NCBI GenBank assembly: GCA_963718615.1
Contig: OY970368.1
Coordinates: 2,208,001 to 2,272,000, forward strand
From: an uncultured cyanobacterium
GTDB lineage: Bacteria; Cyanobacteriota; Cyanobacteriia; PCC-9006; JAAUQQ01
Reading direction: 5' to 3'
DNA: 64,000 nucleotides
Notes under the pieces: model-generated
Databases searched by the model: none
Seen by the model: only the letters and a program-made list of their open reading frames with translations
What the model was told of the DNA's origin: nothing
Part shown: in pieces, positions 1 to 64,000 of the stretch
How the letters are laid out: the number at the start of each line of letters is the position of its first letter
How positions within the stretch are numbered: the first letter of the stretch is position 1
Position numbers and translations under genes: made by a program

Positions 1-1
1 A

Positions 2-634
2 ATCTCCAGCTTCCGTGCCCTGGCCGAGCGAGCTGGCGTCAGCGAGTGGCAGGTGCGGCAACTGCGGCAGGGCAAGGCCCCTCAAATGCGGCTTGAGGCG
101 CTGCAAAGGCTGAGTGGTGCCCTAGGCTTACCATTGGTTGAGTTTTTGGCCTTGCTGGGGATGATACCTGGGAGAGGCGCGGAGCAGTTGCCCGGTGCGC
201 CCCAAGGCTACAACCAAGACCATGCCCAAGAATATGCCCAGGAATATGCCCAGGAATATGCGCTGTTAAAAAAACAACTGGAGGATCAGCGAGAGGTTTT
301 GCTGCAGGATTGGCAGCGTGCCAGTCTTTATACCCTAGAAACCTGGATGAAAAACTGGCCCAAGGTGGTTCATGTGGTCCGCCATCAAAATCCTGATTTA
401 TTGGCTGCCAAGGTTTTAGCCTTAGTACAACCGGTCAACCAACTCCTTGTCTCTTGGGGCGTTGAAGCCATTGGCGAGATTGGCGAGGCGATCGCCTATG
501 ATCCAACCCAGCACCAATTGAGGGATCAAGATCCTGAAGCCGCTCCCCAACCGGGCGATCGCGTCACGGTCACCCGTCCTGGCTATCGCCAGGGTGATGC
601 ACTTTTACACCGAGCGGAGGTAAAGGTGCTCTAA
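2..634 (+). CDS. XRE-type HTH plus GrpE-like C-terminal domain protein (5' partial)
   Basis: Frame open from window start (ISSFRALAERAGVSEWQVRQLRQG, HTH-like). C-terminus YDPTQHQ...RPGYRQGDALLHRAEV is GrpE-like. Internal AQEY repeat. Confidence 0.7.
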   Translation: MSSFRALAERAGVSEWQVRQLRQGKAPQMRLEALQRLSGALGLPLVEFLALLGMIPGRGAEQLPGAPQGYNQDHAQEYAQEYAQEYALLKKQLEDQREVLLQDWQRASLYTLETWMKNWPKVVHVVRHQNPDLLAAKVLALVQPVNQLLVSWGVEAIGEIGEAIAYDPTQHQLRDQDPEAAPQPGDRVTVTRPGYRQGDALLHRAEVKVL

Positions 635-741
635 ATCCATTGCGTTTTGCAACTTTCTGAGAAAATCTACGGATCTGTCAGCCGACTCATCGGGAGAATG
701 AAACAGAGTTCTTCGGCAATCGCGCTAGGGCGGTGGGGTAA

Positions 742-1446
742 ATGATGAGTATGCGGGAGTTTTTATCAGCGCAAAGGCCTCAATTGGGGTCCGTGGTGCG
801 AATCCTCAGGCCTTTGAATTTTCAGGATGTGAGCTTGCCCGTCGGCTTACAACGACGGCATCTTTGGGGGTTAGTTGCGATTAGTGTCGGCTATCTGTGG
901 CTGGGTTGGGCAATCCAGCATTTTGCGACTCCGGCCTTGATTGGATGGATGGGCTGGGCACTGTCCTTAGGATGGGGCTGGCGAACGATTCGTCATTGGC
1001 ACCCCTGGCTGCCCGCCATGATCACGGCCCTGGTGTTAGTGGGCATCGTCCTGCCGGGCTGGGTTTTAATGCTATTGGCCATCCCCATGGTGGCTCTCTT
1101 TTTCAGCGTCTGGCTCATGCCCGAACAGACACCCCGCACGGCACTGATTAGCAGTCTTTTTGTCTATGGGCTTTCCGCCTTGGCGGCTTGCTTGGGGGCC
1201 ATGATTTTGGGCATGGTAGATGGCGATCGCCTCGACTTTTTAGGGCTGCTGCTACAAATGGCCTTTGCCTTTGGTCTATTGTCCTGGGGAAACCGTTTGC
1301 GCCGTCGGCGGATGCAGCCACAGCCACTTTGGTTTCAATATGGTCAATATGGCATCGCGGCAGCCCTGGGATTAGGCCTCGGCGGCCTGTTGGATCGGAT
1401 AGATTGGGATAGTCTTTTTGCCATCACAACTCATATTTTGCAATAG
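742..1446 (+). CDS. Hypothetical multi-pass membrane protein
   Basis: 234-aa ORF with several hydrophobic segments. Confidence 0.6.
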   Translation: MMSMREFLSAQRPQLGSVVRILRPLNFQDVSLPVGLQRRHLWGLVAISVGYLWLGWAIQHFATPALIGWMGWALSLGWGWRTIRHWHPWLPAMITALVLVGIVLPGWVLMLLAIPMVALFFSVWLMPEQTPRTALISSLFVYGLSALAACLGAMILGMVDGDRLDFLGLLLQMAFAFGLLSWGNRLRRRRMQPQPLWFQYGQYGIAAALGLGLGGLLDRIDWDSLFAITTHILQ

Positions 1447-1848
1447 GTTGGGCTGGGAATTTTGCCGAGCATCTTGCCGGGAATCTTGTAAGAGAACCGG
1501 TGAAATATCGACTGCTTTGATTTCCCAACGGTAGGCCGGTAAGCGCCGTGCCTTTCGTAGGCTAAAGCGGGTAGCGGGAGATTGCGATCGCAACTGCCGA
1601 AGTTTTCGCTCCGCCTCCCGTTTAGTCCGAAATCCCCAGTAGGCCGATGTTTCCCAACCATTACGCTGTTCTGGATCCCGTAGGACACCTAGATTTGGGG
1701 CCAACAACTCCCACTCAAATCCCATCGTTTCAGATCGTCGCACAGCCAGTTCTTGCTTCAGCTCTAGCAGCCATTCTTCAAGGGAGTGAATATCGGCTTG
1801 CAGCAATTCCGTGGATTGAGTCATGGTTTGCAGCAACCTCGCTAGCAT
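1372..1848 (-). CDS. Hypothetical protein
   Basis: 158-aa ORF with N-terminal coiled-coil-like segment; 3' end overlaps the convergent gene. Confidence 0.5.
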   Translation of the reverse strand: MLARLLQTMTQSTELLQADIHSLEEWLLELKQELAVRRSETMGFEWELLAPNLGVLRDPEQRNGWETSAYWGFRTKREAERKLRQLRSQSPATRFSLRKARRLPAYRWEIKAVDISPVLLQDSRQDARQNSQPNLLQNMSCDGKKTIPIYPIQQAAEA

Positions 1849-2002
1849 CGCTTACTCCCTATAGTTTAACTCAAAAGAACAAAGAATGACAACTATAATT
1901 GTCAGAGAAAAAGATTGTGCTGAGAGATGCTCAACAAAACTTAATGAATAACTCACTGAGGTGAAGAAGTAATCCTGAAAGAAGTGATTAAGTGCTTTTA
2001 CG

Positions 2003-2719
2003 GTGAGAATGAAAACTCAAGTCCAGCTACTGGAGTCTGCCAGGAAGGGAAACCTTGATGCTTTGGTCGCTTTAATTAATCAGCCCTTGGTCCACAAAGG
2101 GATTACCGCGTCAGTCAGTGTGGCCAATCGCTGCCTAACGGTGACCGCCGAGGCTCCTGAAGCGCCACCGGAGAAGTCCTTTTTTGTGAACTTTGTTAAG
2201 CAAGGGATTAATACGCTTAAGCCTTCTGGGGTTGAGCGGGTCGTGGTTCGGGGCAAACTAGAGGAGGATGCTCGAATTCTGTGGCGCGATCATTTTTTAG
2301 TCGATGCCTCTAGCCATACGCCTGGATCAATCCCATTTTTTAAGTCTGTGGAAGAAACGCCAACCGCATTTAACTTGAATGGCGCTACGCCCAAGCCGGT
2401 TCGTAGACCCTTGCCTGTCTTTGGTTTTTTGTGGGCCAGTTCTTTTTTGTTGGGGGCCTTGTTGACGGCAACGGTTCTGGGTTGGTTCATGCCCCAGCGC
2501 TTGGCACGAACGACATGGGAATACCGGATCGTCAGTATTGAAGATCAGGATTTTAATTCGGCAATGACGGAGTTAGGCAAAGAGGGATGGGAATTAACCT
2601 ATGCTCGTCGAGCTGTGGCGGATGGAGGGGATTCGGAATACAGCCTTTATGAATTAATCTTTAAGCGGCCCAAATCCCCCCTAGATCGGCAATCTAATCG
2701 GCAATTCGATCGACCATAG
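2003..2719 (+). CDS. Membrane protein with C-terminal DUF4177-like domain
   Basis: One TM segment followed by WEYRIV...LGKEGWEL...LIFKRP motif. Confidence 0.65.
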   Translation: MRMKTQVQLLESARKGNLDALVALINQPLVHKGITASVSVANRCLTVTAEAPEAPPEKSFFVNFVKQGINTLKPSGVERVVVRGKLEEDARILWRDHFLVDASSHTPGSIPFFKSVEETPTAFNLNGATPKPVRRPLPVFGFLWASSFLLGALLTATVLGWFMPQRLARTTWEYRIVSIEDQDFNSAMTELGKEGWELTYARRAVADGGDSEYSLYELIFKRPKSPLDRQSNRQFDRP

Positions 2720-2757
2720 GCGCTCGCTGGCTCGCTTGAAGACCGCTCACGAGCGCC
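2719..2757. terminator. Hairpin between convergent genes
   Basis: GGCGCTCG...CGAGCGCC inverted repeat. Confidence 0.4.
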
Positions 2758-2766
2758 CCCGATGGG

Positions 2767-4458
<1,692 letters not shown>

Positions 4459-4914
4459 CTAGCGAAACTGAGGCTGCTGTCTAGAGGCAGGGGATACGAA
4501 TCTGTCATAAGTAATAATGCTTATGGGCGATCGCCTCTGTCAACACTTGCGCTTTCTGCTCGGTACAAGCGCGGTGTACTACAGGTATTGCGTCTTTTGT
4601 ATTGAGTGATTTTATTTACTAGATAAAGAAGGCGTCGCTAAGTCAGGGTTCTCTTTGAAGATTGCATAAAAAACAACTTCAACGCTTCAGTGCATTCCAT
4701 GGAAATGTTATGTTTTTTCTTGTCAAATAAAGGCGCTCTATCCCAGAGAAGTTTGCTGCAGAAGGTTTCTCTTGTGATGGATTTCAGATTAATAGTTCGA
4801 GCCTCGTGCAGAATTATTCATAGAGTCAGGCCTAGCTTTTCATTGACAGCAGCTTCTCATTAAATGTCTTACCCTACAGAGCGAATTAGTATCGCTTTTT
4901 AACCGGAGCACGCA

Positions 4915-5256
4915 ATGAAAAATCTAGAACTATTTGAAGAGATTACGGAAGCCGAAGAGAGCACCATTCAAGGTGGTAGAACCGATTTGATTTTAGGTGG
5001 ACAAACGATTCAACTTACCGGTAATCCTACCTTGCCTTGGGGCGCATACCTTTCTTTCCCACTCGCTCTTTCCTTCACCCCAGGAACGATTAACTTTGCT
5101 CCGGGATTTGGTCTAAAATTCAGTGTTGCCCAAATCTCTGACGTTCCTAGCTTTAACTTCCTATCTGGTGGTGCAGGGCCTTTCACCAGCCTTCTAGGGC
5201 CTAATGGCCTTGCAGGAGTTCTGGGGTTGAATACCTCTGCTAATGTTCCTGCCTAA
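4915..5256 (+). CDS. Double-glycine-leader bacteriocin/RiPP-like precursor
   Basis: Leader MKNLELFEEITEAEESTIQGG ending in GG; GGAG upstream; next to HlyD and C39-ABC genes. Confidence 0.8.
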   Translation: MKNLELFEEITEAEESTIQGGRTDLILGGQTIQLTGNPTLPWGAYLSFPLALSFTPGTINFAPGFGLKFSVAQISDVPSFNFLSGGAGPFTSLLGPNGLAGVLGLNTSANVPA

Positions 5257-5278
5257 TATTTCTTAGGATTTAACGATG

Positions 5279-5381
5279 GACTGAAGCGACAAGAGCAATG
5301 ATAGACTCTTAGGCTTCAGTCTTCGTATCAAGCTATGTCATTGATTCAGTCTATGAATGAGTGGCATGGCTTGCTTCTTTT
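5279..5381. terminator. Two tandem hairpins between precursor and hlyD-type gene
   Basis: GACTGAAGC...GCTTCAGTC, then AAGCTATGTCATT...AGTGGCATGGCTT followed by T-rich tract. Confidence 0.5.
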
Positions 5382-5422
5382 TGGCTGCAATTCTTGCCCT
5401 AGAATAACTTGTCTAGATCGAC

Positions 5423-6847
5423 TTAAAGGGTCGAGATAATTCTTGCTTTTCTCAGGATGAATTTCAGAGCGTTCTCATCTTTAGTAATGATGTCTGCTTG
5501 GATGTCCATGCCGGGTTGCAAGAAATACTTTTTCCCGCTTCGAGTGAGATAGCTCTCATTCGGTTGAATCGTGATTTCGTAGTAAGGAATGCCAGCAGGA
5601 GCGTCACCTGAGGCGGAGCCGGAGGATTGGCTGGCAACCGCGTCTGAGCCAATGGCAACAACTTTGCCATCTAAGGTTCCATAGTCCGTATAGACGTAGG
5701 CGGAAACACGCATCCGAACTGGCTGTTCGACTTCAATTTGACCAATATCCTGGGGCAACACCCTGGCTTTAATTAGGAGGGGAGCTTCCTGGGGCATAAT
5801 TTGGGCGATGACATCCCCGGTTCGGACCACTTGGCCATCATTGCGGAGATTCAGGCTCAGAATATGGCCACTGGCCTGGGCTCGAATCACCGTTTCTTCC
5901 AGTTCCTTGTCGAGCTGGGTAATTTCCTGCTGATCTTGCTGAATTTTGGCGCGGAGTTGCACCTGCTGCTGCACTAAGGCCGCTCGATTGCTTTGGAGGC
6001 TGGCTTGAGTGGAATCTCCTTGGGCTTGAGCCTGGGCGATCTGTTCACGGGCGATCGCCACAGGGGCCTCACTGGGATTTAGCCCAGTCTTCGCCCCTTG
6101 CCACCGCGCCACCGCTGCTTGATAGGCCTGATATTTGCCTTCGACTTGGACCATGGGGATCACCCCTTCCTGGGCCGCTGTAGCCAAGGCTTCAAATTCA
6201 ACCTTGGCAGCGGTCATGGTTGCCTCTGCTTCTTGGACCTGCTGTAGGGCTTGGATTTGGCGATCGCGATGCTCCCGTTCTGCCTGAGCAAATTCTGCCT
6301 GGGCCGAAATGGTGGTTCGGGCCACCAGATTTTTCTCGGCGTTGGCCTGTTGCTCCAGATTGCCGATTTGCAGATCAATTTGCTGAATCTGCAACTGGTT
6401 TTGTTGAATGGAGTTTTCGAGCTGGCGGCGGCGGGTTTGCAGGCGGGAGTCATCAATGCGGGCGATCGCGTCCCCCACTTTCACGCTTTGCGCTTCTTCC
6501 ACCTGAATTTCACGAACGGTCCCTTCCATCGTCGCTTGGACAACCTTCACTTCTCCAACCGGACGAACCACGCCAGCTGTGCGGACCTTGGTGGGCAACG
6601 GCGTCACCGCTGTGAGTCCTACTGCTGAACCCAGCGCCGTCAGCAACACTAGCCCCCCCAACGTCGTCCAACGACTCAGGACCGGTAAAAATTCATCATT
6701 ACTGAGGGGAATGACAAATACATTGGACGAATTGAGCTGCTCCGCCCCCAAGCGGTTCTGGCTAGGGGCAATTTCTCCTCCCCTCGGCTCAAAACTCATG
6801 CCTTGAGAGGAAGAAACAGGGGCTTTAGGGTCGCGAAAACTAACCAT
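5423..6847 (-). CDS. HlyD-family membrane fusion protein
   Basis: N-terminal TM, lipoyl-like hairpin (VKVGDAIARID), long Q-rich coiled coil, C-terminal LQPGM. Confidence 0.92.
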   Translation of the reverse strand: MVSFRDPKAPVSSSQGMSFEPRGGEIAPSQNRLGAEQLNSSNVFVIPLSNDEFLPVLSRWTTLGGLVLLTALGSAVGLTAVTPLPTKVRTAGVVRPVGEVKVVQATMEGTVREIQVEEAQSVKVGDAIARIDDSRLQTRRRQLENSIQQNQLQIQQIDLQIGNLEQQANAEKNLVARTTISAQAEFAQAEREHRDRQIQALQQVQEAEATMTAAKVEFEALATAAQEGVIPMVQVEGKYQAYQAAVARWQGAKTGLNPSEAPVAIAREQIAQAQAQGDSTQASLQSNRAALVQQQVQLRAKIQQDQQEITQLDKELEETVIRAQASGHILSLNLRNDGQVVRTGDVIAQIMPQEAPLLIKARVLPQDIGQIEVEQPVRMRVSAYVYTDYGTLDGKVVAIGSDAVASQSSGSASGDAPAGIPYYEITIQPNESYLTRSGKKYFLQPGMDIQADIITKDENALKFILRKARIISTL

Positions 6848-7111
6848 GTTCGACCTAGTAACTGGACAAAGAGCCCGATATCTGACGCAATCTGACGCAA
6901 GGTTGATTTTAGAAAGCCCAGAATAGCCCTGGAGCTATCAGGGATTATTTTGTCTGATTTGATACTCTCACGGGGAAAGATAAATCAGGGATTTGAGCGC
7001 CAAGTTGACCGTAAATTCACACTTTTAGGGCCAGTTTGCAAAGAAAAGCAGGCTAGTATGGTTTAGAACTCTCAGTATTTATCACAAGCAGCGATCGCCC
7101 TGGGTCACTTC

Positions 7112-9256
7112 ATGAAATATCCCCTTGTCCTACAGCACAGTGAGGAAGACTGCGGCGCGGCCTCTTTAGCTTCTGTTGCCCAGTTCTATCGTAAAAAACT
7201 GACGATTAGTCGGATTCGGGAAGCCATTGGCACCGGTAAACAGGGAACCAGCCTGTTGGGACTCCGACGGGGCGCAGAAGCTTTGGGGTTTAATGCGCGC
7301 TCGGTGCGGGCAACCGCCGCTGTGCTCGATCGCCTTAAGGATGTCACCCTACCAGCGATTCTGCACTGGCAGGGGTATCACTATGTGGTGCTCTATGGCA
7401 AACGGGGGCGGCGCTATGTGATTGCGGATCCGGCGGTAGGGCTGCGCTATCTGCATCGCCAGGAGCTGGAACAGGCTTGGAACAATGGCATGATGCTTCT
7501 GCTGGAACCGGATCCGGTGCGGTTTGCGGAGCAGGCTGAGGACAAGGTGGGGGGTCTGGGTCGGTTTTTTCGTCGTGTTGCCCCCTATCAGGGGGTTTTG
7601 TTTGAATCTTTTTTAATCAATCTAGCGGTGGGGGGGCTCTCGCTGGCGTCTCCTTTTTTGATCCAGGTTTTGACCGATGATGTGCTACTGCGGGGGGATA
7701 CGCATTTACTGCGGGGATTGGCGATCGCCATCATCGCCATGAATCTGATTAGCAGTGCCTTGAGCTGGGTCCAGGCCAATTTGATCAGCCAGTTTGCCCA
7801 GCGCTTGGAGCTGGGGATGGTGATGGAATTTGGTCGCAAAATTCTCAATTTGCCACTGAGCTATTACGAATCTCGGCGCAGCGGTGAAATTATTAGTCGT
7901 CTTCAGGATATTCAGCAAATTAATCAGTTGGTGTCTCAGGCGGTTATTAGTCTACCGAGTCAGTTTTTCATTGCGCTAATTTCCCTGGCCCTGATGGCGT
8001 TCTATAGTGGCCAGCTCACGATTGTAGTCCTTCTGCTTTCGGTGGTGACGAGTACGACGACCTTTATCTTCATGCCTGTGCTCCAGCAAAAGATTCGGAA
8101 GATGCTGGTGCTCGATGCCGAGAATCAAGGCGTTTTAGTCGAGACATTTAAGGGAGCGTTGACGCTCAAAACCACGACGGCACAGCAGCAGTTTTGGGAG
8201 GAGTTACAAAGCCGGTTTAGTCGATTGGCTCGGTTGGTCTATGGCACAACCCAAATCAATATTATTAATAGTACGTTTTCAGGACTAATTTCGAGTATTG
8301 GGGGGGTTGTTCTGCTTTGGTTTGGCAGTAGCCTGGTCATGAACCAAACCCTGACCATTGGTCAACTGATTGCGTTCAATAGCATGAGCGGTCGATTACT
8401 CGGGTTTATTGGGGCGGTGATTGGGTTTGTTGATGAAATCATGCGGGTGAAAACGGCGACCCAGCGACTCTCGGAGGTGATTGATGCTAGCTCTGAAGAT
8501 TCGGGTACCCAGCGCCGCGCGACGGTAAAAATTCCCGATAATGCCGATATTACGCTGTCTCAAGTGCGATTTCATCACCAAGGTCGGGTCGATTTGCTCG
8601 ACGATTTTTCGGTGCTTATTCCGGGCGGAAAAACCACTGCGATCATTGGTCGTTCGGGCTGTGGTAAAAGCTCCTTGGCGAAGCTAGTTTCGGGGCTTTA
8701 CCCCTATCAATCGGGCAATATTCGGATTGGCGTATTTAATCTAGAAGATTTGGAGCTCGACTGTTTACGACAGCAGGTGGTGTTGGTTCCTCAGGATGCC
8801 CATTTTTGGAGCCGTAGCATTGTCGAAAATTTTCGTTTGGGTTCGCCTTACATTACCTTTGAGCAAATTGTCTATGCTTGCCAAGTGGCAGGGGCGGATG
8901 AATTTATCAGCAAATTGCCCGACAAATATCAGAGTGTGTTAGGAGAATTTGGGGCGAATTTATCAGGGGGACAGCGGCAACGGCTGGCGGTGGCGAGGGC
9001 GATCGCCAATGCCCCCCCTATCTTGATTATGGACGAGTCCACCGCTGGTTTAGACCCGGTGAGTGAGACGGATTTGCTCGATAAATTGCTGACCTATCGC
9101 CGTGGCCAAACGACGCTCATGATTAGCCATCGGCCTCGGGTGATTGAGCGGGCAGATTGGATTATTTTTATGGAGCAGGGCCAAGTGAAGATTCAGGGAA
9201 CGCCGCAGGAGTTGCGATCGCAAATAGGTGATCACCTCAATTTCCTAACCCCTTAA
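7112..9256 (+). CDS. Peptidase C39 domain ABC transporter (PCAT)
   Basis: QHSEEDCGAA catalytic Cys, HYVV, TM domain, Walker A GRSGCGKS, LSGGQ. Confidence 0.95.
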   Translation: MKYPLVLQHSEEDCGAASLASVAQFYRKKLTISRIREAIGTGKQGTSLLGLRRGAEALGFNARSVRATAAVLDRLKDVTLPAILHWQGYHYVVLYGKRGRRYVIADPAVGLRYLHRQELEQAWNNGMMLLLEPDPVRFAEQAEDKVGGLGRFFRRVAPYQGVLFESFLINLAVGGLSLASPFLIQVLTDDVLLRGDTHLLRGLAIAIIAMNLISSALSWVQANLISQFAQRLELGMVMEFGRKILNLPLSYYESRRSGEIISRLQDIQQINQLVSQAVISLPSQFFIALISLALMAFYSGQLTIVVLLLSVVTSTTTFIFMPVLQQKIRKMLVLDAENQGVLVETFKGALTLKTTTAQQQFWEELQSRFSRLARLVYGTTQINIINSTFSGLISSIGGVVLLWFGSSLVMNQTLTIGQLIAFNSMSGRLLGFIGAVIGFVDEIMRVKTATQRLSEVIDASSEDSGTQRRATVKIPDNADITLSQVRFHHQGRVDLLDDFSVLIPGGKTTAIIGRSGCGKSSLAKLVSGLYPYQSGNIRIGVFNLEDLELDCLRQQVVLVPQDAHFWSRSIVENFRLGSPYITFEQIVYACQVAGADEFISKLPDKYQSVLGEFGANLSGGQRQRLAVARAIANAPPILIMDESTAGLDPVSETDLLDKLLTYRRGQTTLMISHRPRVIERADWIIFMEQGQVKIQGTPQELRSQIGDHLNFLTP

Positions 9257-9299
9257 AAGGGTCTGAAGGCGTTGGCCTAAACTATTCCACGGATCTCCC

Positions 9300-9875
9300 T
9301 CATCCCCCGCTCTCGACATCCTCATAAATCTCCTCCAACGCGCCCTCCCAGCCCACAGTCTGCAAAATCAATGACTCTCCCATCTCATAACTTTTTAAAT
9401 ACCACTGTTTCGACCCCAACCCATCCCGCCGATAACAATCGAGCCGCCGCCGCGCCTGGCTAATCAACACATATTCCTGCAAACTTGCCAGCGTCCGATA
9501 ATCTGCAAACTTATCCCCCCGGTCAAAGGCCTCCGTCGAATCCGACAATACTTCAATGATAAGACAGGGGTGCTGCTTGAACTTGAGATTTTGGCGATCG
9601 CGCTCATCACAAGTCACCACCACATCCGGATAGTAATAAATATTGCGCTGCTCAAGGTTGACCTTCATATCCGAGATAAACACCCGACAGCCCGTGCCTC
9701 GAAGGTGGCTGCGAAGAATTACAAAGGTATTCCCTGCGATCGTATTATGCGCATCTGTTCCCCCCGCCATGGCATAGATCTCGCCATTGATATATTCGTG
9801 ACGAACCTCACTGCTCTCTTCGTAACGCAGGTATTCATCTGGCGTAATTTTGGGGGACTGAGGAACGGCAATCAT
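9300..9875 (-). CDS. Uma2-family (DUF820) endonuclease
   Basis: EYINGEIYAMAGG, YYPDVVV, IIEVLSDST, KFADYR motifs. Confidence 0.92.
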   Translation of the reverse strand: MIAVPQSPKITPDEYLRYEESSEVRHEYINGEIYAMAGGTDAHNTIAGNTFVILRSHLRGTGCRVFISDMKVNLEQRNIYYYPDVVVTCDERDRQNLKFKQHPCLIIEVLSDSTEAFDRGDKFADYRTLASLQEYVLISQARRRLDCYRRDGLGSKQWYLKSYEMGESLILQTVGWEGALEEIYEDVESGG

Positions 9876-10012
9876 GGCCTAAGGGCATTCGGAAACGGCT
9901 ACAACTCATCCCATTCTAGCGATAGCACCCTCGGTAAAACCCAACAAAACCAATGCCTAAGCCTTTAGCCTGTTGGGTTTCGGGTCTTAACCCAATCTAC
10001 GGGTTGGTGCGG

Positions 10013-10675
10013 TTAAGCCTCGGCCTTGAGCAACTGAATATTGCTGAAGAGAAACTCAGCGGTGGGTTCATCGGAATCGGCGGGGGCGATCGCCCGACGG
10101 CTCAAAATCCAATAACCTTCCACCTGTTCATACTCATCTTCAAACAAACTGCGCCCGCTCTTGCGCTCGCCTGTCGCTGGATCGCTATAGACCGAGTCAT
10201 ATTTATGGGAAACGTAGCCTTCGCTCGTGTCGTGGCTGCTTTCGGTGTAGATCTTCACCATCGAGCCATGGACCAAACGGTACACCATGGAAATTTCGTT
10301 ATTTTTGACTTCGTAGCGCTCTCCCGCCGTACTGTTCTCTAGGATAATTTCCACCGCACCATCGGCCTTGTTCTCCCCGTAAGCAAAGACATTCTTGCTG
10401 TGGGTTTGCTCAAATGTCCGGCGTACCCGGTGAATCGCCGTTTCCCAGAGCTGGTTCTGCACCGCTTTCAGTACAGCCGGCTCCTCAATCCCCGTGACTT
10501 CCCCCGCGTAACCCATGCGAGGATCGGGTGAAACCTTAGCTTGGCCGTGAACCTCTTGATCGCCACATTTGTAAGTCACATCGGCGGTATAGCCGGGAAA
10601 ATCGGCATCCCAGGTATAGCGGTTTTCATAGGCAGATTGAAAGAAATCCCGTGCTGAAATTTGTACTGCGGTCAT
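10013..10675 (-). CDS. DUF3386-like protein
   Basis: AYENRYTWDADFPGY and HRVRRTFEQTH motifs. Confidence 0.8.
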   Translation of the reverse strand: MTAVQISARDFFQSAYENRYTWDADFPGYTADVTYKCGDQEVHGQAKVSPDPRMGYAGEVTGIEEPAVLKAVQNQLWETAIHRVRRTFEQTHSKNVFAYGENKADGAVEIILENSTAGERYEVKNNEISMVYRLVHGSMVKIYTESSHDTSEGYVSHKYDSVYSDPATGERKSGRSLFEDEYEQVEGYWILSRRAIAPADSDEPTAEFLFSNIQLLKAEA

Positions 10676-10730
10676 AAAAAATGAATCCTGTGATTATGAA
10701 TCAAGCCTGTACTTGCTTTTAGTTTAAAGG

Positions 10731-11096
10731 CTAGCCTAGCCCTTGGCAGAATGCCTCTAGCCCGTTTTCACTGGCAGCCACGGCGACCGGCAAAACCAAC
10801 AGAGCCGGACAGGCCGTATTCCCGGCCAAATGGCGAATGATGCTACTGGTATCGACAATTTCTTCAGGAGACTGGGTAAAGAGCTCACAAATGGCCGGAC
10901 GATAGCGCTTGGCAAGGCTGAATAGCCAGCGATCGCTATTATCAGGTTCTAAGCCAGCATGGATCGCCAAAGCTACCGCTGCATCTTCGACGTCACCTTC
11001 GCAATCTTCGATTTCGTTGAGCGATCGCAAAATTTCTGGGTAGTCCGCCAGCTCGGAGCGCCATTGGTCAATTTGTTCTGGGGTCACCGTCAACAT
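10731..11096 (-). CDS. Conserved cyanobacterial hypothetical protein
   Basis: IEDCEGDVEDAA motif; 121 aa. Confidence 0.65.
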   Translation of the reverse strand: MLTVTPEQIDQWRSELADYPEILRSLNEIEDCEGDVEDAAVALAIHAGLEPDNSDRWLFSLAKRYRPAICELFTQSPEEIVDTSSIIRHLAGNTACPALLVLPVAVAASENGLEAFCQGLG

Positions 11097-11380
11097 AAAA
11101 AATCCTTCCCACCACCATTAGTCCCGACCTGATGCCGACCCCAAGGGTCGGTCTACACCCCTATTGTCCTGTATATCTGGAGCTTCTGCGTTATTGCCGC
11201 ACTAGTGTAGTGCAATCTGCTCGGCAGTCAAGGGTTTAGCGGACCTGTGGCCCAATCGCAGCCCAACGTGCGGCTCAAGCTCGATCTAAACTCGGTCCAA
11301 GCGGAGGGGCCACGGGCAAAACGTTAGAATTCGCCTAGCGACCCTCTCCCTATCTTTACCTGTCCTTCCTTCCTGCCACT

Positions 11381-12883
11381 ATGCCTTCTTCCCTTACAGC
11401 TCCCGCTCAACCATCAACGCTCCCCTTCAATGTACCTGGACCCTCGGTGTCAACCCCCTGGGGCAAAACGGCTCAGGTGATTCAGTTTGTTCAAGACTCG
11501 TTGGGTTATACGAGCAAGCTCTTTGCGACTTACGGGCCGGTGGTGGCCATGCGCCAAGGGGGCAAGACGCGACTCTATTCCTCGCGGGAGCATTGTCCGG
11601 GGACGGTCTTTGTCTATGGGCCCGAAATTATTCGGCAGATTGCGACGCAAAATGAGGTGTATCACAAATGTCCGCTGACGGGTCCGCTGTATCGTCTGCG
11701 CGATCGCTCGGACCGCACTCGCCCGCTAAATAACTTTTTAGTCGGCCTGTTTGGCATCAATGACGACCAGCATCTGCAAAGCCGCAAGCTAATGATGCCT
11801 GCGTTTCACAAACAGCGCTTACAGACTTACCTGCAAGACATGGTCGCGATCGCGGATGCTGAGCTGAGCCTCCTGAGCCCCGGCCAAACCTATGACATGG
11901 CCAAGGTCATGCAGCGCCTGACGCTGCGAATTGCCACCAAAACCCTCTTTGGCGAGGACTACCGCAATCCCTCCGATGGCACGACGGGTCTAGTCCGAGA
12001 GGCGATTCGACTGCAAAGCCATATTTTGACCAAGCTGTTGCCCTTTGATCTTCCGGGTCTCACCTTTCATCAATTTCTCAATACCGTTAAACGCTATGAA
12101 GAACAAATGGGAGCCATCATTGCCGCCAAGCAAGCCAAGGGAGAAGATGATAATGATTCATCCGATATCCTGTCGATGTTGATTCAGGCCCGTGATGAGG
12201 AGAGCGGGTTACAACTGAGCGAGGATGAGCTGTTGGGCCATGTGGGCGTATTGTTTGTGGCGGGTCATGAAACCAGCGCCAATGCCCTCACCTGGACGCT
12301 CTTTTTGCTATCTCAACACCCCCAAATTGCCCAAACCTTACAGGATGAGCTAAATCGAGCGCTTGGGGGCAATCCACCGACCCTAGAACAGCTCCAAGCC
12401 TTGCCCTATCTAGAAAAGGTGGTGAAAGAAAGTCTGCGAATTATTTCGCCTGTGCCTTGGAATGGGCGGGTGACCTCGCAAGAGACTGAGCTGGGGGGCT
12501 ATCGACTGCCAGCGGGGACAGAGGTGTTTGTCAGTCTTTATCACACCCATCACATGGCGACGATCTACGATGAGCCGGAACGCTTTAATCCTGATCGCTG
12601 GGACCAGATTAATCCCAATAGCTATGAATACAACCCGTTCAGTGCAGGACCTCGGATCTGTATTGGGGCAGCTTTTGCCATGATGGAGATTAAAGTTGTG
12701 CTAGCAAGATTAATGCAGCGTTTTCGGCTAGAGTTTGAGGCAACACAGCGCCTCGATCGCAGTGGTGTCATTGTAACCGCGCCTAAACAGGGCATGCCGA
12801 TGCGGGTTCATTCGTCGGATGGGTCGTTCGCCAAAAGCACACAACCGGTGCAGGGAAATATACGGGAAATGGTTCAATTATGA
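11381..12883 (+). CDS. Cytochrome P450
   Basis: AGHETSA I-helix, ESLR, PERF, FSAGPRICIG heme-ligand motif. Confidence 0.95.
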   Translation: MPSSLTAPAQPSTLPFNVPGPSVSTPWGKTAQVIQFVQDSLGYTSKLFATYGPVVAMRQGGKTRLYSSREHCPGTVFVYGPEIIRQIATQNEVYHKCPLTGPLYRLRDRSDRTRPLNNFLVGLFGINDDQHLQSRKLMMPAFHKQRLQTYLQDMVAIADAELSLLSPGQTYDMAKVMQRLTLRIATKTLFGEDYRNPSDGTTGLVREAIRLQSHILTKLLPFDLPGLTFHQFLNTVKRYEEQMGAIIAAKQAKGEDDNDSSDILSMLIQARDEESGLQLSEDELLGHVGVLFVAGHETSANALTWTLFLLSQHPQIAQTLQDELNRALGGNPPTLEQLQALPYLEKVVKESLRIISPVPWNGRVTSQETELGGYRLPAGTEVFVSLYHTHHMATIYDEPERFNPDRWDQINPNSYEYNPFSAGPRICIGAAFAMMEIKVVLARLMQRFRLEFEATQRLDRSGVIVTAPKQGMPMRVHSSDGSFAKSTQPVQGNIREMVQL

Positions 12884-13710
12884 AAATCTCGACCTTAATT
12901 GAGCAATTCGAAGCCTGGGCACCCCCCCACTGGCAGGAGAAATGGGACAACTGCGGCTGGCAAATTGAGCCGGGAATTTTGCAGGAACCGGCACGGGTTT
13001 TAGTGTGTCTGACGCCGACGTTGGCGGTGATGGAAGAGGCGATCGCCCTCCGTCAACCCAACAAGCTCAACCCACAAGGTACCCCCGTCAATTTGATCTT
13101 TGCCCACCATCCCCTGATCTTTGGCCCTCTCAAATCCGTTCGCCAAGGCGATCCTATCGGCGAGATGATGCGCCTCGCCTTTACCCATGGGATTGGGATC
13201 TATAGCGCCCACACCAACTTTGACCAGGTGGAGGACGGAACTGCTGACGTCTTGGCCCAGTGCCTCAACCTCCAAGCCGTGGAGCCCGTGGAGCCAACCC
13301 AGGACGGCTTGGGTTACGGTCGCGTCGGCCAGCTTCAACCTATGCTGACCTTCGAACAATTGCTCAATCAAATCCAGGTGAAGCTTCAGCCCCCCCAGCT
13401 TATTTATTCTCCCGAAGCGGATTTACAGCGTCCCATTGAGCGGGTGGCGGTGCTGGGGGGCTCGGGTGCGGGCTATATCGGTGCGGTCTGCAAAAGGGGG
13501 GCTCAGGCCTATCTGACCTCGGATTGCAAGTTTCATCAATTTCAGGAGGCTCGCGATCGCCAACTCATCCTCATCGACGCGGGCCACTATGCCACCGAGC
13601 GTCCGGCCTGTGCCCGATTAGTTGAACGATTTGAATCACAAGGTGTCCCTTGGGTCAAGCTGAGTGACCAAGATGAAGACTTTCGCAAATTTCGTCGGAG
13701 CCAACGCTAA
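12880..13710 (+). CDS. Nif3-like dinuclear metal center protein
   Basis: WDNCG, AHHPLIF, HTNFD, DAGHYATE; ATGA overlap with P450 stop. Confidence 0.92.
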   Translation: MKISTLIEQFEAWAPPHWQEKWDNCGWQIEPGILQEPARVLVCLTPTLAVMEEAIALRQPNKLNPQGTPVNLIFAHHPLIFGPLKSVRQGDPIGEMMRLAFTHGIGIYSAHTNFDQVEDGTADVLAQCLNLQAVEPVEPTQDGLGYGRVGQLQPMLTFEQLLNQIQVKLQPPQLIYSPEADLQRPIERVAVLGGSGAGYIGAVCKRGAQAYLTSDCKFHQFQEARDRQLILIDAGHYATERPACARLVERFESQGVPWVKLSDQDEDFRKFRRSQR

Positions 13711-13771
13711 TCTCCCCTTTACAATTTCTTAATTTGACTTTTCTTCTCGCGAGAAGGTGCTAACTTTAAAT

Positions 13772-14110
13772 CAGGCGCAAACAAGAGAAATCTTGAACCC
13801 GGAATAAAGCAAGGCCAGCGCCTCCTGCCAATGCTTACCACGGCTTTTAAGTCTAAAACGCCAATGCTATGAGTTGGGGTAAATTACCGGTTTGATCTTC
13901 GATTTTTAGTTTATCCAGGATGGTTTTGCTTGATTAGAGAAGATCGCCGTTGTAAAGCCCAAGTTTAACTGTCTTTTGAGAGCTTGGTTGTTGAGGAACT
14001 GTGTGAAGCTGTGTTCTTGTAAACCCCTAGTAATCTTCCTGAATTTAATTGATTGATCTTAAGCACTTTCTATCGTTAGCTTAGCCCTAGAGCACTTCTA
14101 GGGCTATTTG
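13772..14110 (+). ncRNA. Candidate small RNA (or small-ORF transcript)
   Basis: Extended -10-like TGcTAACTT at 13758-13766; no long ORF; ends at a perfect 10-bp hairpin. Confidence 0.35.
14082..14110 (+). terminator. Intrinsic terminator-like hairpin
   Basis: TAGCCCTAGA-gcact-TCTAGGGCTA followed by TTT. Confidence 0.6.
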
Positions 14111-14356
14111 CTGTTTGTGGGTGGGTGAGTATTAACGCTGGGTTGCCGAGGCTCCATTCTTTAGGCCGTGCAAATTAAGCCGCACAAATAGCTGGCACAG
14201 ACAGATACATAAAATCAGGTTTCAAAAGGTGTTCAAAACATCAAATTATCAGAATATAGAGTTTGCATTTTGGGTCTTTAGACTACGCAATGTAACGCTC
14301 CTTAAAGTTTTCTTAGCAATATACCCATCCTTTTAGATTCGGTGTAACTTGTATTC

Positions 14357-14468
14357 AAGGCACAAGACAACCGCGAACTAAATCACCCCCGCGATGTCTC
14401 CCCTAACAATCTGAGTAACAGGCTCGTGCCTCCCGCCTTGTTCTCACCGCAGTGATTCGCTCTTTTTG
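14357..14468 (+). ncRNA. Candidate structured small RNA
   Basis: TAACTT at 14345-14350; nested stems GCGA/TCGC, ATCAC/GTGAT, TGAG-AACAGGC/GCCTTGTT-CTCA; ends in TCTTTTT. Confidence 0.35.
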
Positions 14469-14783
14469 TCCGCCCATACCAGAGGGCACTTCAATATTCC
14501 CTTCCTTGCTTAGGTCCCGAAGCATTCGTGACAGCAAGAAGCGTTGAATAAGGTCCCTAAAATCCCCATCTCCTAAGAGATTATGAGGCGTTAGCAAATT
14601 CCGGAATCCGCTGTGAAAGGTCCACCCTAGTCATGCAATGTACATCACTTGATTAAATTGAATCCCGTTCTACTGTTTCTGTAGCCCCAAGTCAAATGCT
14701 TGGGGCTATTGTTTTTGCTATTACTTGCCGTGTGATGCAATCCTCCTCTATGATTAGAGACTGTGTCGAAATAACGAACATCC

Positions 14784-14984
14784 ATGCCTAAGCTCAAAAC
14801 CCGTCGGGCTGCCGCAAAGCGCTTTCGTGCGACCGGCAGCGGCAAAATTGTCCGTCGCAAGGCTTTCAAAAGCCACCTCCTAGAGCACAAGAGTGCCAAT
14901 AAGAAGCGTCATCTCTCGAAGACGACCCTCGTTCACGAGACCGATGCTGACCGCGTTAAGGGAATGGTGCCTAGCCTCCGCTAA
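14784..14984 (+). CDS. rpmI: 50S ribosomal protein L35
   Basis: [14 protein letters not shown]...HLLEHKS. Confidence 0.98.
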
Positions 14985-15181
14985 ACGGGCCGTGTGGCAA
15001 GCCTGTGACTGGCAAGCCCGTGATTAACAAATCCGTGCTCGGTGAATCCGTACTCGGTAAAAATAGACTAATCGTCGTAAGCGATCGCCAACTCCGTGGC
15101 TTTGCTCACCCCTTGCCCGGACGCTGATCCGAACGGTTAGTTCAAACTGATCGAATTCCATAAAAACAGGGGAAATAACCT

Positions 15182-15535
15182 ATGGCTCGTGTAAAGCGCG
15201 GCAACGTTGCCCGCAAACGTCGTAACAAAATTTTGAAGCTGGCCAAAGGCTTCCGGGGCAGTCAGTCGAAGCTCTTCCGGACGGCAAACCAGCGGGTGAT
15301 GAAGGCATTGACCAATGCCTATCGCGATCGCCGCAAGAAAAAGCGTGATTTCCGCCGCCTTTGGATTGCGCGGATCAATGCAGCGGCTCGCATGCATGGT
15401 CTGAGCTACAGCCGCTTGATGGGAGGACTGAAAAAGTCTGACATCCAAATCAATCGCAAGATGCTCTCGCAGATGGCCATTCTGGATCCCCAGGGGTTTG
15501 CCGCTGTGGTTGAGATTGCGAAAAAATTAGCTTAA
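15182..15535 (+). CDS. rplT: 50S ribosomal protein L20
   Basis: [14 protein letters not shown]...[11 protein letters not shown]. Confidence 0.98.
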
Positions 15536-15540
15536 GGCAA

Positions 15541-16434
15541 GTGGTGTTGAGGCGCTGGATTCATGTCGTCAGACGGTCAATCCCTGGTCGATTGACAATT
15601 TGGCAAATGGCTCCGGGCCTCGCTCTTGCCATTTGGGGGGCACAGGTGACTGTGCCCATTTTTCTTGCTCCGTTGGATTTGTCTGGGGATATTTTGTCTG
15701 GGGATATTTTGTTCGCAGAACAGCGGGCGATCGCCACGGAACTCCGCCAAATCCAGCAGCGGGGATACCTGATCGTTGGGGTTAAAGAGAATGTGCCTCC
15801 CTTGGGATCCCGGACGGTCGCGGGGGAGCTGGAGGGATTTGAAATCGATCTGGCTCGGCGGCTGGCGACAGATTTACTGGGGGATGGGGCGGCAGTTGAG
15901 CTGAAACCTTTGGCCAATCCGGATCGCCTCCCGGCTCTGTTGGCGGGAGAGGTGGATCTGCTGATTGCCCAAGTGACCCAAACGGCTGATCGCGATCGCC
16001 TCGTGACCTTCAGCCCCCCTTATTACCTCAGCGGGATGCAGGTGATCACGCTACAGCCTGAGTTGAATCGCTTAGCTGCGCTGCGGGATCAGCGTTTGGG
16101 AGTTCTGGTGGGATCGGATGCGGGGGCGATCGCCCTTGCCCGTTTACCTCGGCTGACGCTGGTTCCCTACGATTCCTATCGCGCGGCGCAAGCGGGTTTA
16201 CGGCAAGGGGACATTGATGCTTTCCTGGGCGATGCCGCGATCTTGACCGGTTGGCAACAGGCCCAGCCTGAACTGCTGTCCGTGGGACCGCTGCTGTCTG
16301 TGGATACCTTGGCGATCGCCCTACCCAAAGGGCTACAGCATGAACCTCTGCGCCAAAAAGTTGAAGCCATTGTGCGTCAGTGGCAGCAGTCTGGCTGGCT
16401 GCAAAACCGGCAACAGCATTGGGGCTTGCCCTAG
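15541..16434 (+). CDS. Amino-acid ABC-type substrate-binding protein (start uncertain)
   Basis: LIVGVK, GFEIDLAR, FSPPYY family-3 SBP motifs. Confidence 0.85.
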   Translation: MVLRRWIHVVRRSIPGRLTIWQMAPGLALAIWGAQVTVPIFLAPLDLSGDILSGDILFAEQRAIATELRQIQQRGYLIVGVKENVPPLGSRTVAGELEGFEIDLARRLATDLLGDGAAVELKPLANPDRLPALLAGEVDLLIAQVTQTADRDRLVTFSPPYYLSGMQVITLQPELNRLAALRDQRLGVLVGSDAGAIALARLPRLTLVPYDSYRAAQAGLRQGDIDAFLGDAAILTGWQQAQPELLSVGPLLSVDTLAIALPKGLQHEPLRQKVEAIVRQWQQSGWLQNRQQHWGLP

Positions 16435-16571
16435 CCCTGCCTCTTTTCACATCTGTTCGCAATTTTTTAGTTGTGACCTTCTCCCACTATCAACGAACTC
16501 TTTTGGTAGGGTTAAGGATAGAGATTTTTGATTCTTCTTAAATTCTGTTTTGGAACAATAAAAAAACGCGG

Positions 16572-17102
16572 ATGGAATTCGATCTACCTATTATTTATCT
16601 CTCAGTGTTGATTGTCCTACTCGGGGGCACTAGCTTTTTTGTCATCAAGCAGGTGATTAAAACCCGCAACAGTGAAGTGCGCATGCTTGATCTTCAGACA
16701 AAGCTCAGCAAGGGTAAAGGGACGGCCTACGACTATTACCAGTTCGGTAGCATGCTCCTAGAGAAAAAGCTGTTTGGTCAGGCTGCCACTGAGTTGCAAA
16801 AGACACTAAAGGCCAAGGACTTAGAGGAGGGTGAACCCAAAGCCCTCGTTCTCAATGCCTTGGGCTACACCTACGCAGCCCAAAACCAATACGACATTGC
16901 CATTCGTCATTACAAAGACGCCCTTAAACTCAAACCGGATTATGTCGTCGCGTTAAACAATCTGGGCTTTGCCTATGAGCGCAAGCAGTTGACAATACCT
17001 GCACTACAAGCTTACGAGCAGGCTCTAGAGCTAGAGCCCAAGAACGCTACAGCCCAAAAGCGGGCCAACTCGCTGCGCAAGCGTATTAGTCCGGTCACTT
17101 GA
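16572..17102 (+). CDS. ycf37: TPR protein, Ycf37/Pyg7-like
   Basis: N-terminal TM, TPR repeats (NALGYTY, ALNNLGFAY), located just downstream of rplT region. Confidence 0.8.
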   Translation: MEFDLPIIYLSVLIVLLGGTSFFVIKQVIKTRNSEVRMLDLQTKLSKGKGTAYDYYQFGSMLLEKKLFGQAATELQKTLKAKDLEEGEPKALVLNALGYTYAAQNQYDIAIRHYKDALKLKPDYVVALNNLGFAYERKQLTIPALQAYEQALELEPKNATAQKRANSLRKRISPVT

Positions 17103-17179
17103 CTCCCTGGCTGACCAGAAGCTGACCTGCAACCCATGGCCTCAACAGATTCCATCGCGAATTCCATTGCGAACGCTCT

Positions 17180-19051
17180 ATGACCCTTTTTGCACCGCCT
17201 GCCAAACAAGGTAACAGTACTCGGACCGTCGGGCGATCGTCCCAATCGATCATCTTGATGGCGATTATTTCGCTAGTTTTGGTGGGAGGGCTGGGCGCAC
17301 GGCTGGCCTATTTACAGCTCATTACCGGCGCATCCAACGACCTTAAGGCGGAAGAAAATCAAATTCGTTTGATTCCCAAGCCGCCAGAGCGAGGTCGGAT
17401 TTACGATCGCAATGGCCAAGTTTTGGCCTCTAGTCGGATTTCCCATGCGGTTTATGTGTGGCCGATTGAAACGCGCAATCCACAATGGCCTGAAACCCGC
17501 AAACGTCTGGCCGCGATTTTGAAGATGCCCGACAAGGAAATTCAGGATCGGATTGACAATGCTGAAAATCAGCCCTATCGGGTTCGCATTGCCAGGGATA
17601 TTACCCCCAAGCAAATTGTGGCGATTCAGGAAAAGCGGCGAGAGTTTCGGGGCGTTGAGGTGGACCCCGAGACGATCCGCTATTACCCCAATGGGGATCT
17701 TGCGGCCCATGTTCTGGGCTATACCCGTGAAGTGACCGCCGATGACCTGGATCGACTCGATCAAGAAACCCCTAAACCGACGGACATTGAAAAGCTGAAG
17801 GAATGGAATGTTACCCATTACCGGTCAGGTGATGTGATTGGTAAGGGTGGACTGGAATATACCTACGAAAAAGACCTGCGCGGCAGTTGGGGGGGGCAGC
17901 AGGTCCAGGTCAATGCTGCCGGCAACATTACCAAAGTGATGGGGGAACAGCCTGCGGCGAAGGGGCAAGATATTCGGCTGACGATTGATATTCGGCTCCA
18001 GCGGGTGGCGGAAAAGGTTTTGGGCGATCGCATGGGAGCGATTGTCGCTATGGATCCCCGCAATGGCGAGGTCCTGGCCATGGTGAGCCGCCCCGCCTTT
18101 GACCCCAATCTATTTTCCAAGCCCTTAGACGAAGCCACTTGGACTAAGCTAAATGATCCCATCCAGGCTCCGCTGGTCAATCGCGCCCTAAGCGGCTATC
18201 CCCCCGCCAGTACATTCAAAATCGTCACGGCGAGCGCGGGTATGGAGTCTGGGAAGTTTAGTCCCGATACGGTGCTTCAGACCTATCCTTTTTTGACCAT
18301 CGGTGGCATTCAGTTTTGGGACTGGAACAATGCCGGGTTTGGCCCCTTGGGTTTTGCTGGAGCGCTAGCGATGAGCAGCGACACGTTTTTCTACCAAATT
18401 GGGCGCGGAATTGGGGGAGAAACCCTGATTGATTGGACCCGCAAGTATGGTTTTGGTACCCATACCGGGATCGAACTGTCCCATGAAGAGGATACGGGGC
18501 TCGTGCCCGATGACGCCTGGAAGCGCAAATGGCTTGACCAGGAATGGTTTATGGGCGACACGATTAACATGTCCATTGGTCAGGGCTTTATGCTGGCAAC
18601 GCCGCTGCAGGTCGCGAATATGTTCAGTGTTCCAGCCAACGGAGGCAGCCTCGTCGTCCCCCATTTGCGCAAGCCCAAGGACGCGGACCCAGCCCAATGG
18701 AAAAAGTCCATTAACCTGCAACCCAGCACAGTGGAGGTGGTGCGTCAGGGTTTGCGGAGTGTTGTTGCTGGGGGAACCGGAGCGGTGATGGATGTACCGA
18801 CCCTGCCCCCCAACGCGGGTAAAACCGGAACGGCTGAAGATCCACCGCGCCCCTCCCACGTCTGGTATGGTGGTTTTGCTCCGTTTGATAAGCCCGAAAT
18901 CGTCGTTGTGGCCTTCGGGGAAAATTCGGGGGGTGGCGGTGGTAAAATCGCGGCCCCTATGGTTCGCCAAGTCATGGAAACCTATTTCAATGGCACTGCT
19001 GTTCCTACGGCGGATGCTGAGGCTGCGGTTGCTGTTCCTCCTGGGGATTGA
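17180..19051 (+). CDS. mrdA: Penicillin-binding protein 2
   Basis: RGRIYDRNG, SxxK (STFK), SSD, KTG motifs. Confidence 0.93.
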   Translation: MTLFAPPAKQGNSTRTVGRSSQSIILMAIISLVLVGGLGARLAYLQLITGASNDLKAEENQIRLIPKPPERGRIYDRNGQVLASSRISHAVYVWPIETRNPQWPETRKRLAAILKMPDKEIQDRIDNAENQPYRVRIARDITPKQIVAIQEKRREFRGVEVDPETIRYYPNGDLAAHVLGYTREVTADDLDRLDQETPKPTDIEKLKEWNVTHYRSGDVIGKGGLEYTYEKDLRGSWGGQQVQVNAAGNITKVMGEQPAAKGQDIRLTIDIRLQRVAEKVLGDRMGAIVAMDPRNGEVLAMVSRPAFDPNLFSKPLDEATWTKLNDPIQAPLVNRALSGYPPASTFKIVTASAGMESGKFSPDTVLQTYPFLTIGGIQFWDWNNAGFGPLGFAGALAMSSDTFFYQIGRGIGGETLIDWTRKYGFGTHTGIELSHEEDTGLVPDDAWKRKWLDQEWFMGDTINMSIGQGFMLATPLQVANMFSVPANGGSLVVPHLRKPKDADPAQWKKSINLQPSTVEVVRQGLRSVVAGGTGAVMDVPTLPPNAGKTGTAEDPPRPSHVWYGGFAPFDKPEIVVVAFGENSGGGGGKIAAPMVRQVMETYFNGTAVPTADAEAAVAVPPGD

Positions 19052-19327
19052 TCTCTCGGCCTGAGGGTCGGGGGTGCTGACCCCTTCCCAAACTGGAAAA
19101 CAATCTGGATGTGTTGTGGTTTGATTCAATTCTTGCTCTTTAGGTGCAGTTGGGTTAGGAATGTCAGGATTCTCTGTCAGAATCTAGTCGGTCGTTGAAG
19201 GGAGTTGTCCTGGTAAGCTGTCTCAATGGATCATGATGCTTACCCATGAGAGATTCAATGTCTCCTTACGGGGTGCCCATTCCCATATTTTGTCTACTAC
19301 TCCACCATTCTCCAAGAACGGCCTCCC

Positions 19328-20062
19328 GTGAAGTTTTTTCATTACCACACGCCTGAGCTCACCCCTGCGAAACCTCACGCCGACTGTGCGATCGCCATTG
19401 ATGTCCTGCGGGCAACGACCACCATAGCCCAGGCCCTATCGGTTGGAGCAGAAGGGATTCAAGCCTTTAGCGATATTGACCAATTACTAACAGCAAGTGC
19501 AGCTTGGCCTCCGGAAAAGCGCCTGCGGGCGGGAGAGCGGGGCGGCAAACAGGTTGAAGGCTGCGATTTGGGCAATTCTCCCTTGGACTGTACCCCCGAA
19601 CGCTTCGCGGGACGACGGTTATTTATTAGCACCACCAATGGCACCCGCGCCCTCCAGCGGATTCAGTCGGTGCCACTGGTGATGACAGCAGCACTGGTCA
19701 ACCGGGCCAGTGTGACGGACTATCTTTTGGAAAAGCAGCCCGAAACCATTTGGCTGGTGGCCTCTGGTTGGGAGGGGAGCTATGCCCTAGAGGATACGGT
19801 TTGTGCTGGGGCGATCGTGCAGCGGGTTTTGGAGAAAACGGGGCGATCGCTCGGTGATCTAGCGGGCAATGACGAAGTTGTCGGTGCAGTGACCTTATTT
19901 CGCCAGTGGCAAGATAATCTGCTGGGGCTGTTGCACCACTCTAGCCATGGCCAGAGACTCTTGCGGTTGGAAAATCAGCAGGACATTGAGTTTTGTGCTC
20001 AGCTCGATAGCCTTGACATTGTGCCGCGCCAGTCGGAGCCCGGTGTGTTGAAGCGGGTCTAG
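19328..20062 (+). CDS. comB: 2-phosphosulfolactate phosphatase family protein
   Basis: [30 protein letters not shown]. Confidence 0.9.
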
Positions 20063-20130
20063 GTCTGGGGGTTCTGGCCAGGAACAAGGTGGCCGGGAAC
20101 ACGATAGCAAGGTGTTTGGGTAGGAAACTG

Positions 20131-20745
20131 TCAGCCACAAATGGGCCGACAGCCGGGGCGCACCGCGTGAATATATTCACTTCCGGCGGCAGGCCAGGTG
20201 CGCCAATGGTCCGCTTCGGCGGGCTGTCCCCAGCCCAGTTGCAGCAGGATTTCGAGGAAGTCTTGGCGTTGCCAGGCTCGCAGCGTGGCCCATGCGGTGC
20301 GTCGGGCGATCGCCCCCAGTTCTTCCGTCGTAATGGGCACAAAATCCTTGCCCCGATTGACCGCTAAAAATAGCTCCATCCCCGCTGTCAACTGCTGCCA
20401 CCGCTGCAAAATCTCCGGTAGTGCCTCACGCAGCACTTTCAGGTCTTCTTGCAGGGCAATCAGGTGGGGATGGGTTTCTGGAAACCGAAGCTGCTCACCA
20501 TTGACCTCGACGGTTTCCCAGACCAAGCCAGACACCGCGTACTCTCGCTGGTAATTGTGAATGGCCTGTTTAAAACCCTGATAGGCCGAATATTTTTGAA
20601 TCCCTTCCGTTTTGAGAAACGGGGCAATAACTGGATCTAGCGGTATCGCTTGGGTGTTGAGATGCAGTCGCTCCCCTTGGAGACAAGCTTGACGCTCCGA
20701 TTGCAGGATTCGGATTAAGTCCTGGGTCGTGTATGCCGGGTTCAT
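20131..20745 (-). CDS. Conserved cyanobacterial hypothetical protein
   Basis: 204-aa ORF, YTTQDLIRIL...ACLQGERL start. Confidence 0.7.
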   Translation of the reverse strand: MNPAYTTQDLIRILQSERQACLQGERLHLNTQAIPLDPVIAPFLKTEGIQKYSAYQGFKQAIHNYQREYAVSGLVWETVEVNGEQLRFPETHPHLIALQEDLKVLREALPEILQRWQQLTAGMELFLAVNRGKDFVPITTEELGAIARRTAWATLRAWQRQDFLEILLQLGWGQPAEADHWRTWPAAGSEYIHAVRPGCRPICG

Positions 20746-20797
20746 CGGAAAAAAGACGAACGGTTGCCGAGATTGGCCTCATTCTATCTGAATTTCC

Positions 20798-21259
20798 TTA
20801 GCTGCGCTTGGAGCCCGGCGTCAGAAATGCTCCCAGGATCAGACAGGCAATTCCCACGTTAATCATGACATCGGCCACATTAAAAACCGCAAAGTTAATC
20901 CAGCGAAAATCCAAAAAATCCACGACCCGTCCAGCCGCAAATCGGTCGATGCCGTTGCCAAATGCCCCCGAGAAAATAAAACCATAGCCCCACTGCTCCC
21001 AGCGGCCCATGCGAGGGCTCACCCAGGCCCAAATCCCCAGGGCCAGACTCACTCCGAGGGATAGCCAGCGCAGCCACTCGCCACTCTGACTAAACCAGCT
21101 AAAGGCAGCCCCCGGATTTTCCACATAGGTGAAGTGAAAAACCCCTGGCCACAGGGGCCAGGATTCATGGAGCTGAAAGTGGTCCATGACCCAATGCTTT
21201 GTGATCCGATCTAAGATCAGTCCCGCAAAAGCCGCGATCCAAAAGAATGGGTTTCTCAA
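20798..21259 (-). CDS. lspA: Lipoprotein signal peptidase II
   Basis: NPGAAFS, GNGIDR, VVDF, FNVAD. Confidence 0.95.
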   Translation of the reverse strand: MRNPFFWIAAFAGLILDRITKHWVMDHFQLHESWPLWPGVFHFTYVENPGAAFSWFSQSGEWLRWLSLGVSLALGIWAWVSPRMGRWEQWGYGFIFSGAFGNGIDRFAAGRVVDFLDFRWINFAVFNVADVMINVGIACLILGAFLTPGSKRS

Positions 21260-21310
21260 ACCGTTAACCTAGTGCTGCACAATCTACCTAAGATCTATTC
21301 TAATTCGTCT

Positions 21311-21913
21311 TTAATACATCAAAAGCCGCCGCAGGCAAAAGGCAAACACAGAGGCCGCACAGGCGATCGCCCCCTGGGCCGGTAAAGCCGTCAGCGAATA
21401 CTGGGCGATCGCCTCCGTTAGTGACAACGATGCCCCATTAGCCCAGCCGAGGCCATAGCACAAACTGAGATAGACCAAACCAAAGCTGTGGATCACCGCT
21501 AGACCCCCGAAGCAGCTCAAGCTCAGCAGCTCAATTCGAGGCGGTACGCGAAAGGCCAGCCAGCCGCAAACCCAGGCCCCCGGCACAAACCCCAGCAAAT
21601 AGCCAAACGTCGGCTGCTGCCAATAGCTCAGGCCACCCCCTTGGGCAAAGACGCCAAATCCCATTAACCCCAGCACCAGATAGGCAATCTGGGCCAAGGC
21701 CCCCGCATTTTTCCCCCCCATGCAGGCCGCCAACAGTACGGCTCCGACTTGATAGGTCACGCCCAGGGGATGAACCTGCATGCTGCCCCCATTCCAAGAC
21801 CAGCGGGGACTGGCAATCGATGCTTCGATCAGGGTCCCCCCGATAGTCAGCAATAGGCCAATCATGGCCCAAATTAAATCCAGGGGTAGGGACACAGGGG
21901 TTCTCAGCCTCAC
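21311..21913 (-). CDS. bioY: Biotin transporter BioY
   Basis: YLVLGLMG..VFAQGGG, PTFGYLLGF. Confidence 0.9.
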   Translation of the reverse strand: MRLRTPVSLPLDLIWAMIGLLLTIGGTLIEASIASPRWSWNGGSMQVHPLGVTYQVGAVLLAACMGGKNAGALAQIAYLVLGLMGFGVFAQGGGLSYWQQPTFGYLLGFVPGAWVCGWLAFRVPPRIELLSLSCFGGLAVIHSFGLVYLSLCYGLGWANGASLSLTEAIAQYSLTALPAQGAIACAASVFAFCLRRLLMY

Positions 21914-22236
21914 AACACCTCTCTCATGGGTTGAATCGTAAACCGATAGGACAGTTTTTCGTCAATTACGATTTTTCGTCAATTTAAGTCTCCAAAGCTT
22001 AGCCTAGGGAACCACCTCAGACAAGGTTTGCCAACGCAGTCCTGTCTGGGGTTTTAGACCTCCATAATTTCACGGAGCATCTGAGCTAAACGAGTGAAAA
22101 GATGACGCAGATTTCTCAGAGAAACAGCGGAATCAGGCCCGCTGTTCGTGTGAAAGTTTTGCATAATTGCTTTAATAGATCGGTCATCGGCTGGTCCTAA
22201 ATGCCGTAACTGCTTGCCGTAACTGGTATTTGACCA

Positions 22237-23181
22237 TTGAATTTTTTGTTAAAGCTTTTTGTCAGATCAGCACGATTCTCTTCCCTGAAACAGCGGTGGC
22301 AACGTTTAGGGTTGATCGTCTTGTGTCTTGGGAGCTTGGGGATGCAGGGATCAGCCCATGCCCTCCTGGTGCATGGCTCTGTTCCCCTCCTGCCCCCAAG
22401 GCTGGTTGCCCAAACGGTTCAGCTCCTTTCCCAGGGGCAATGGCTAGAGGTTCTCCAGGTGAGTGGTCAGGTGACCCTACAGGCAAGTCAGCCCCGTCCG
22501 GCCCAGGTGGGCGATCGCCTCGTCAAAGCTGGGGACACCCTCACCACCGGACCTCGCTCCTACAGCCTGCTGCAACTGGACAGCGGCATCGGCACCATCC
22601 AGGTGGCCGAAAATACGCTGCTGCAAGTCCGCAACCTCGAGAAACTGCGCAACGGGGCCAGGGTAACGACGCTCAATTTGAAACGGGGCCAGGTACGGCT
22701 GCGGATTCGCAAATTGAGCAATCCCGATAGCCGCTTTGAAATTCACAGCCCTACGGGGATTGCGGGGGTTCGGGGCACTGAATTTGGCGTGTTGCTCAAT
22801 CAAAGCCAGCGTATGGTTGTGGGGACTGAATCCGGCCTGGTGAATGCGAGTTCTAACGGCGAGAGTGTCGACCTTGGGCCTGAAACCGGCTCCGCAATTT
22901 TTCCGGCAGAGCCCCCCCTGCCGCCCTTGCCCTTGGACCGAGAATTGCGGTTTCAACTGGATGAAGTGGACTATCGTGAGAAACAGGTTTGGATTAGCGG
23001 TCAGGTAAATCCCCTCAACAGCGTTATTGCCAATGGTGTGGACCTCGATATTTCCAAAACGGGTACGTTTGAGCAGTTGATTCCCGCCCGACGGGGACAG
23101 GCGATCGCCATTGCCGTGCTCAATGCCCTCGGGGACGAGCGCCGGTATATCTTCCTGGGTTCAGAACGGTTGGTGCAGTAG
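22237..23181 (+). CDS. FecR-domain protein
   Basis: GDTLTTG, FEIHSPTGIAGVRGTEF. Confidence 0.85.
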   Translation: MNFLLKLFVRSARFSSLKQRWQRLGLIVLCLGSLGMQGSAHALLVHGSVPLLPPRLVAQTVQLLSQGQWLEVLQVSGQVTLQASQPRPAQVGDRLVKAGDTLTTGPRSYSLLQLDSGIGTIQVAENTLLQVRNLEKLRNGARVTTLNLKRGQVRLRIRKLSNPDSRFEIHSPTGIAGVRGTEFGVLLNQSQRMVVGTESGLVNASSNGESVDLGPETGSAIFPAEPPLPPLPLDRELRFQLDEVDYREKQVWISGQVNPLNSVIANGVDLDISKTGTFEQLIPARRGQAIAIAVLNALGDERRYIFLGSERLVQ

Positions 23182-23913
23182 GGTCAATCCCCCAGACAAT
23201 CCCCAGGCCAGAAATGCCGAGCCCAGCGGCACCGTGAGATTATCGATTCCTAGCCAGGAAAAGGCTTCCAGACCGGCAGCGGCGATCGCCACCCCCGCCG
23301 CCATCAACCCCGTCACGGCAACTGTTGCTCCAGTCAAAGGCATTTGTTGAGCCACTGCCATTAAAAGCAGGGGCAGGGCGATGGCAAAACTCACTCCGGC
23401 CATGGTCAGTGAGCCCTCCCAGCTTTTTTCGAGCCCGCCTAGCTGGTAGCGATGACGACCCCAATATTTGCCAATTAGCCCCGCCAGACCATCTCCCCAG
23501 GTCATGGTCAAAATACCCAGAACCGCAAACTGAGGGAGCGATCGCGGCCAAAACCAGGCCACCAATAGGCCAATGCTGACCGCATAGAAATAGGTCCCCA
23601 AACTTTTGCGACCAACGCTATTGATGCCGGGTAAAATCGGCACAAAATAGGACAGCAGCGTCACAAAACTAAAGACGATACTCGCGCCGACGCCCATCCA
23701 GGTGGGCAAATCTAGCCACCAGGCCAACAGGATCACATTGCCTGTCCCAATATGGACCGTTTTGCGAATCAGTTCCGGTTCTCGGCCCGGTTGCCGATGG
23801 AGTCCCCAGGCGATCGCCCCCACCAACATCAGCCAGAGTGCGGCGATCGCCGCGCGTACCCAAAGTGCAGCCAACCCACTCATCAACAAGATTGATTTGA
23901 TTCCACGAGACAA
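23161..23913 (-). CDS. Phytol/dolichol kinase family (CTP-dependent) membrane protein
   Basis: RKTVHIGTG, WGDGLA, KSWEGS, IDNLTVP. Confidence 0.88.
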   Translation of the reverse strand: MSRGIKSILLMSGLAALWVRAAIAALWLMLVGAIAWGLHRQPGREPELIRKTVHIGTGNVILLAWWLDLPTWMGVGASIVFSFVTLLSYFVPILPGINSVGRKSLGTYFYAVSIGLLVAWFWPRSLPQFAVLGILTMTWGDGLAGLIGKYWGRHRYQLGGLEKSWEGSLTMAGVSFAIALPLLLMAVAQQMPLTGATVAVTGLMAAGVAIAAAGLEAFSWLGIDNLTVPLGSAFLAWGLSGGLTLLHQPF

Positions 23914-23995
23914 CCTGGGATGATGGTATCCTATCGTCTGTCAGCGCGGGATTATGACGCTTCAAACCCCTAATCCCCCCCGAGCCTCGGAGTGA

Positions 23996-26954
<2,959 letters not shown>

Positions 26955-27303
26955 CCCACCAAGCCACGATGATTCATCAACGACCTCTATCTAGTAACTC
27001 ATGCTTCCGTGTGTCCCGTATAGAGATGAGGTTGGGAACCTTTTCTCTCGCGTTCATGTCTTGGGAGACAGTGTACTTCCGCACTTATTTCTAGATAGAT
27101 AGACAGTAGATGCTACAAGGTAGAGCTTCCCCTTTCCGCTCAGTAAAACAAAGCCAAAAGCCTGACTCAAAGACTTTTAACAACTTTCTCGCACCATAAC
27201 CTAAGACCTTCCGCAAGAAAGATATCTATGGTCGGACCTAATTTATTTATACCAATAAAAATACAGTGTCCTTGAAGAATCTAGAAGGGGATTCATCGTA
27301 GCT

Positions 27304-30300
27304 TCATAAAGGTGGGGTTATAGGTGAGGGTGTCGATAAAGGGGTTGCCAAGGGGTTGGCAGGCGATGGCGGGGTTGTGGTAGGGGTCGTGGCAGGGGTC
27401 GTGGCAGGGGGTGCAGCGGTGCGATTGACGATGCCCTGTTGCGAGGGCTGCTCCCCTTGAAAGAGGACTCGGAGGGCGGTTTGCAAGTTTTCCTCCATGA
27501 CAATTTGATTGCCATAGGCTACGATCACGCGAATCAGTGTCGGTAGGCTATTGCGCTCGGCTTCCAGATAGAGCGGTTCGACGTACAACAGAGATTGTTC
27601 AATGGGAATGACCAGCAAATTGCCTTGGATGACGCGAGATCCTTCTCGATCCCAAAGAGAAATGAGCTGTGAAATTCGAGGTTCTTGGTTGATCCGGGCT
27701 TCGATTTGTTCAGGCCCAAAAATGAGCCGCTGTTTGGGGAATTGGTAGAGCAACAGCTTGCCGTAGTTGTCACCATCGGAGCGACCTGCCAGCCAGGCAA
27801 TTAAATTATTACGTCGGACAGGGGTAAAGGGATGGAGAAGAACAAATTCCTCCTGCTCAGCCGTGGGCAGCCGCATGATCAGATAGTAGGGTTCGATGGG
27901 GCGAGGCTCATTGCCGTAGATTTCGGAGGGTACCTGCCATTGATCTTCACGGTTATAAAAGACTTTTGGATCCGTCATATGATAGGTCAAAAGCCGTTCT
28001 GACTGGATGTCAAAGAGGTCAATGGGATAGCGAATATGGCTGCGTAAGGGGGCGGGTAAATCATCCAGGGCATGAAATAAATCGGGGAAAATTCGGCTCC
28101 AGGTTTGAATGATCGGATCCTTAGGATCGGTGATGTAAAAGTAGGTTGAGCCGTTGTAGGCATCAATGACAACTTTGACGGAGTTGCGAATGTAGTTGAA
28201 GGGCTGCTGGCCAGGGTCGGAGTAGGGATAGCGATCGCTCGTCGTATAGGCATCAACTACCCAATAGAGATAGTTGGTGGTTGAACTCGAATTGGCCGTT
28301 TCAACGAGCTGGCCGTTTTGGACCACGAGAGGTTTTGTGGCGGTGACCAAGTAGGGATCGGCATCGAAGCGGAGGAAGGGGGCGATCGCCTGAATCCGAG
28401 ATTGAATATTGCGCCGGAATAGTAGCTTGGTGTTGGGGGTAAAGTTCCGGGTCAGCCACATCTGCCAGTCGTGCAAATACATGCCAAACATCCAGCGCCG
28501 CCAAAGTGAGCCAATGGCAATGCCACCCTGACCGTCGTAGACCGTTTCAATATTGTCGTTACCGCTTGGATAATCCAGTTCGCGGGTGCGGGTCGAAGTC
28601 ATGATATAGGTGTTGGTTAGGCCACCGTAGTAGATACGGGGAGCATTCACCGGCAGACTTGCACGCACATCTCCATTGGTTAGCCCTAATTCTGCATTGC
28701 CTTGGACCGTGATATTGGTACCAATATCTTTGACAAAATAGGTCGGTAAGCCGCCTTCACCAGCGGTGTTGACTGGACTGAGCGTAAACCCGTAGCCATG
28801 GGTATAGACGAGATGCTGATTGACCCAGGTTTGGGCTTCCTCCGGGACCGCTCCAAAGTCCAGTTCACGAGCCGCAATGATCACCTGCTGATTGCTGGAA
28901 GTGGGGTTTCCGGGATCGAGGTGATAGCGATCGATATCGGCATCGGGAAAACTGTAATAGAGACGAATTTGCTGAAGCTGCCGGTTGGTTTGGAGGAGCG
29001 GTCGCGTATCCCAAAGCCTTATATTATCGAGGGTGGCTTGGTTGGTGAGGAGATCGGCGGCGGTTAGGGTGCCGATGGGATCGAAATTTTGAACTTCGAT
29101 ATTGCTCAGATCAAATGCCGCGCGGGTTGCATCAATGCCGCGTGTAATATAGCGTTGCTCCCGTACAAATTCATTGGGCAAGACGAGGAGTTCTTGGATG
29201 GCAGTGGGTAGAACATTGCCAATAAAAATGACTAAGACAATATAACCAATCCACAGATCTAAAAAGGGATGCAAAATAAAAAACTGAAGGGGATTGGCTT
29301 TGCGGTGGCGTTGGAGTCTCAGTTTTTTTTGTGGGGTATGTAAACTCCAGCCTGCTGCGCGATAGAGTAAGATTATGGCAATCAGCAAGGCGATCACTGT
29401 CAGCGCCACATCGACGGGTAATTGAATATTAACATCGGTATAACTTGCACCAAAGGTTGCGCCTCGCTGGGAATACAAACGCCCATAACGCGAAAGCCAA
29501 TGACTCAGGGCAATGGTCAACATTAAGCCGCCCCCGAGGCCATACAAATGGTGTTGCTGATTAGAAGAAAAACCGCGAAAGAGCCCTCGACTGAGGCTGC
29601 CAGTTCCGCAAAGATAAACAACGGTAATGGCAATGAGCAAAAACAGTAAAATGCTCACGAGCCAAAACCGCAGCAATTCCCAGGCGGGTAAAACAAAAAT
29701 ATAAAAACTAATATCTCGATGGAATTGCGGGTCTTGAACCCCAAATCGGGTGGGGTTTAGGAGCGGCAAGAGATGGGTCCAATGGCTAGCGAGAATAAAG
29801 CTAAGGCTTAGACATAGTAAGGTGCCGGAGGTAATCAGCGTACTCCAGGGGGCAATGACAATGGAGAGGGCGATCGCTCCCACCGGTATCCATTTCCAAG
29901 GCAAGGCCGACAGCTCGTAGACATCTTCCCAGAGGCTGCCGAGATTAAACTGTACGGGCAAGTCTGGGGCCTCCATCAGCAGTTGTGAGCCCATTCCCCA
30001 GATTCTCACCAGCTCGCAACCATAGTGATAGAGCAGCATCGACAACAGTAGCCCCAGAGTACCCAGAGTCAGCAGCAGTAGCCTTAGCCCCATGGCAACT
30101 CGAATTTTGCCGTCTGCCGTTGCCGGAAATGGCCCCGTGGACCTTTGCCAGCGCCAGCGGGGTCGGTGGATGGCCAGCCCGGAGCCTGGTGTTAAGCCAT
30201 CTAGGGGGGGATCATCGTTGCGTAGCTTCCAGGCCAAACGCAAATTCCAGGCCACAAAACCGCCCGACAGCCCGATGGTCAGCAGCCAAACCCAGAAGCG

Positions 30301-30516
30301 TGTCTGCATCCGCAGCCAAAATACCTGACTGTAGCCGAGCTCCTGGAACCAAATCGTTTCCGCTAGGAGCCAAGAGCCGAAGTCGAGGAAAAAGAGCAGG
30401 GCGATCGCCCCCAAACCGATCCAAGACCAGCGCTGCCGCAGGAGCTTGGCCCAGGGCAACTCTGGCGTGGGCGGTGTGGGAACGGAGCTAGGTTGAGAAA
30501 ACCGACGTTGCACCAT
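27304..30516 (-). CDS. UPF0182 family membrane protein
   Basis: NIRLWD, YTHGYG, PRIYYG, FNYIRNSVK, YVEPLYL. Confidence 0.93.
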   Translation of the reverse strand: MVQRRFSQPSSVPTPPTPELPWAKLLRQRWSWIGLGAIALLFFLDFGSWLLAETIWFQELGYSQVFWLRMQTRFWVWLLTIGLSGGFVAWNLRLAWKLRNDDPPLDGLTPGSGLAIHRPRWRWQRSTGPFPATADGKIRVAMGLRLLLLTLGTLGLLLSMLLYHYGCELVRIWGMGSQLLMEAPDLPVQFNLGSLWEDVYELSALPWKWIPVGAIALSIVIAPWSTLITSGTLLCLSLSFILASHWTHLLPLLNPTRFGVQDPQFHRDISFYIFVLPAWELLRFWLVSILLFLLIAITVVYLCGTGSLSRGLFRGFSSNQQHHLYGLGGGLMLTIALSHWLSRYGRLYSQRGATFGASYTDVNIQLPVDVALTVIALLIAIILLYRAAGWSLHTPQKKLRLQRHRKANPLQFFILHPFLDLWIGYIVLVIFIGNVLPTAIQELLVLPNEFVREQRYITRGIDATRAAFDLSNIEVQNFDPIGTLTAADLLTNQATLDNIRLWDTRPLLQTNRQLQQIRLYYSFPDADIDRYHLDPGNPTSSNQQVIIAARELDFGAVPEEAQTWVNQHLVYTHGYGFTLSPVNTAGEGGLPTYFVKDIGTNITVQGNAELGLTNGDVRASLPVNAPRIYYGGLTNTYIMTSTRTRELDYPSGNDNIETVYDGQGGIAIGSLWRRWMFGMYLHDWQMWLTRNFTPNTKLLFRRNIQSRIQAIAPFLRFDADPYLVTATKPLVVQNGQLVETANSSSTTNYLYWVVDAYTTSDRYPYSDPGQQPFNYIRNSVKVVIDAYNGSTYFYITDPKDPIIQTWSRIFPDLFHALDDLPAPLRSHIRYPIDLFDIQSERLLTYHMTDPKVFYNREDQWQVPSEIYGNEPRPIEPYYLIMRLPTAEQEEFVLLHPFTPVRRNNLIAWLAGRSDGDNYGKLLLYQFPKQRLIFGPEQIEARINQEPRISQLISLWDREGSRVIQGNLLVIPIEQSLLYVEPLYLEAERNSLPTLIRVIVAYGNQIVMEENLQTALRVLFQGEQPSQQGIVNRTAAPPATTPATTPTTTPPSPANPLATPLSTPSPITPPL

Positions 30517-30584
30517 GAACCTTGGGAAATAAACAGGGACTTGAGTTTCCCCATTATGGCGCTGGAGTGCCGGGTTGAAGACGC

Positions 30585-30627
30585 GATTGACTACTCCCCC
30601 CGGTTGAAACCGGGGGAGTAGTCAATC
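30585..30627. repeat. Near-perfect 20-bp palindrome resembling IS200/IS605 end hairpins
   Basis: GATTGACTACTCCCCCCGGTT-GA-AACCGGGGGAGTAGTCAATC, one bulged C. Confidence 0.7.
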
Positions 30628-30933
30628 AACAAACGCGGATGATTCGCCGGAGCAGTGGACTACCCAGTACTGAAGATTGTCGGTCAAGGAAAGTTCACAA
30701 AGATAGAGGACAAAGAAGACAAACCGAGCCAGGGAAAACCCCCAGGGGAAACTCAAGGTTATGTCCGAGACAGTCTAGGGTCAGCGGGGTGTGGTAGCGT
30801 CAGAGCGAGATAAATTTGCGATCGCCCCCTCAGCGATCATCAGCGATCAGCGCCCCCACCCATGGCTATAAACGCCTTTCGTCTGTTCCTCAAACATCTT
30901 GGTCTGGCACCGGATTTGCCACCGCAGAACTGT

Positions 30934-33192
30934 ATGTATCGGTTTCAGATTACCGCAGCGACAAAACCTGGAGAAACCATTGTTTTGGTGGGCTCCTGTC
31001 CGGAATTGGGGTCTTGGGACATTGCCAACGGGGTTCCGCTTCGGACGGGGGGCGATCGCTATCCCCTCTGGTGGGTTGATGTAGCCTTTAATGGTGATGT
31101 CTATAACAGCGATGTCTATAACGGCGAGAGAACCGAGCCCCAAAGGATTGAATACAAGTATGTTCGACTGGGTCAAGATGGCCAAGCGGCCTGGGAAGGC
31201 TGGGGCCATAATCGCTGGATTCCCCTTGAACCAGAGCTACCGGCTGGCTGCGTGATCGTTGAAGATGGGCTATTTGGCAACATTCATCCCCATCCCTACG
31301 GATATTTTGCAGACCCCATTCCCCAGGCGCTGTCTCCGAAGGGAGCGGAAGGACTCAAGGTGGTGGTGATTGGTAGTTCCGTGGCGCTGGGCTGTAGCGC
31401 TTGGTTGTTGCGGGGCTGGTCCTGGCGGTTATCCCAGGCGTTGCGCGATCGCTATGGCCATCAACTGGTGAATCGGTCCGAAATTGGAGCCAATGTCAGT
31501 GGGACCATCGCCCGCTTTTCCCAGGTGGTTACACCGGAACAGCCCGACATTGTGATTATTGCGCTGTCCTTGGGCAACGAGGGGTTTGCCTCCAGCTCTT
31601 CGCAGCAGCGACGGGCAATTCAGCGACATTTCGAAAATGGCCTTCAACAGCTAATCAAAATGACCCGTGAACTGGGGGCGCGACCGATTTTAGGGGGGTT
31701 GTATCCCAATGGTGGCTATACCGCTGAGCATTGTGACTGGCTGCGGGAAACCCACGATCGCATGGCAACCTGGGGCGTACCGCTGTTGGATTGGTGGGCC
31801 GTTTTGGCCGATGGGTCAGGGCGTTGGCAGCCCGGTTTGGCCTTTGACCCAGCCCATCCCAATACCCGAGGCCATCAGCTCATGTATGAGGCAATCGACC
31901 TCAACCTGTTTCAACCCATTCCCAAGGACCTCAATCCCCCGCAAACGCTGGATGTTGCAGGGAGGGTCACCCTGTTTCAAGACCCGGATGGGTTTGAGAT
32001 CGGGGCTTGTAAAGCGGAAAACAGTTTCCGCATCCTCAATACCAGCCCCCATACCTACCAAATTACCCCCAATTGGTTAACCCTACAAGCGGCCTTGCAA
32101 ACCGCTGCTTTTCCTGCCGGGGTGTATATGGCGGAAGCAGAGGCCACGGGGCAGTTGTTCTCGTTGTTTATTCAAGATGAGGGCCAAATTGCAACGACGC
32201 TGAGTTTGCCTCCAGCGACGGATCTGACCTTTTATCCCGCCTTCCATTTCTTCGCCTCCCAACGATTCCAGGTGCTCTTTTTCGATGGGCCGTTAAAAAT
32301 CCTCAGGAGGGGCGATCGCCGTCTCTATCTCATCAACAAATCAGACCACGAATACAATTTGCATCCCATGTGGTCAGCGCTGCGCGCCGCGTTCAAAGCC
32401 ATGCCCACGGGACTCTACGAGGATCCCCACCATCCTGAGATTCCCTTTCGGTCGCTGATGGTGGGCCGTGAGGGTTTGGAGAGTCGGGTCAAGGTTCCGG
32501 CCCAATCGGCGATCGCCCTGGAATACCGATGCCCGTTATCCGAGGTCAACCGGGTGGCGATTTTACCCTTGGGCGATCGCTGTGCGGTTCGAATGTTGTT
32601 GTATAAGCTAGAGTACGATGGACCGGCGTTTCCCTTTGACCTAACACGAACGACGAATTTAGCCGATGTGGCGGATCTCATCCAAAACGATTTCCGCGAC
32701 ATGTGGAATCCTGCTTTTTTGAGTTACAACGCCGAGGAAAAACGCATTTATCACACCCAATGGACGGGATTGTCCTTTGCCCACGAAGTTGAAGACTACG
32801 AGGATCCCGTGCAGGATATGTCACCGATCCACGAGCGCATGCAGGTCCGCTACAGTGCCCGTGCAAAACGCTTTAGCTATACCCTGGAACACTGTGACAA
32901 GGTGTTGTTTGTGCGCACGGGGGGATGCGATCGCGCCACGGTCATCGACCTGGTCGAAAAACTCAAATCTAAATGCCAAGATAAACCCTTTCGGCTGCTG
33001 CTGATCTCGCCCCAAAACTCCGACGAATTCGCAGGTTTGCCCAACGTGCTCCACCAAAATTTGGCGTTCAACCCCGATCGCATGTACGAAGATCTCGGCT
33101 ATTGGCAGCACTGCACGGAACGCATGGGCGAGATTCTCAAGAATTTAGGCATCTCCAGCAAAAATCTCTTCTGGTGCCCCCCGAATCCCTAG
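30934..33192 (+). CDS. CBM20 + SGNH/GDSL hydrolase + DUF1796-like (papain-like) multidomain protein
   Basis: GETIVLVGSCPELGSWD and IEYKYV (CBM20); GSSVALG and DPAHPN (SGNH); PLGDRC...FPFD (DUF1796-like). Confidence 0.8.
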   Translation: MYRFQITAATKPGETIVLVGSCPELGSWDIANGVPLRTGGDRYPLWWVDVAFNGDVYNSDVYNGERTEPQRIEYKYVRLGQDGQAAWEGWGHNRWIPLEPELPAGCVIVEDGLFGNIHPHPYGYFADPIPQALSPKGAEGLKVVVIGSSVALGCSAWLLRGWSWRLSQALRDRYGHQLVNRSEIGANVSGTIARFSQVVTPEQPDIVIIALSLGNEGFASSSSQQRRAIQRHFENGLQQLIKMTRELGARPILGGLYPNGGYTAEHCDWLRETHDRMATWGVPLLDWWAVLADGSGRWQPGLAFDPAHPNTRGHQLMYEAIDLNLFQPIPKDLNPPQTLDVAGRVTLFQDPDGFEIGACKAENSFRILNTSPHTYQITPNWLTLQAALQTAAFPAGVYMAEAEATGQLFSLFIQDEGQIATTLSLPPATDLTFYPAFHFFASQRFQVLFFDGPLKILRRGDRRLYLINKSDHEYNLHPMWSALRAAFKAMPTGLYEDPHHPEIPFRSLMVGREGLESRVKVPAQSAIALEYRCPLSEVNRVAILPLGDRCAVRMLLYKLEYDGPAFPFDLTRTTNLADVADLIQNDFRDMWNPAFLSYNAEEKRIYHTQWTGLSFAHEVEDYEDPVQDMSPIHERMQVRYSARAKRFSYTLEHCDKVLFVRTGGCDRATVIDLVEKLKSKCQDKPFRLLLISPQNSDEFAGLPNVLHQNLAFNPDRMYEDLGYWQHCTERMGEILKNLGISSKNLFWCPPNP

Positions 33193-33425
33193 GCCGAGGC
33201 ATCCTAAGACAGAGATCGATGCGCTCCATTTGCCGATGCTGATCATTGCGACATTGAAATAATCGCGACCCTGAGATTTTGGGGCGATCGCTGCTTTCCG
33301 TTTGAGCTTTGGAGATTCAACGGAGGCGGACAGAGGCGATCGCTTACGTTTCTTGAATTGTTTCTGTATCGTTCTAAGTAATTCCCGTTTTGTCTCGGTC
33401 ATCAATATTCAGTCATCTATCGCCC

Positions 33426-34679
33426 ATGCATCCTCGCCACACCCTTCAGGATCAGTTCTCGACCTTTGCCTGGTTTGAGAATGATACCTTCCGCTCTTGG
33501 AAAGGGGAGCCTCGACTTCGTAAAAGCATGGCACAGGTGCTGGCAACAGTTCCCCAATATGCCGCTGCTACCCCGGAAAATGAGCGGTTTTGGGCCTTGT
33601 CCTGGCATCGCCAATGGCGCGATCGCGCCCATCCTTGGGCCGAACAACATCTGCTCGCCTATTTGCAAGAACCTTGCTACTGGGCAGCCCAGGAGGTCAG
33701 CCGCAAACGCTCTGGCCAGTTTGGAGCCCCCTCGACAAGCCCGGTTTCGGATTATTTTCAGATGGCGATCGCCGAAGCCAAACCCGCCCTCGATAAATTT
33801 CAAGCGGATCAATCCAGCAATCTCAAGGCCTTTGCCCAGGTTTTTCTCAGCTATCGCCTCAAGGCAGCCCTGCGCCGTAGACGCGAAGCCGACTTTTGCA
33901 CCCCCTGGGGGCTGCTGCGCAAAACCAGCAAAAAGCTTGTCCTCGAAGCCCTGCGACAAGCGGGACTGAAGCCCCCTGAGGTTGAGGAATATCGATTGCT
34001 GTGGATGGGATTTCAAGCCCTCTACATCCAGACCCAACCGAACAACACCGCCAAGCTGCCCGAGCCTGATTTAGCCCTTTGGGAGGCGATCGCCCAATTT
34101 TACAATCAAAAACGCACCGGTCAGCTCAGCCATGGAGCGCCTAGTCTCACTGCCGCTCAAGTCCAAGCCCGGTTGCAGCAGTTGGCCCAGTGGGCTCGGC
34201 AATATATTTATCCGACCGTTCAATCCCTCAATACCCCACAATTTGGTGATGACGATGCAGGGGAAGAACGGCTGAACAATCTCTCTCAGGCCGAACAGCG
34301 GTCCTTGATGGATGATTTGATTGAACAAGATCTTCAGGCCCAGCGCGATCGCCAATCCCACACCCTCCAACAACTATTGCTCGATGCCTTTCGTCAGCTA
34401 GATCGCCAAACCCAAACGGTCCTTTGTTTGCTCTACCATCACGGTCTTTCCCAGCAGGCGGTGCGGGATCAGCTTAAGATTAGCCAGCCCACGGTTTGTC
34501 GACGATTGAAGGCAGGCCGACAGGCGTTGATCCAGGCCATTTTAAACTGGATGGACGATCGCCTGAATAAAACCCCTGATCCTGAGCAATTAAACAGCAT
34601 CACCATCCATTTAGAAGTCTGGTTGAAGGTTTCCCTGCCCGAGCTAAACCTCTGCGAGCAATCGGAACCGCCCTCCTAG
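33426..34679 (+). CDS. Cyanobacterial group 3/4 sigma-70-like factor
   Basis: HLLAYLQEPCYWAA, C-terminal region-4 HTH LSQQAVRDQLKISQPTVCRRL. Confidence 0.8.
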   Translation: MHPRHTLQDQFSTFAWFENDTFRSWKGEPRLRKSMAQVLATVPQYAAATPENERFWALSWHRQWRDRAHPWAEQHLLAYLQEPCYWAAQEVSRKRSGQFGAPSTSPVSDYFQMAIAEAKPALDKFQADQSSNLKAFAQVFLSYRLKAALRRRREADFCTPWGLLRKTSKKLVLEALRQAGLKPPEVEEYRLLWMGFQALYIQTQPNNTAKLPEPDLALWEAIAQFYNQKRTGQLSHGAPSLTAAQVQARLQQLAQWARQYIYPTVQSLNTPQFGDDDAGEERLNNLSQAEQRSLMDDLIEQDLQAQRDRQSHTLQQLLLDAFRQLDRQTQTVLCLLYHHGLSQQAVRDQLKISQPTVCRRLKAGRQALIQAILNWMDDRLNKTPDPEQLNSITIHLEVWLKVSLPELNLCEQSEPPS

Positions 34680-34700
34680 CCCCTGTTTCCGACCCATTAC

Positions 34701-34747
34701 CTGTTCTTTCTTCCCTGTTCTTTCTTCCCTGTTCCCTGTTCCCTATT
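34701..34747. repeat. Short tandem repeats
   Basis: CTGTTCTTTCTTCC x2 then CTGTTCC x2. Confidence 0.6.
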
Positions 34748-34761
34748 TGAAATTTTAGGCG

Positions 34762-35991
34762 TTGAGCACAATGTCAACTTTATTTCTGGATACCATTACA
34801 GATGCCTGGACCCTGCCACTGACAGAGACCGATCGCCAGCAGGCTTGGCAAGCCAGTCAGTCCCAGGGCAACCCTGAGCGGCGTTGGGTAACCTATCTCA
34901 ACCGCCTAACCCTGAATGCGTTTCAACAGGTTTGTCCTTCAGCCCTAAACCAGCCCTGTGCGCCTTGGCCCAGTCTGGCGGCGTTACCGGCCATTTGGGA
35001 ATTTACAACGGGGATGGCGATCGCCCTAGGTGAACATCGCCTGGTCCTGATTCCGACGGAAACTGTGGATGCTAGCGAGTTCAGCGTTCCGCAGGAATGG
35101 GTCGACATTCCCGATTGGGCTGCGGACTATTATGTTTCGGTGCAGCTCACGCCGAATGAATCAGAGTTGCGGATTTTGGGTTGTACCTCCCATCAGTGGC
35201 TCAAAACCTCAGCCGATTACGATGCCTTTGACCGCACCTATACCTGTGAGACAGAGGATCTCATGGCTTGGGAAAGTTTTGCCTTGACCTATGGCCGCTA
35301 TGCAGCGGCTCAAACCCGAGGGCCAGTGGCCGCCATCGCCCCGCTGGATGCAACCCAGGCTCAAAACCTGATCCAGCGCCTAGGCAATCCCCAAGAATTG
35401 CTGCCCCGTTTGGAAATTCCCTTTGCCCAGTGGGGGGCATTGTTGGCCAATCCGGTGTGGCGAGAACAATTGTTTGCGGTCCATCGGGGTCAATCGGCGG
35501 TAGATGTCCTTGCCCCGATTACGCAGCTCTCTCTCTGGCTGCAATCGCAATTTGACAGTCTCTGGCAACCCCTCGATAGCGTTCCCCGGTTACAGGCGAT
35601 TCCCACGCGCAGTCGTCGCGCCCCGGCCACTCAGATCGATGGCGAGGTGGCGGGAAATGGAGCAGAAAATGGGGCGATCGCCCCCATGGTGCATCGCGTT
35701 AAGCCCGTGACCTTCAACGAATCGGTCCGTCTTTGGTTGGTGCTGGGTGTTGCGCCGTTGCAGGATGGCGATCGCCGCATTTTCTTAAGCCTCGAACCCG
35801 CTGAGGCTGAACAAGCCCTGCCGGGATCTGTACAACTGCGTCTGCTGAGTGATGCGGAAGAGGAAATTGGACAGGCCAGCGCGGCAACGACGGAAGTGAT
35901 TGAAATGCAGTTTCGGGCGAGCCCTGGGGAGCAGTTTTTTGTGGAAATTAGCAGCGAAGCCACTCGGCTACTGGAGCATTTTGAGGTTTGA
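34762..35991 (+). CDS. DUF1822 family protein
   Basis: RLVLIPTE, VPQEWVDIPDWAADYY, PRLEIPFAQWGALL. Confidence 0.88.
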   Translation: MSTMSTLFLDTITDAWTLPLTETDRQQAWQASQSQGNPERRWVTYLNRLTLNAFQQVCPSALNQPCAPWPSLAALPAIWEFTTGMAIALGEHRLVLIPTETVDASEFSVPQEWVDIPDWAADYYVSVQLTPNESELRILGCTSHQWLKTSADYDAFDRTYTCETEDLMAWESFALTYGRYAAAQTRGPVAAIAPLDATQAQNLIQRLGNPQELLPRLEIPFAQWGALLANPVWREQLFAVHRGQSAVDVLAPITQLSLWLQSQFDSLWQPLDSVPRLQAIPTRSRRAPATQIDGEVAGNGAENGAIAPMVHRVKPVTFNESVRLWLVLGVAPLQDGDRRIFLSLEPAEAEQALPGSVQLRLLSDAEEEIGQASAATTEVIEMQFRASPGEQFFVEISSEATRLLEHFEV

Positions 35992-36305
35992 GAAACAAAT
36001 TATCCAAGGGCGAGATTGAGAAATTTTTCCCTAGCCGGGACTCCAGCTTGGCGAGGTCTTCGTTGCGGTTGAATTCTGATTGCGCCCTGTTCCCAGCTTC
36101 GACCTCCCGAATTCCGAGTCGGGGAGTCGTGGGCAGATCAGGAGTCACATCTGAGTTTAATGGAAGGGACTTTCACCCTCATCATTAGGACAGTTCAGCT
36201 CTTGAGAGTGCTTCATGTTTGGAAGCCAAGCTGGCAGAGTTATTTACGGGCTTGCACCGTTATTCATCTGCAACGAATCGCACTCCCTATCCCGATTAGG
36301 CGACA

Positions 36306-36316
36306 GTTGAGGCTTC
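36306..36316 (-). other. Degenerate attC R'' box of the methyltransferase cassette
   Basis: GTTGAGGCTTC overlapping the stop codon; matches cassette start GTTAGGCTTC (minus strand, 37127-37118) in inverted orientation with a 1-nt insertion. Confidence 0.45.
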
Positions 36317-37029
36317 TAATCCAGCGCCGTTCGCTTTGAAAACCAAGCGTGAATGAAAAGAGTTTGGAAAAACAACACCGGAGTATCGAATCCACCCGCT
36401 GCGATAATTGCTTCAATTTCCGGTGGGGTTAAAGCTGCGAGGTGAAGACTCCAGGCAGTGCGCATTCTTTCGATATCTTCTTCACCCCAGCCAGAGCCTC
36501 CGAGCATTCGCAGCCAAACTTCAATCAAACTTTGATGAATCGGAGCCGACAGACCGAGAACTAGATCTGAACTGATCAAAATTCCACCGGGGTAAAGGCG
36601 TTGTGCGATTTGATTGAAAAAGTGGCTCCGCTCTGCCGCTTCTTTCAAGAATTGAGAGACCAAAAGGCAAGTCGCCGCATCGAATGGATCAGAAGCGGGC
36701 AGCGAGTCGAGATAGCCTTCGTGGAACGTGCAACGTGAGGTAATTCCATTTTCTTCGGCTTTTTGACGGCAGATATCCAGCATTGCAGACGCAGGCTCAA
36801 CCGCTGTGAAGTGACATTGCGGAAAGACTTGTGCCAGAGCGATCATTTCCGTTCCGGTACCGACACCGACACACAGAATTCGCGCCTCAGCCGGAAGCTC
36901 GGCGAAAATCAGGCGTGTTAACGAAAAGAGTGCTTCGCGTGAAGATGCCCAACCAGCGGTTTTCTCGTCGTAGGAAGCCGCAGCTTTTTGGTTGTCAAAT
37001 GGCATCATGGCTGACTGTTGGTTCTGCAT
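36316..37029 (-). CDS. Class I SAM-dependent methyltransferase (cassette gene)
   Basis: ILCVGVGTG motif I, VEPASAML, FDAATC, LYPGG. Confidence 0.9.
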   Translation of the reverse strand: MQNQQSAMMPFDNQKAAASYDEKTAGWASSREALFSLTRLIFAELPAEARILCVGVGTGTEMIALAQVFPQCHFTAVEPASAMLDICRQKAEENGITSRCTFHEGYLDSLPASDPFDAATCLLVSQFLKEAAERSHFFNQIAQRLYPGGILISSDLVLGLSAPIHQSLIEVWLRMLGGSGWGEEDIERMRTAWSLHLAALTPPEIEAIIAAGGFDTPVLFFQTLFIHAWFSKRTALD

Positions 37030-37207
37030 GATGGAAATAAAAGATGCTCCAACTAAATTTTACAAATCACTTTCGTTCATTCACACGCATATCTCCTCAA
37101 CAAACTCAAACTCCTGTGAAGCCTAACGTTGCCCATCACCCGCCGTAGATAACCTTTGCAATAACTCATTAACTTTTAGCGGTCGGTGTGCATGGGCGTT
37201 ATGGGGG

Positions 37208-37505
37208 GACGGGGGAGAAGAAACAGGAAGAGACGACTATGCATTGGACGACACAGAGGATGTCTACTAACATACCGAATCGCTCATCCCTCTCCCATTC
37301 GCGAATTTGACAGAACCGCATAAAGTCAAGAAAGGAGAGAATCTGCCAGCTAGTCGGGACGACTATGCAGCGCCAGTCAGAAGATGACTACTAACATATC
37401 GAATCGCCCGTCCAGCCAATCCAATCGCGTACCGACGAATCCTCAGGGAGTAGGGAAAGACTCTTTCCATAATCTCTTCGCTTTGCGAGCGGGGGCAGAC
37501 TCTCC
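37208..37505 (+). ncRNA. Putative bridge RNA with two target-type loops and one donor-type loop
   Basis: Two repeated stem/internal-loop units (37232-37283, 37358-37407) and a third loop with CCTCAGGG and CCATAAT matching the IS end junction. Confidence 0.7.
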
Positions 37506-37534
37506 ATCCAACAAAACACCCTCAATCTAGCACA

Positions 37535-38800
37535 ATGAAACTCAACCTCAGCACAACCGTTTATGCTGCCTATATCGGCATTGATTGGGCAGACCGCAAA
37601 CACGATATTGCTCTCTATGACTGCCAGAACGAGACCTGGGAGCAATCCACCATTCAGGCCACTCCTCAGGCGATCGCGGATTGGGTCAACCAATTACGAA
37701 AACTCTATGGAGAGCGCAAGCTTTTGGTGGGATTGGAGCAGAAACGTGGACCTTTGCTCTATGCCCTGTGCCAATATGAGAATCTGGTACTAGTGCCCAT
37801 CAATCCCAGAACTGTGGCGAACTATCGAAAAGCGTTTCAGCCCTCTCGGGCCAAATCAGACCCGATTGATGCCAAGCTGATTATCGAATTGATGCAAAAG
37901 CATGGGGAGAAGCTCGATATTTGGACAGCGGGTTGCCCGAAGCATCGTGCGTTGAGACAATGGGTTGAATCCCGTCGGATGTTAGTCGGGGAGAAGGTGC
38001 GGCTCACCAATCGCATTACTGCTGCGCTCAAATCCTACTTTCCCCAAGTGCTCGATTGGTTTGAAGACAAAGACACGACGGCGTTTTGTGAGTTTCTCGA
38101 ACGATTTCCCAATCTACAGGCTGCTCAAGCGGCCACAGCTCATGAATTGAGACAGTTCTTTCGTCATCATCACATCATTCGTAAGGCAACCATTCAACGA
38201 CGCACTCAGCAAATTCAAGACGCGGGTCCAGCCTTGACAAAAGATGATGCGATCATCGTCCCCGCCCAAGCTTTGATGTTGGGTTTAGTGGCTTTATTGA
38301 AAGTTGTTTTGTGTCAGTTGATTATCTTTGAACAGCAAATCGAATCGTTGTTTGAATCTCTACCGGATGCAACTCTCTTTCGGGCATTACCCGGAGCAGG
38401 TCCACATTTGGCACCTCGATTACTGGCAGCGTTTGGGGAAGACCGTACTCGCTTTGACTGTGCTCAGGCTTTTCTGAGTTACATCGGCATTGCACCGGTT
38501 AAGGAAGAAAGTGGCAAGAAACGTTGGGTCCATTGGCGTTGGTCTTGTCCTATCTTTCTGAGGCAAACTTTTGTCGAGTGGGTCACCCATGCTCGGTCTC
38601 GCTCGCTCTGGTCACAGGCATTTTATCAACAGCAACGACTAGCGGGTAAATCTCATCAAAAGGCTATTCGTGCTTTGGCTTATAAATGGGGACGAATTCT
38701 TTGGCGGTGTTGGCAGGATAGGACTCCTTATGATGAGGAAAAGTATCTCGCTGCTCTCCGGTGCAAAAACTCTCCTTTGGTCGCTCTTTTACCGGCTTAG
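37535..38800 (+). CDS. IS110-family DEDD recombinase/transposase
   Basis: IGIDWAD, GLE, KSDPIDA (DEDD RuvC-like); LPGAG...IGIAPVKEESGK (Tnp domain with catalytic Ser). Confidence 0.95.
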   Translation: MKLNLSTTVYAAYIGIDWADRKHDIALYDCQNETWEQSTIQATPQAIADWVNQLRKLYGERKLLVGLEQKRGPLLYALCQYENLVLVPINPRTVANYRKAFQPSRAKSDPIDAKLIIELMQKHGEKLDIWTAGCPKHRALRQWVESRRMLVGEKVRLTNRITAALKSYFPQVLDWFEDKDTTAFCEFLERFPNLQAAQAATAHELRQFFRHHHIIRKATIQRRTQQIQDAGPALTKDDAIIVPAQALMLGLVALLKVVLCQLIIFEQQIESLFESLPDATLFRALPGAGPHLAPRLLAAFGEDRTRFDCAQAFLSYIGIAPVKEESGKKRWVHWRWSCPIFLRQTFVEWVTHARSRSLWSQAFYQQQRLAGKSHQKAIRALAYKWGRILWRCWQDRTPYDEEKYLAALRCKNSPLVALLPA

Positions 38801-38976
38801 GTCTCTGTCTTTTTGCTCGATTGAACTGCTTTAGGTTTTGAACCAATCGAATACGAAAAATACGAAGATGGCTCTGATAGCTCAGTTCGGCTGAGACTCA
38901 AAACTGACTATCAGGTGGTTTGTGCTGGCTTCAATTCGCTCGGATATTACATCAGAGTTATTTTGTATCTTCTCTA

Positions 38977-39005
38977 TTGACCCCGTCCGCCTCAGGGCCT
39001 ATGTT
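38977..39005 (+). promoter_or_regulatory. IS right-end -35 box and junction promoter
   Basis: TTGACC (38977-38982), exactly 17 nt, then TAT; gives TATTAT when joined to the left end, TATGTT in the integrated state. Confidence 0.65.
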
Positions 39006-39066
39006 ATGCTGCGTTGCCATCTTTAGCTTTCGTTCTCAATCACTAATGCCTCAAGTGCTGAAACTG

Positions 39067-39306
39067 TCAACTTTCCTCATAAGCCTGTAAGAATTCATCC
39101 CGTGATATACCTGACTGAGTACAAATTGTTCTCAGTGTAGATCCCTTGATCTGTTTGTGGTTAGGTAGGGTTAAAGGTGTTGTCGTACCATCTTCATTTT
39201 CTCGAACCATTGAAATGTGCTCCCGCTCTCTAACGACTTGAAATCCTAAAATTCCGAGTGCTCGAATGACTTTTGCTTTGGGCAAATCAACCGGAAACTT
39301 TGGCAT
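39067..39306 (-). CDS. hicA: HicA-family toxin
   Basis: LGILGFQVVREREHISM...LPNHKQIKGSTLRTI. Confidence 0.88.
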   Translation of the reverse strand: MPKFPVDLPKAKVIRALGILGFQVVREREHISMVRENEDGTTTPLTLPNHKQIKGSTLRTICTQSGISRDEFLQAYEES

Positions 39307-39537
39307 TTAAAGACTTGCCTCCGCAACAAATGCTTCTAGCACAGGCGATTCTGGTTCAAGTACTTCTACCCCAAAAGTTTCAACATGAAATCGAATGGCT
39401 GATCTGACATCTGCTAAAGCTTCTTCATAGGTATCACCTTCGCCAACAACAACACCTTGAATTCCTAATGGATAGGCGATATACCCATCTGAGTGTCGTT
39501 CAACAATAATCTTGATGTTCTTCATTTTTATCTCCAA
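39307..39537 (-). CDS. hicB: HicB-family antitoxin
   Basis: GYIAYP...GEGDTYEEALADVRSAIRFH. Confidence 0.88.
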   Translation of the reverse strand: MEIKMKNIKIIVERHSDGYIAYPLGIQGVVVGEGDTYEEALADVRSAIRFHVETFGVEVLEPESPVLEAFVAEASL

Positions 39538-39557
39538 ATCAATAAAAGAAGGGTTTC

Positions 39558-41777
39558 TTAAAACCTATCCACTTTCTTTTTGTAAACCTCTTCCATTGGA
39601 AGCAGTAATTTTCCCAAAATTTCACTTTTTATAGTGGAATCAATATTGGAAGTGTTTATCCCACGCAGCAGCAATAAATGAGCATCATAATACAGTCCGA
39701 GAACTTCCTTTTGAGATTCACTAAAATTCCACTCACGACCTAAACTGCGATATTGAAGAATCACATCCCTTAGAGCGTCAGCCCATTTCTTATGATTTGT
39801 GTTACACCACTCACGATGTAATTCTTTGTTCTCCCTCCATTCAGGTATTTGTACTTTCAAGCTCAGAAGCTCTTTCTCTAACTCAAAACTATTAACTGAA
39901 TGTACAGTCAAATGATTAACGAGAATTCTATTTAGGAAATCTAATCCAAGCCAGGGTGATTGTGTGTTGTCATCCGGCTCTACCCACCAAAACCCATAAT
40001 GACTACGCACATAAGCAACTATCAAATTCATATCTAAAGAAAATTCACCACTATTGCGGTAACAGGCTGTTTCTCCTATATCCTCATTACTAACATCATT
40101 GCCCATAAAGAAGGGATTGCGCTCTCTTGTGTTTTCTTCTTTAAGCTGATTGTCAAGAGCCATACATAGAGGTGGAAATACGCTATAGCTTATTTCTGAA
40201 GTAAAAACACCATTTAACGTTATGTTGTAATAAAGAAGGAAAGCACGAATGGCTTCTGGTAAATACTGCAATGTTAATGAGCAAGACTTTTGGTAAATCC
40301 AGGTTAAGAATTGCTGCAAATCTGAATCTTCAGATATAAGTCTATCAATTTCTTCCTTTAAAAGAAGGGTGAATTGATTTATAAATTCAGTTGACTCAAT
40401 GGCTATTTTCAGTACTTCCCACCATTGTCTATTAGAAACCTTCTTGGCTAAATTTTTTAACTCCTGTAAGTCACGCTTTTTAATAAGTCTTCTGGCTATA
40501 AAGTATTCTTGAAAAGTTAGATGAGAAAAGGAATAAATTCCCTGCGCTCTCTGAATTAATAATCCATGTTGTGCTTCAATTGCTCCTAAGACTGCTCTCC
40601 CGTCCTGAACTGAAATCTCTAGAAAATCTGATATATCTGTAACCAGTTCCCTATGTTCAAATAAGATATACTGCGATTGCTCAAATTTTTTTGCTGCCAA
40701 GTAACTTAATAGCTCTGTTTTCTGGTCTGCCGACAAATCTCGATAAATGCTGTCGCGCTCTATCTCTCGCACTTTATCCCATCTTTCTAGCAGTAAATCT
40801 AGCCCCTCTTCGTAAAGCCGAGAACGCTTTGAATAAAATTTTCCTGTTTGGTGAAACACTGCACAGGCTAAACTCAGAAGAATAGGCGTGGTCATTAATC
40901 GACGAATGGATTTATTGTCATAGTGTCCTAATCTACTGAGAAATTCTTGGGATTTTTCTTTTCCTTCAATAAGACTAGATGTGATTGCTGTAAACCAATG
41001 GACTACAAAATTCTCTAACTGTTCATCACTAAAGTCTGCAATCTCTACATAATCAAAATTGTCAAATCGTGACTCCTGATTTTGTATGCGGCAGGTTATC
41101 ACTAACTGATTTTGAGGGTGAGTGCGCGCGAATGACTTGATTTGTGTAGAGATTTTCTTACCGTTTGCTCCAGTTACCTCATCCAATCCATCTAATAGAA
41201 TCAATGCTCTACCGTGGTTCAAGATAAAGTTGGTTTCAGATTCAGCCAATTGCCAATGCTGGGCTAAGTAAGATTCCAATCTATAGTTAACGCTGTATCC
41301 ATCATCCACAAACTCTCGAAGCTTAATAAACACTGGAATGCGATGTGACTGTAAGCGTCCGTCATTACATTCCGTAATAATATGCTGTAGGTAGGTTGTT
41401 TTTCCTGATCCTGGTTTGCCAACCACCATCAAGTTTTTGTCTCTTGACAAACAATCTAAACCTGATATTCGTTGGAGTTGTTTACATAATCCGACTCGGT
41501 CTAGGCTACGACTATAAGAGTGCTGCTGGGCTTCCTGATTAAAATCTTGCCATAAATCATTCAGTTCAGATTTGCGGCTACTGTTAAGCCCTTCAAGAAT
41601 ATTCACATCTACAAACAATTCACTTAATGGCACCCAATGATCTATTCCCCACAGAGGCATTGTGCCATGCAAGCGTTGGATGTCGTCATGAAAACGAGAT
41701 CGTATTTGTTGTACTAATTCATCTAAGGAAATCTGTGGGGTGCTTAACTTTGTCGGTGCCCCTCCCGACGAGTTCAG
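39558..41777 (-). CDS. NACHT-domain NTPase (start unclear; frame open up to the upstream gene's stop)
   Basis: Walker A GKPGSGKTT, Walker B LLDGLDE, ITCR, TPILL, FSHLTFQEY. Confidence 0.88.
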   Translation of the reverse strand: MNSSGGAPTKLSTPQISLDELVQQIRSRFHDDIQRLHGTMPLWGIDHWVPLSELFVDVNILEGLNSSRKSELNDLWQDFNQEAQQHSYSRSLDRVGLCKQLQRISGLDCLSRDKNLMVVGKPGSGKTTYLQHIITECNDGRLQSHRIPVFIKLREFVDDGYSVNYRLESYLAQHWQLAESETNFILNHGRALILLDGLDEVTGANGKKISTQIKSFARTHPQNQLVITCRIQNQESRFDNFDYVEIADFSDEQLENFVVHWFTAITSSLIEGKEKSQEFLSRLGHYDNKSIRRLMTTPILLSLACAVFHQTGKFYSKRSRLYEEGLDLLLERWDKVREIERDSIYRDLSADQKTELLSYLAAKKFEQSQYILFEHRELVTDISDFLEISVQDGRAVLGAIEAQHGLLIQRAQGIYSFSHLTFQEYFIARRLIKKRDLQELKNLAKKVSNRQWWEVLKIAIESTEFINQFTLLLKEEIDRLISEDSDLQQFLTWIYQKSCSLTLQYLPEAIRAFLLYYNITLNGVFTSEISYSVFPPLCMALDNQLKEENTRERNPFFMGNDVSNEDIGETACYRNSGEFSLDMNLIVAYVRSHYGFWWVEPDDNTQSPWLGLDFLNRILVNHLTVHSVNSFELEKELLSLKVQIPEWRENKELHREWCNTNHKKWADALRDVILQYRSLGREWNFSESQKEVLGLYYDAHLLLLRGINTSNIDSTIKSEILGKLLLPMEEVYKKKVDRF

Positions 41778-42242
41778 TCAATCGGGCTTTACTCCATAGT
41801 AATTGTTATTGGTAATTGAACCTTGTTGAACCGAGGCGTTCGGCTGAATTTCTCTATTGTTAAATTGTTGTCCTGTTCCACCAAAAACATTTAATACGTT
41901 CTCAGCATCACAATTCTCAAATTGAATTACTTGATAGATTTCATGCACCAGAGTTTGAATTTCTTTCTCGAAAATTTCATCAACTTTCCATAACCCATTC
42001 AAGTAGTTTTTCAACTTCTGAATATCTTCTGGTGAGTCCTGGGCTGCTCCTGTTAATACCTTCTCTGCTTGGGGCTTGCCTTTGATAGCTTTTTGCCAAA
42101 CAGCTTCGCCTAGCTTCTGAATTAACTTTGTAACACTCTCACTGGTCTTTTTGCCCAATTCACCTGCACCGCCTTCGACAAATTTATCGAAAGCAACTTT
42201 TGCGATCGCCTGTGCTGCTGCCAAAGTAATCAGTTCCATCAT
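41778..42242 (-). CDS. Small hypothetical protein in frame with the NACHT gene
   Basis: 154-aa ORF ending in an N/Q/G-rich tail, NNNYYGVKPD*. Confidence 0.75.
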   Translation of the reverse strand: MMELITLAAAQAIAKVAFDKFVEGGAGELGKKTSESVTKLIQKLGEAVWQKAIKGKPQAEKVLTGAAQDSPEDIQKLKNYLNGLWKVDEIFEKEIQTLVHEIYQVIQFENCDAENVLNVFGGTGQQFNNREIQPNASVQQGSITNNNYYGVKPD

Positions 42243-42407
42243 GCTGACTTTACCGCTAACTCACCATCTCATTTTTACTCTACCAACACCGTAATGTCTG
42301 CAATCTTAGGATTTTTCCAGAAATTCATAGGCTAAGCTCATCATTGGTCTTTCTGTAATTATTGCTACTTACAGATAACCTCCCGGTGCGTCCCCACCGA
42401 GGACTAA

Positions 42408-42575
42408 GCAGCATAACAATCTGATTAGACTGAATCGATTCTGCCTAATCCCTTAAAAAGAGAGCGTTATACAGAACCTGTTCGGCCTATTCACTCCACA
42501 ATGAATATTAGACAGAATTGAATTCTGCATAACACCCCAAAACAGAAGATTAGGCGGAACCATCTTCCGTATAAT
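42408..42575 (-). promoter_or_regulatory. attI-like core plus four phased palindromic boxes
   Basis: Minus-strand GTTATGCTGC at 42417-42408; 11-bp inverted arm pairs starting at 42424, 42466, 42507, 42549. Confidence 0.6.
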
Positions 42576-42587
42576 ATCCATAATTCC

Positions 42588-42648
42588 ATGGATAAGACGA
42601 CCCAGAAAGTTTTTCCTTCAAGAATCTTTGCACGGATTTCCGTCTAAT
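42588..42648 (+). pseudogene. Possible N-terminal stub of an integron integrase
   Basis: ATG GAT AAG a CGA CCC AGA AAG gives MDK/RPRK with a 1-nt shift, resembling IntI N-termini from memory; divergent from cassettes; no catalytic region present. Confidence 0.3.
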
Positions 42649-43019
42649 CCCTTGCCTCCATAATAGTGCAAACGATCTAGTGCCGAAATCTGAAGATAAA
42701 CCAGCAGTGCAGTAAAATAGGGCACTGTCCTGCTTAGGAGTGATGCTCTCTGAAACCCAGTGAATTCGTGGATTTTAGCTACGAGATTTCGTTGATCACG
42801 CTTTCAAACATCAGTACGCAGTTCTAGATTCACACCGGGGCTCGCCTTCACTTGATGCCGCTCCGAGCCTGATAGATCAGTCTTAGATCAGAGAACCTGG
42901 GGAATCGCTCAACACCTCACCCACAGGCAGCTCCGGGTTATAACAGTTTTTCTTTTGGGAAAACTAAATTCAGCCCCCCAACGGCGATTCCGTACGGCAA
43001 TTCCCTGGCATAGAAGCCC

Positions 43020-44639
43020 ATGCTGAATCTTGTGCTTAATCTTGCTCTGTTTCGTCCGCCTCTAGTTGCCCTGACTCGTAGCCTCAAGCGCTCCGGCGTT
43101 GCGGCCTTGGGCTCTGGTTTGGCGATCGCCCTCTTCTTAGCGACACCGGGCAAAGCCGCCGAGCGGCTGTTGCTCCCCCTGGATGCTCCCCCTAAAATCC
43201 AAGGGTTTTTGAGCTGGACGCTCAAGCTTAACGAGGCCCAGGTCGAGCATTTCCTGAGTTCGCCCTTGGGGGCATCGCTCCTAGCCATTCCCAGCGACTG
43301 GATCGAGTTACCCGAGGGAGATGCCCAGGCCAGTTTGCGTCAGGCGATGGTGCGGGCGGCGGCGGAGCCGGAGGGACTGACGCTGTTAGGAATTTTGCGG
43401 CAGCTACCGCCCCAGGCTCAGGTGAATGCGGCGAAGGTGTCGGCCTTTGTCCGCCAGCGGGCAGAGTTGGACCAGCAGACGGAGGCGATCGCCCAATCCC
43501 TCGCCCAAAAAAGTCAGGCGATCGCCCGCACCGAATCGTTTCCCCCTAGAGCCACGGCCCTTGACCCCAGACGCCCCGGACCCTTTACGATTGCGCAACA
43601 AAGTTTGACCTTGAGGGACACAAAGCAAGATCCCCTCAAACCGGGCAAAACCGATCGTCCCCTTCAGGCCGATTTATATTTACCTCAGGAACAGTTGACC
43701 GAGGCTGGCGCTCCAGCTTCAATTCCCGTGGTCATTCTGTCCCATGGTTTGGGGGCAAACCGCGAAGGCCATGCCTTTTTTGCCCGCCATCTGGCCTCCT
43801 ATGGCATTGCCGCGATCATGGTTCAGCATCCCGGCAGCGATACAACCCAGCTCCAGGCCATGTTGCAGGGAGAGCGTCCGGACGCGATGGAAATCAGCGC
43901 CTTTATCGATCGCCCTCGGGATATTTCCTGGCTCCTAGACGAACTCGAACACCGCAACGCCCAGGATTTTCACAATCGCTTAAAGCTCGATCGGGTGGCG
44001 CTCTATGGTCATTCCCTGGGGGCCTACACAGCCCTGGCCTTGGCGGGGGCAGAACCCAATTTTGCCCAGCTTGAGCAAGACTGCACCCCTCAAAAGGTAG
44101 CGCTCAATCCCTCCCTAGTGGTGCAATGCCGTGCCCTGGCCCTCCCCCGTGAGCGTTGGAACCTTCGGGATCGTCGCATTGCCGCATTGCTGTTGTTTGA
44201 CCCCGTAGGCCGCAGCATTTTTGGTCCCCAGGGATTGAAGCAGGTGGCGATACCAGTTTTTTGGGGGGGCGATCGCAGCGATTTACTCACCCCCTTAGCG
44301 ACGGAGCAGCTACCCGCCTTTGAAGCCCTGGGCAGCCGAGAAAAATATTTCAGTCTGACCGAAGGGGTACAACACATCAATTTTCAGTGGAATCACCTGA
44401 CCCAAGCCCGCAGTCTGATGGAAACAGAGCTGATTGCGGCCAAACCCTTGCCGTACCAAACCTATGTCAATGCCCTGGGGCTGGCATTTGTGCAAGTACA
44501 GTTGGGCCAAAAGGCAGCGGCTGCGCCGGACCGCTCCGACTACCGACCCTACCTCAGCGCTTCCTATGCCCAACAGCTCAGCACCGCCTCCTATCCCCTC
44601 AGTTTTATCCCCCCCAATTTTTCGCTTTCCCAGAAATAG
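43020..44639 (+). CDS. Alpha/beta hydrolase with DUF1400-like N-terminus
   Basis: VILSHGLG, QHPGS, GHSLG nucleophile elbow. Confidence 0.88.
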   Translation: MLNLVLNLALFRPPLVALTRSLKRSGVAALGSGLAIALFLATPGKAAERLLLPLDAPPKIQGFLSWTLKLNEAQVEHFLSSPLGASLLAIPSDWIELPEGDAQASLRQAMVRAAAEPEGLTLLGILRQLPPQAQVNAAKVSAFVRQRAELDQQTEAIAQSLAQKSQAIARTESFPPRATALDPRRPGPFTIAQQSLTLRDTKQDPLKPGKTDRPLQADLYLPQEQLTEAGAPASIPVVILSHGLGANREGHAFFARHLASYGIAAIMVQHPGSDTTQLQAMLQGERPDAMEISAFIDRPRDISWLLDELEHRNAQDFHNRLKLDRVALYGHSLGAYTALALAGAEPNFAQLEQDCTPQKVALNPSLVVQCRALALPRERWNLRDRRIAALLLFDPVGRSIFGPQGLKQVAIPVFWGGDRSDLLTPLATEQLPAFEALGSREKYFSLTEGVQHINFQWNHLTQARSLMETELIAAKPLPYQTYVNALGLAFVQVQLGQKAAAAPDRSDYRPYLSASYAQQLSTASYPLSFIPPNFSLSQK

Positions 44640-44702
44640 CTCTGTATCAAATCAGATCCGTAGGGCTATGATGGAGCGGATTTATCCCGATCGCATCCAC
44701 TC

Positions 44703-46061
44703 ATGGCGTTGCTTTTGACGGTGTCCCTAGCCGGTTTATCCCTGGCCGGTTTATTAAATGGTTTTCCAACGGTTTATCCCTTAGCGTTGGTGGCTCAGAA
44801 GGATTTGATGATTGATCTAGAGCCAATTATTGATCTAGAAGCAATTTTAAAGTTAGGGGAGGGGCAGGAGCTCAAGCAGGAGCCTCAGGCGGAGCCAAGT
44901 TTACCGGATGAGGCGCTGAATTCAGACGAAAAATTAGCAGAACAAGAAGTTGTTGAACCTCAGCCGGAGCCTTTCGATGCGGCCTCAGCCTATCCCAGTT
45001 TTGGCAGTGCGCCCTTGGATGTGCAGTTACGCCGCTATTTGAATTACCTGTTGGTGATGGGGCCACCGGATATTTTTATCGTGGGTAGCTCTCGGGCAAC
45101 CCAGGGTGTCGACCCACTGATTTTGCAGCAGGCCTTGGGGGAGCGGGGCTATCCAGGGCTCAAAGTGTTTAACTGGGGCATTAATGGAGCGACTGCTCAA
45201 GTGGTGGATGTGCTGGTGCGGGAAATTTTGACCCCAGCACAGCAGCCTCGGCTAATTCTCTGGGCCGATGGTTCACGGTCTTTTAGTAGTGGGCGACGCG
45301 ATCGCACGTTTGAAAATTTGGTGCGATCGCCCGGCTATCGATTGCTCAAGCAAGGACAACGGCCCCAGCTCACGGAACCGGAACAACAGCAGTTTGCCCA
45401 ACTGCGGACGGTCCTCCAGGAAGGACTGCCGACGCTACCCGATAATCTCAAACAGCAATTGACCGTAAACGCTGCCAAACGTCCGACGGTCCCACAGACG
45501 GTTCCACTGCGCACCTTTTTTGTCGACTGGTGTTCGAGGGAGCAGGGGCCTTGTTCTCGGCCAGTGATTTTCCAATCGGGAGCCCTGGCAGAAACCATCG
45601 CCTTTAATGCGGAGCCCTTTTTGGAGGCATCTGGATTTCAGATCAACAACCAGCGGTTTAATCCCCAAACCTATTTCCAGTTTTATCCCTGGATTACGGG
45701 AGAATTTGACGGGGACTACCAAAACTTCAGCCTCTGGGGCCACCAGCATCGGGCGCTCAAGCGGCTCTTAGGGTTTGCCCAGCGACAACGGATGCAGGTG
45801 GCGTTTTTGAGTTTGCCCCTCACCCAAACCTATCTCGATCCAGTCCGTCGTCAGCGGGAAGACGCGTTTATCATCTATATGAAAGAGATGGCGAAGGATC
45901 GGACGCTTAACTTTTACGATTTCAGTCGGCTTTGGCCCAATCGCAATGACTTTTTTATTGACCCTAGCCATGTCAACCGCTACGGTGCCGCAGCAGTATC
46001 TTGGCAGTTTGCCCAGGAGATCGATCAAGCCATTCTAGAAAAACTGAAGCGGCCCCGATGA
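44703..46061 (+). CDS. SGNH-like (DUF1574-like) protein
   Basis: VGSSRA, FNWGINGATA, DPSHVNRYGA. Confidence 0.75.
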   Translation: MALLLTVSLAGLSLAGLLNGFPTVYPLALVAQKDLMIDLEPIIDLEAILKLGEGQELKQEPQAEPSLPDEALNSDEKLAEQEVVEPQPEPFDAASAYPSFGSAPLDVQLRRYLNYLLVMGPPDIFIVGSSRATQGVDPLILQQALGERGYPGLKVFNWGINGATAQVVDVLVREILTPAQQPRLILWADGSRSFSSGRRDRTFENLVRSPGYRLLKQGQRPQLTEPEQQQFAQLRTVLQEGLPTLPDNLKQQLTVNAAKRPTVPQTVPLRTFFVDWCSREQGPCSRPVIFQSGALAETIAFNAEPFLEASGFQINNQRFNPQTYFQFYPWITGEFDGDYQNFSLWGHQHRALKRLLGFAQRQRMQVAFLSLPLTQTYLDPVRRQREDAFIIYMKEMAKDRTLNFYDFSRLWPNRNDFFIDPSHVNRYGAAAVSWQFAQEIDQAILEKLKRPR

Positions 46062-46077
46062 CTCACCCATTACTCCA

Positions 46078-46734
46078 ATGGCAATCAAATCAATGGTGCT
46101 CAAAGACTGGGTACGCAAGGGATTGGGCCTCGCGTCAACTCTGCAACCCGCCCTAAAACTAATCCCAAAATTAATCCCAAAGTTAATCCCAAAGTTAATC
46201 CCCAAACTAATCCTTTCGCTGGGGTTAGTCGGGGTAATTCTGTGGAGCAGCTTTCCGGGGCAGGCTAGGGCGGAGATCCATACCTATCCCGAGAATGCTG
46301 ACCAAATCATGTATCGTTCCCGGTTGAGCCTGAGGGATGACCAAGACCAAGCGTGGCAAACGATTGTGTTTAAGCGGGTTCGTGTCGGTCAGGTGACAGA
46401 ATTTAAGCTGCGACTGGTGGGCTTTCCAGGACAGGTGGCGTTGGCCCATCCAGTACCGTTGCACATTCATCAGCTCGCCTATGAGCATTGGTCCGCTGCG
46501 GATGAGACCGAACAGGATCCCCAAATTCTGTCGGTTTTGGCGACCGTGGGGCAATATGACCTCCGAACCGTCATGCAGGATCTCGATCGCGCAGCCCCCC
46601 TAACGCTGGAAATTCCAGTAGAGCAACCTAATGACCAGGGCATTGAATACAGAACCTTGCTGGTGCCTCCCTATGCTGTGCGAGAGTGGTTGAGACTTAA
46701 AGACTCGACACCAACGGCTTCAACGGGATTTTGA
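46078..46734 (+). CDS. DUF3122-like exported protein
   Basis: SLRDDQDQAWQ, LRLVGFPG, QYDL. Confidence 0.8.
   Translation: MAIKSMVLKDWVRKGLGLASTLQPALKLIPKLIPKLIPKLIPKLILSLGLVGVILWSSFPGQARAEIHTYPENADQIMYRSRLSLRDDQDQAWQTIVFKRVRVGQVTEFKLRLVGFPGQVALAHPVPLHIHQLAYEHWSAADETEQDPQILSVLATVGQYDLRTVMQDLDRAAPLTLEIPVEQPNDQGIEYRTLLVPPYAVREWLRLKDSTPTASTGF
46155..46212 (+). repeat. 12-bp in-frame tandem repeat (KLIP x4 plus partial)
   Basis: AA(A/G)(C/T)TAATCCC(A/C) units. Confidence 0.8.
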
Positions 46735-46940
46735 ATGGGTTCAAGCCGATAGCCCAAAACCTGGATGTCATGACAAAAAAAACCTCGCTTGGGATGGAGC
46801 GAGAAGGCTGGCGCTTGGCCATTTTTCCATTCCGCTTCGGTCAAGAGTGCTGCGCCCTGGGAGCAGGGAATCAGTTGAATGGGAACCTGACGGCTCCGAG
46901 ACACCAAAACATGGGTGGGCTGAAACGTTGACTGAGACAT
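46671..46940 (-). CDS. Small conserved hypothetical protein
   Basis: MSQSTFQPTHVLVSRSRQVP...LLTEAEW; GGAGG upstream. Confidence 0.6.
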   Translation of the reverse strand: MSQSTFQPTHVLVSRSRQVPIQLIPCSQGAALLTEAEWKNGQAPAFSLHPKRGFFCHDIQVLGYRLEPIQNPVEAVGVESLSLNHSRTA

Positions 46941-47507
46941 TCTTGAGGTAACCTCCACAGGTGTTAAACGTAAAAACACGTTGTCTTCACTGGGATGCAA
47001 CCAAACCTGACTTAATCCTGAAGGCATCGGATCCATAAACGGCTGAACATCCATTCCCATGAATATCCAGGCAAAATTCATAAACCCATGCAAAGCGCTC
47101 TACGGGGCCGCCAAGAACCAAGCCAAAAGCAGGGCTCCCATAAAGAGACGGCTGTAGAGCGGATTGCTCAATATTCTCTTCACCCCTCTGTCTTCTTCCT
47201 AGGGTGAATCCATCGAAAATTCGTGGGGGACTGCAAAATTAAGCCGTGAATTTACTTATCAAGTGAGAAGAAAAATGGTGCATTCCTAAGAGTAGGCCTG
47301 CACAAAAGCAAGCCGGGTAGCAACCCCCCCACGTCACTACGGCTCTCCCCACCCCCGAATTGAGGAGTTGGTCGTTAAAGTGTTGAAGAGGAACATTAAG
47401 AGACCGTAACACTTTCAGGAGTACAAGGGTGCATTCAGGGTTGATTTAACGGTCCGTTCATCTCCTCCCGTTCATTCCCTCAATCTGGTGAGGCTTTAAA
47501 GCGTCGT

Positions 47508-50003
47508 ATGTTTGAATACTTCACAGACCGTGCCATTGCAGTTGTTATGCTTGCCCAGGAGGAAGCGCGTCGGCTCGCCCATGCCTCTGTGGGAACGGAG
47601 CAGATTCTGCTGGGCATGCTGCGGGAGCAAACCAGTCTTGCAGCCCAAATCCTCACTGAAATGGGGGTTGAGTTGGAAGAGGCTCGTGCAGTGGTGGAGG
47701 CGATCGCAGGACGGGGCAATGGACCTGTGCCTGCGGAAATTCCCTTTACGCCAAAAACACGCCGCTTGATGGAACAGGCGTTAGAAGAAGCCCGACAGCG
47801 GCATCAACGATTTGTGGGTCCCGAGCATTTGTTGTTGGCGATGCTGACCCAGGAGGAAACCGTAGCCATGCAGGTGCTGCGACGGATGCAGATTGCGGTG
47901 GAGGATCTCCAGCTTGAGCTGATTGAGGCGCTGGAAGAAGAACGCTTGGTGGCAGCAACGCCGGAGGCAAGTGCGCCGGGGTTGGTGCGGCCTCAGAAGC
48001 GGACACGGATGCCGATTTTGGATGAGTTTGGCACCAATTTAACCGAGAAGGCGCTGGCGGGGTTGATTGACCCGGTGGTGGGTCGCGATCGCGAGACCGA
48101 GCGAGTGATCCAAATTCTGGGTCGACGGACCAAAAATAATCCCATTTTGGTGGGAGAACCGGGGGTGGGCAAGACGGCGATCGCCGAGGGACTCGCCCAG
48201 CGGATTGTCCATCATGATGTGCCAGAAGTGTTGCAAGATGCCCAAATTATCAGCTTAGACCTGACGGCCTTGGTCTCCGGGACCCGGTTCCGGGGGGAGT
48301 TTGAAGAGCGTCTAACCCAGCTCCTGGCCGAGGTCCGGGAAGCGGGCAATATTGTCTTGATGATTGATGAAATCCATATGCTCATGGGCGCGGGAGCCAT
48401 GGGCGGCACGATGGATGCGGCGAATCTGATGAAGCCTGCGCTGGCTCGGGGCGAGCTACAGTGCATTGGGGCCACGACGATGGCGGAGTTTCGTCAATAT
48501 ATTGAACGGGATCCGGCACTAGAGCGTCGATTCCAGCCGGTGCAGGTGGGTGAACCCTCGACGACGGAAACCTTGGAAATTTTGCAGGGGGTTCGTAGTG
48601 TCTATGAACAGCACCATCGGTTGGTGATTACGGATGAGGCCTTGGCTGCGGCGGCAACGCTGTCGGATCGGTATATTAGCGATCGCTTCCTCCCGGACAA
48701 AGCCATTGATCTCATTGACGAAGCGGCCTCCCGTGTGCGGTTACGCTATAGCCAAGGCCAGTGGAATCGAGATATTAAGCAGGAATTGCGCACGGTCTAC
48801 TTGGCCAAGCAAGAGGCAATTCGCAGTCAAGACTATGCCGTAGCGGCGGAATTGCGGGAGCGCGAAGTCAGCCTAGAGGCCCAGCTTCAGTCCCAGCGAA
48901 CCCCGGCGGAAGTGATGGAGTCGGTGGCGGCTCCAGTCCCGGCATTGCAAACGCCCAAGGTCGACGCGGAAGATATTGCCCAGGTGTTGGCCGCCTGGAC
49001 TGGGGTGCCGGTGATGCGCCTAACGGAATCGGAATCGGTCATGCTGATGCATCTCGAAGACCGGCTCCATGAGCGGGTGATTGGTCAAGCGGAGGCCGTA
49101 ACAGCGGTGTCGCGGGCCATGCGTCGGGCTCGGGTCAATCTCAAGGGGGCTCATCGTCCCATCGCCAGCTTTTTCTTTAGCGGCCCCACGGGCGTTGGTA
49201 AAACCGAGTTAAGCAAAGCCCTAGCGGCGGAGCTGTTTGGCAGCACAGAGTCGATCATTCGGGTCGATATGTCCGAGTTTATGGAATCCCATACGGTGTC
49301 CAAACTGATTGGCGCTCCGCCGGGATTTGTCGGTCATGAAGAGGGCGGCAAGTTGACCGAAGCCATTCGCCGCCGCCCCTACAGCATCGTTTTGCTGGAT
49401 GAAGTCGAAAAGGCCCATCCCGATATTTTCAATCTGATGCTTCAGGTTTTGGACGATGGTCGCCTCACCGATAGCCATGGCCGTGTGGTGGACTTTAGCA
49501 ACACCGTGATTATTATGACCTCCAATCTTGGGGCCAAGAGCATTGAGAAGGGGGGAGCCAGCCTTGGGTTTGGTTGGGATGGCGATGACCAGCGCTATAA
49601 CCGCATTCGTGATCGCGTCCAAGAGGATCTCAAACAATTCTTCCCGCCCGAATTCCTCAACCGGATTGACGATGTGATTGTCTTCCAGCCGTTAACGGAA
49701 GCCGAAGTGGCTGAGATCGCTGAACTGATGGTGCGGGAGATTGGCGATCGCCTCCAAGGCAAGGGGATCGGTCTTCAGGTGTCAGCAGCCTTCAAGGCGC
49801 TAGCGGTCCAATCCGGATATGATGCCCGTTATGGGGCTCGTCCGCTCCGTCGAGCACTCCAGCGATTGCTAGAGGATGCCCTGGCAGAGGCGTTGCTGCG
49901 TGGCGACATCACTGAGGGGGATGTGGCAGTGGTCGATCTGAATGATGAACATCAAGTTGAGATTAAAGCCCAGCGCCAATTGGCTGAAGTCGTATCTCGA
50001 TAA
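47508..50003 (+). CDS. clpC: ClpC-type ATP-dependent Clp protease ATPase
   Basis: MFEYFTDRA Clp-N repeats, [11 protein letters not shown]-like middle domain, [16 protein letters not shown]. Confidence 0.9.
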
Positions 50004-50054
50004 CTGAGCTCGATCATTGAAAATTATCGTTCTAAGCTGAGTTCAAAGACGTTG

Positions 50055-50088
50055 AAAAGGGGGCTGCAGGTTGCAGCCCCCTTTTTTT
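50055..50088 (+). terminator. Intrinsic terminator
   Basis: AAAAGGGGGCTGCA-ggt-TGCAGCCCCCTTTTTTT. Confidence 0.85.
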
Positions 50089-50536
50089 ACCTTTTTTGAT
50101 TCGTTATTGAATAGGTATAGAACCACCACAAATAACCTACAATTGCGACTTAAATTTAACGAAACTTTAACCAGTGAGCCTAAAAGATTAAATCTTTCGA
50201 GCAGTTCTCTTGCGTTCAACCCATTTGTCGATTTTATTGAATTTTACGATTTGGAGAAAAAATTAAGTAAAGAACATCAACTTTTGGGCAGCAGAAAAGG
50301 CGACATAAAAGGCAGTAGAGAAGGCGATCGCAACGGCTAAACCGACTCAGCTAAATCTACTAGATCGACTTCATGCTGTTCCGATGTCATTGGATCCTAA
50401 CTCCTATATCTGTCGGATTGACGTACCGAAAAAGAGCTGGGATATTGACCCTGGTCCCTGCACCTATGGATGTAACCCAATTGAGATCAGGGTCATCGCT
50501 AGAACATCACACAGCAAAGTAACAAAAGTCACTGCT

Positions 50537-52585
50537 ATGACACATAAACAACAAACCGGGTTCTCGATGGTGCTGTTTTGGGCAGTGCTAGCGGCACTTC
50601 CGGTCGCATCTATCACAAACGTACTGAATCAATCGGTCAGTGCTCAGGAGGCCAGTTTCTCGCTACCGACGCAAGTTGATAAAAATACCAAGATTCGGAT
50701 CGACGGTTCGGAAAGCATGTCGGTCATCAACGAATCCCTCAAGCAGCAGTTTGAGCAACAGTTCCCTGGGGCAAAGGTGGAGTTGAGCACCCTAGGAACG
50801 GATCAGGCACTGCAAAATTTGGAGGCCGGAAAAGCCGATGTGGCTTCATTGGGGCGTTTGTTGACCGATGCGGAAAAGTCCAACGGTTTGACGCCAGAAA
50901 TTCTCGATCGTGAAAAGATTGCCCTGGTGGTGGGCGCTGAGAACCCCTTTCAGGGAGATATTGGCTATGCGCAATTTGCCAAGATTTTTCGCGGTGAAAT
51001 CAGCGATTGGTCTGAGCTGGGCGGATCTGCGGGTCCGATTCGTTTGATCGATCGCCCCGAATCCAGCGATACCCGTCAAGCCTTTAGCACCTATCCGGTG
51101 TTTGTGGGTCAGCCCTTCACTTCAGGCGGCACGGCGGAAGTCCTCGGCCAGGATGACACCGCTGCCATGGTCAAACAGTTAGGCCAGGATGGTATTGGCT
51201 ATGCCCTCTACAGCCAGGTGAAGGATTTACCGGGGATCAAGATCCTCTCGATGCATAAGGTGACGCCGGACAATGCGGCCTATCCCTATTCTCAGCCTCG
51301 GGTCTTGGTCTACAAGGGTGAACCCAATGATGCGGTGAAATCCTTCCTCGGGTTTGCAGCGAATGATCCGGGACAAGCAGCGATTAATGCCGCTGAGTCC
51401 GCAGAATCCCAGGCGATCGCCTCTGGTAATTCCCCCACTGGTAAAGGCATTCTTCAGAAGTTTGCCGCCGGAGCCGCCGGGGCCGCTGGAGCCGTGGGTG
51501 GAGCCGCCAATCAAACGGTAGGAGCTGCTGGAGATGCTGCTAAGGGAGCCGTTGACGTTGCAGGGAATACGGCCAAAGGAGCCGTTGATGCGGCTGGCAA
51601 TGTCGTGGGAACCGCTGGTGATGCCGCCAAAGGTGCAGCAACCGGAACCGTCAATGTCGCCAAAGATGCAGCGGGAACCGTAGCGGGCGTTACCGCAGCG
51701 GGCGGTGAGCAGGTTGCCCAAGCGGTGGGTGGTGTCGCGACCGAAACAGGTCGAGGCCTATCTCGACTGTGGGGTTTATTGCCCTTGTTGGCCTTAGCTG
51801 CGGGGGGGGGGTTGCTCTGGTGGCTAGCGGCAGGTAAGGATGAGGATGAACCCCGTCGGGCTGGACGCCTGGAGACTGACCGCCTGAATGGTGATCGTCT
51901 AAATGGTGAGACTGAAGAGGCGCGGCGGGTGCGAATCAATGCTGGCGATCGCAACCTCGGTCAAACCCTCCATCAAACCGGAGACGGCATTCGTCGGACG
52001 GCGGGTGACTTAGGTACGGGAGCCGTTAATACCACCCGAGGCGCGATTGATGGCGTCCGTCAGGGGGTTTCGGGCTCTGTGGACGGAGTTCGTCAAGGGG
52101 TTTCAGGATCCGTCGATGGGCTCAGACAAGGCACTGGCACGGTGGTTGATGCCGGTGGCAAAACCCTCAACCGGGGAGCTGCTGCCGTTGGTGGAGCTGC
52201 TGCCGGAGCGGGAGGTCTATTCTCGGGCCTCTTTGGACGGGCAAAGCAGGCAACTGCCGGAACCGCAGAGGCTGTAACCGGTACAGCTCAGAACCTCGGC
52301 AACGCAGCCGGTAACATGGCCCGAGGCACGGCCAATGCCGCTGGTAATGTTGCCCAAGGAACCGCCAATGCCGCTGGCAATGCTTGGCAATCCACCCAAG
52401 AGGGCGTTTCCAACCTGGGGGATGGCGTGCAGCGGGGTGTTTCCGGTACGACCCAGGGAACCGCCGACACCTTGGAAAATCTGCAAGAAGGGGGTGGCAA
52501 CGCGGTCGATGGTTTGAAAAAGCGGCTTTCCGATGCCGGTGAAGCCCTGGGCGATCGCCTCTCGGATTCCTCGGATTACCAATAG
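50537..52585 (+). CDS. PstS-like binding domain, TM helix and Gly/Ala/Thr-rich repeats
   Basis: [31 protein letters not shown]; 11-aa-periodic repeats either side of the TM. Confidence 0.85.
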   Translation: MTHKQQTGFSMVLFWAVLAALPVASITNVLNQSVSAQEASFSLPTQVDKNTKIRIDGSESMSVINESLKQQFEQQFPGAKVELSTLGTDQALQNLEAGKADVASLGRLLTDAEKSNGLTPEILDREKIALVVGAENPFQGDIGYAQFAKIFRGEISDWSELGGSAGPIRLIDRPESSDTRQAFSTYPVFVGQPFTSGGTAEVLGQDDTAAMVKQLGQDGIGYALYSQVKDLPGIKILSMHKVTPDNAAYPYSQPRVLVYKGEPNDAVKSFLGFAANDPGQAAINAAESAESQAIASGNSPTGKGILQKFAAGAAGAAGAVGGAANQTVGAAGDAAKGAVDVAGNTAKGAVDAAGNVVGTAGDAAKGAATGTVNVAKDAAGTVAGVTAAGGEQVAQAVGGVATETGRGLSRLWGLLPLLALAAGGGLLWWLAAGKDEDEPRRAGRLETDRLNGDRLNGETEEARRVRINAGDRNLGQTLHQTGDGIRRTAGDLGTGAVNTTRGAIDGVRQGVSGSVDGVRQGVSGSVDGLRQGTGTVVDAGGKTLNRGAAAVGGAAAGAGGLFSGLFGRAKQATAGTAEAVTGTAQNLGNAAGNMARGTANAAGNVAQGTANAAGNAWQSTQEGVSNLGDGVQRGVSGTTQGTADTLENLQEGGGNAVDGLKKRLSDAGEALGDRLSDSSDYQ

Positions 52586-52913
52586 AGTGCTAGAGCGCTG
52601 CCCAATCGACAGCGCTCCCCGGGACATACTTTAGCCATAGAGTCCGATCTGGAGACCCCACTTTTTAGGAAGTTGGGGTCTTCCTGCTTCTTCAAGCAGC
52701 ATTTCCTGAGTTACAAATTATGTTGCTGTTTGGAGCGGATCAAGACTGCTTGGGGGAAGGGCTGGAGGTTGATAAATTGAGAAATGAGGCGACAGATTGA
52801 CTCCTGCGGAAGGAGCTGAGATATTGAGCGTACCTGACTCAAAGAATCAGGGTGAAATCAGGGAGCTTGCTACCCTTTTGTTTTTGTTTCAAAAGTTTAA
52901 GAAAAGACTTGAC

Positions 52914-55900
52914 ATGGCACTCAAAAAAAGCTTCGCATTCCCCACAATGGTGCTCTGGGCGACCTTGGCTGCCCTCCCGCTAGGTGTTGCGATTTCTGCG
53001 GTTGAAGGTGCAAAGCTTGAAACACTAGCACAGGAAGCAGCACCTGCAACAGCACCTACAACAACGCCTCAGTTTGCACTGCCTCAAACCGTGCCTCAAG
53101 ATGCGGCGATCGCCATCGAAGGATCCGAAAGTATGCGGATGGTAAGCCAATCTTTAAAGCAGGGGTATGAGCAACAGTTTCCAGGGGCAAAAGTTACTTT
53201 ATCCACTGAGGCGACCGAGACTGCTATTAATAATGTCCTTGGAGATCAGGCAAAACTGGCCTCGATTGGGCGCTCCCTCAGTGATGCTGAAACAGCGAAG
53301 GGTTTAACGCCAGTGGTGCTCGATCGCGAGAAGATTGCCATTGTGGTGAGTGAGGCCAATCCCTTTGCAGGGGACATTGGCTATGTCCAATTTGCCAAGA
53401 TTTTTCGCGGTGAAATTGCTGATTGGTCTGAGCTGGGTGGACCGGCAGGAAAGATTCGCTTGATTGACCGTCCGGTAAGTAGTGATACTCGCCAGTCCCT
53501 GAGTACCTATCCTGTGTTTCAATCCGCCCCTTTTCAGACCGGGGCCAACGCTGAAGCTTTGTCCGCAGACGATACAGCGGCGATGGTGAAGCAGTTGGGG
53601 AAGGATGGGGTGGGATATGCCATCTACAGCCAAGTGAAGGATTTGCCGGGAATCAAAGTGATTCCTATGCATAAGGTCCTGCCGGATAATGCGGCTTATC
53701 CCTATTCTCAGCCTCGGGTTTTGGTTTATAAGGGAGAGCAGCCCGATGAGACCGTGCGAGCTTTTCTGGGCTATGCAACCAACGCGCCGGGACAAGCCGC
53801 GATCGCCGCTGCCAATGCCGCCGAAGGGGCAGCGGTGGCTGCCGGTGAAAATCCCACGGATGAGGCCGTCGTCAGCCGTTTAATCGGGGAAGCGACACCT
53901 GCGGCAACGGCAACGGCAACGCCCACTGGAACTGCCGGTGCGACTGCTGGTGCAACTTCGAGTCCTAGCGCGACGCCAGAGGCAACCTCGGAAGCCGCAT
54001 CTCCCCTCTCTTCCAATGCCAATCCAGAGGCTGGTGCAACCCCGACAGGCACGCCAGCCATTGGTTCAACCATTTCTGCTCCTGAGGGTGATGTGCAAGC
54101 GCGCTTACCCGGCAATTCGGCAACTGGGGAAGTGGGGGGTGGGTTATCGCCCGCTTGGGGACTGTTGCCGCTTTTGGCGTTGGCGGCGGGGGGCGGTCTG
54201 CTCTGGTGGTTGGCTGCCGGGAAGCGCGATGACGATGATGATGACTTCGATCAAGCCGTGGCTGGTGCAGCTCCAGGGGTGCCGGATCCCGCTCGTGCTG
54301 ATGTTGTGCGAGCAACGGGTGACCTAGCGGATGCGGTGAATCTTAAGGCTGAGGAGGGGGCGATCGCAACTCCTGCAACTCCCACAATGCCGGCAGCCCG
54401 ACCGACCTCTGCAACGCCCTATCCCAGTCTGGATAATGTCGTTTCGCCCGAGACGGTCTTTGATACGTCAGCCACTGCGACGCTCGGGTCCACACCGGAG
54501 ATCGCAGCCGAAGGGGGGTCCCTCTCGTTTTCCGATGGAACGCGCCCGAGTCTCGATGTGAGTCCTGAAGTTGGAGCGGCTGGCGGTGCGACGCTGGGGA
54601 ATGTGGGATTAGGGGCGCTTGCGGCGGGAGGGGCGGCGATCGCCGGAGGTGCAGCCCTAGCCAGTGGTGGCCCAGCGGATGCAGCCACACCAGAATTTAC
54701 TCCTGAGGCTGAGGTGCCCCATTCGGAGACTGGAACAGAACTGCCTGGAGCGGAACTACCAGAGCTGGCCGAAGTCGCTGGAGTCAGTAATACGTCGTCG
54801 ATTGAGTCGATTCTTCAGGAAAACCGGCTGTTTTATCCCTCAGAAGGGTTTTCCCGTCAGGCCCAGGTCAAGAGTCTGGATGATTATCATCGGCTCTATG
54901 TGCAGGCCAAGGCCGATCCCGAGGCCTTTTGGGCTGATCTGGCACGGCAAGAGCTGCACTGGTTTCAGCCTTGGGACAAAACGCTGGAATGGAACCCCCC
55001 GGAAGCCAAGTGGTTTAGCGGCGGCAAACTTAATATTACGTACAACTGTTTAGACCGTCACCTCGAAACCGATCGCCGCAATAAGCCCGCTATTATTTGG
55101 GAAGGTGAACCGGGGGATTCTCGGGTGTTGACCTACGCCCAACTCCATCGCGAGGTTTGTTTGTTCGCCAACTCCCTCAAAAAGCTGGGGATTGGCAAAG
55201 GGGATGTCGTGGGAATTTACATGCCGATGATTCCCGAGGCGGCGATCGCCATGCTGGCCTGTGCGCGGATTGGTGCGCCCCACAGCGTTGTCTTTGGGGG
55301 GTTTAGTGCGGAGGCTTTGCGCGATCGCCTCAATGATGGCCAAGCAAAACTGGTGATCACAGCGGATGGGGGCTGGCGCAAGGATGCGGCGGTGCCGTTG
55401 AAGGATCAGGTGGACTTGGCGATCGCCGACGGACAGGCTCCGACCGTGGAGAACGTGTTGGTGGTTCAGCGCACCCGTCAGGATATCCATATGGAGTCGG
55501 GGCGGGACCATTGGTGGCATGACCTGCGACAGTCGGTGCCCCCGAGCTGTCCAGCGGAACCCATGGACAGCGAAGATGTGCTGTTTATCCTCTATACCAG
55601 TGGTAGTACCGGAAAACCGAAGGGGGTTGTTCATACAACGGGTGGCTACAACCTCTACACCCACATGACAACAAAGTGGATCTTTGACCTGCAAGAGGAC
55701 GATATCTACTGGTGTACGGCGGATGTGGGCTGGATTACGGGCCATAGCTATATTGTCTACGGACCGCTGTCCAACGGGGCTTCAACGCTGATGTATGAAG
55801 GCGCGCCGCGCAAGTCCAATCCTGGCTGCTTTTGGGATGTGATCGAAAAGTATAAGGTTTCGATTTTCTACACCGCACCCACGGCGATTCGAGCCTTTAT

Positions 55901-56747
55901 CAAGATGGGTGAAGATTTGCCGAAGGCTCGGGATTTGTCGTCTCTGCGGCTCTTGGGTACGGTCGGGGAACCCATTAACCCGGAAGCCTGGATGTGGTAT
56001 CACCGGGTGATTGGCGGGGAGCGCTGTCCGATCGTGGATACCTGGTGGCAGACGGAAACTGGCGGAATCATGATTTCGGCGTTGCCGGGAGCGATTCCGA
56101 CCAAGCCGGGATCTGCAACCAAGCCGTTCCCCGGCATCATGGCGGACGTGGTTGATATGGACGGCAATCCTGTACCGAAGGGGGAAGGGGGCTATTTAAT
56201 CATCCGGCATCCCTGGCCGAGCATGATGCGAACCGTCTATGGTGATCCTGAGCGCTTCCGCAGAACCTATTGGGAGCAGATTCCGGGGCAGTCCGTTTAC
56301 TTTGCGGGGGATGGCGCGCGGATTGATGAGGATGGCTATTTCTGGATCATGGGTCGTGTGGATGATGTGATCAGCGTCTCGGGGCATCGATTGGGCACGA
56401 TGGAAATTGAGTCGGCGCTGGTGTCTCACCCAGCGGTGGCTGAGGCCGCCGTCGTTGGTCGTCCCGATGAGATTAAGGGCGAAGAAATCGTGGCGTTTGT
56501 CACCCTAGAAGGGGATCAGAAAGAGTCAGAAACCCTGCTGCAAGGGCTCAAGGACCATGTGGTTCAGGAGATTGGAGCCTTAGCGCGTCCGGCGGAAATT
56601 CGGTTCACGGATGCCTTGCCGAAGACGCGATCGGGCAAGATTATGCGACGCCTGTTGCGCAAGATCGCATCAGGGGACGAGATCTCAGGGGATACGTCAA
56701 CCCTAGAAGATCGTTCGGTGCTGGATAAGCTGCGTAGTGGTGAATAA
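52914..56747 (+). CDS. acs: Fusion of PstS-like binding domain, TM helix, linker and acetyl-CoA synthetase
   Basis: Single ORF; Acs motifs [43 protein letters not shown]. Confidence 0.88.
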
Positions 56748-56794
56748 AGCCTGGTGAATAAAGCCTGGTGAATAAAGCCTGGTGAATAAATCCT
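56739..56794 (+). repeat. 14-bp tandem repeat x4 spanning the acs stop codon
   Basis: GGTGAATAAAGCCT x3 plus GGTGAATAAATCCT. Confidence 0.9.
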
Positions 56795-56935
56795 GAGGTT
56801 AGCTTGCGTTTTGGCGCGATGCTTGAAAGGGGCGATTGCGGAGAAGAGCTGCTTGAGACTGTTACCTGCGATCGCCCCTTTATCTCGTTGTTTCAATCTT
56901 TATATGACCTTAGGATTATGACCTTAGGATCGCAC

Positions 56936-57346
56936 ATGACACCAGACTCTCAGTCCAGAGCTGTACAGCTTATCCGCTTTGAAGAGACCTCCGTTGCGGT
57001 GCTGGAACATCGGGGTAATCCCAATCTTATCGGTGACTCTGTTCGCAGGTTTATTGAATGGCGCAAACAGAATCATTTGTCACCCAAAATCAGCGCGACG
57101 TTCAATATTCTCTACGGCCATCCATCTGAAACGCCTCCAGAGAACTATCGTCTAGATATCTGTGCCTCGACGGAACAGGAGGTCGCTGAAAACTCCTACG
57201 GGGTGAGCCAAAAAGTCATTCCCGGTGGCCGAATTTTTCTGCCCCTTCAGGAGGTAGATTACTCGACCAGGCTGTTGCAACAGCAGTTTTCATCCTGCAA
57301 TGCGGTTGATGCCAGGAGGGGAGTAGGCAGTGGACAACTTGGATAA
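56936..57346 (+). pseudogene. GyrI-like effector-binding protein with apparent internal deletion
   Basis: VAVLEHRG...FIEWRK...YRLDIC...IPGGR joined directly to the terminal IFLPL motif. Confidence 0.55.
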
Positions 57347-57954
57347 TAATGCCAACACTCCGTTGAAATCTCTAACTCTTTGATCAACCCCGAATGTAAA
57401 TTGAGCACCCAACCATGGACTTCCGGTGCACGGTTGTCGCGCAAGGCATTCCGCATCGTCGATGTTTGAAAAAGATTTCGAATCTGAATTTTGACATTTA
57501 ATTCAGCTAAGAAGTTTAGCTTGGCCTCTCGGCTCGGAAGCTGATCAATTTCCTCGCGACTTTGTAGATACAATTTACGAATCGGGTTAACCCAACTGTC
57601 CACCAATCCCCCTGACGTTCCTTCGATCGCAGCCTGAATTCCGCCACATCCATAATGGCCACATACAATCACATGCTGAACATGCAAATGCTCGATCGCA
57701 TACTCCAGTACCGATAAAAAATTAATATCTGTGAGACAGACCTGATTCGCAATGTTTCGATGGACAAACACCTCTCCTGGCTCCGTTTGCATAAACCGAG
57801 TGAGCGGCAAACGGCTATCGGAACAACCAATATAGAGATAAGGTGGTTTTTGCCCAGCGGCTAACGTTTCAAAGTAGTTGGGAATCGTCTGTTGCTGCTG
57901 AGCCGCCCATAGCTGGTTGTTGTGTAGGAGCTCCTCAATCCGTCGATACGTCAT
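57259..57954 (-). CDS. Beta-class carbonic anhydrase
   Basis: GCSDSR, HRNIAN, GHYGCGG. Confidence 0.95.
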   Translation of the reverse strand: MTYRRIEELLHNNQLWAAQQQQTIPNYFETLAAGQKPPYLYIGCSDSRLPLTRFMQTEPGEVFVHRNIANQVCLTDINFLSVLEYAIEHLHVQHVIVCGHYGCGGIQAAIEGTSGGLVDSWVNPIRKLYLQSREEIDQLPSREAKLNFLAELNVKIQIRNLFQTSTMRNALRDNRAPEVHGWVLNLHSGLIKELEISTECWHYYPSCPLPTPLLASTALQDENCCCNSLVE

Positions 57955-58203
57955 TGCCTTAGTCTTTCTATAAGAAAATTTATGCTATCTATTGATCAAT
58001 CTCTATAGCTTCGCACAAATGAATCTCTGTGCCAGATCCATGTAATGCTTTGTAATTCATTCTAGAGTTTTCGCTCTCGCTGTCCTAGGTTTTGCCGCAG
58101 CCTGTCTTTGGGGTGTATTGCGATCGCCAAAGCCTGTCAGCCTTGTAACGTCGATCGTCCCGTAAACTATGGAGATGATTTCCTCTCTCTTCCCCTCTAT
58201 CCT

Positions 58204-58845
58204 ATGACTGCTGCACCCCCTGGGCCACCCGATCGTCCTGTTCCCCCCTGGATTTGTGGGTTGTTTCGGGGTTTGGCTTGGGTCGATCGCCTGACGGATT
58301 GGGTGGGTAAAAGTCTCAATGTTTTGGTTTTGCTAACCATTGCAGTGGGCTTTTACAATGTTGCCGCCCGTTACATCGGTCGTTTTATCGGTTTACAGCT
58401 CGCTTCCAATGTTTGGCTAGAGTTGCAGTGGTATCTCTTTTCCATGACCTTTTTTCTCGGATTTTCCTATATCCTCAAGCACAATGCCAACGTTCGTGTT
58501 GACTTTCTTTATAGCAACTGGCGCGATCGCCGCAAAGCTTGGATTGACCTTCTGGGAACCGTTTTCTTTCTCATTCCTTTCTGCATTATGGGCCTTTGGG
58601 TGACCTTGAATCCCGTATTGCAATCTTGGGGACTGCAGCCTGATGGAAGTTGGGGAACCTGGGAGATTTCCGCCGATGCTAATGGCCTGCCCCGTGCGCC
58701 AATTAAATCCTTTGTTTTGATTTCCTTTGGACTCTTGCTCCTGCAAGCGATCGCCCAAGCCACAAAATTTTTTGCGATCGCCAAAGGTTACCGTCCTATT
58801 CCTCCTGAACTACTACCCGAAACTGAACATCCTCCCCTCGAATAA
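58204..58845 (+). CDS. TRAP transporter small permease (DctQ-type)
   Basis: [22 protein letters not shown]. Confidence 0.9.
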
Positions 58846-58865
58846 CCCTTAATCTATCCCTCTAT

Positions 58866-58919
58866 TTCCTACTTCCTACTTCCTACTTCCTACTTCCTAC
58901 TTCCTACTTCCTACTTCCT
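58866..58919. repeat. Heptamer tandem repeat (STRR-like)
   Basis: TTCCTAC x7 plus TTCCT. Confidence 0.92.
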
Positions 58920-58952
58920 CCTTCCCCATCTACTCACCCCTAGGAGTCCTTC

Positions 58953-60290
58953 ATGGGATTTGAATGGTTAGCGATCGCCATGTTCGTCGGATTTTTCGTC
59001 ATTTTGATGACCGGTTATCCAGTGGCATTTTCCTTCGCTGGGTCTGCGATTATCTTTGGTGCCCTTGGCTTGGCGGTTGGAGCCTTTGATCTGAATCGAT
59101 TACTCGCCTTACCAAATGTTTGGTTTGGTACGATGTCCAATTCCACCCTATTGGCCATTCCCTTCTTTGTTTTTTTGGGTGCGGTTTTTGAAAAATCAGG
59201 TCTTGCGGAAGAACTCCTAGAAACCATCGGGATTGTGATGGGGCGACTGCGGGGAGGCTTGGCCTTGGCGGTGGTGGTAGTGGGAACGCTGCTGGCGGCA
59301 ACAACGGGAGTCGTTGCGGCAACGATTATCATGATGGGTATGATCTCGCTGCCGGTGATGTTGCGCTATGGCTATAGCAAGCCCCTAGCCTCAGGGGTCA
59401 TCATTGCTTCGGGAACGTTGGCGCAACTCATTCCGCCGAGTTTGGTTTTGGTTTTGTTAAGCGATCAGATTGGGGTGTCGGTGGGGGATTTGTTTCTGGG
59501 GGCGTTGATTCCCGGTTTGATTTTGGCTGGGGTCTATGGGGTGTATGTGTTGGCGATCGCCTTCTTCCAGCCCGAAACTGCACCGCCACTCCCCGCAGAA
59601 GCCCGCAATCTTTCACCCAAAACGCTGCTTTTACAGGTCGTAAAAGCCGTTCTCCCTCCCCTCTTTTTAATTTTGGCGGTCCTGGGCAGCATCTTTTTTG
59701 GCATTGCTACGCCGACGGAAGCGGGAGCCGTGGGCGCTGTAGGAGCCTGTGTCTTAGCTGCGTTTAATCGGCGACTTAATCGAGATCTGTTGCGGGATGC
59801 GGCCCATGATACGGCGGTTCTGACGACGTTGGTGGTGATGATTCTCTTTTGTTCCTCGTTGTTTAGCTTGGTGTTTGATGCTCTGGGTGGAAAAACCTTT
59901 CTGACGGAGTTTTTGGCAAATTTACCTGGGGGAAAATGGGGCTTTTTAGTGGTTAGTAATATAGTCGTATTTTTCCTCGGAATGTTTCTGGAATTTATTG
60001 AGATTTGCTTTATTGCGCTGCCACTTTTTGTACCGGCGGCCCAGCAGCTTGGGATTGATATGGTCTGGTTCGCAGTGGTGATGGCGATTAATTTACAAAT
60101 TGCCTTTATCTCACCTCCGGTTGGGTTTTCGCTGTTTTATTTACAGAGCGTTGCGCCGCCGGACTTAAAGACCAGCGATATTCACCGCAGTGCTTTTCCC
60201 TTTATGGCGCTTCAGCTCATCGTCTTGATTTTGGTCTTGTTATTTCCCCAGACAGTGCGGTGGCTGGTGGATTTGTCGGTGGCAACTTAG
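58953..60290 (+). CDS. TRAP transporter large permease (DctM-type)
   Basis: [29 protein letters not shown]. Confidence 0.94.
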
Positions 60291-60296
60291 GTCTAT

Positions 60297-61430
60297 CTAC
60301 TGCAATTGACCATAGACATAGTTGGTGTAACTGGCTTCGTTGAGTTTATTCCAGGCGAAAATGCGATTGCGAAACACCTTCCAATCCTCATAAATTGCCT
60401 TGAAATCCGCATCCTTCGCCGCGAACTCATCGTATAGCTCGAACGAAGCCTTCTCCGCCGCTGCCATAATCTCAGGACTATAGGCCCGTAACTCAGCACC
60501 CGCATCCTTGAGTCGCTGCAAAGCCTCGTTATTACGGGCATCGTATCGGGCCAACATCGTCAGGTTAGATTCATAGGACGCCGCCCGAATAATCTCTTGA
60601 TATTGAGCGGGTAACTTATTCCATTCATTCAAGTTGATCTGCAACTCCAGCGTCGGACCTGGCTCCCACCATCCGGGATAGTAATAATATTGGGCAACCT
60701 TATTGAGGCCCAGCTTTTCATCATCATAGGGACCAACCCATTCTGCCGCATCGATCGCCCCTGTTTGCAACGCCTGGAAAATCTCTCCCCCCGGCAACAC
60801 CTGTACCGTCACCCCCAGCTTGGCCATGACCTGTCCGCCCAGACCCGGAATTCGCATTTTGAGCCCTTGCAGATCGGCAACGGTATTGATCTCTTTACGA
60901 AACCAACCCCCCATTTGTACACCGGTATTGCCGCAGGGAAATTGAATCACATTAAATTTCTTGGCATAGAGGTCTTGTAGGACTTTCAGGCCACCGCCAT
61001 CGTAGAGCCAAGCATTTTGCTGCTGAGCGTTGAGTCCGAAGGGAACAGTCGTGCCAAAGGCGACGGCTGGACTCTTGCCAATGTAGTAATAAGCCGCAGA
61101 ATGGCCGCAGGGGACAGCTCCTTGGGAAACGACATTCAAAACTTCTGTTCCCGGTGCAATTTCACCGGCAGCACGGGGCTCAATTTTGAACTTGCCGCCA
61201 GTCATAGCCGCCACCCGCTCCGCAAAAACGGTTGCGCCACCATAAATCGTGTCGAGGGAGAGGGGCCAACTGGTGGCCATTTGCCAACGTAGTTCGGGCA
61301 GATTGTTTTGGGCGATCGCCCCGCTGCCAGACTCTTTCTGAACAGCACGGGTGCAGCCTGCTATCGCTTCTACCGCCGTCGCACCAATTGCGCCTTGGCC
61401 CAGATTCTTCAGAAGTTTTCGACGGTCCAT
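60297..61430 (-). CDS. TRAP substrate-binding protein (TakP/DctP-type), Tat-type signal
   Basis: MDRRKLL twin-Arg, [29 protein letters not shown]. Confidence 0.93.
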
Positions 61431-61525
61431 AAACAGTAGGCAATGAGGTATAGGTTTGCCTATTGTCCTTAGGAGTTGTGATCTTGTTAAGCCTGCTTAA
61501 TGTTTTGGAACATGCCAGGGGCACT

Positions 61526-61903
61526 TTACTTCAGTTCCTGTACAACTGGCATTTCTGGGGTGGAGCGATAGATGACTTGAACAGGAGGATCCTGATAAAA
61601 AATCAAAGAGGCTAGGGCAAAGCCAATGCCCATAGAGAATAGAACAGTGGCGGTTTGGTTGGAATTGCGATTCATGGGACTAGCTGAGGGCTGGATAGCT
61701 TGTTCTATCGGGACTTGACGTCCCGTAATTCGGTTGTAGGCGATGGGCAAAGCTTCTGCTTCGTCGGTCCATGGTTCTGGGTCTGGGCGAACTCGGTTTT
61801 TTTCTACGGACTGGACTGGCGTCGTTACGGATTGTGAACGAACCTGGCCGAGATAGTGTAAAGCACTGTTGAGGGAACTCATGGGAAAATCGGAGATTAG
61901 CAA
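61526..61903 (-). CDS. Hypothetical protein with C-terminal TM
   Basis: 125-aa ORF (ATG probably at 61882). Confidence 0.5.
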   Translation of the reverse strand: MLISDFPMSSLNSALHYLGQVRSQSVTTPVQSVEKNRVRPDPEPWTDEAEALPIAYNRITGRQVPIEQAIQPSASPMNRNSNQTATVLFSMGIGFALASLIFYQDPPVQVIYRSTPEMPVVQELK

Positions 61904-62255
61904 CTGGTTGGACTATCCCAATGCTAGAAATGCCGGGAAATGGGTGTAGGCGCAATTTATCGTGGTTTGACGGCCCTAGACGTCCTTCTTGGAGCAGAAC
62001 TCATCCTTAGACCGTGGTGCGGGCTCTCTATCGGCTGGTATAGACCGGTGGCCCGGATGATAGATTCGGTCGACTGGTTACCAAAATCGCAACCTCCCCA
62101 GTCGCCCCTTGGAATCATGTCATCGTAAAGGCAATGATCCCTTGCCATTGATCCCTTGCCATTGACCGGAATTTATTGACCGGAATTTTAGGTTTCGCCG
62201 TCGAAGAAAAAAGGAACCCCTGCGTTCTCCCAGCGTCTTTCCCTGTAAAACCTCT

Positions 62256-64000
62256 ATGAAATCCTTTACCCTAAAACCCTTTACCCTTGTGACCGCCATC
62301 CTGCTGTTGGGGAGTGCCTTCGGCCTGACCGCGCTAGCCCAGACCCAAGGACAGCCGATGTCGCGCCCGGTTCAGCGCCCGATTTCCTCTCCTCCGCCGG
62401 TGATCAATCTTTCAACCCTCTATACCGCCATGGAACCTAATCCCAATTTGCCAGTTTCTGCATCGCCGACGGGAGGACTCTTCGTCCAGGGAAAAGAGGG
62501 AGAGGGCCAGGTTTTTCCGCTGAAGCAGACGGAGGTTAAGGCGGATGTGGTGGGGAATGTCTCGCGGGTGGCGGTGACCCAGACCTTTGAGAATCCCTTT
62601 GATCAGCCCCTAGAAGCGGTCTATGTGTTTCCGTTGCCCGATGAGGCGGCGGTGGATGAGATGGAGATTCGCCTTGGCGATCGCATCATCAAGGGCGATA
62701 TCAAACGGCGGGAAGAAGCCCAGGAAATTTACGATCGCGCCGTCTCCGAAGGCCGCACCGCTGGGTTATTGGAACAGGAGCGGGACAATATCTTCACCCA
62801 ATCCCTAGCCAATATCCGTCCCGGTGAACAAATCCAGGTGACGATTCGCTACAGCGAGTCGCTCAAGTTTGAGGGAGGCAACTACGAGTTTGTTTTTCCC
62901 ATGGTCGTGGGGCCGCGCTATATTCCAGGCCAACCGATGAATCGTAGTGGTGAGACAAGCCGTGAGATGAATGCTGGAATCAATGGCGACACGGATCAGG
63001 TGCCCGATGCCTCGCGGATTACGCCGCCGGTTTTGAAGCCGGGGATGCGATCGGGTCATGATATTGGGGTGACGGTGAATATCAATGCGGGGGTGCCCAT
63101 TGAGGGCATCGAATCGACGTCCCATAAAATTAAAATCGATCGCGCCTTGGATAATCCGGATCAAGTGCGGGTGCAACTGACTGAAGGAGATACAATTCCC
63201 AATAAAGATTTGGTCCTGCGGTACAAGGTCACCGGCAGGGAGACCCAGGCCACGGTGTTGAGTCAGGCGGGCGATCGCGGCGGCCATTTTGCCGTCTATC
63301 TAGTCCCGGCGGTCGACTATCGTCCCAAGGAAATTGTGCCCAAGGATGTGGTGTTTTTGATGGACACCTCCGGTTCTCAAATGGGTGCACCGCTGGCCCA
63401 ATCGAAGGTTTTGATGCGGCGGTTTCTCACGGGCTTGAACCCAGACGATACATTTACGATTATTGATTTTGCCAATACGGCGACGAAGCTGTCCGAGCGG
63501 CCCTTGGCCAATACTGCCGCAAATCGGGCTAAGGCCTTAAAGTACGTGGAAGCTCTGGAAGCCAATGGGGGAACGGAGTTGATGAATGGCATGAATGCGG
63601 TCATGCAGTTTCCGGCAGCTCCGGCAGGGCGGCTGCGGAGTGTAGTATTGCTCACCGATGGCTATATCGGCAACGATCGCGAGGTGATCGCAGCGGTACA
63701 AAAGCAACTCAAGCCGGGAAATCGACTCTACAGTTTTGGGGTCGGCAGTTCGACGAATCGCTTTTTGCTCAATCGTCTGGCGGAAGTGGGACGGGGGACG
63801 GCGCAGATGGTGCGTCAGGATGAAAATCCAGATCCCGTTGTTGAACGGTTCTTTAACCAGATCAACCGTCCGGTGTTGACCAACGTGCAAGTGACCTGGG
63901 AAGGCAGCGGTCCGGCACCGAGCATTTATCCCCTGGCTGCACCAGACTTGTTTGCTCAGCAACCGCTGGTGCTATTTGGCCGAAAAACCGATGCCCAGCC
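62256..64000 (+). CDS. Secreted VIT + vWA domain protein (3' partial; absent from ORF track)
   Basis: ATG at 62256, signal peptide MKSFTLKPFTLVTAILLLG, VIT (TQTFENPFDQPLEAVYVFPLPDEAAV), vWA MIDAS DTSGS, LLTDG. Confidence 0.9.
   Translation, partial: MKSFTLKPFTLVTAILLLGSAFGLTALAQTQGQPMSRPVQRPISSPPPVINLSTLYTAMEPNPNLPVSASPTGGLFVQGKEGEGQVFPLKQTEVKADVVGNVSRVAVTQTFENPFDQPLEAVYVFPLPDEAAVDEMEIRLGDRIIKGDIKRREEAQEIYDRAVSEGRTAGLLEQERDNIFTQSLANIRPGEQIQVTIRYSESLKFEGGNYEFVFPMVVGPRYIPGQPMNRSGETSREMNAGINGDTDQVPDASRITPPVLKPGMRSGHDIGVTVNINAGVPIEGIESTSHKIKIDRALDNPDQVRVQLTEGDTIPNKDLVLRYKVTGRETQATVLSQAGDRGGHFAVYLVPAVDYRPKEIVPKDVVFLMDTSGSQMGAPLAQSKVLMRRFLTGLNPDDTFTIIDFANTATKLSERPLANTAANRAKALKYVEALEANGGTELMNGMNAVMQFPAAPAGRLRSVVLLTDGYIGNDREVIAAVQKQLKPGNRLYSFGVGSSTNRFLLNRLAEVGRGTAQMVRQDENPDPVVERFFNQINRPVLTNVQVTWEGSGPAPSIYPLAAPDLFAQQPLVLFGRKTDAQ

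Follow-up and report, generated by a model that had tools for sequence, protein, structure and literature searches.

An integron-derived island of 6.7 kb lies on the minus strand of the window (the whole stretch of 64,000 nucleotides from an uncultured cyanobacterium that was analysed), from 42804 to 36075, and its best overall explanation, with a probability of roughly 0.87, is an integron cassette platform without an integrase of its own. The integron-like character of the locus is confirmed and chance is excluded; the locus is a further case of known kinds, namely a decayed integron or CALIN-like array combined with an attC-targeting insertion sequence (IS). In minus-strand order, the parts are an attI-like element (element A), cassette 1, an attC split by the IS, a methyltransferase cassette (cassette 2) and the 5' remainder of a truncated group II intron (in element B) (Table 1). 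The platform opens with the attI-type site, with its crossover G↓TT (the arrow marks a crossover or junction) at 42417/42416, and IntI-type recombination placed the 3.4-kb multi-gene cassette, with its own attC, at element A. The second cassette stands behind this attC, an attC-specific IS110-family element (RNA-guided, DEDD) has inserted between R'' and L'' in antisense, and the array ends in the truncated intron in place of a last attC. The initial annotation of this DNA had described a decayed integron; derivation from an integron and the lack of its own integrase hold, but decay on the spot now appears less likely than the copying of an integrase-less platform.

Table 1. Features of the integron-derived island in window coordinates, in minus-strand order.
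Feature	Coordinates	Strand	Remarks
Element A, orphan attI-type platform	42417..42804	-	ends CAGATT-G↓TTA, i.e. at G↓TTATGCTGC
attI/cassette 1 junction G↓TTATGCTGC	42408..42417	-	homology break of element A copies; metagenome match ends at 42417
154-aa ORF, first gene of cassette 1	41778..42242	-	no Pfam match; stand-alone cyanobacterial small-protein family
NACHT-family STAND NTPase, C-terminal NCH2	39558..41672	-	Pfam NACHT 73.3 bits, NCH2 79.3 bits
76-aa ORF, putative HicB-like antitoxin	39307..39537	-	abuts hicA; HicB_lk_antitox 13.6 bits, below cut-off 27
HicA toxin, last gene of cassette 1	39067..39306	-	Pfam HicA_toxin 38.2 bits, cut-off 27
Extended R'' box GCAGCATAAC of cassette 1 attC	39003..39012	-	exact complement of cassette 1 start, 10/10
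IS110-family insertion sequence, 1802 bp	37201..39002	+	DEDD_Tnp_IS110 (PF01548) 96.2 bits, Transposase_20 (PF02371) 59.4 bits
Remaining attC: spacer, L'', variable loop, L', R' (GTTAGGC at 37127-37121)	37121..37200	-	model R1
Class I SAM-dependent methyltransferase, cassette 2 gene	36316..37029	-	Methyltransf_25 58.1 bits
R''-like box GAAGCCTCAAC	36306..36316	-	complement of cassette 2 start plus one extra base
Element B	36075..36300	-	14-nt leader AATCGGGATAGGGA (36297-36284), then group II intron 5' fragment

The general features first reported for the island were largely borne out. When the sequence was re-read, all boundary strings were found where they had been placed, and all five passenger ORFs (5/5) lie on the minus strand, with the IS transposase on the plus strand. 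The 6-kb flanks have a GC content of 55% on either side, compared with 39.1% in cassette 1 and 49.0% in cassette 2, so that the description as AT-rich applies strongly to cassette 1 but only mildly to the methyltransferase cassette. The island was also said to be poor in HIP1 (GCGATCGC), which indeed occurs only twice (0.30/kb) in its 6.7 kb, against a genome mean of 1.45/kb and 2.80 and 1.67/kb in the flanks. No synteny of the flanks was found in two genomes of the same family (G003 and G004).

Element A had been left unrecognised. It contains phased repeats at about 42424-42575, with the motif TAGGCNGAA..TTCNGTMTAAY. This motif has 31 matches in the genome; most fall in clusters, at the copies of element A and at the attI sites of two integrons, one intact and one decayed, and 3 are isolated. 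In the copies at G000 4666909-4667384 and 4665498-4665790, homology to the window stops exactly after GTTA, and it breaks at GTTA in three copies of the genome. Junctions of the type CAGATT↓GTTA number four in the genome, each with a different first cassette; the small cassette after the copy at 4665790 is the same one that follows the attI of the intact integron. In a relative (G004:C83), a homologous element ending ..AGATC↓GTTAGC lies directly between an N-terminal intI remnant and the junction, and an attC lies 1.2 kb beyond. By this position between intI remnant and cassette, together with the GTTA breakpoints and the G↓TT crossover, element A is predicted to be an attI-type site.

Searches for intI at the locus were negative: TIGR02249 gave 8 matches in the whole genome and none in the window, and a tblastn search of 42400-43100 with the IntI of this genome returned a best E value of only 0.29. 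The absence of intI that was first claimed thus applies to the locus and not to the genome, in which the proposed search revealed an intact IntI 1.26 Mb away (C1:948656-949594; 443.8 bits, cut-off 265; positions 1-313 of 315 of the model, no stops), besides intI fragments at four loci. The window holds no complete integron, as no intI stands beside the attI and the cassettes, but the intact IntI could act in trans on the sites of the island. The array may be not decayed but an active satellite landing pad served in trans by the IntI at 948 kb, as the intact protein, the four orphan attI junctions with their different first cassettes, the occurrence of cassette 1 in other natural contexts and the full-length score of the IS-bearing attC would suggest. 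This is possible but on balance doubtful: the attI beside the intact intI has repeats related to those of element A, yet different in sequence, and the last cassette lacks an attC.

A slightly less probable alternative, and an unlikely one, is that a complete integron, flanked by the DUF1822 gene and the hydrolase gene, once stood here and lost its intI on the spot. Decay in place is the usual route to integrase-less arrays, as discussed in the portion of PMC4889954 drawn on here, and the intI remnants at other loci show that decay occurs in this genome. However, no intI remnant lies beyond element A. In G004, intI starts only about 45 nt from the conserved part of attI, and the place expected for intI in the window is taken by the outer 164 nt of element A (42641-42804), which is not derived from intI and recurs in the genome only at 4666909-4667072, with 92% identity, at the second orphan platform at 4.667 Mb. 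Two independent deletions are not expected to leave this common foreign segment at both platforms, and we therefore infer that this platform most likely arose as a copy of one that already lacked an integrase, and not by decay on the spot.

The attC of cassette 1 is reconstructed from 39009-39003 and 37200-37121 to about 90 nt, the canonical range of attC sites being 57-141 nt. Sites of this kind are imperfect palindromes that run from an R'' core (..YAAC) through an unpaired spacer, L'', a variable loop and L' to R' (GTTRRRY), and carry additional unpaired bases on the R''/L'' arm. Here R'' is GCATAAC and R' is GTTAGGC, the spacer is AAC/AAC, and three bases bulge from the 5' arm. A covariance model specific to the attC family of this genome (R1), built on 11 other copies with the window site left out, gives the window site at 37118-37208(-) 75.5 bits (E 5.9e-21); with 37201-39002 removed, the site scores 72.1 bits on a sequence profile of the 11 intact copies, which themselves score 56.5-82.0. 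These 11 copies align as a 19-pair hairpin in which 88% of the cells are paired; sliding the partner columns gives only 31.7-45.0%. Compensatory changes occur in 7 of the 19 pairs among the 11 family members. The search for further attC sites that had been recommended yielded 24 matches at E<1e-4 in the genome, and the family is present in 107 of 151 sampled cyanobacterial genomes. The R1 score and the IS junctions uphold the claim of an IS-interrupted site, which is predicted to be a true attC. The only other candidate from the unfiltered R1 scan of the window reached just 14.4 bits (E 0.09) and lies within element A on the other strand, and a crude generic R''/R' scan found no additional site.

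The transposase of the IS (37535-38800) matches NF033542, 'IS110 family RNA-guided transposase', with 176.4 bits (cut-off 140), and is flanked within the element by 334 nt of non-coding sequence on the 5' side and 202 nt on the 3' side. The element lies antisense to the cassettes, directly 3' of the R'' core, between R'' and L''. At eight separate genomic sites the R''-side junction reads ...YTAAC↓ATAGGCCCTGAGG, with unrelated upstream DNA, and at six the L''-side junction reads ...CCCCCCAT↓AA(A)C followed by L''. Insertion is thus orientation-specific and always hits the same attC position, close to the 5' end of the site, and the same 8 + 6 junctions confirm one of the limits first given for the IS, 39002, and shift the other by one base, from 37200 to 37201. 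Relatives of the IS abut attC in three other genomes (G018, G003 and G017), and in G024 the homology to the IS starts ~290 nt away from an attC. The best relatives on plasmids share 44-54% identity. The ends of the IS carry an imperfect inverted repeat of ~11 bp (GGGGGACGGGG / CCCCGTCCGCC, by eye) with extensions of ~2 and ~11 nt, and searches of its non-coding sequence found no stretch matching the target.

It had been proposed that cassette 1 is locked in place by the IS, whose insertion would have destroyed the attC. The 1.8 kb of IS between R'' and L''/L'/R' would fit this proposal, as would the pairing with R', which the true R'' achieves at 6 of 7 core positions and the IS-derived CCATAAC at 5 of 7. 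However, the uninterrupted 91-nt stretch 37118-37208 reaches its 75.5 bits end to end, as a full-length attC folding with an R''/R' stem, because the IS end supplies CATAAC as a pseudo-R''; the IS-bearing attC may therefore still fold, and excision of cassette plus IS as a unit would need a crossover at R' only. A lock by the IS is accordingly improbable.

The boundaries of the cassettes carry the signature of the integron. Cassette 1 starts with GTTATGCTGC at 42417-42408 (minus) and cassette 2 with GTTAGGCTTC at 37127-37118 (minus). Over 10 nt, the starts of 10 cassettes match their own R'' at 10, 10, 10, 10, 10, 10, 9, 8, 8 and 7 positions, one of these values having been corrected by eye and one added separately. 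The complement is therefore perfect in 6/10 cassettes, compared with 9/607 (1.5%) other pairings (mean 6.15), and none of 21 same-site pairings reaches 9 of 10 nt; three of the six perfect pairs share the motif GTTATGCTGC/GCAGCATAAC and thus may not be independent. The R'/R'' self-complementarity on which the initial annotation had relied holds genome-wide, and the cassettes would once have been circles, because the first bases of each complement its own R''. Both GTT boundaries are real cassette boundaries, as judged by the covariance model, the breakpoints of the element A copies, the IS junctions, the start/R'' pairing and the ends of the metagenome matches. The window contains two occurrences of the 10-mer where 0.14 are expected, a count reached by 1 of 100 shuffles. 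A generic horizontally acquired defence island with a fortuitous 10-bp inverted repeat is extremely improbable: many such repeats are expected among all pairs in 6 kb and the 10-mer is not over-represented genome-wide (11 seen, 11.6 expected), but 7 of these 11 lie at integron junctions and recombination boundaries fall exactly on these motifs.

Cassette 1, of 3.4 kb, encodes the 154-aa protein, the NACHT NTPase and a putative hicBA pair. The first has 74 homologues (search range 84-270 aa), mostly of 145-154 aa, and none among longer proteins; matches to the family occur in 55 of 301 sampled genomes. The NACHT NTPase matches PADLOC PDC-S60 (E 2.9e-12), and its open frame extends upstream to a TGA at 41780-41778. 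Contigs of four metagenome studies carry cassette 1 with ~95-96% identity, and matching stops at 42417 and 39002; these are assembled contigs with ends lying in repeats. On one of them (X7), the sequence past 42417 resembles an attC L' arm, and on two (X1 and X5) the 27 letters past 39002 appear not to fit the IS. Cassette 1 thus has the properties of an integron gene cassette, with G↓TT boundaries, a start complementary to its own R'' and occurrence in different contexts. Its size of 3.4 kb and four ORFs is unusually large for a cassette, a separate observation that counts against the main reading.

Cassette 2 spans 37126 to about 36301. Its methyltransferase has no match to a specific NCBIfam model above the cut-off, and the R''-like box overlaps the TAG stop of the ORF. 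The start of this cassette and the near-complementary box at the stop codon stand as first reported, but the unfiltered R1 scan found no attC after the box, and a truncated group II intron follows instead. Element B lies in sense orientation to the cassettes at the distal end of the array, where the last attC would be expected; its intron fragment starts with GTGCG at 36283-36279, in agreement with the 5' GUGYG of group II introns, and runs to 36075 (209 nt). Element B occurs seven times in the genome, with sharp 5' ends but 3' truncation points that differ between copies, and it matches (79% and 76%) the 5' region of a G029 intron which contains an RT/maturase ORF and scores 49.6 bits with RF00029. 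Rfam gave no match in 34000-45000, and RF00029 gave none in the whole genome. Element B is, as far as its sequence indicates, a truncated group II intron remnant without the catalytic domains V/VI or an intron-encoded protein.

Several known systems resemble the parts of the island, in the features described in the portions of the sources cited here. CALIN are defined by IntegronFinder as two or more attC sites without an integrase, and Cyanobacteria are named among the integron-bearing phyla (Cury et al., 2016; PMC4889954). The window has only one attC and therefore lies outside this definition. Co-oriented attC-ended cassettes, the lack of a nearby integrase and a complete integron elsewhere in the genome are shared with CALIN and decayed chromosomal integrons, whereas the single attC, the recognisable attI-type site, the terminal intron remnant and the at least two orphan platforms with common non-intI sequence upstream of attI set this case apart from CALIN (PMC4889954). 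The IS is like the IS1111-attC group (ISPa21, ISPst6, ISKpn4) in its DEDD/IS110-superfamily transposase, its insertion at a specific site close to the 5' end of attC, its antisense orientation to the cassettes and the occurrence of truncated end remnants in arrays (PMC3001079, PMC11187229). It differs in its cyanobacterial host and in the longer non-coding region upstream of tnp (334 vs 202 nt), which is the IS110-type layout and not that of IS1111, where the long non-coding region follows tnp; that group has 11-13 bp subterminal inverted repeats with 7/3-bp extensions, against ~2 and ~11 nt here as read by eye. Element B, like group IIC-attC introns, is a group II intron that accompanies the last cassette of an array at an attC position, but those described lie on the bottom strand, antisense to the cassettes (PMC3001079), whereas element B is in sense orientation, only a 209-nt 5' fragment, and preceded by a conserved 14-nt leader. 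Cassette 1 combines a candidate antiphage gene (NACHT NTPase) with a putative toxin-antitoxin pair, like the defence cassettes of integrons (bioRxiv 10.1101/2024.07.02.601719; PMC12614218), and differs from them as a 3.4-kb four-ORF unit with a putative defence role.

A more far-reaching proposal, speculative and rather improbable, is that of a distributed integron, in which integrase-less attI pads would have been copied around the genome as units of attI and sense intron remnant and would still gain and lose cassettes through the single intact IntI acting in trans, with both the RNA-guided IS110-family element and the intron lineage homing on the R'' end of a phylum-wide attC family. The pads behind this proposal are the four CAGATT↓GTTA junctions, two of which have a common non-intI upstream segment.

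The findings leave current understanding intact, the locus being real but ordinary. The integrase-less cassette platform provides a clean-boundary example of the organisation and erosion of integron arrays in Cyanobacteria, for which few such descriptions exist, and orphan attI sites can be recognised by sequence in this genome. The NACHT and putative hicBA module of 3.4 kb acts as one mobile cassette seen in other contexts in environmental relatives, which is consistent with integrons as stores of defence genes, the defence role being putative here. The conserved attC family (107/151 sampled genomes) has a parasite of its own in the RNA-guided IS110-family element. Eight junctions now define the natural target of this element as the R'' end of attC, which is useful for work on bridge/seekRNA recombinases.

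Cassette 1 has a genuine attC site. Other parts of the genome contain relatives of the 85 nt at 37116-37200, and one hairpin fits 11 aligned intact attC copies, none of them from the window. From 5' to 3', this hairpin consists of an R'' core ending in ..YTAAC and a 3-nt spacer, a stem of 13 L''/L' pairs whose 5' arm carries three bulged bases, and a variable loop followed by R', GTTRRRY. In this 19-pair structure 88% of the cells were paired, compared with 31.7-45.0% when the partner columns were slid; compensatory changes were found in seven pairs, and the observed covariation score was reached by none of 500 shuffles. The family-specific covariance model R1, built from the 11 copies without the window site, detected in a filter-off scan of the window a single strong site (37118-37208, minus strand, 75.5 bits, E 5.9e-21) and a weak match on the opposite strand inside element A (14.4 bits, E 0.09). 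No match was obtained at 36200-36320 with filters off, and a generic scan of 35500-43200 for R''/R' plus a hairpin revealed no additional attC-like site. When 37201-39002 was removed, GCAGCATAAC was joined directly to AACGCCCATG, equal to the attC family consensus, and the interrupted attC proposed in the initial annotation scored 72.1 bits against the profile built from the 11 intact sites, which themselves range from 56.5 to 82.0. The suggested genome search for further attC sites returned 24 R1 matches at E<1e-4, many close to intI remnants, and R1 matches at E<=1e-6 were present in 107 of 151 sampled cyanobacterial genomes. A Cyanobacteria-specific attC model has already been published (PMC8352920).

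The start and end motifs named for the two cassettes were all found in their places, and the cassette-start 10-mer has two occurrences in the 64-kb window where 0.14 would be expected, a count reached in 1 of 100 shuffles. As described initially, the passenger ORFs, five in number, all lie on the minus strand, no intI ORF is present in the window, and the 6.7-kb island is poor in HIP1 (2 occurrences vs 1.45/kb genome-wide). The claimed AT-richness applies unequally, the GC content being 39.1% in cassette 1 and 49.0% in the methyltransferase cassette vs 55% in both flanks. No tRNA genes were found in 30000-48000, and Rfam scans gave chance matches only: a eukaryotic UTR family in 34000-45000 (E<=1) and a miRNA in the extracted loci L052, L033 and L032 (E<=0.1). 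The left flank (33390-35991) carries a gene for a sigma-70 region-4 protein and then a DUF1822 gene, a pair also adjacent in the cyanobacterial genome G004. In the search for an empty site, the window flanks showed only ~67% likeness to same-family genomes; in G003 and G004 the hydrolase is not next to the sigma/DUF1822 pair, and the G001 contig stops there.

Coordinates of the boundary motifs and mobile or integron-derived features of the island
Feature	Position	Strand	Remarks
Element A (attI-like platform)	42804-42417	minus	copies at 4666909-4667384 and 4665498-4665790
Cassette 1 start, GTTATGCTGC	42417-42408	minus	
Exact complement of cassette 1 start, GCAGCATAAC	39012-39003	minus	
IS	37201-39002	antisense to cassettes	1802 bp; encodes IS110-family DEDD transposase
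Cassette 2 start, GTTAGGCTTC	37127-37118		
Cassette 2 end, GAAGCCTCAAC	36316-36306		spans the stop codon of the methyltransferase ORF
Element B (group II intron fragment)	36300-36075	minus	begins six bases after GAAGCCTCAAC
Element B copies	window 36075-36300; genome 293168, 1014022, 3844574, 3909266, 4656217, 4666536		

The R'/R'' self-complementarity expected of a former circle was examined in ten cassettes of this genome with a known start and their own attC; nine values were scripted, one of these (9) being set by eye, and the tenth pair, 1907447 to 1908627, was read separately. Over 10 nt, the start and its own R'' were complementary at 10, 10, 10, 10, 10, 10, 9, 8, 8 and 7 positions, so that six of the ten cassettes are perfect, and the signature first noticed in cassette 1 is exact. 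Among the controls, 10 was reached in 9 of 607 other pairings (mean 6.15), and 9 in none of 21 cases in which R'' was paired with the R' of its own site. Three perfect pairs share the window motif and may therefore not be independent. Cassette 1 was also present at ~95-96% identity in contigs of four metagenome studies, including record 6 of run X1 (3453 nt, matching 39002-42398) and record 30 of run X7 (3461 nt, matching 39077-42417). Variation at the GTT boundaries, for which the initial annotation had recommended comparing related strains, is visible in these metagenome runs, at 42417 and 37123/37124. Past 42417, in cassette orientation, the letters of the X7 contigs resemble an attC L' arm ending in ..CACC before GTT; past 39002, the X1 and X5 contigs have 27 further letters that do not fit the IS; and the attC stretch 37123-37160 turns up in many contexts, all four metagenome runs having loose ends at 37123/37124. 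This evidence consists of assembled contigs, in which 42442-42975 and 36301-37101 are almost uncovered. A joint 37200>42387 in X7 was set aside, its 21-nt sides being too short to trust.

The IS has one fixed insertion site directly 3' of the R'' core, because its junctions are alike throughout the genome: at eight places unrelated DNA ending in ..YTAAC is followed by the IS end ATAGGCCCTGAGG..., and at six places the opposite end ...CCCCCCAT is followed by AA(A)C and the L'' arm. These junctions correct the initially annotated limits, 37200-39002, by one base. Relatives of the IS adjoin an attC in three other cyanobacterial genomes (G018, G003 and G017). In G024 such a relative is ~290 nt away from an attC, and the G023 copy that was examined had no attC next to it. 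The IS1111-attC group was reported to insert close to the 5' end of attC and in antisense orientation relative to the cassettes (PMC3001079; PMC11187229). The window IS matches this group in target position and orientation, whereas its layout, in which the upstream non-coding region is the longer one, is nearer the IS110 type, and the likeness to IS1111-attC is one of behaviour. A search of both IS non-coding regions against the target with 7- to 9-mers yielded one 7-mer far from the insertion point, and thus no seekRNA or bridge-RNA guide can be named. The 5' non-coding region (37230-37480, plus strand) contains an internal direct repeat of ~70 nt (GACGACTATGCA..CTACTAACATA.CGAATCGC..), a candidate guide-RNA structure. 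Internally deleted derivatives of ~1 kb, with both ends kept and the transposase lost, are located at 3852922-3853986 and 3845755-3846752 of this genome, where they occupy attC sites of the decayed integron at 3.85 Mb in a MITE-like manner. Nothing could be learnt from the context of a 44%-identical transposase on a Klebsiella plasmid.

Upstream of cassette 1, the mutual homology of three element A copies stops exactly after CAGATT-GTTA, and a fourth junction of this type is located at 5024848. The phased repeats of element A are of the kind found beside intact intI; their motif has 31 matches in the genome, 3 of them isolated, and most cluster at A copies and at two attI sites, those of the intact integron and of one decayed integron. 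On contig C83 of the same-family genome G004, an A homologue is flanked directly by the start of an intI remnant on one side and by the junction ..AGATC/GTTAGC on the other, with an attC 1.2 kb downstream, and the attI of the intact integron is followed by the same small ORF-less cassette as the A copy at 4665790. Judged by these sequence relationships, element A is an attI-type site. An ORF-less mini-cassette of ~200 nt stands directly behind attI in two arrays (L009:19278-19400 and L032:3875-3997, both extracted loci), and most of it is an attC-like hairpin that is longer and divergent (R1 scores 25.4 and 20.0 bits).

No intI remnant was found in the window beyond element A, and the outer 164 nt of the element (42641-42804) are 92% identical to 4666909-4667072 and occur only there in the genome. 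For these two reasons we infer that a platform already without integrase was copied: the array is integron-derived and has no intI of its own, as the initial annotation held, but the decay would not have taken place on the spot. The 164-nt segment, parts of which also match G003 and G004 contigs, occupies the expected position of intI in two orphan attI platforms. The genome-wide check for intI that had been advised located an intact IntI 1.26 Mb away (443.8 bits vs a cut-off of 265).

Cassette 2, the distal one, starts at G/TTAGGCTTC and encodes a class I SAM methyltransferase. Its end, initially described as a 1-nt variant of the complement of the start, is that complement with one extra base, but no attC follows. 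Element B lies there instead, and each of its seven copies in the genome stands behind a different cassette-like sequence. The copies have a common 14-nt leader, AATCGGGATAGGGA, then GTGCG, and vary in their 3' truncation points. Element B aligns at 79% and 76% with the 5' part of a group II intron in the genome G029; this intron has an RT/maturase ORF, scores 49.6 bits with RF00029 and contains another IS. Since RF00029 has no match across the present genome, where no intact intron was found, element B is a dead 5' intron fragment. In G029 (locus L053, G029:C1:1519000-1528000) the intron comes right after an ISL3 transposase gene, and a DDE_5 IS lies inside domain I. The 5' region of a Phormidesmis intron was set aside for this comparison, its likeness being confined to the surroundings of the common 22-mer; folded as RNA, element B was not distinctive (z -0.59 and -1.46). 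Group IIC-attC introns were reported mostly from the last cassette of arrays, in antisense (PMC3001079), whereas element B is in the sense orientation of the cassettes. At 3909 kb the bases before B (GCGGCATAAT) complement the start of that cassette at 9/10 positions, which suggests an intron at or just after R''; the other B copies give no clear sign, so that, the 1-nt variant in the window aside, a clear own R'' precedes B in 1 of 7 copies. The B leader was also considered as a second attC type and rejected, as its uninterrupted copies at 1008728 and 815475 are not attC-like in folding.

The 154-aa ORF of cassette 1 belongs to a stand-alone family of 74 homologues (search range 84-270 aa), most of them 145-154 aa, with matches in 55 of 301 genomes; no fused forms were found among longer proteins, which is weak evidence, and a search for related loci among genome contigs with the protein found nothing. 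The NACHT/NCH2 NTPase follows in frame after a single TGA (41780-41778). No ATG, GTG or TTG lies between this codon and the TTG at 41672, and the 35 codons in between read coding-like (..LDELVQQIRSRFHDD..); the NACHT gene would thus be expressed either from a non-canonical start codon or by reinitiation, or by read-through. By profile scores HicA is clear and its HicB-like partner is below threshold; the latter also had no match among PDB sequences. Next to the intact intI, the first cassette with an ORF codes for an EAD8-CHAT-TPR-periplasmic-binding protein of 874 aa (L009:16358-18982; genome 945357-947981, minus strand) and, like cassette 1, starts with GTTATGCTGC and ends with GCAGCATAAC followed by an IS fragment. 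With NACHT, HicA and EAD8-CHAT-TPR genes in their cassettes, the arrays of this genome hold putative conflict-system genes, in agreement with reports that integron cassettes encode phage defence (bioRxiv 10.1101/2024.07.02.601719; PMC12614218).

Cyanobacteria are among the integron-bearing phyla (PMC4889954), and decayed integrons, CALINs, attC-targeting IS and attC-associated introns have all been described. By title, the literature searched contained no paper on attC-targeting IS110 in cyanobacteria, and none of its IS1111-attC papers was cyanobacterial; within that literature, the cyanobacterial IS lineage and the orphan attI copies may therefore be undescribed. Beyond the observed sites, boundaries, IS target specificity, intact IntI and other contexts of cassette 1, the cassettes would have entered by IntI-mediated attI x attC recombination, on a platform that was probably copied without intI. 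The resident IntI may still be active in trans, and the IS would not necessarily block recombination, since CATAAC is provided by its end and the score of the site is still that of a full-length attC.

Follow-up and report, generated by a model that had tools for sequence, protein, structure and literature searches.

The window, that is, the whole 64,000-nt stretch of cyanobacterial DNA that was analysed, contains an insertion sequence of the IS110 family lodged in an integron attC site (Table 1). The limits of the element were set by comparing junctions across copies in its own genome with empty sites. One terminal T, at 37200 or 39002, can be assigned to either the element or its flank. The ends, ATGGGG..CTCAGGGnCTAT, recur in relatives. 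Subterminal inverted repeats of 11 nt (37204-37214 / 38981-38991; 91% complementary) lie 3 and 11 nt from the ends, and relatives carry the repeat as GGAGACG / CGTCTnC. By contrast, the IS110 group is characterized by subterminal inverted repeats that are absent or only short; 11-nt subterminal repeats are a trait usually ascribed to IS1111. According to a sigma-70 scan, a promoter-like site, TTGACC-17-TATGTT, straddles the IS/flank junction.

The recombinase possesses an N-terminal DEDD RuvC-like domain (PF01548: 96.2 bits, E 2.2e-27, residues 14-170, cut-off 29) and a C-terminal Tnp domain (PF02371: 59.4 bits, E 4.6e-16, cut-off 21.3). It scored 176.4 bits against NF033542, 'IS110 family RNA-guided transposase' (cut-off 140), and matched IS621 (8wt6_A) with an E-value of 3.1e-10, 'eESGkk' aligning with 'yESGss' of IS621 such that the SG is conserved. 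A longer non-coding region upstream of tnp has been used as a criterion for the IS110 group (PMC11187229). In the present element, 334 nt (37201-37534) precede tnp and 202 nt (38801-39002) follow it; the initial annotation had recognized the 5′ non-coding end but gave its length as 335 bp. Judged by its sequence, the element belongs to the IS110 group of the RNA-guided IS110 family. No Rfam family matched the 5′ region, the sole hit being a chance snoRNA match inside the ORF (E 2.9).

Table 1. Coordinates of the insertion sequence, its guide-RNA features and the interrupted attC site in the window
Feature	Position	Strand	Details and evidence
Left part of interrupted attC	37121..37200	+	R'' box GCCTAAC 37121-27; L'' and L' arms; TGCATGGG 37189-96; then CG-TT to insertion point
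IS110-family insertion sequence	37201..39002	+	1802 bp; limits set as described in the text
Left subterminal inverted repeat GGGGGGACGGGGG	37203..37215	+	inverted-repeat search
Unit 1, predicted free-standing target-binding-loop (TBL) module	37227..37285	+	covariance model R1, 68 bits (place 2245224-2245290); pair counts
Unit 1 parts			outer stem 37227-36/37280-85; left guide UGCAUUGG 37240-47; inner hairpin 37250-64; right guide and putative handshake positions CUAACAUA 37267-74
-10-like hexamer TAAAGT (TAnnGT)	37321..37326	+	7 nt upstream of closing stem; alignment A2 columns 127-132
Closing stem, 5′ arm (GGAGAG-AA-UCUGCC)	37334..37347	+	own-vs-foreign duplex test
Unit 2, predicted target-binding loop at canonical place	37356..37409	+	R1, 75.3 bits
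Unit 2 parts			outer stem 37356-62/37404-09; left guide UGCAGCGC 37366-73; inner hairpin 37376-88; right guide and putative handshake positions CUAACAUA 37391-98
Predicted donor-binding loop	37435..37480	+	outer stem ACGAA / UUCG; left donor guide CCUCAGGG 37441-48; inner hairpin; (UUU)CCAUAA 37464-72
Closing stem, 3′ arm (GGCAGA-CUCUCC)	37494..37505	+	own-vs-foreign duplex test
Transposase / bridge recombinase gene	37535..38800	+	421 aa; Pfam, NCBIfam and IS621 matches
Right end of element	38977..39002	+	-35-like TTGACC 38977-82; repeat CCCCGTCCGCC 38981-91; CCTCAGGG 38990-97; terminal CC-TAT
R' box of interrupted attC, right target	39003..39009	+	GTTATGC, fits GTTRRRY

The interrupted attC site

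An attC site is an imperfect palindrome of ~57-141 nt. In the site interrupted in the window, both end boxes are present, R'' (RYYYAAC) as GCCTAAC and R' (GTTRRRY) as GTTATGC, and the same boxes occur in empty sites. Five empty sites of 86-89 nt folded, with DNA parameters, as attC hairpins with bulged bases. An nhmmer profile identified 16 attC-like sites in the genome; a cruder pattern scan, which mixed true and false sites, served as a source of examples only. The window holds a single site of the attC class, a lone one, without a cassette array beside intI. The genome encodes an intact IntI (G000 948656-949594; TIGR02249, 443.8 bits, cut-off 265), and none of 14 control genomes had a match above this cut-off. 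Four degraded intI genes were found near other copies of the IS. The lineage sits beside both intact and decayed integron integrases.

The element interrupts a bona fide integron attC: it lies immediately 5′ of the GTTRRRY box, with the L' arm on one side and the R' box on the other (..TT|GTTAG). All copies occupy one and the same attC position, with at most one shared T. Empty attC copies read ..TGCAxxGGxx-TT|GTTAG. All 31 right junctions recovered read TAT|G, the flank being GTTAG in 21 cases, GTTAT in 5, GTTGG in 2 and another or a truncated sequence in 3. A 3-nt core, TAT, present at both junctions, was ruled out because 0/10 aligned empty sites have TAT before the R' box, where they have a TT|GTTAG-like sequence instead. 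A 2-nt core was also ruled out, as it does not fit both junctions. Comparison of the empty site (TT|GTTAG) with the junctions (TT|ATGG and TAT|GTTAG) leaves one T that donor and target have in common, and we infer that this single T is the crossover base.

Architecture of the 5′ non-coding region

The 5′ region contains a duplicated module. The initial annotation had delimited unit 1 (37232-37282) and unit 2 (37358-37406), and these spans and the other strings that it listed were all confirmed. GACGACTATGCA occurs exactly at 37232 and 37358, and a repeat search revealed a 36-nt repeat (37254-37289 / 37378-37413) with 86% identity. The initial annotation had also suggested building a covariance model from relatives and collecting insertion sites. 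The covariance model R1 recognized both units (Table 1). Among 96 related loci, R1 detected two modules in 48, a single module in 26, none in 22 and three in 0; this count supersedes an unreliable automatic module count. Within the module, 95.4% of cells were paired, as compared to 84.8% in shuffled data (0/500) and ≤53% when slid. The inner stem has A-U in 27 units versus U-A in 23, G-C and A-U are swapped in outer stems, and the unit 2 outer stem covaries (0/5000 permutations). Because the duplication has been kept in 48 of 96 loci and its pairs covary, it is beyond what is expected by chance, and the duplicated module described initially is real.

The modules have been kept over some evolutionary distance, as the recombinases of the 48 two-module loci differ by up to ~35%. 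A second family member in the same genome, 72% identical, has both modules. In a quick tree of 49 recombinases, the 25 two-module rows fell in one group of 26 rows (SH-aLRT 91), with one nested loss. The pair has collapsed to a single hybrid module in the L022 lineage, and unit 2 has been re-written in L038, a single copy whose contig ends before the right junction. Eleven named genomes that were searched contained 1-5 copies each; left-end DNA searches of 8 genomes of the order and 401 of the phylum yielded few further loci.

The origin of the pair by duplication is evident from the 86% likeness of the units over 36 nt in the window. Unit 1 might accordingly be a neutral, functionless leftover of a tandem duplication, of which the hybrid module of L022 is suggestive. 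We nevertheless regard such a leftover as very improbable, as the pair is kept in so many loci with such divergent recombinases, the right guide is near-invariant, the stems are maintained, the variable left guide covaries with the flanks (see below) and the left guides of a pair are never identical. A role of the modules as DNA instead of RNA loops, such as that of subterminal repeats bound by the recombinase, is likewise very improbable; their likeness to the flanks would then have arisen by recombination with, or copying of, attC. The element does carry subterminal inverted repeats. Moreover, an 87-bp left-end fragment stops exactly at the DNA encoding the unit 1 right guide, which suggests that the DNA there is recombination-prone. 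However, the two-sided changes through which the inner, outer and closing stems stay paired are predicted by an RNA or single-strand structure, and not by a duplex protein site. The strand logic, with a same-sense left guide and an antisense right guide, is likewise the bridge-RNA rule (PMC11208160).

Unit 2 and the donor loop are enclosed by the stem that the initial annotation had drawn from GGAGAG/TCTGCC (37334-39, 37342-47) and GGCAGA/CTCTCC. This closing stem covaries: duplexes of own arms gave -21.0 versus -17.2 kcal/mol for foreign arms, and the own arm was better in 29/33 rows (0/5000 permutations). RNAalifold also predicted that the extreme left end pairs with CUCUCC over a long range; this was rejected, as own arms were no better than foreign ones and 4874/5000 permutations reached the own value. 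The single-sequence fold, with a z-score of -1.1, is uninformative alone. Within the ~12-bp closing stem, unit 2 and the donor loop probably constitute a canonical two-loop bridge RNA: a target and a donor loop in one fold, both of them internal loops flanked by an outer stem and an inner hairpin. Unit 1, which lies outside the closing stem, appears to be an extra, free-standing TBL; this location would suit equally one multiplexed RNA and a bridge RNA accompanied by a separate TBL-only RNA. A -10-like hexamer, TAnnGT, upstream of the closing stem was seen by eye in 31/33 rows of alignment A2. The sigma-70 scan, which demands a -35 element, did not call this hexamer, which we infer to be a possible internal promoter of the two-loop bridge RNA.

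The left donor guide, CCUCAGGG, is identical to the right IS end over 8/8 positions (CCTCAGGG at 37441-48 and 38990-97), as had been annotated. It also covaries with that end: the longest common substring of donor guide and right end averaged 7.48 for own pairs versus 6.72 (23 elements; 5/10000), and CCUCAGAGG donor guides pair up with CCTCAGAGG ends. The inner stem of the donor loop covaries (0/5000); the outer stem is uninformative either way because it is invariant. On the other strand of the loop, CCAUAA is antisense to TT|ATGG, such that the donor guides match both IS ends. CCATAAT is present at 37467-73 as originally reported, but its proposed complement, ATTATGG, was said to exist only across the joined ends, and this part of the claim was not upheld. 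Pairing of CCATAAT with the joined ends was not borne out by the ends that the empty sites define, from which the predicted joined sequence is ..CCTAT|ATGGGG; the match, TTATGG (6/7 of ATTATGG), sits at the left flank/IS junction (37199-37204). CCATAAT is better read as a putative right donor guide plus handshake positions.

Target guides and attC flanks

The two units have one common right guide, CUAACAUA, which reads the conserved GTTAG box; this guide is constant, as is the R' box. In agreement with the initial annotation, the right strands, CTAACATA (37267-74, 37391-98), are the reverse complement of TATGTTAG, and they fit the right junction, TATGTTAT, at 7/8 positions. The 8-nt left guides of a pair differed in all 24 distinct pairs, at 1-4 of 8 positions, those of unit 1 being mostly UGCAU(U/G)GG and those of unit 2 UGCAGCG or UCCAACG. 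In the window, the left guide of unit 1 (TGCATTGG, 37240-47) fits the flank (TGCATGGG, 37189-96) at 7/8 positions and that of unit 2 (TGCAGCGC, 37366-73) at only 5/8, values that had also been noted initially.

The correspondence of guides and flanks was evaluated by permutation in a set of 73 unique insertions, 52 of two-unit and 21 of one-unit elements. The left guide of unit 1 scored 6.135 against its own flank versus a null of 5.604 (sd 0.127; 0/10000 permutations, a count that, like those that follow, is not a true probability because the test ignores the kinship of elements and of attC sites). For unit 2, the signal was weaker, at 5.904 versus 5.475 (sd 0.122; 5/10000). In the 29 rows in which unit 1 scored ≤6, unit 2 scored 6.31 versus 5.54 (0/10000), and one-unit relatives scored 7.05 versus 5.92 (0/10000). 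The excess of own over foreign guides was found only at guide positions 1-8, ending 4-5 nt before the crossover, and the spacing of the left-guide match to the insertion point shifts by 1-3 nt among sites. A cross-table of guide and site classes is partly circular, because the classes were defined with the aligned flank. Overall, these data support covariation of both left guides with the left flanks.

Individual insertions were also compared. Either 10-nt guide window fitted at ≥8/10 in 19/52 two-unit insertions and at ≥7/10 in 34/52; in 33/52, neither window reached ≥8/10. One element was found at two sites, L086, which fits unit 1 at 8/8, and L087, which fits unit 2 at 8/8. Similarly, a second element fits through unit 1 at L034 (8/8) and through unit 2 at L043 (6/8), and a third through unit 1 at L062 (7/8) and unit 2 at L036 and L070 (6/8). 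Copies L028, L072 and L180 fit neither guide. We consider it probable that the element encodes a canonical bridge RNA and, in unit 1, an extra TBL, together conferring two target specificities. The initial proposal of two guides for variable attC sites is supported by this computational comparison, through the module pair, the covariation of guides with flanks and the presence of one element at both types of site.

Alternatively, only unit 2, the canonical loop, selects new targets and unit 1 is a TBL-only RNA employed otherwise, perhaps in excision, in the opening 'direct-transfer' step at the left junction where the element resides, or in titrating the recombinase; its left guide would then track attC arms only through the resident flank. 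We think this unlikely, though less so than the neutral and DNA-based explanations. Unit 1 does lie outside the covarying closing stem, TBL-only RNAs of other IS110 elements support only the LT-RD transfer step (preprint 10.1101/2025.10.25.684509), and excision needs flanking target sequence (PMC11187229). Further, inspection by eye revealed no -10-like motif upstream of unit 1 inside the element, such that unit 1 may come only from a junction promoter or read-through. Nevertheless, something must have selected the resident flank in the first place. Unit 1 is the better fit of the two in 27/52 insertions and reaches ≥8/10 in 14/52, as compared to 5/52 for unit 2; unit 2 alone thus explains those sites poorly. 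Finally, unit 1 has kept a full right guide for the R' box, which would be unneeded for the left junction alone.

Relation to known systems and proposed mechanism

The predicted RNA resembles the bridge RNA of IS621 and the IS110 group (Durrant et al. 2024, PMC11208160; Hiraizumi et al. 2024, PMC11208158). In both systems, a DEDD + Ser recombinase of the same family is paired with an RNA in the long left end, one type of loop serving the target and another the joined IS ends. The 5′ strand of a loop bears a left guide with the sense of the left flank, the 3′ strand a right guide complementary to the right flank, and guides and targets covary. According to PMC11208158, handshake guides pair with non-cognate DNA after exchange; in the present element, the positions beside the right guides fit the non-cognate partner. 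The element differs from IS621 in several respects. It has two target loops in place of exactly one, the extra loop lying outside the closing stem. Its left guides are 8 nt long and end short of the crossover, whereas those of IS621 run through a 2-nt core; donor and target have one base (T) in common. It has 11-nt subterminal inverted repeats, and its recombinase, of 421 aa versus 326-341 aa, is only distantly alike (E 3e-10).

The element also resembles the IS1111-attC group (ISKpn4, ISPst6, ISPa25), which reportedly was also the subject of work by Post and Hall in 2009 and by Tetu and Holmes in 2008. The group consists of RNA-guided DEDD elements with subterminal inverted repeats, which enter attC at one of its ends and in one orientation (seekRNA; Siddiquee et al. 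2024, PMC11187229). IS1111-type transposases are of 330-350 aa, their guide RNA is downstream of tnp, the order of top- and bottom-strand matches is reversed, and one seekRNA is described per element (PMC11187229). By contrast, the present element has an upstream RNA, a protein of 421 aa and the IS110-group order, which sets it apart from the IS1111 type. On these three grounds, its targeting of attC seems to have arisen separately.

Free-standing target loops have precedents. TBL-only RNAs, short seekRNAs and split guides indicate that a target loop apart from a donor loop can load recombinase and join in recombination: TBL-only RNAs are abundant and partly active (preprint 10.1101/2025.10.25.684509), a short seekRNA is sufficient in ISEc21 (PMC11187229) and, according to the review PMC13604230, split target and donor guide RNAs work in ISCro4. 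In these systems, the target loop that stands alone is either derived from the same loop by truncation or split off by engineering, whereas the second target loop of the present element is separately encoded, carries a different guide and has been evolutionarily kept. ISPpu10 and REP-targeting IS110 elements likewise have their target in repeated, hairpin-forming DNA, and that work (preprint 10.64898/2026.03.19.712850) describes a single target loop together with recognition of a DNA stem-loop. Our literature searches brought up neither a bridge RNA with a second target loop nor IS110-group targeting of attC in cyanobacteria, although multi-loop variants might appear in the supplementary structure figures and tables of PMC11208160, PMC11187229 and preprint 10.64898/2026.10.21.760802. 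In PMC13604230, the plural "target-binding loops" denotes the donor- and target-binding loops of one RNA.

In the proposed mechanism, the RNA-guided element would home to attC and enter between the L' arm and the R' box. Its 5′ end would encode a bridge RNA, with the unit 2 target loop followed by the donor loop, clamped by the closing stem, and upstream an additional free-standing target-loop copy, unit 1. [quoted passage not shown] The 5′ strands of the two target loops would present the differing 8-nt left guides. The donor loop would read the IS ends, CCUCAGGG corresponding to the right end and CCAU-A-A to the left end plus the incoming target T. As a recombinase tetramer requires one loop of each kind, target and donor, the sole donor loop could be combined with that of either unit, and two target specificities would widen the range of attC variants entered. 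This scheme presumes expression of the RNA, with unit 1 acting either in cis, as part of a long transcript, or as a TBL-only RNA of its own. Because the left guides stop short of the crossover and there is one common base in place of a 2-nt core, the pairing model is an extrapolation.

We lean, if only slightly, towards a natural dual-address system, that is, a cyanobacterial IS110 clade with a fixed second, independently folded target loop that shares a single donor loop in cis or in trans and enables one recombinase to address two target classes. If true, it would provide the first example from nature of a multiplexed or split-guide bridge RNA, and attC homing would have originated independently outside the IS1111-attC group. 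Bridge RNAs as described are bispecific, having a single loop for the target and a single one for the donor. From a natural, conserved arrangement with a second target loop, it would follow that the recombinase can use alternative target guides and that the target loop works in nature as a free-standing module, beyond engineered split guides. It would further show how a site-specific element handles a variable family of targets, dedicating a single guide to the constant box and a pair to the variable arm, and could serve as a ready template for dual-target or multiplexed bridge editing. With regard to integrons, the analysis identifies an IS110-group lineage, in cyanobacteria and more distant relatives, that splits attC right at the R' box.

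The IS110-family element and its attC targets

The recombinase of the element contained two IS110-family domains (PF01548, 96.2 bits; PF02371, 59.4 bits) and scored 176.4 bits against NCBIfam NF033542, 'IS110 family RNA-guided transposase' (cut-off 140). It aligned distantly with the structurally solved IS621 recombinase (E 3.1e-10), including the ESG stretch. The limits of the element were set from aligned junctions and empty look-alike sites. The junctions read ..TGCATGGGCG-TT|ATGGGG on the left and ..CCTCAGGGCC-TAT|GTTATGC on the right, and the empty sites ..TGCAxxGGxx-TT|GTTAG. Because TAT preceded the GTTAG box in 0 of 10 aligned empty sites, donor and target share at most one T; a common core of 2-3 nt was ruled out by these junctions.

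The flanks were true attC sites with RYYYAAC and GTTRRRY boxes, in 86-89-nt hairpins with bulged bases. A profile search located 16 attC sites of this sequence class in the element's own genome (G000); these were scattered, without long arrays, and the attC of the window was a lone site outside any array. Each of the five integron integrases, one intact and four decayed, had copies or fragments of the element nearby, at distances from a few kb up to about 25 kb. The insertion neighbours are of kinds typically carried in cassette-like or defence regions; the HicA-family toxin ORF had a small partner ORF upstream.

Coordinates of the element and associated features (window positions, or genome positions prefixed G000:C1)
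Feature	Coordinates	Strand	Details
IS110-family element	37201-39002	+	1802 bp
Recombinase ORF	37535-38800	+	421 aa
Outward-facing promoter-like TTGACC-17-TATGTT	38977-39005		spans IS/flank junction: right end and first bases of attC R' box (GTTRRRY side)
SAM-dependent methyltransferase	36316-37029	-	insertion neighbour
HicA-family toxin ORF	39067-39537	-	insertion neighbour
NACHT/STAND NTPase	39558-41672	-	insertion neighbour
Intact integron integrase	G000:C1:948656-949594		443.8 bits, cut-off 265
Decayed integron integrases	G000:C1:3859666-3860405, 4646232-4646402, 4712672-4713822, 1907122-1907277		four
Internally deleted copies	G000:C1:3852975-3853986, 3845755-3846752, 4716675-4717592		common internal deletion
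Left-end fragment of 72% family member (locus L016/L178)	G000:C1:1920899-1920986	-	87 bp

Besides the window copy, the genome carried a second full-length member of 1814 bp with an open ORF (72% identity), along with three internally deleted copies and several end fragments. In the deleted copies, query position 523 was joined to 1354 (measured lengths, 971 and 897 bp). All three retained the entire guide region and both ends, each at a different attC site, which suggests a non-autonomous derivative mobilised in trans. At the 87-bp fragment, the attC left arm fitted the guide of unit 1, the upstream of two target-loop modules, of the 72% family member at 10/10 positions. This fragment ended exactly after the right-guide DNA of unit 1 (..CTAACATA) and was directly joined to TGTTAGCGG. 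It looks like the product of a deletion between TAT in the guide DNA and TAT of the right end, which may have arisen through microhomology or through a recombinase half-site event.

Architecture of the guide region

The duplicated module reported in the initial annotation was confirmed: GACGACTATGCA occurred exactly at 37232 and 37358, with 86% identity across a 36-nt repeat (37254-37289 and 37378-37413). An Rfam search of the guide region returned no family. Across 50 aligned units, the module consisted of an outer stem (9 pairs, one bulge), an inner hairpin of 4 pairs, and 5' and 3' strands of 13 and 15 nt. Of its cells, 95.4% were paired; shuffling lowered this to 84.8% (0/500), and sliding the partner to 53% or less.

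To evaluate individual stems, the arms of each element were paired with their own or with foreign partners in 33 two-unit left ends (alignment A2). The closing stem, GGAGAG..UCUGCC / GGCAGA-CUCUCC, paired better with its own arm in 29 of the 33 rows. The donor-loop outer stem was uninformative because it is invariant. A pairing of the extreme left end with CUCUCC, proposed by RNAalifold, was unsupported (own -9.42, foreign -9.8 kcal/mol; 4874/5000). These tests therefore indicate that unit 2 and the donor loop together make up a canonical bridge RNA of two loops, held closed by a long stem, the arrangement originally proposed, with unit 1 outside it. By this sequence evidence, unit 1 is an extra, free-standing target loop upstream of the two-loop bridge RNA. 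A conserved TAnnGT, located by eye in 31 of the 33 aligned elements, precedes the closing stem by 7 nt and could be the promoter of the two-loop RNA.

Permutation tests of stems (kcal/mol) and left guides (mean matches of 10)
Comparison	Own	Foreign or null	Permutations reaching own
Closing stem	-21.0	-17.2	0/5000
Unit 2 outer stem	-11.97	-9.79	0/5000
Unit 1 outer stem	-11.43	-10.82	47/5000
Donor-loop inner stem	-8.83	-7.79	0/5000
Unit 1 guide	6.135	5.604 (sd 0.127)	0/10000
Unit 2 guide	5.904	5.475 (sd 0.122)	5/10000
Unit 2 guide, 29 rows with unit 1 score 6 or less	6.31	5.54 (sd 0.178)	0/10000
Guide of one-unit relatives	7.05	5.92 (sd 0.236)	0/10000

Correspondence of guides with targets and donor ends

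In IS621, the 5' strand of the target loop is reported to be same-sense to the left flank and the 3' strand antisense to the right flank (PMC11208160). Here, the 3' strand, CUAACAUA, was nearly invariant in both units and antisense to TAT|GTTAG. For the left guide, the 10 nt that follow GACGAC-NN were scored against the final 18 nt of the left flank, with 0-4 nt permitted from match to insertion point; guides were then swapped across 73 unique insertion/guide rows, of which 52 were two-unit and 21 one-unit. Own guides surpassed foreign ones for each unit in this permutation, which ignores relatedness, bearing out covariation with the targets. The better fit among the 52 two-unit rows was to unit 1 in 27 and to unit 2 in 21, with 4 ties. 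The excess over foreign guides was restricted to exactly guide positions 1-8, the 8-mers originally singled out, so the left guide ends 4-5 nt from the crossover. The two units also carried different guides, as had been claimed: 24 distinct pairs were never identical, differing at 1-4 of 8 positions. In the 52 rows, unit 1 guides began TGCAT in 37, and unit 2 guides began TGCAGC in 28 and TCCAAC in 15.

The clearest sequence evidence came from single elements found at several sites. Related loci L086 and L087 both carry TGCATTGGGT in unit 1 and TGCAGCGCTA in unit 2; the left flank of the former (TGCATTGG..) fitted unit 1 at 8/8 and that of the latter (TGCAGCGC..) fitted unit 2 at 8/8. Similarly, with TGCATGGGAT and TGCAGCGCCA as unit 1 and unit 2 guides, the best fit was to unit 1 in L034 (8/8) and to unit 2 in L043 (6/8). 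For a five-copy element of one complete genome, L062 best fitted unit 1 (7/8), L036 and L070 unit 2 (6/8), and L072 neither. Against the two-guide reading, a score of at least 8/10 by either 10-nt window was reached in only 19 of 52 two-unit insertions, neither guide fitted the flank in several copies, and the window site, as first noted, fitted unit 1 at 7/8 and unit 2 at 5/8.

The donor guide, CCUCAGGG (37441-48), was identical to the right end at 38990-97, as annotated, and its geometry matched that of the target left guides (CCUCAGGG, then CC-TAT|). The longest string common to donor guide and right end in 23 distinct pairs averaged 7.48 for own and 6.72 for foreign combinations (sd 0.19; 5/10000), with two rows with a mis-parsed end retained, which count against the signal. 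CCUCAGAGG donor guides paired up with CCTCAGAGG ends. A second donor-loop string, CCATAAT, is indeed antisense to ATTATGG, but the latter does not occur across the joined ends as had been thought: the limits set here predict CCTAT|ATGGGG. CCAUAA fits the left flank/IS junction, TT|ATGG. For CUAAC-AUA, the right junction (TAT|GTTAG) is likewise a better match than the empty target (TT|GTTAG). In IS621, bases adjoining the right guides ('handshake guides') are described as pairing with the non-cognate top strand after exchange, and their pairing with the cognate strand as blocking the reaction (PMC11208158). By analogy, handshake logic would account for the 3' strands of both loop types here.

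At the right end, TTGACC lies 17 nt before the terminal TAT. The resulting promoter-like site, among 2 called in a promoter scan versus 2.6 expected from shuffles, could drive a downstream cassette while the element is integrated or, once a circle has formed, the guide region and tnp.

Relatives, known systems and proposed mechanism

Scans of genome and metagenome collections yielded 62 and 80 loci. Filamentous cyanobacteria contributed most of them, and proteobacteria and soils the more distant relatives (about 45-55% identity). The right junction, recovered in 31 of 44 loci examined, was TAT|G in 31/31, with TTGAC upstream in 29; the right flanks were GTTAG (21), GTTAT (5), GTTGG (2) and other or cut (3). 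A covariance model of the module gave 124 matches among 96 related loci: 48 had a pair ~125 nt apart, 26 a single module, 22 none, and no locus three. All 11 matches in the own genome fell within element copies. In a quick tree of 49 recombinases, 25 two-module rows fell within one 26-row group (SH-aLRT 91), in which the single-module L022 was nested; outside it were single-module cyanobacterial relatives, then proteobacterial-type ones. From this placement, the second loop is a derived, stably kept trait of one clade.

Several relatives had altered modules. L022 (1260-1500; 82% protein identity) carried a single hybrid module, with the position and 3' tail of unit 1, a unit-2-like guide and inner stem, and no 5' arm of the closing stem; it is probably a pair collapsed by recombination between the two repeats. 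In L038 (1166-1478), unit 2 was rewritten on both strands: its left guide, CGCAACCAG, matched its own left flank at 9/9 and its right guide was CTTGCATC rather than CTAACATA. The flank was not attC-like, and the contig stops short of the right junction; this looks like natural retargeting via unit 2 alone. The guide regions of metagenome relatives L089 (~520-545) and L091 (~870-915) contained 25-45-nt insertions rich in CGCTACGC, located 3' of unit 2 in one case and in the donor-loop 5' strand in the other.

The distant loci L112, L114, L117, L119, L120, L122, L052 and L071 (about 45-55% identity; several proteobacterial or soil-metagenome) had one target and one donor loop and ends starting TTATAG. 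A CTAAC-type right guide and attC-like flanks were kept in L112, L114 and L117 (CTAACATAC or CTAACACAC) and in L120 and L122 (CTAACTTAC); CTAAC was absent from the right-guide loop strand in the upstream regions of L119, L052 and L071. Because single-loop relatives keep these features, attC homing may be older than the loop duplication, as indicated by only part of the distant group.

Among known systems, the IS621-type bridge RNA is the closest, and the present element is presumed to work alike, differing in loop number, gapped left guides, one-base common core and subterminal repeats. RNA-guided DEDD elements of the IS1111-attC group are known to home to attC, but their seekRNA is described as lying downstream, their proteins as 330-350 aa long and their guide order as reversed (PMC11187229). 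By guide-RNA position, protein size and guide order, the present clade is IS110-group, so its attC homing looks independent. Our search of the main literature found neither a bridge RNA with two target loops nor a description of this attC-homing clade, although supplementary material could hold cases. In a 2026 survey covering 32,190 bridge RNAs, guides are reported to be longer and folds to vary, with no extra target loop mentioned in the section consulted.

A free-standing target loop is mechanistically plausible because split target and donor guide RNAs reportedly work in ISCro4 (review PMC13604230), a 58-74-nt target-loop RNA is reported as sufficient in ISEc21 (PMC11187229), and a TBL-only RNA (target-binding loop alone) is described as abundant in another IS110 element (preprint 10.1101/2025.10.25.684509). 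On this basis, we interpret the element as having two target loops that can be used interchangeably, a reading supported by the sequence comparisons. The recombinase tetramer would bind one target loop and one donor loop, and unit 1 would act either as part of a long transcript or as a separate RNA. With a common guide for the constant R' box and different guides for the variable L' arm, the two target loops would open a wider set of attC sites to the element. The system is of high interest for the bridge-recombinase and integron fields.
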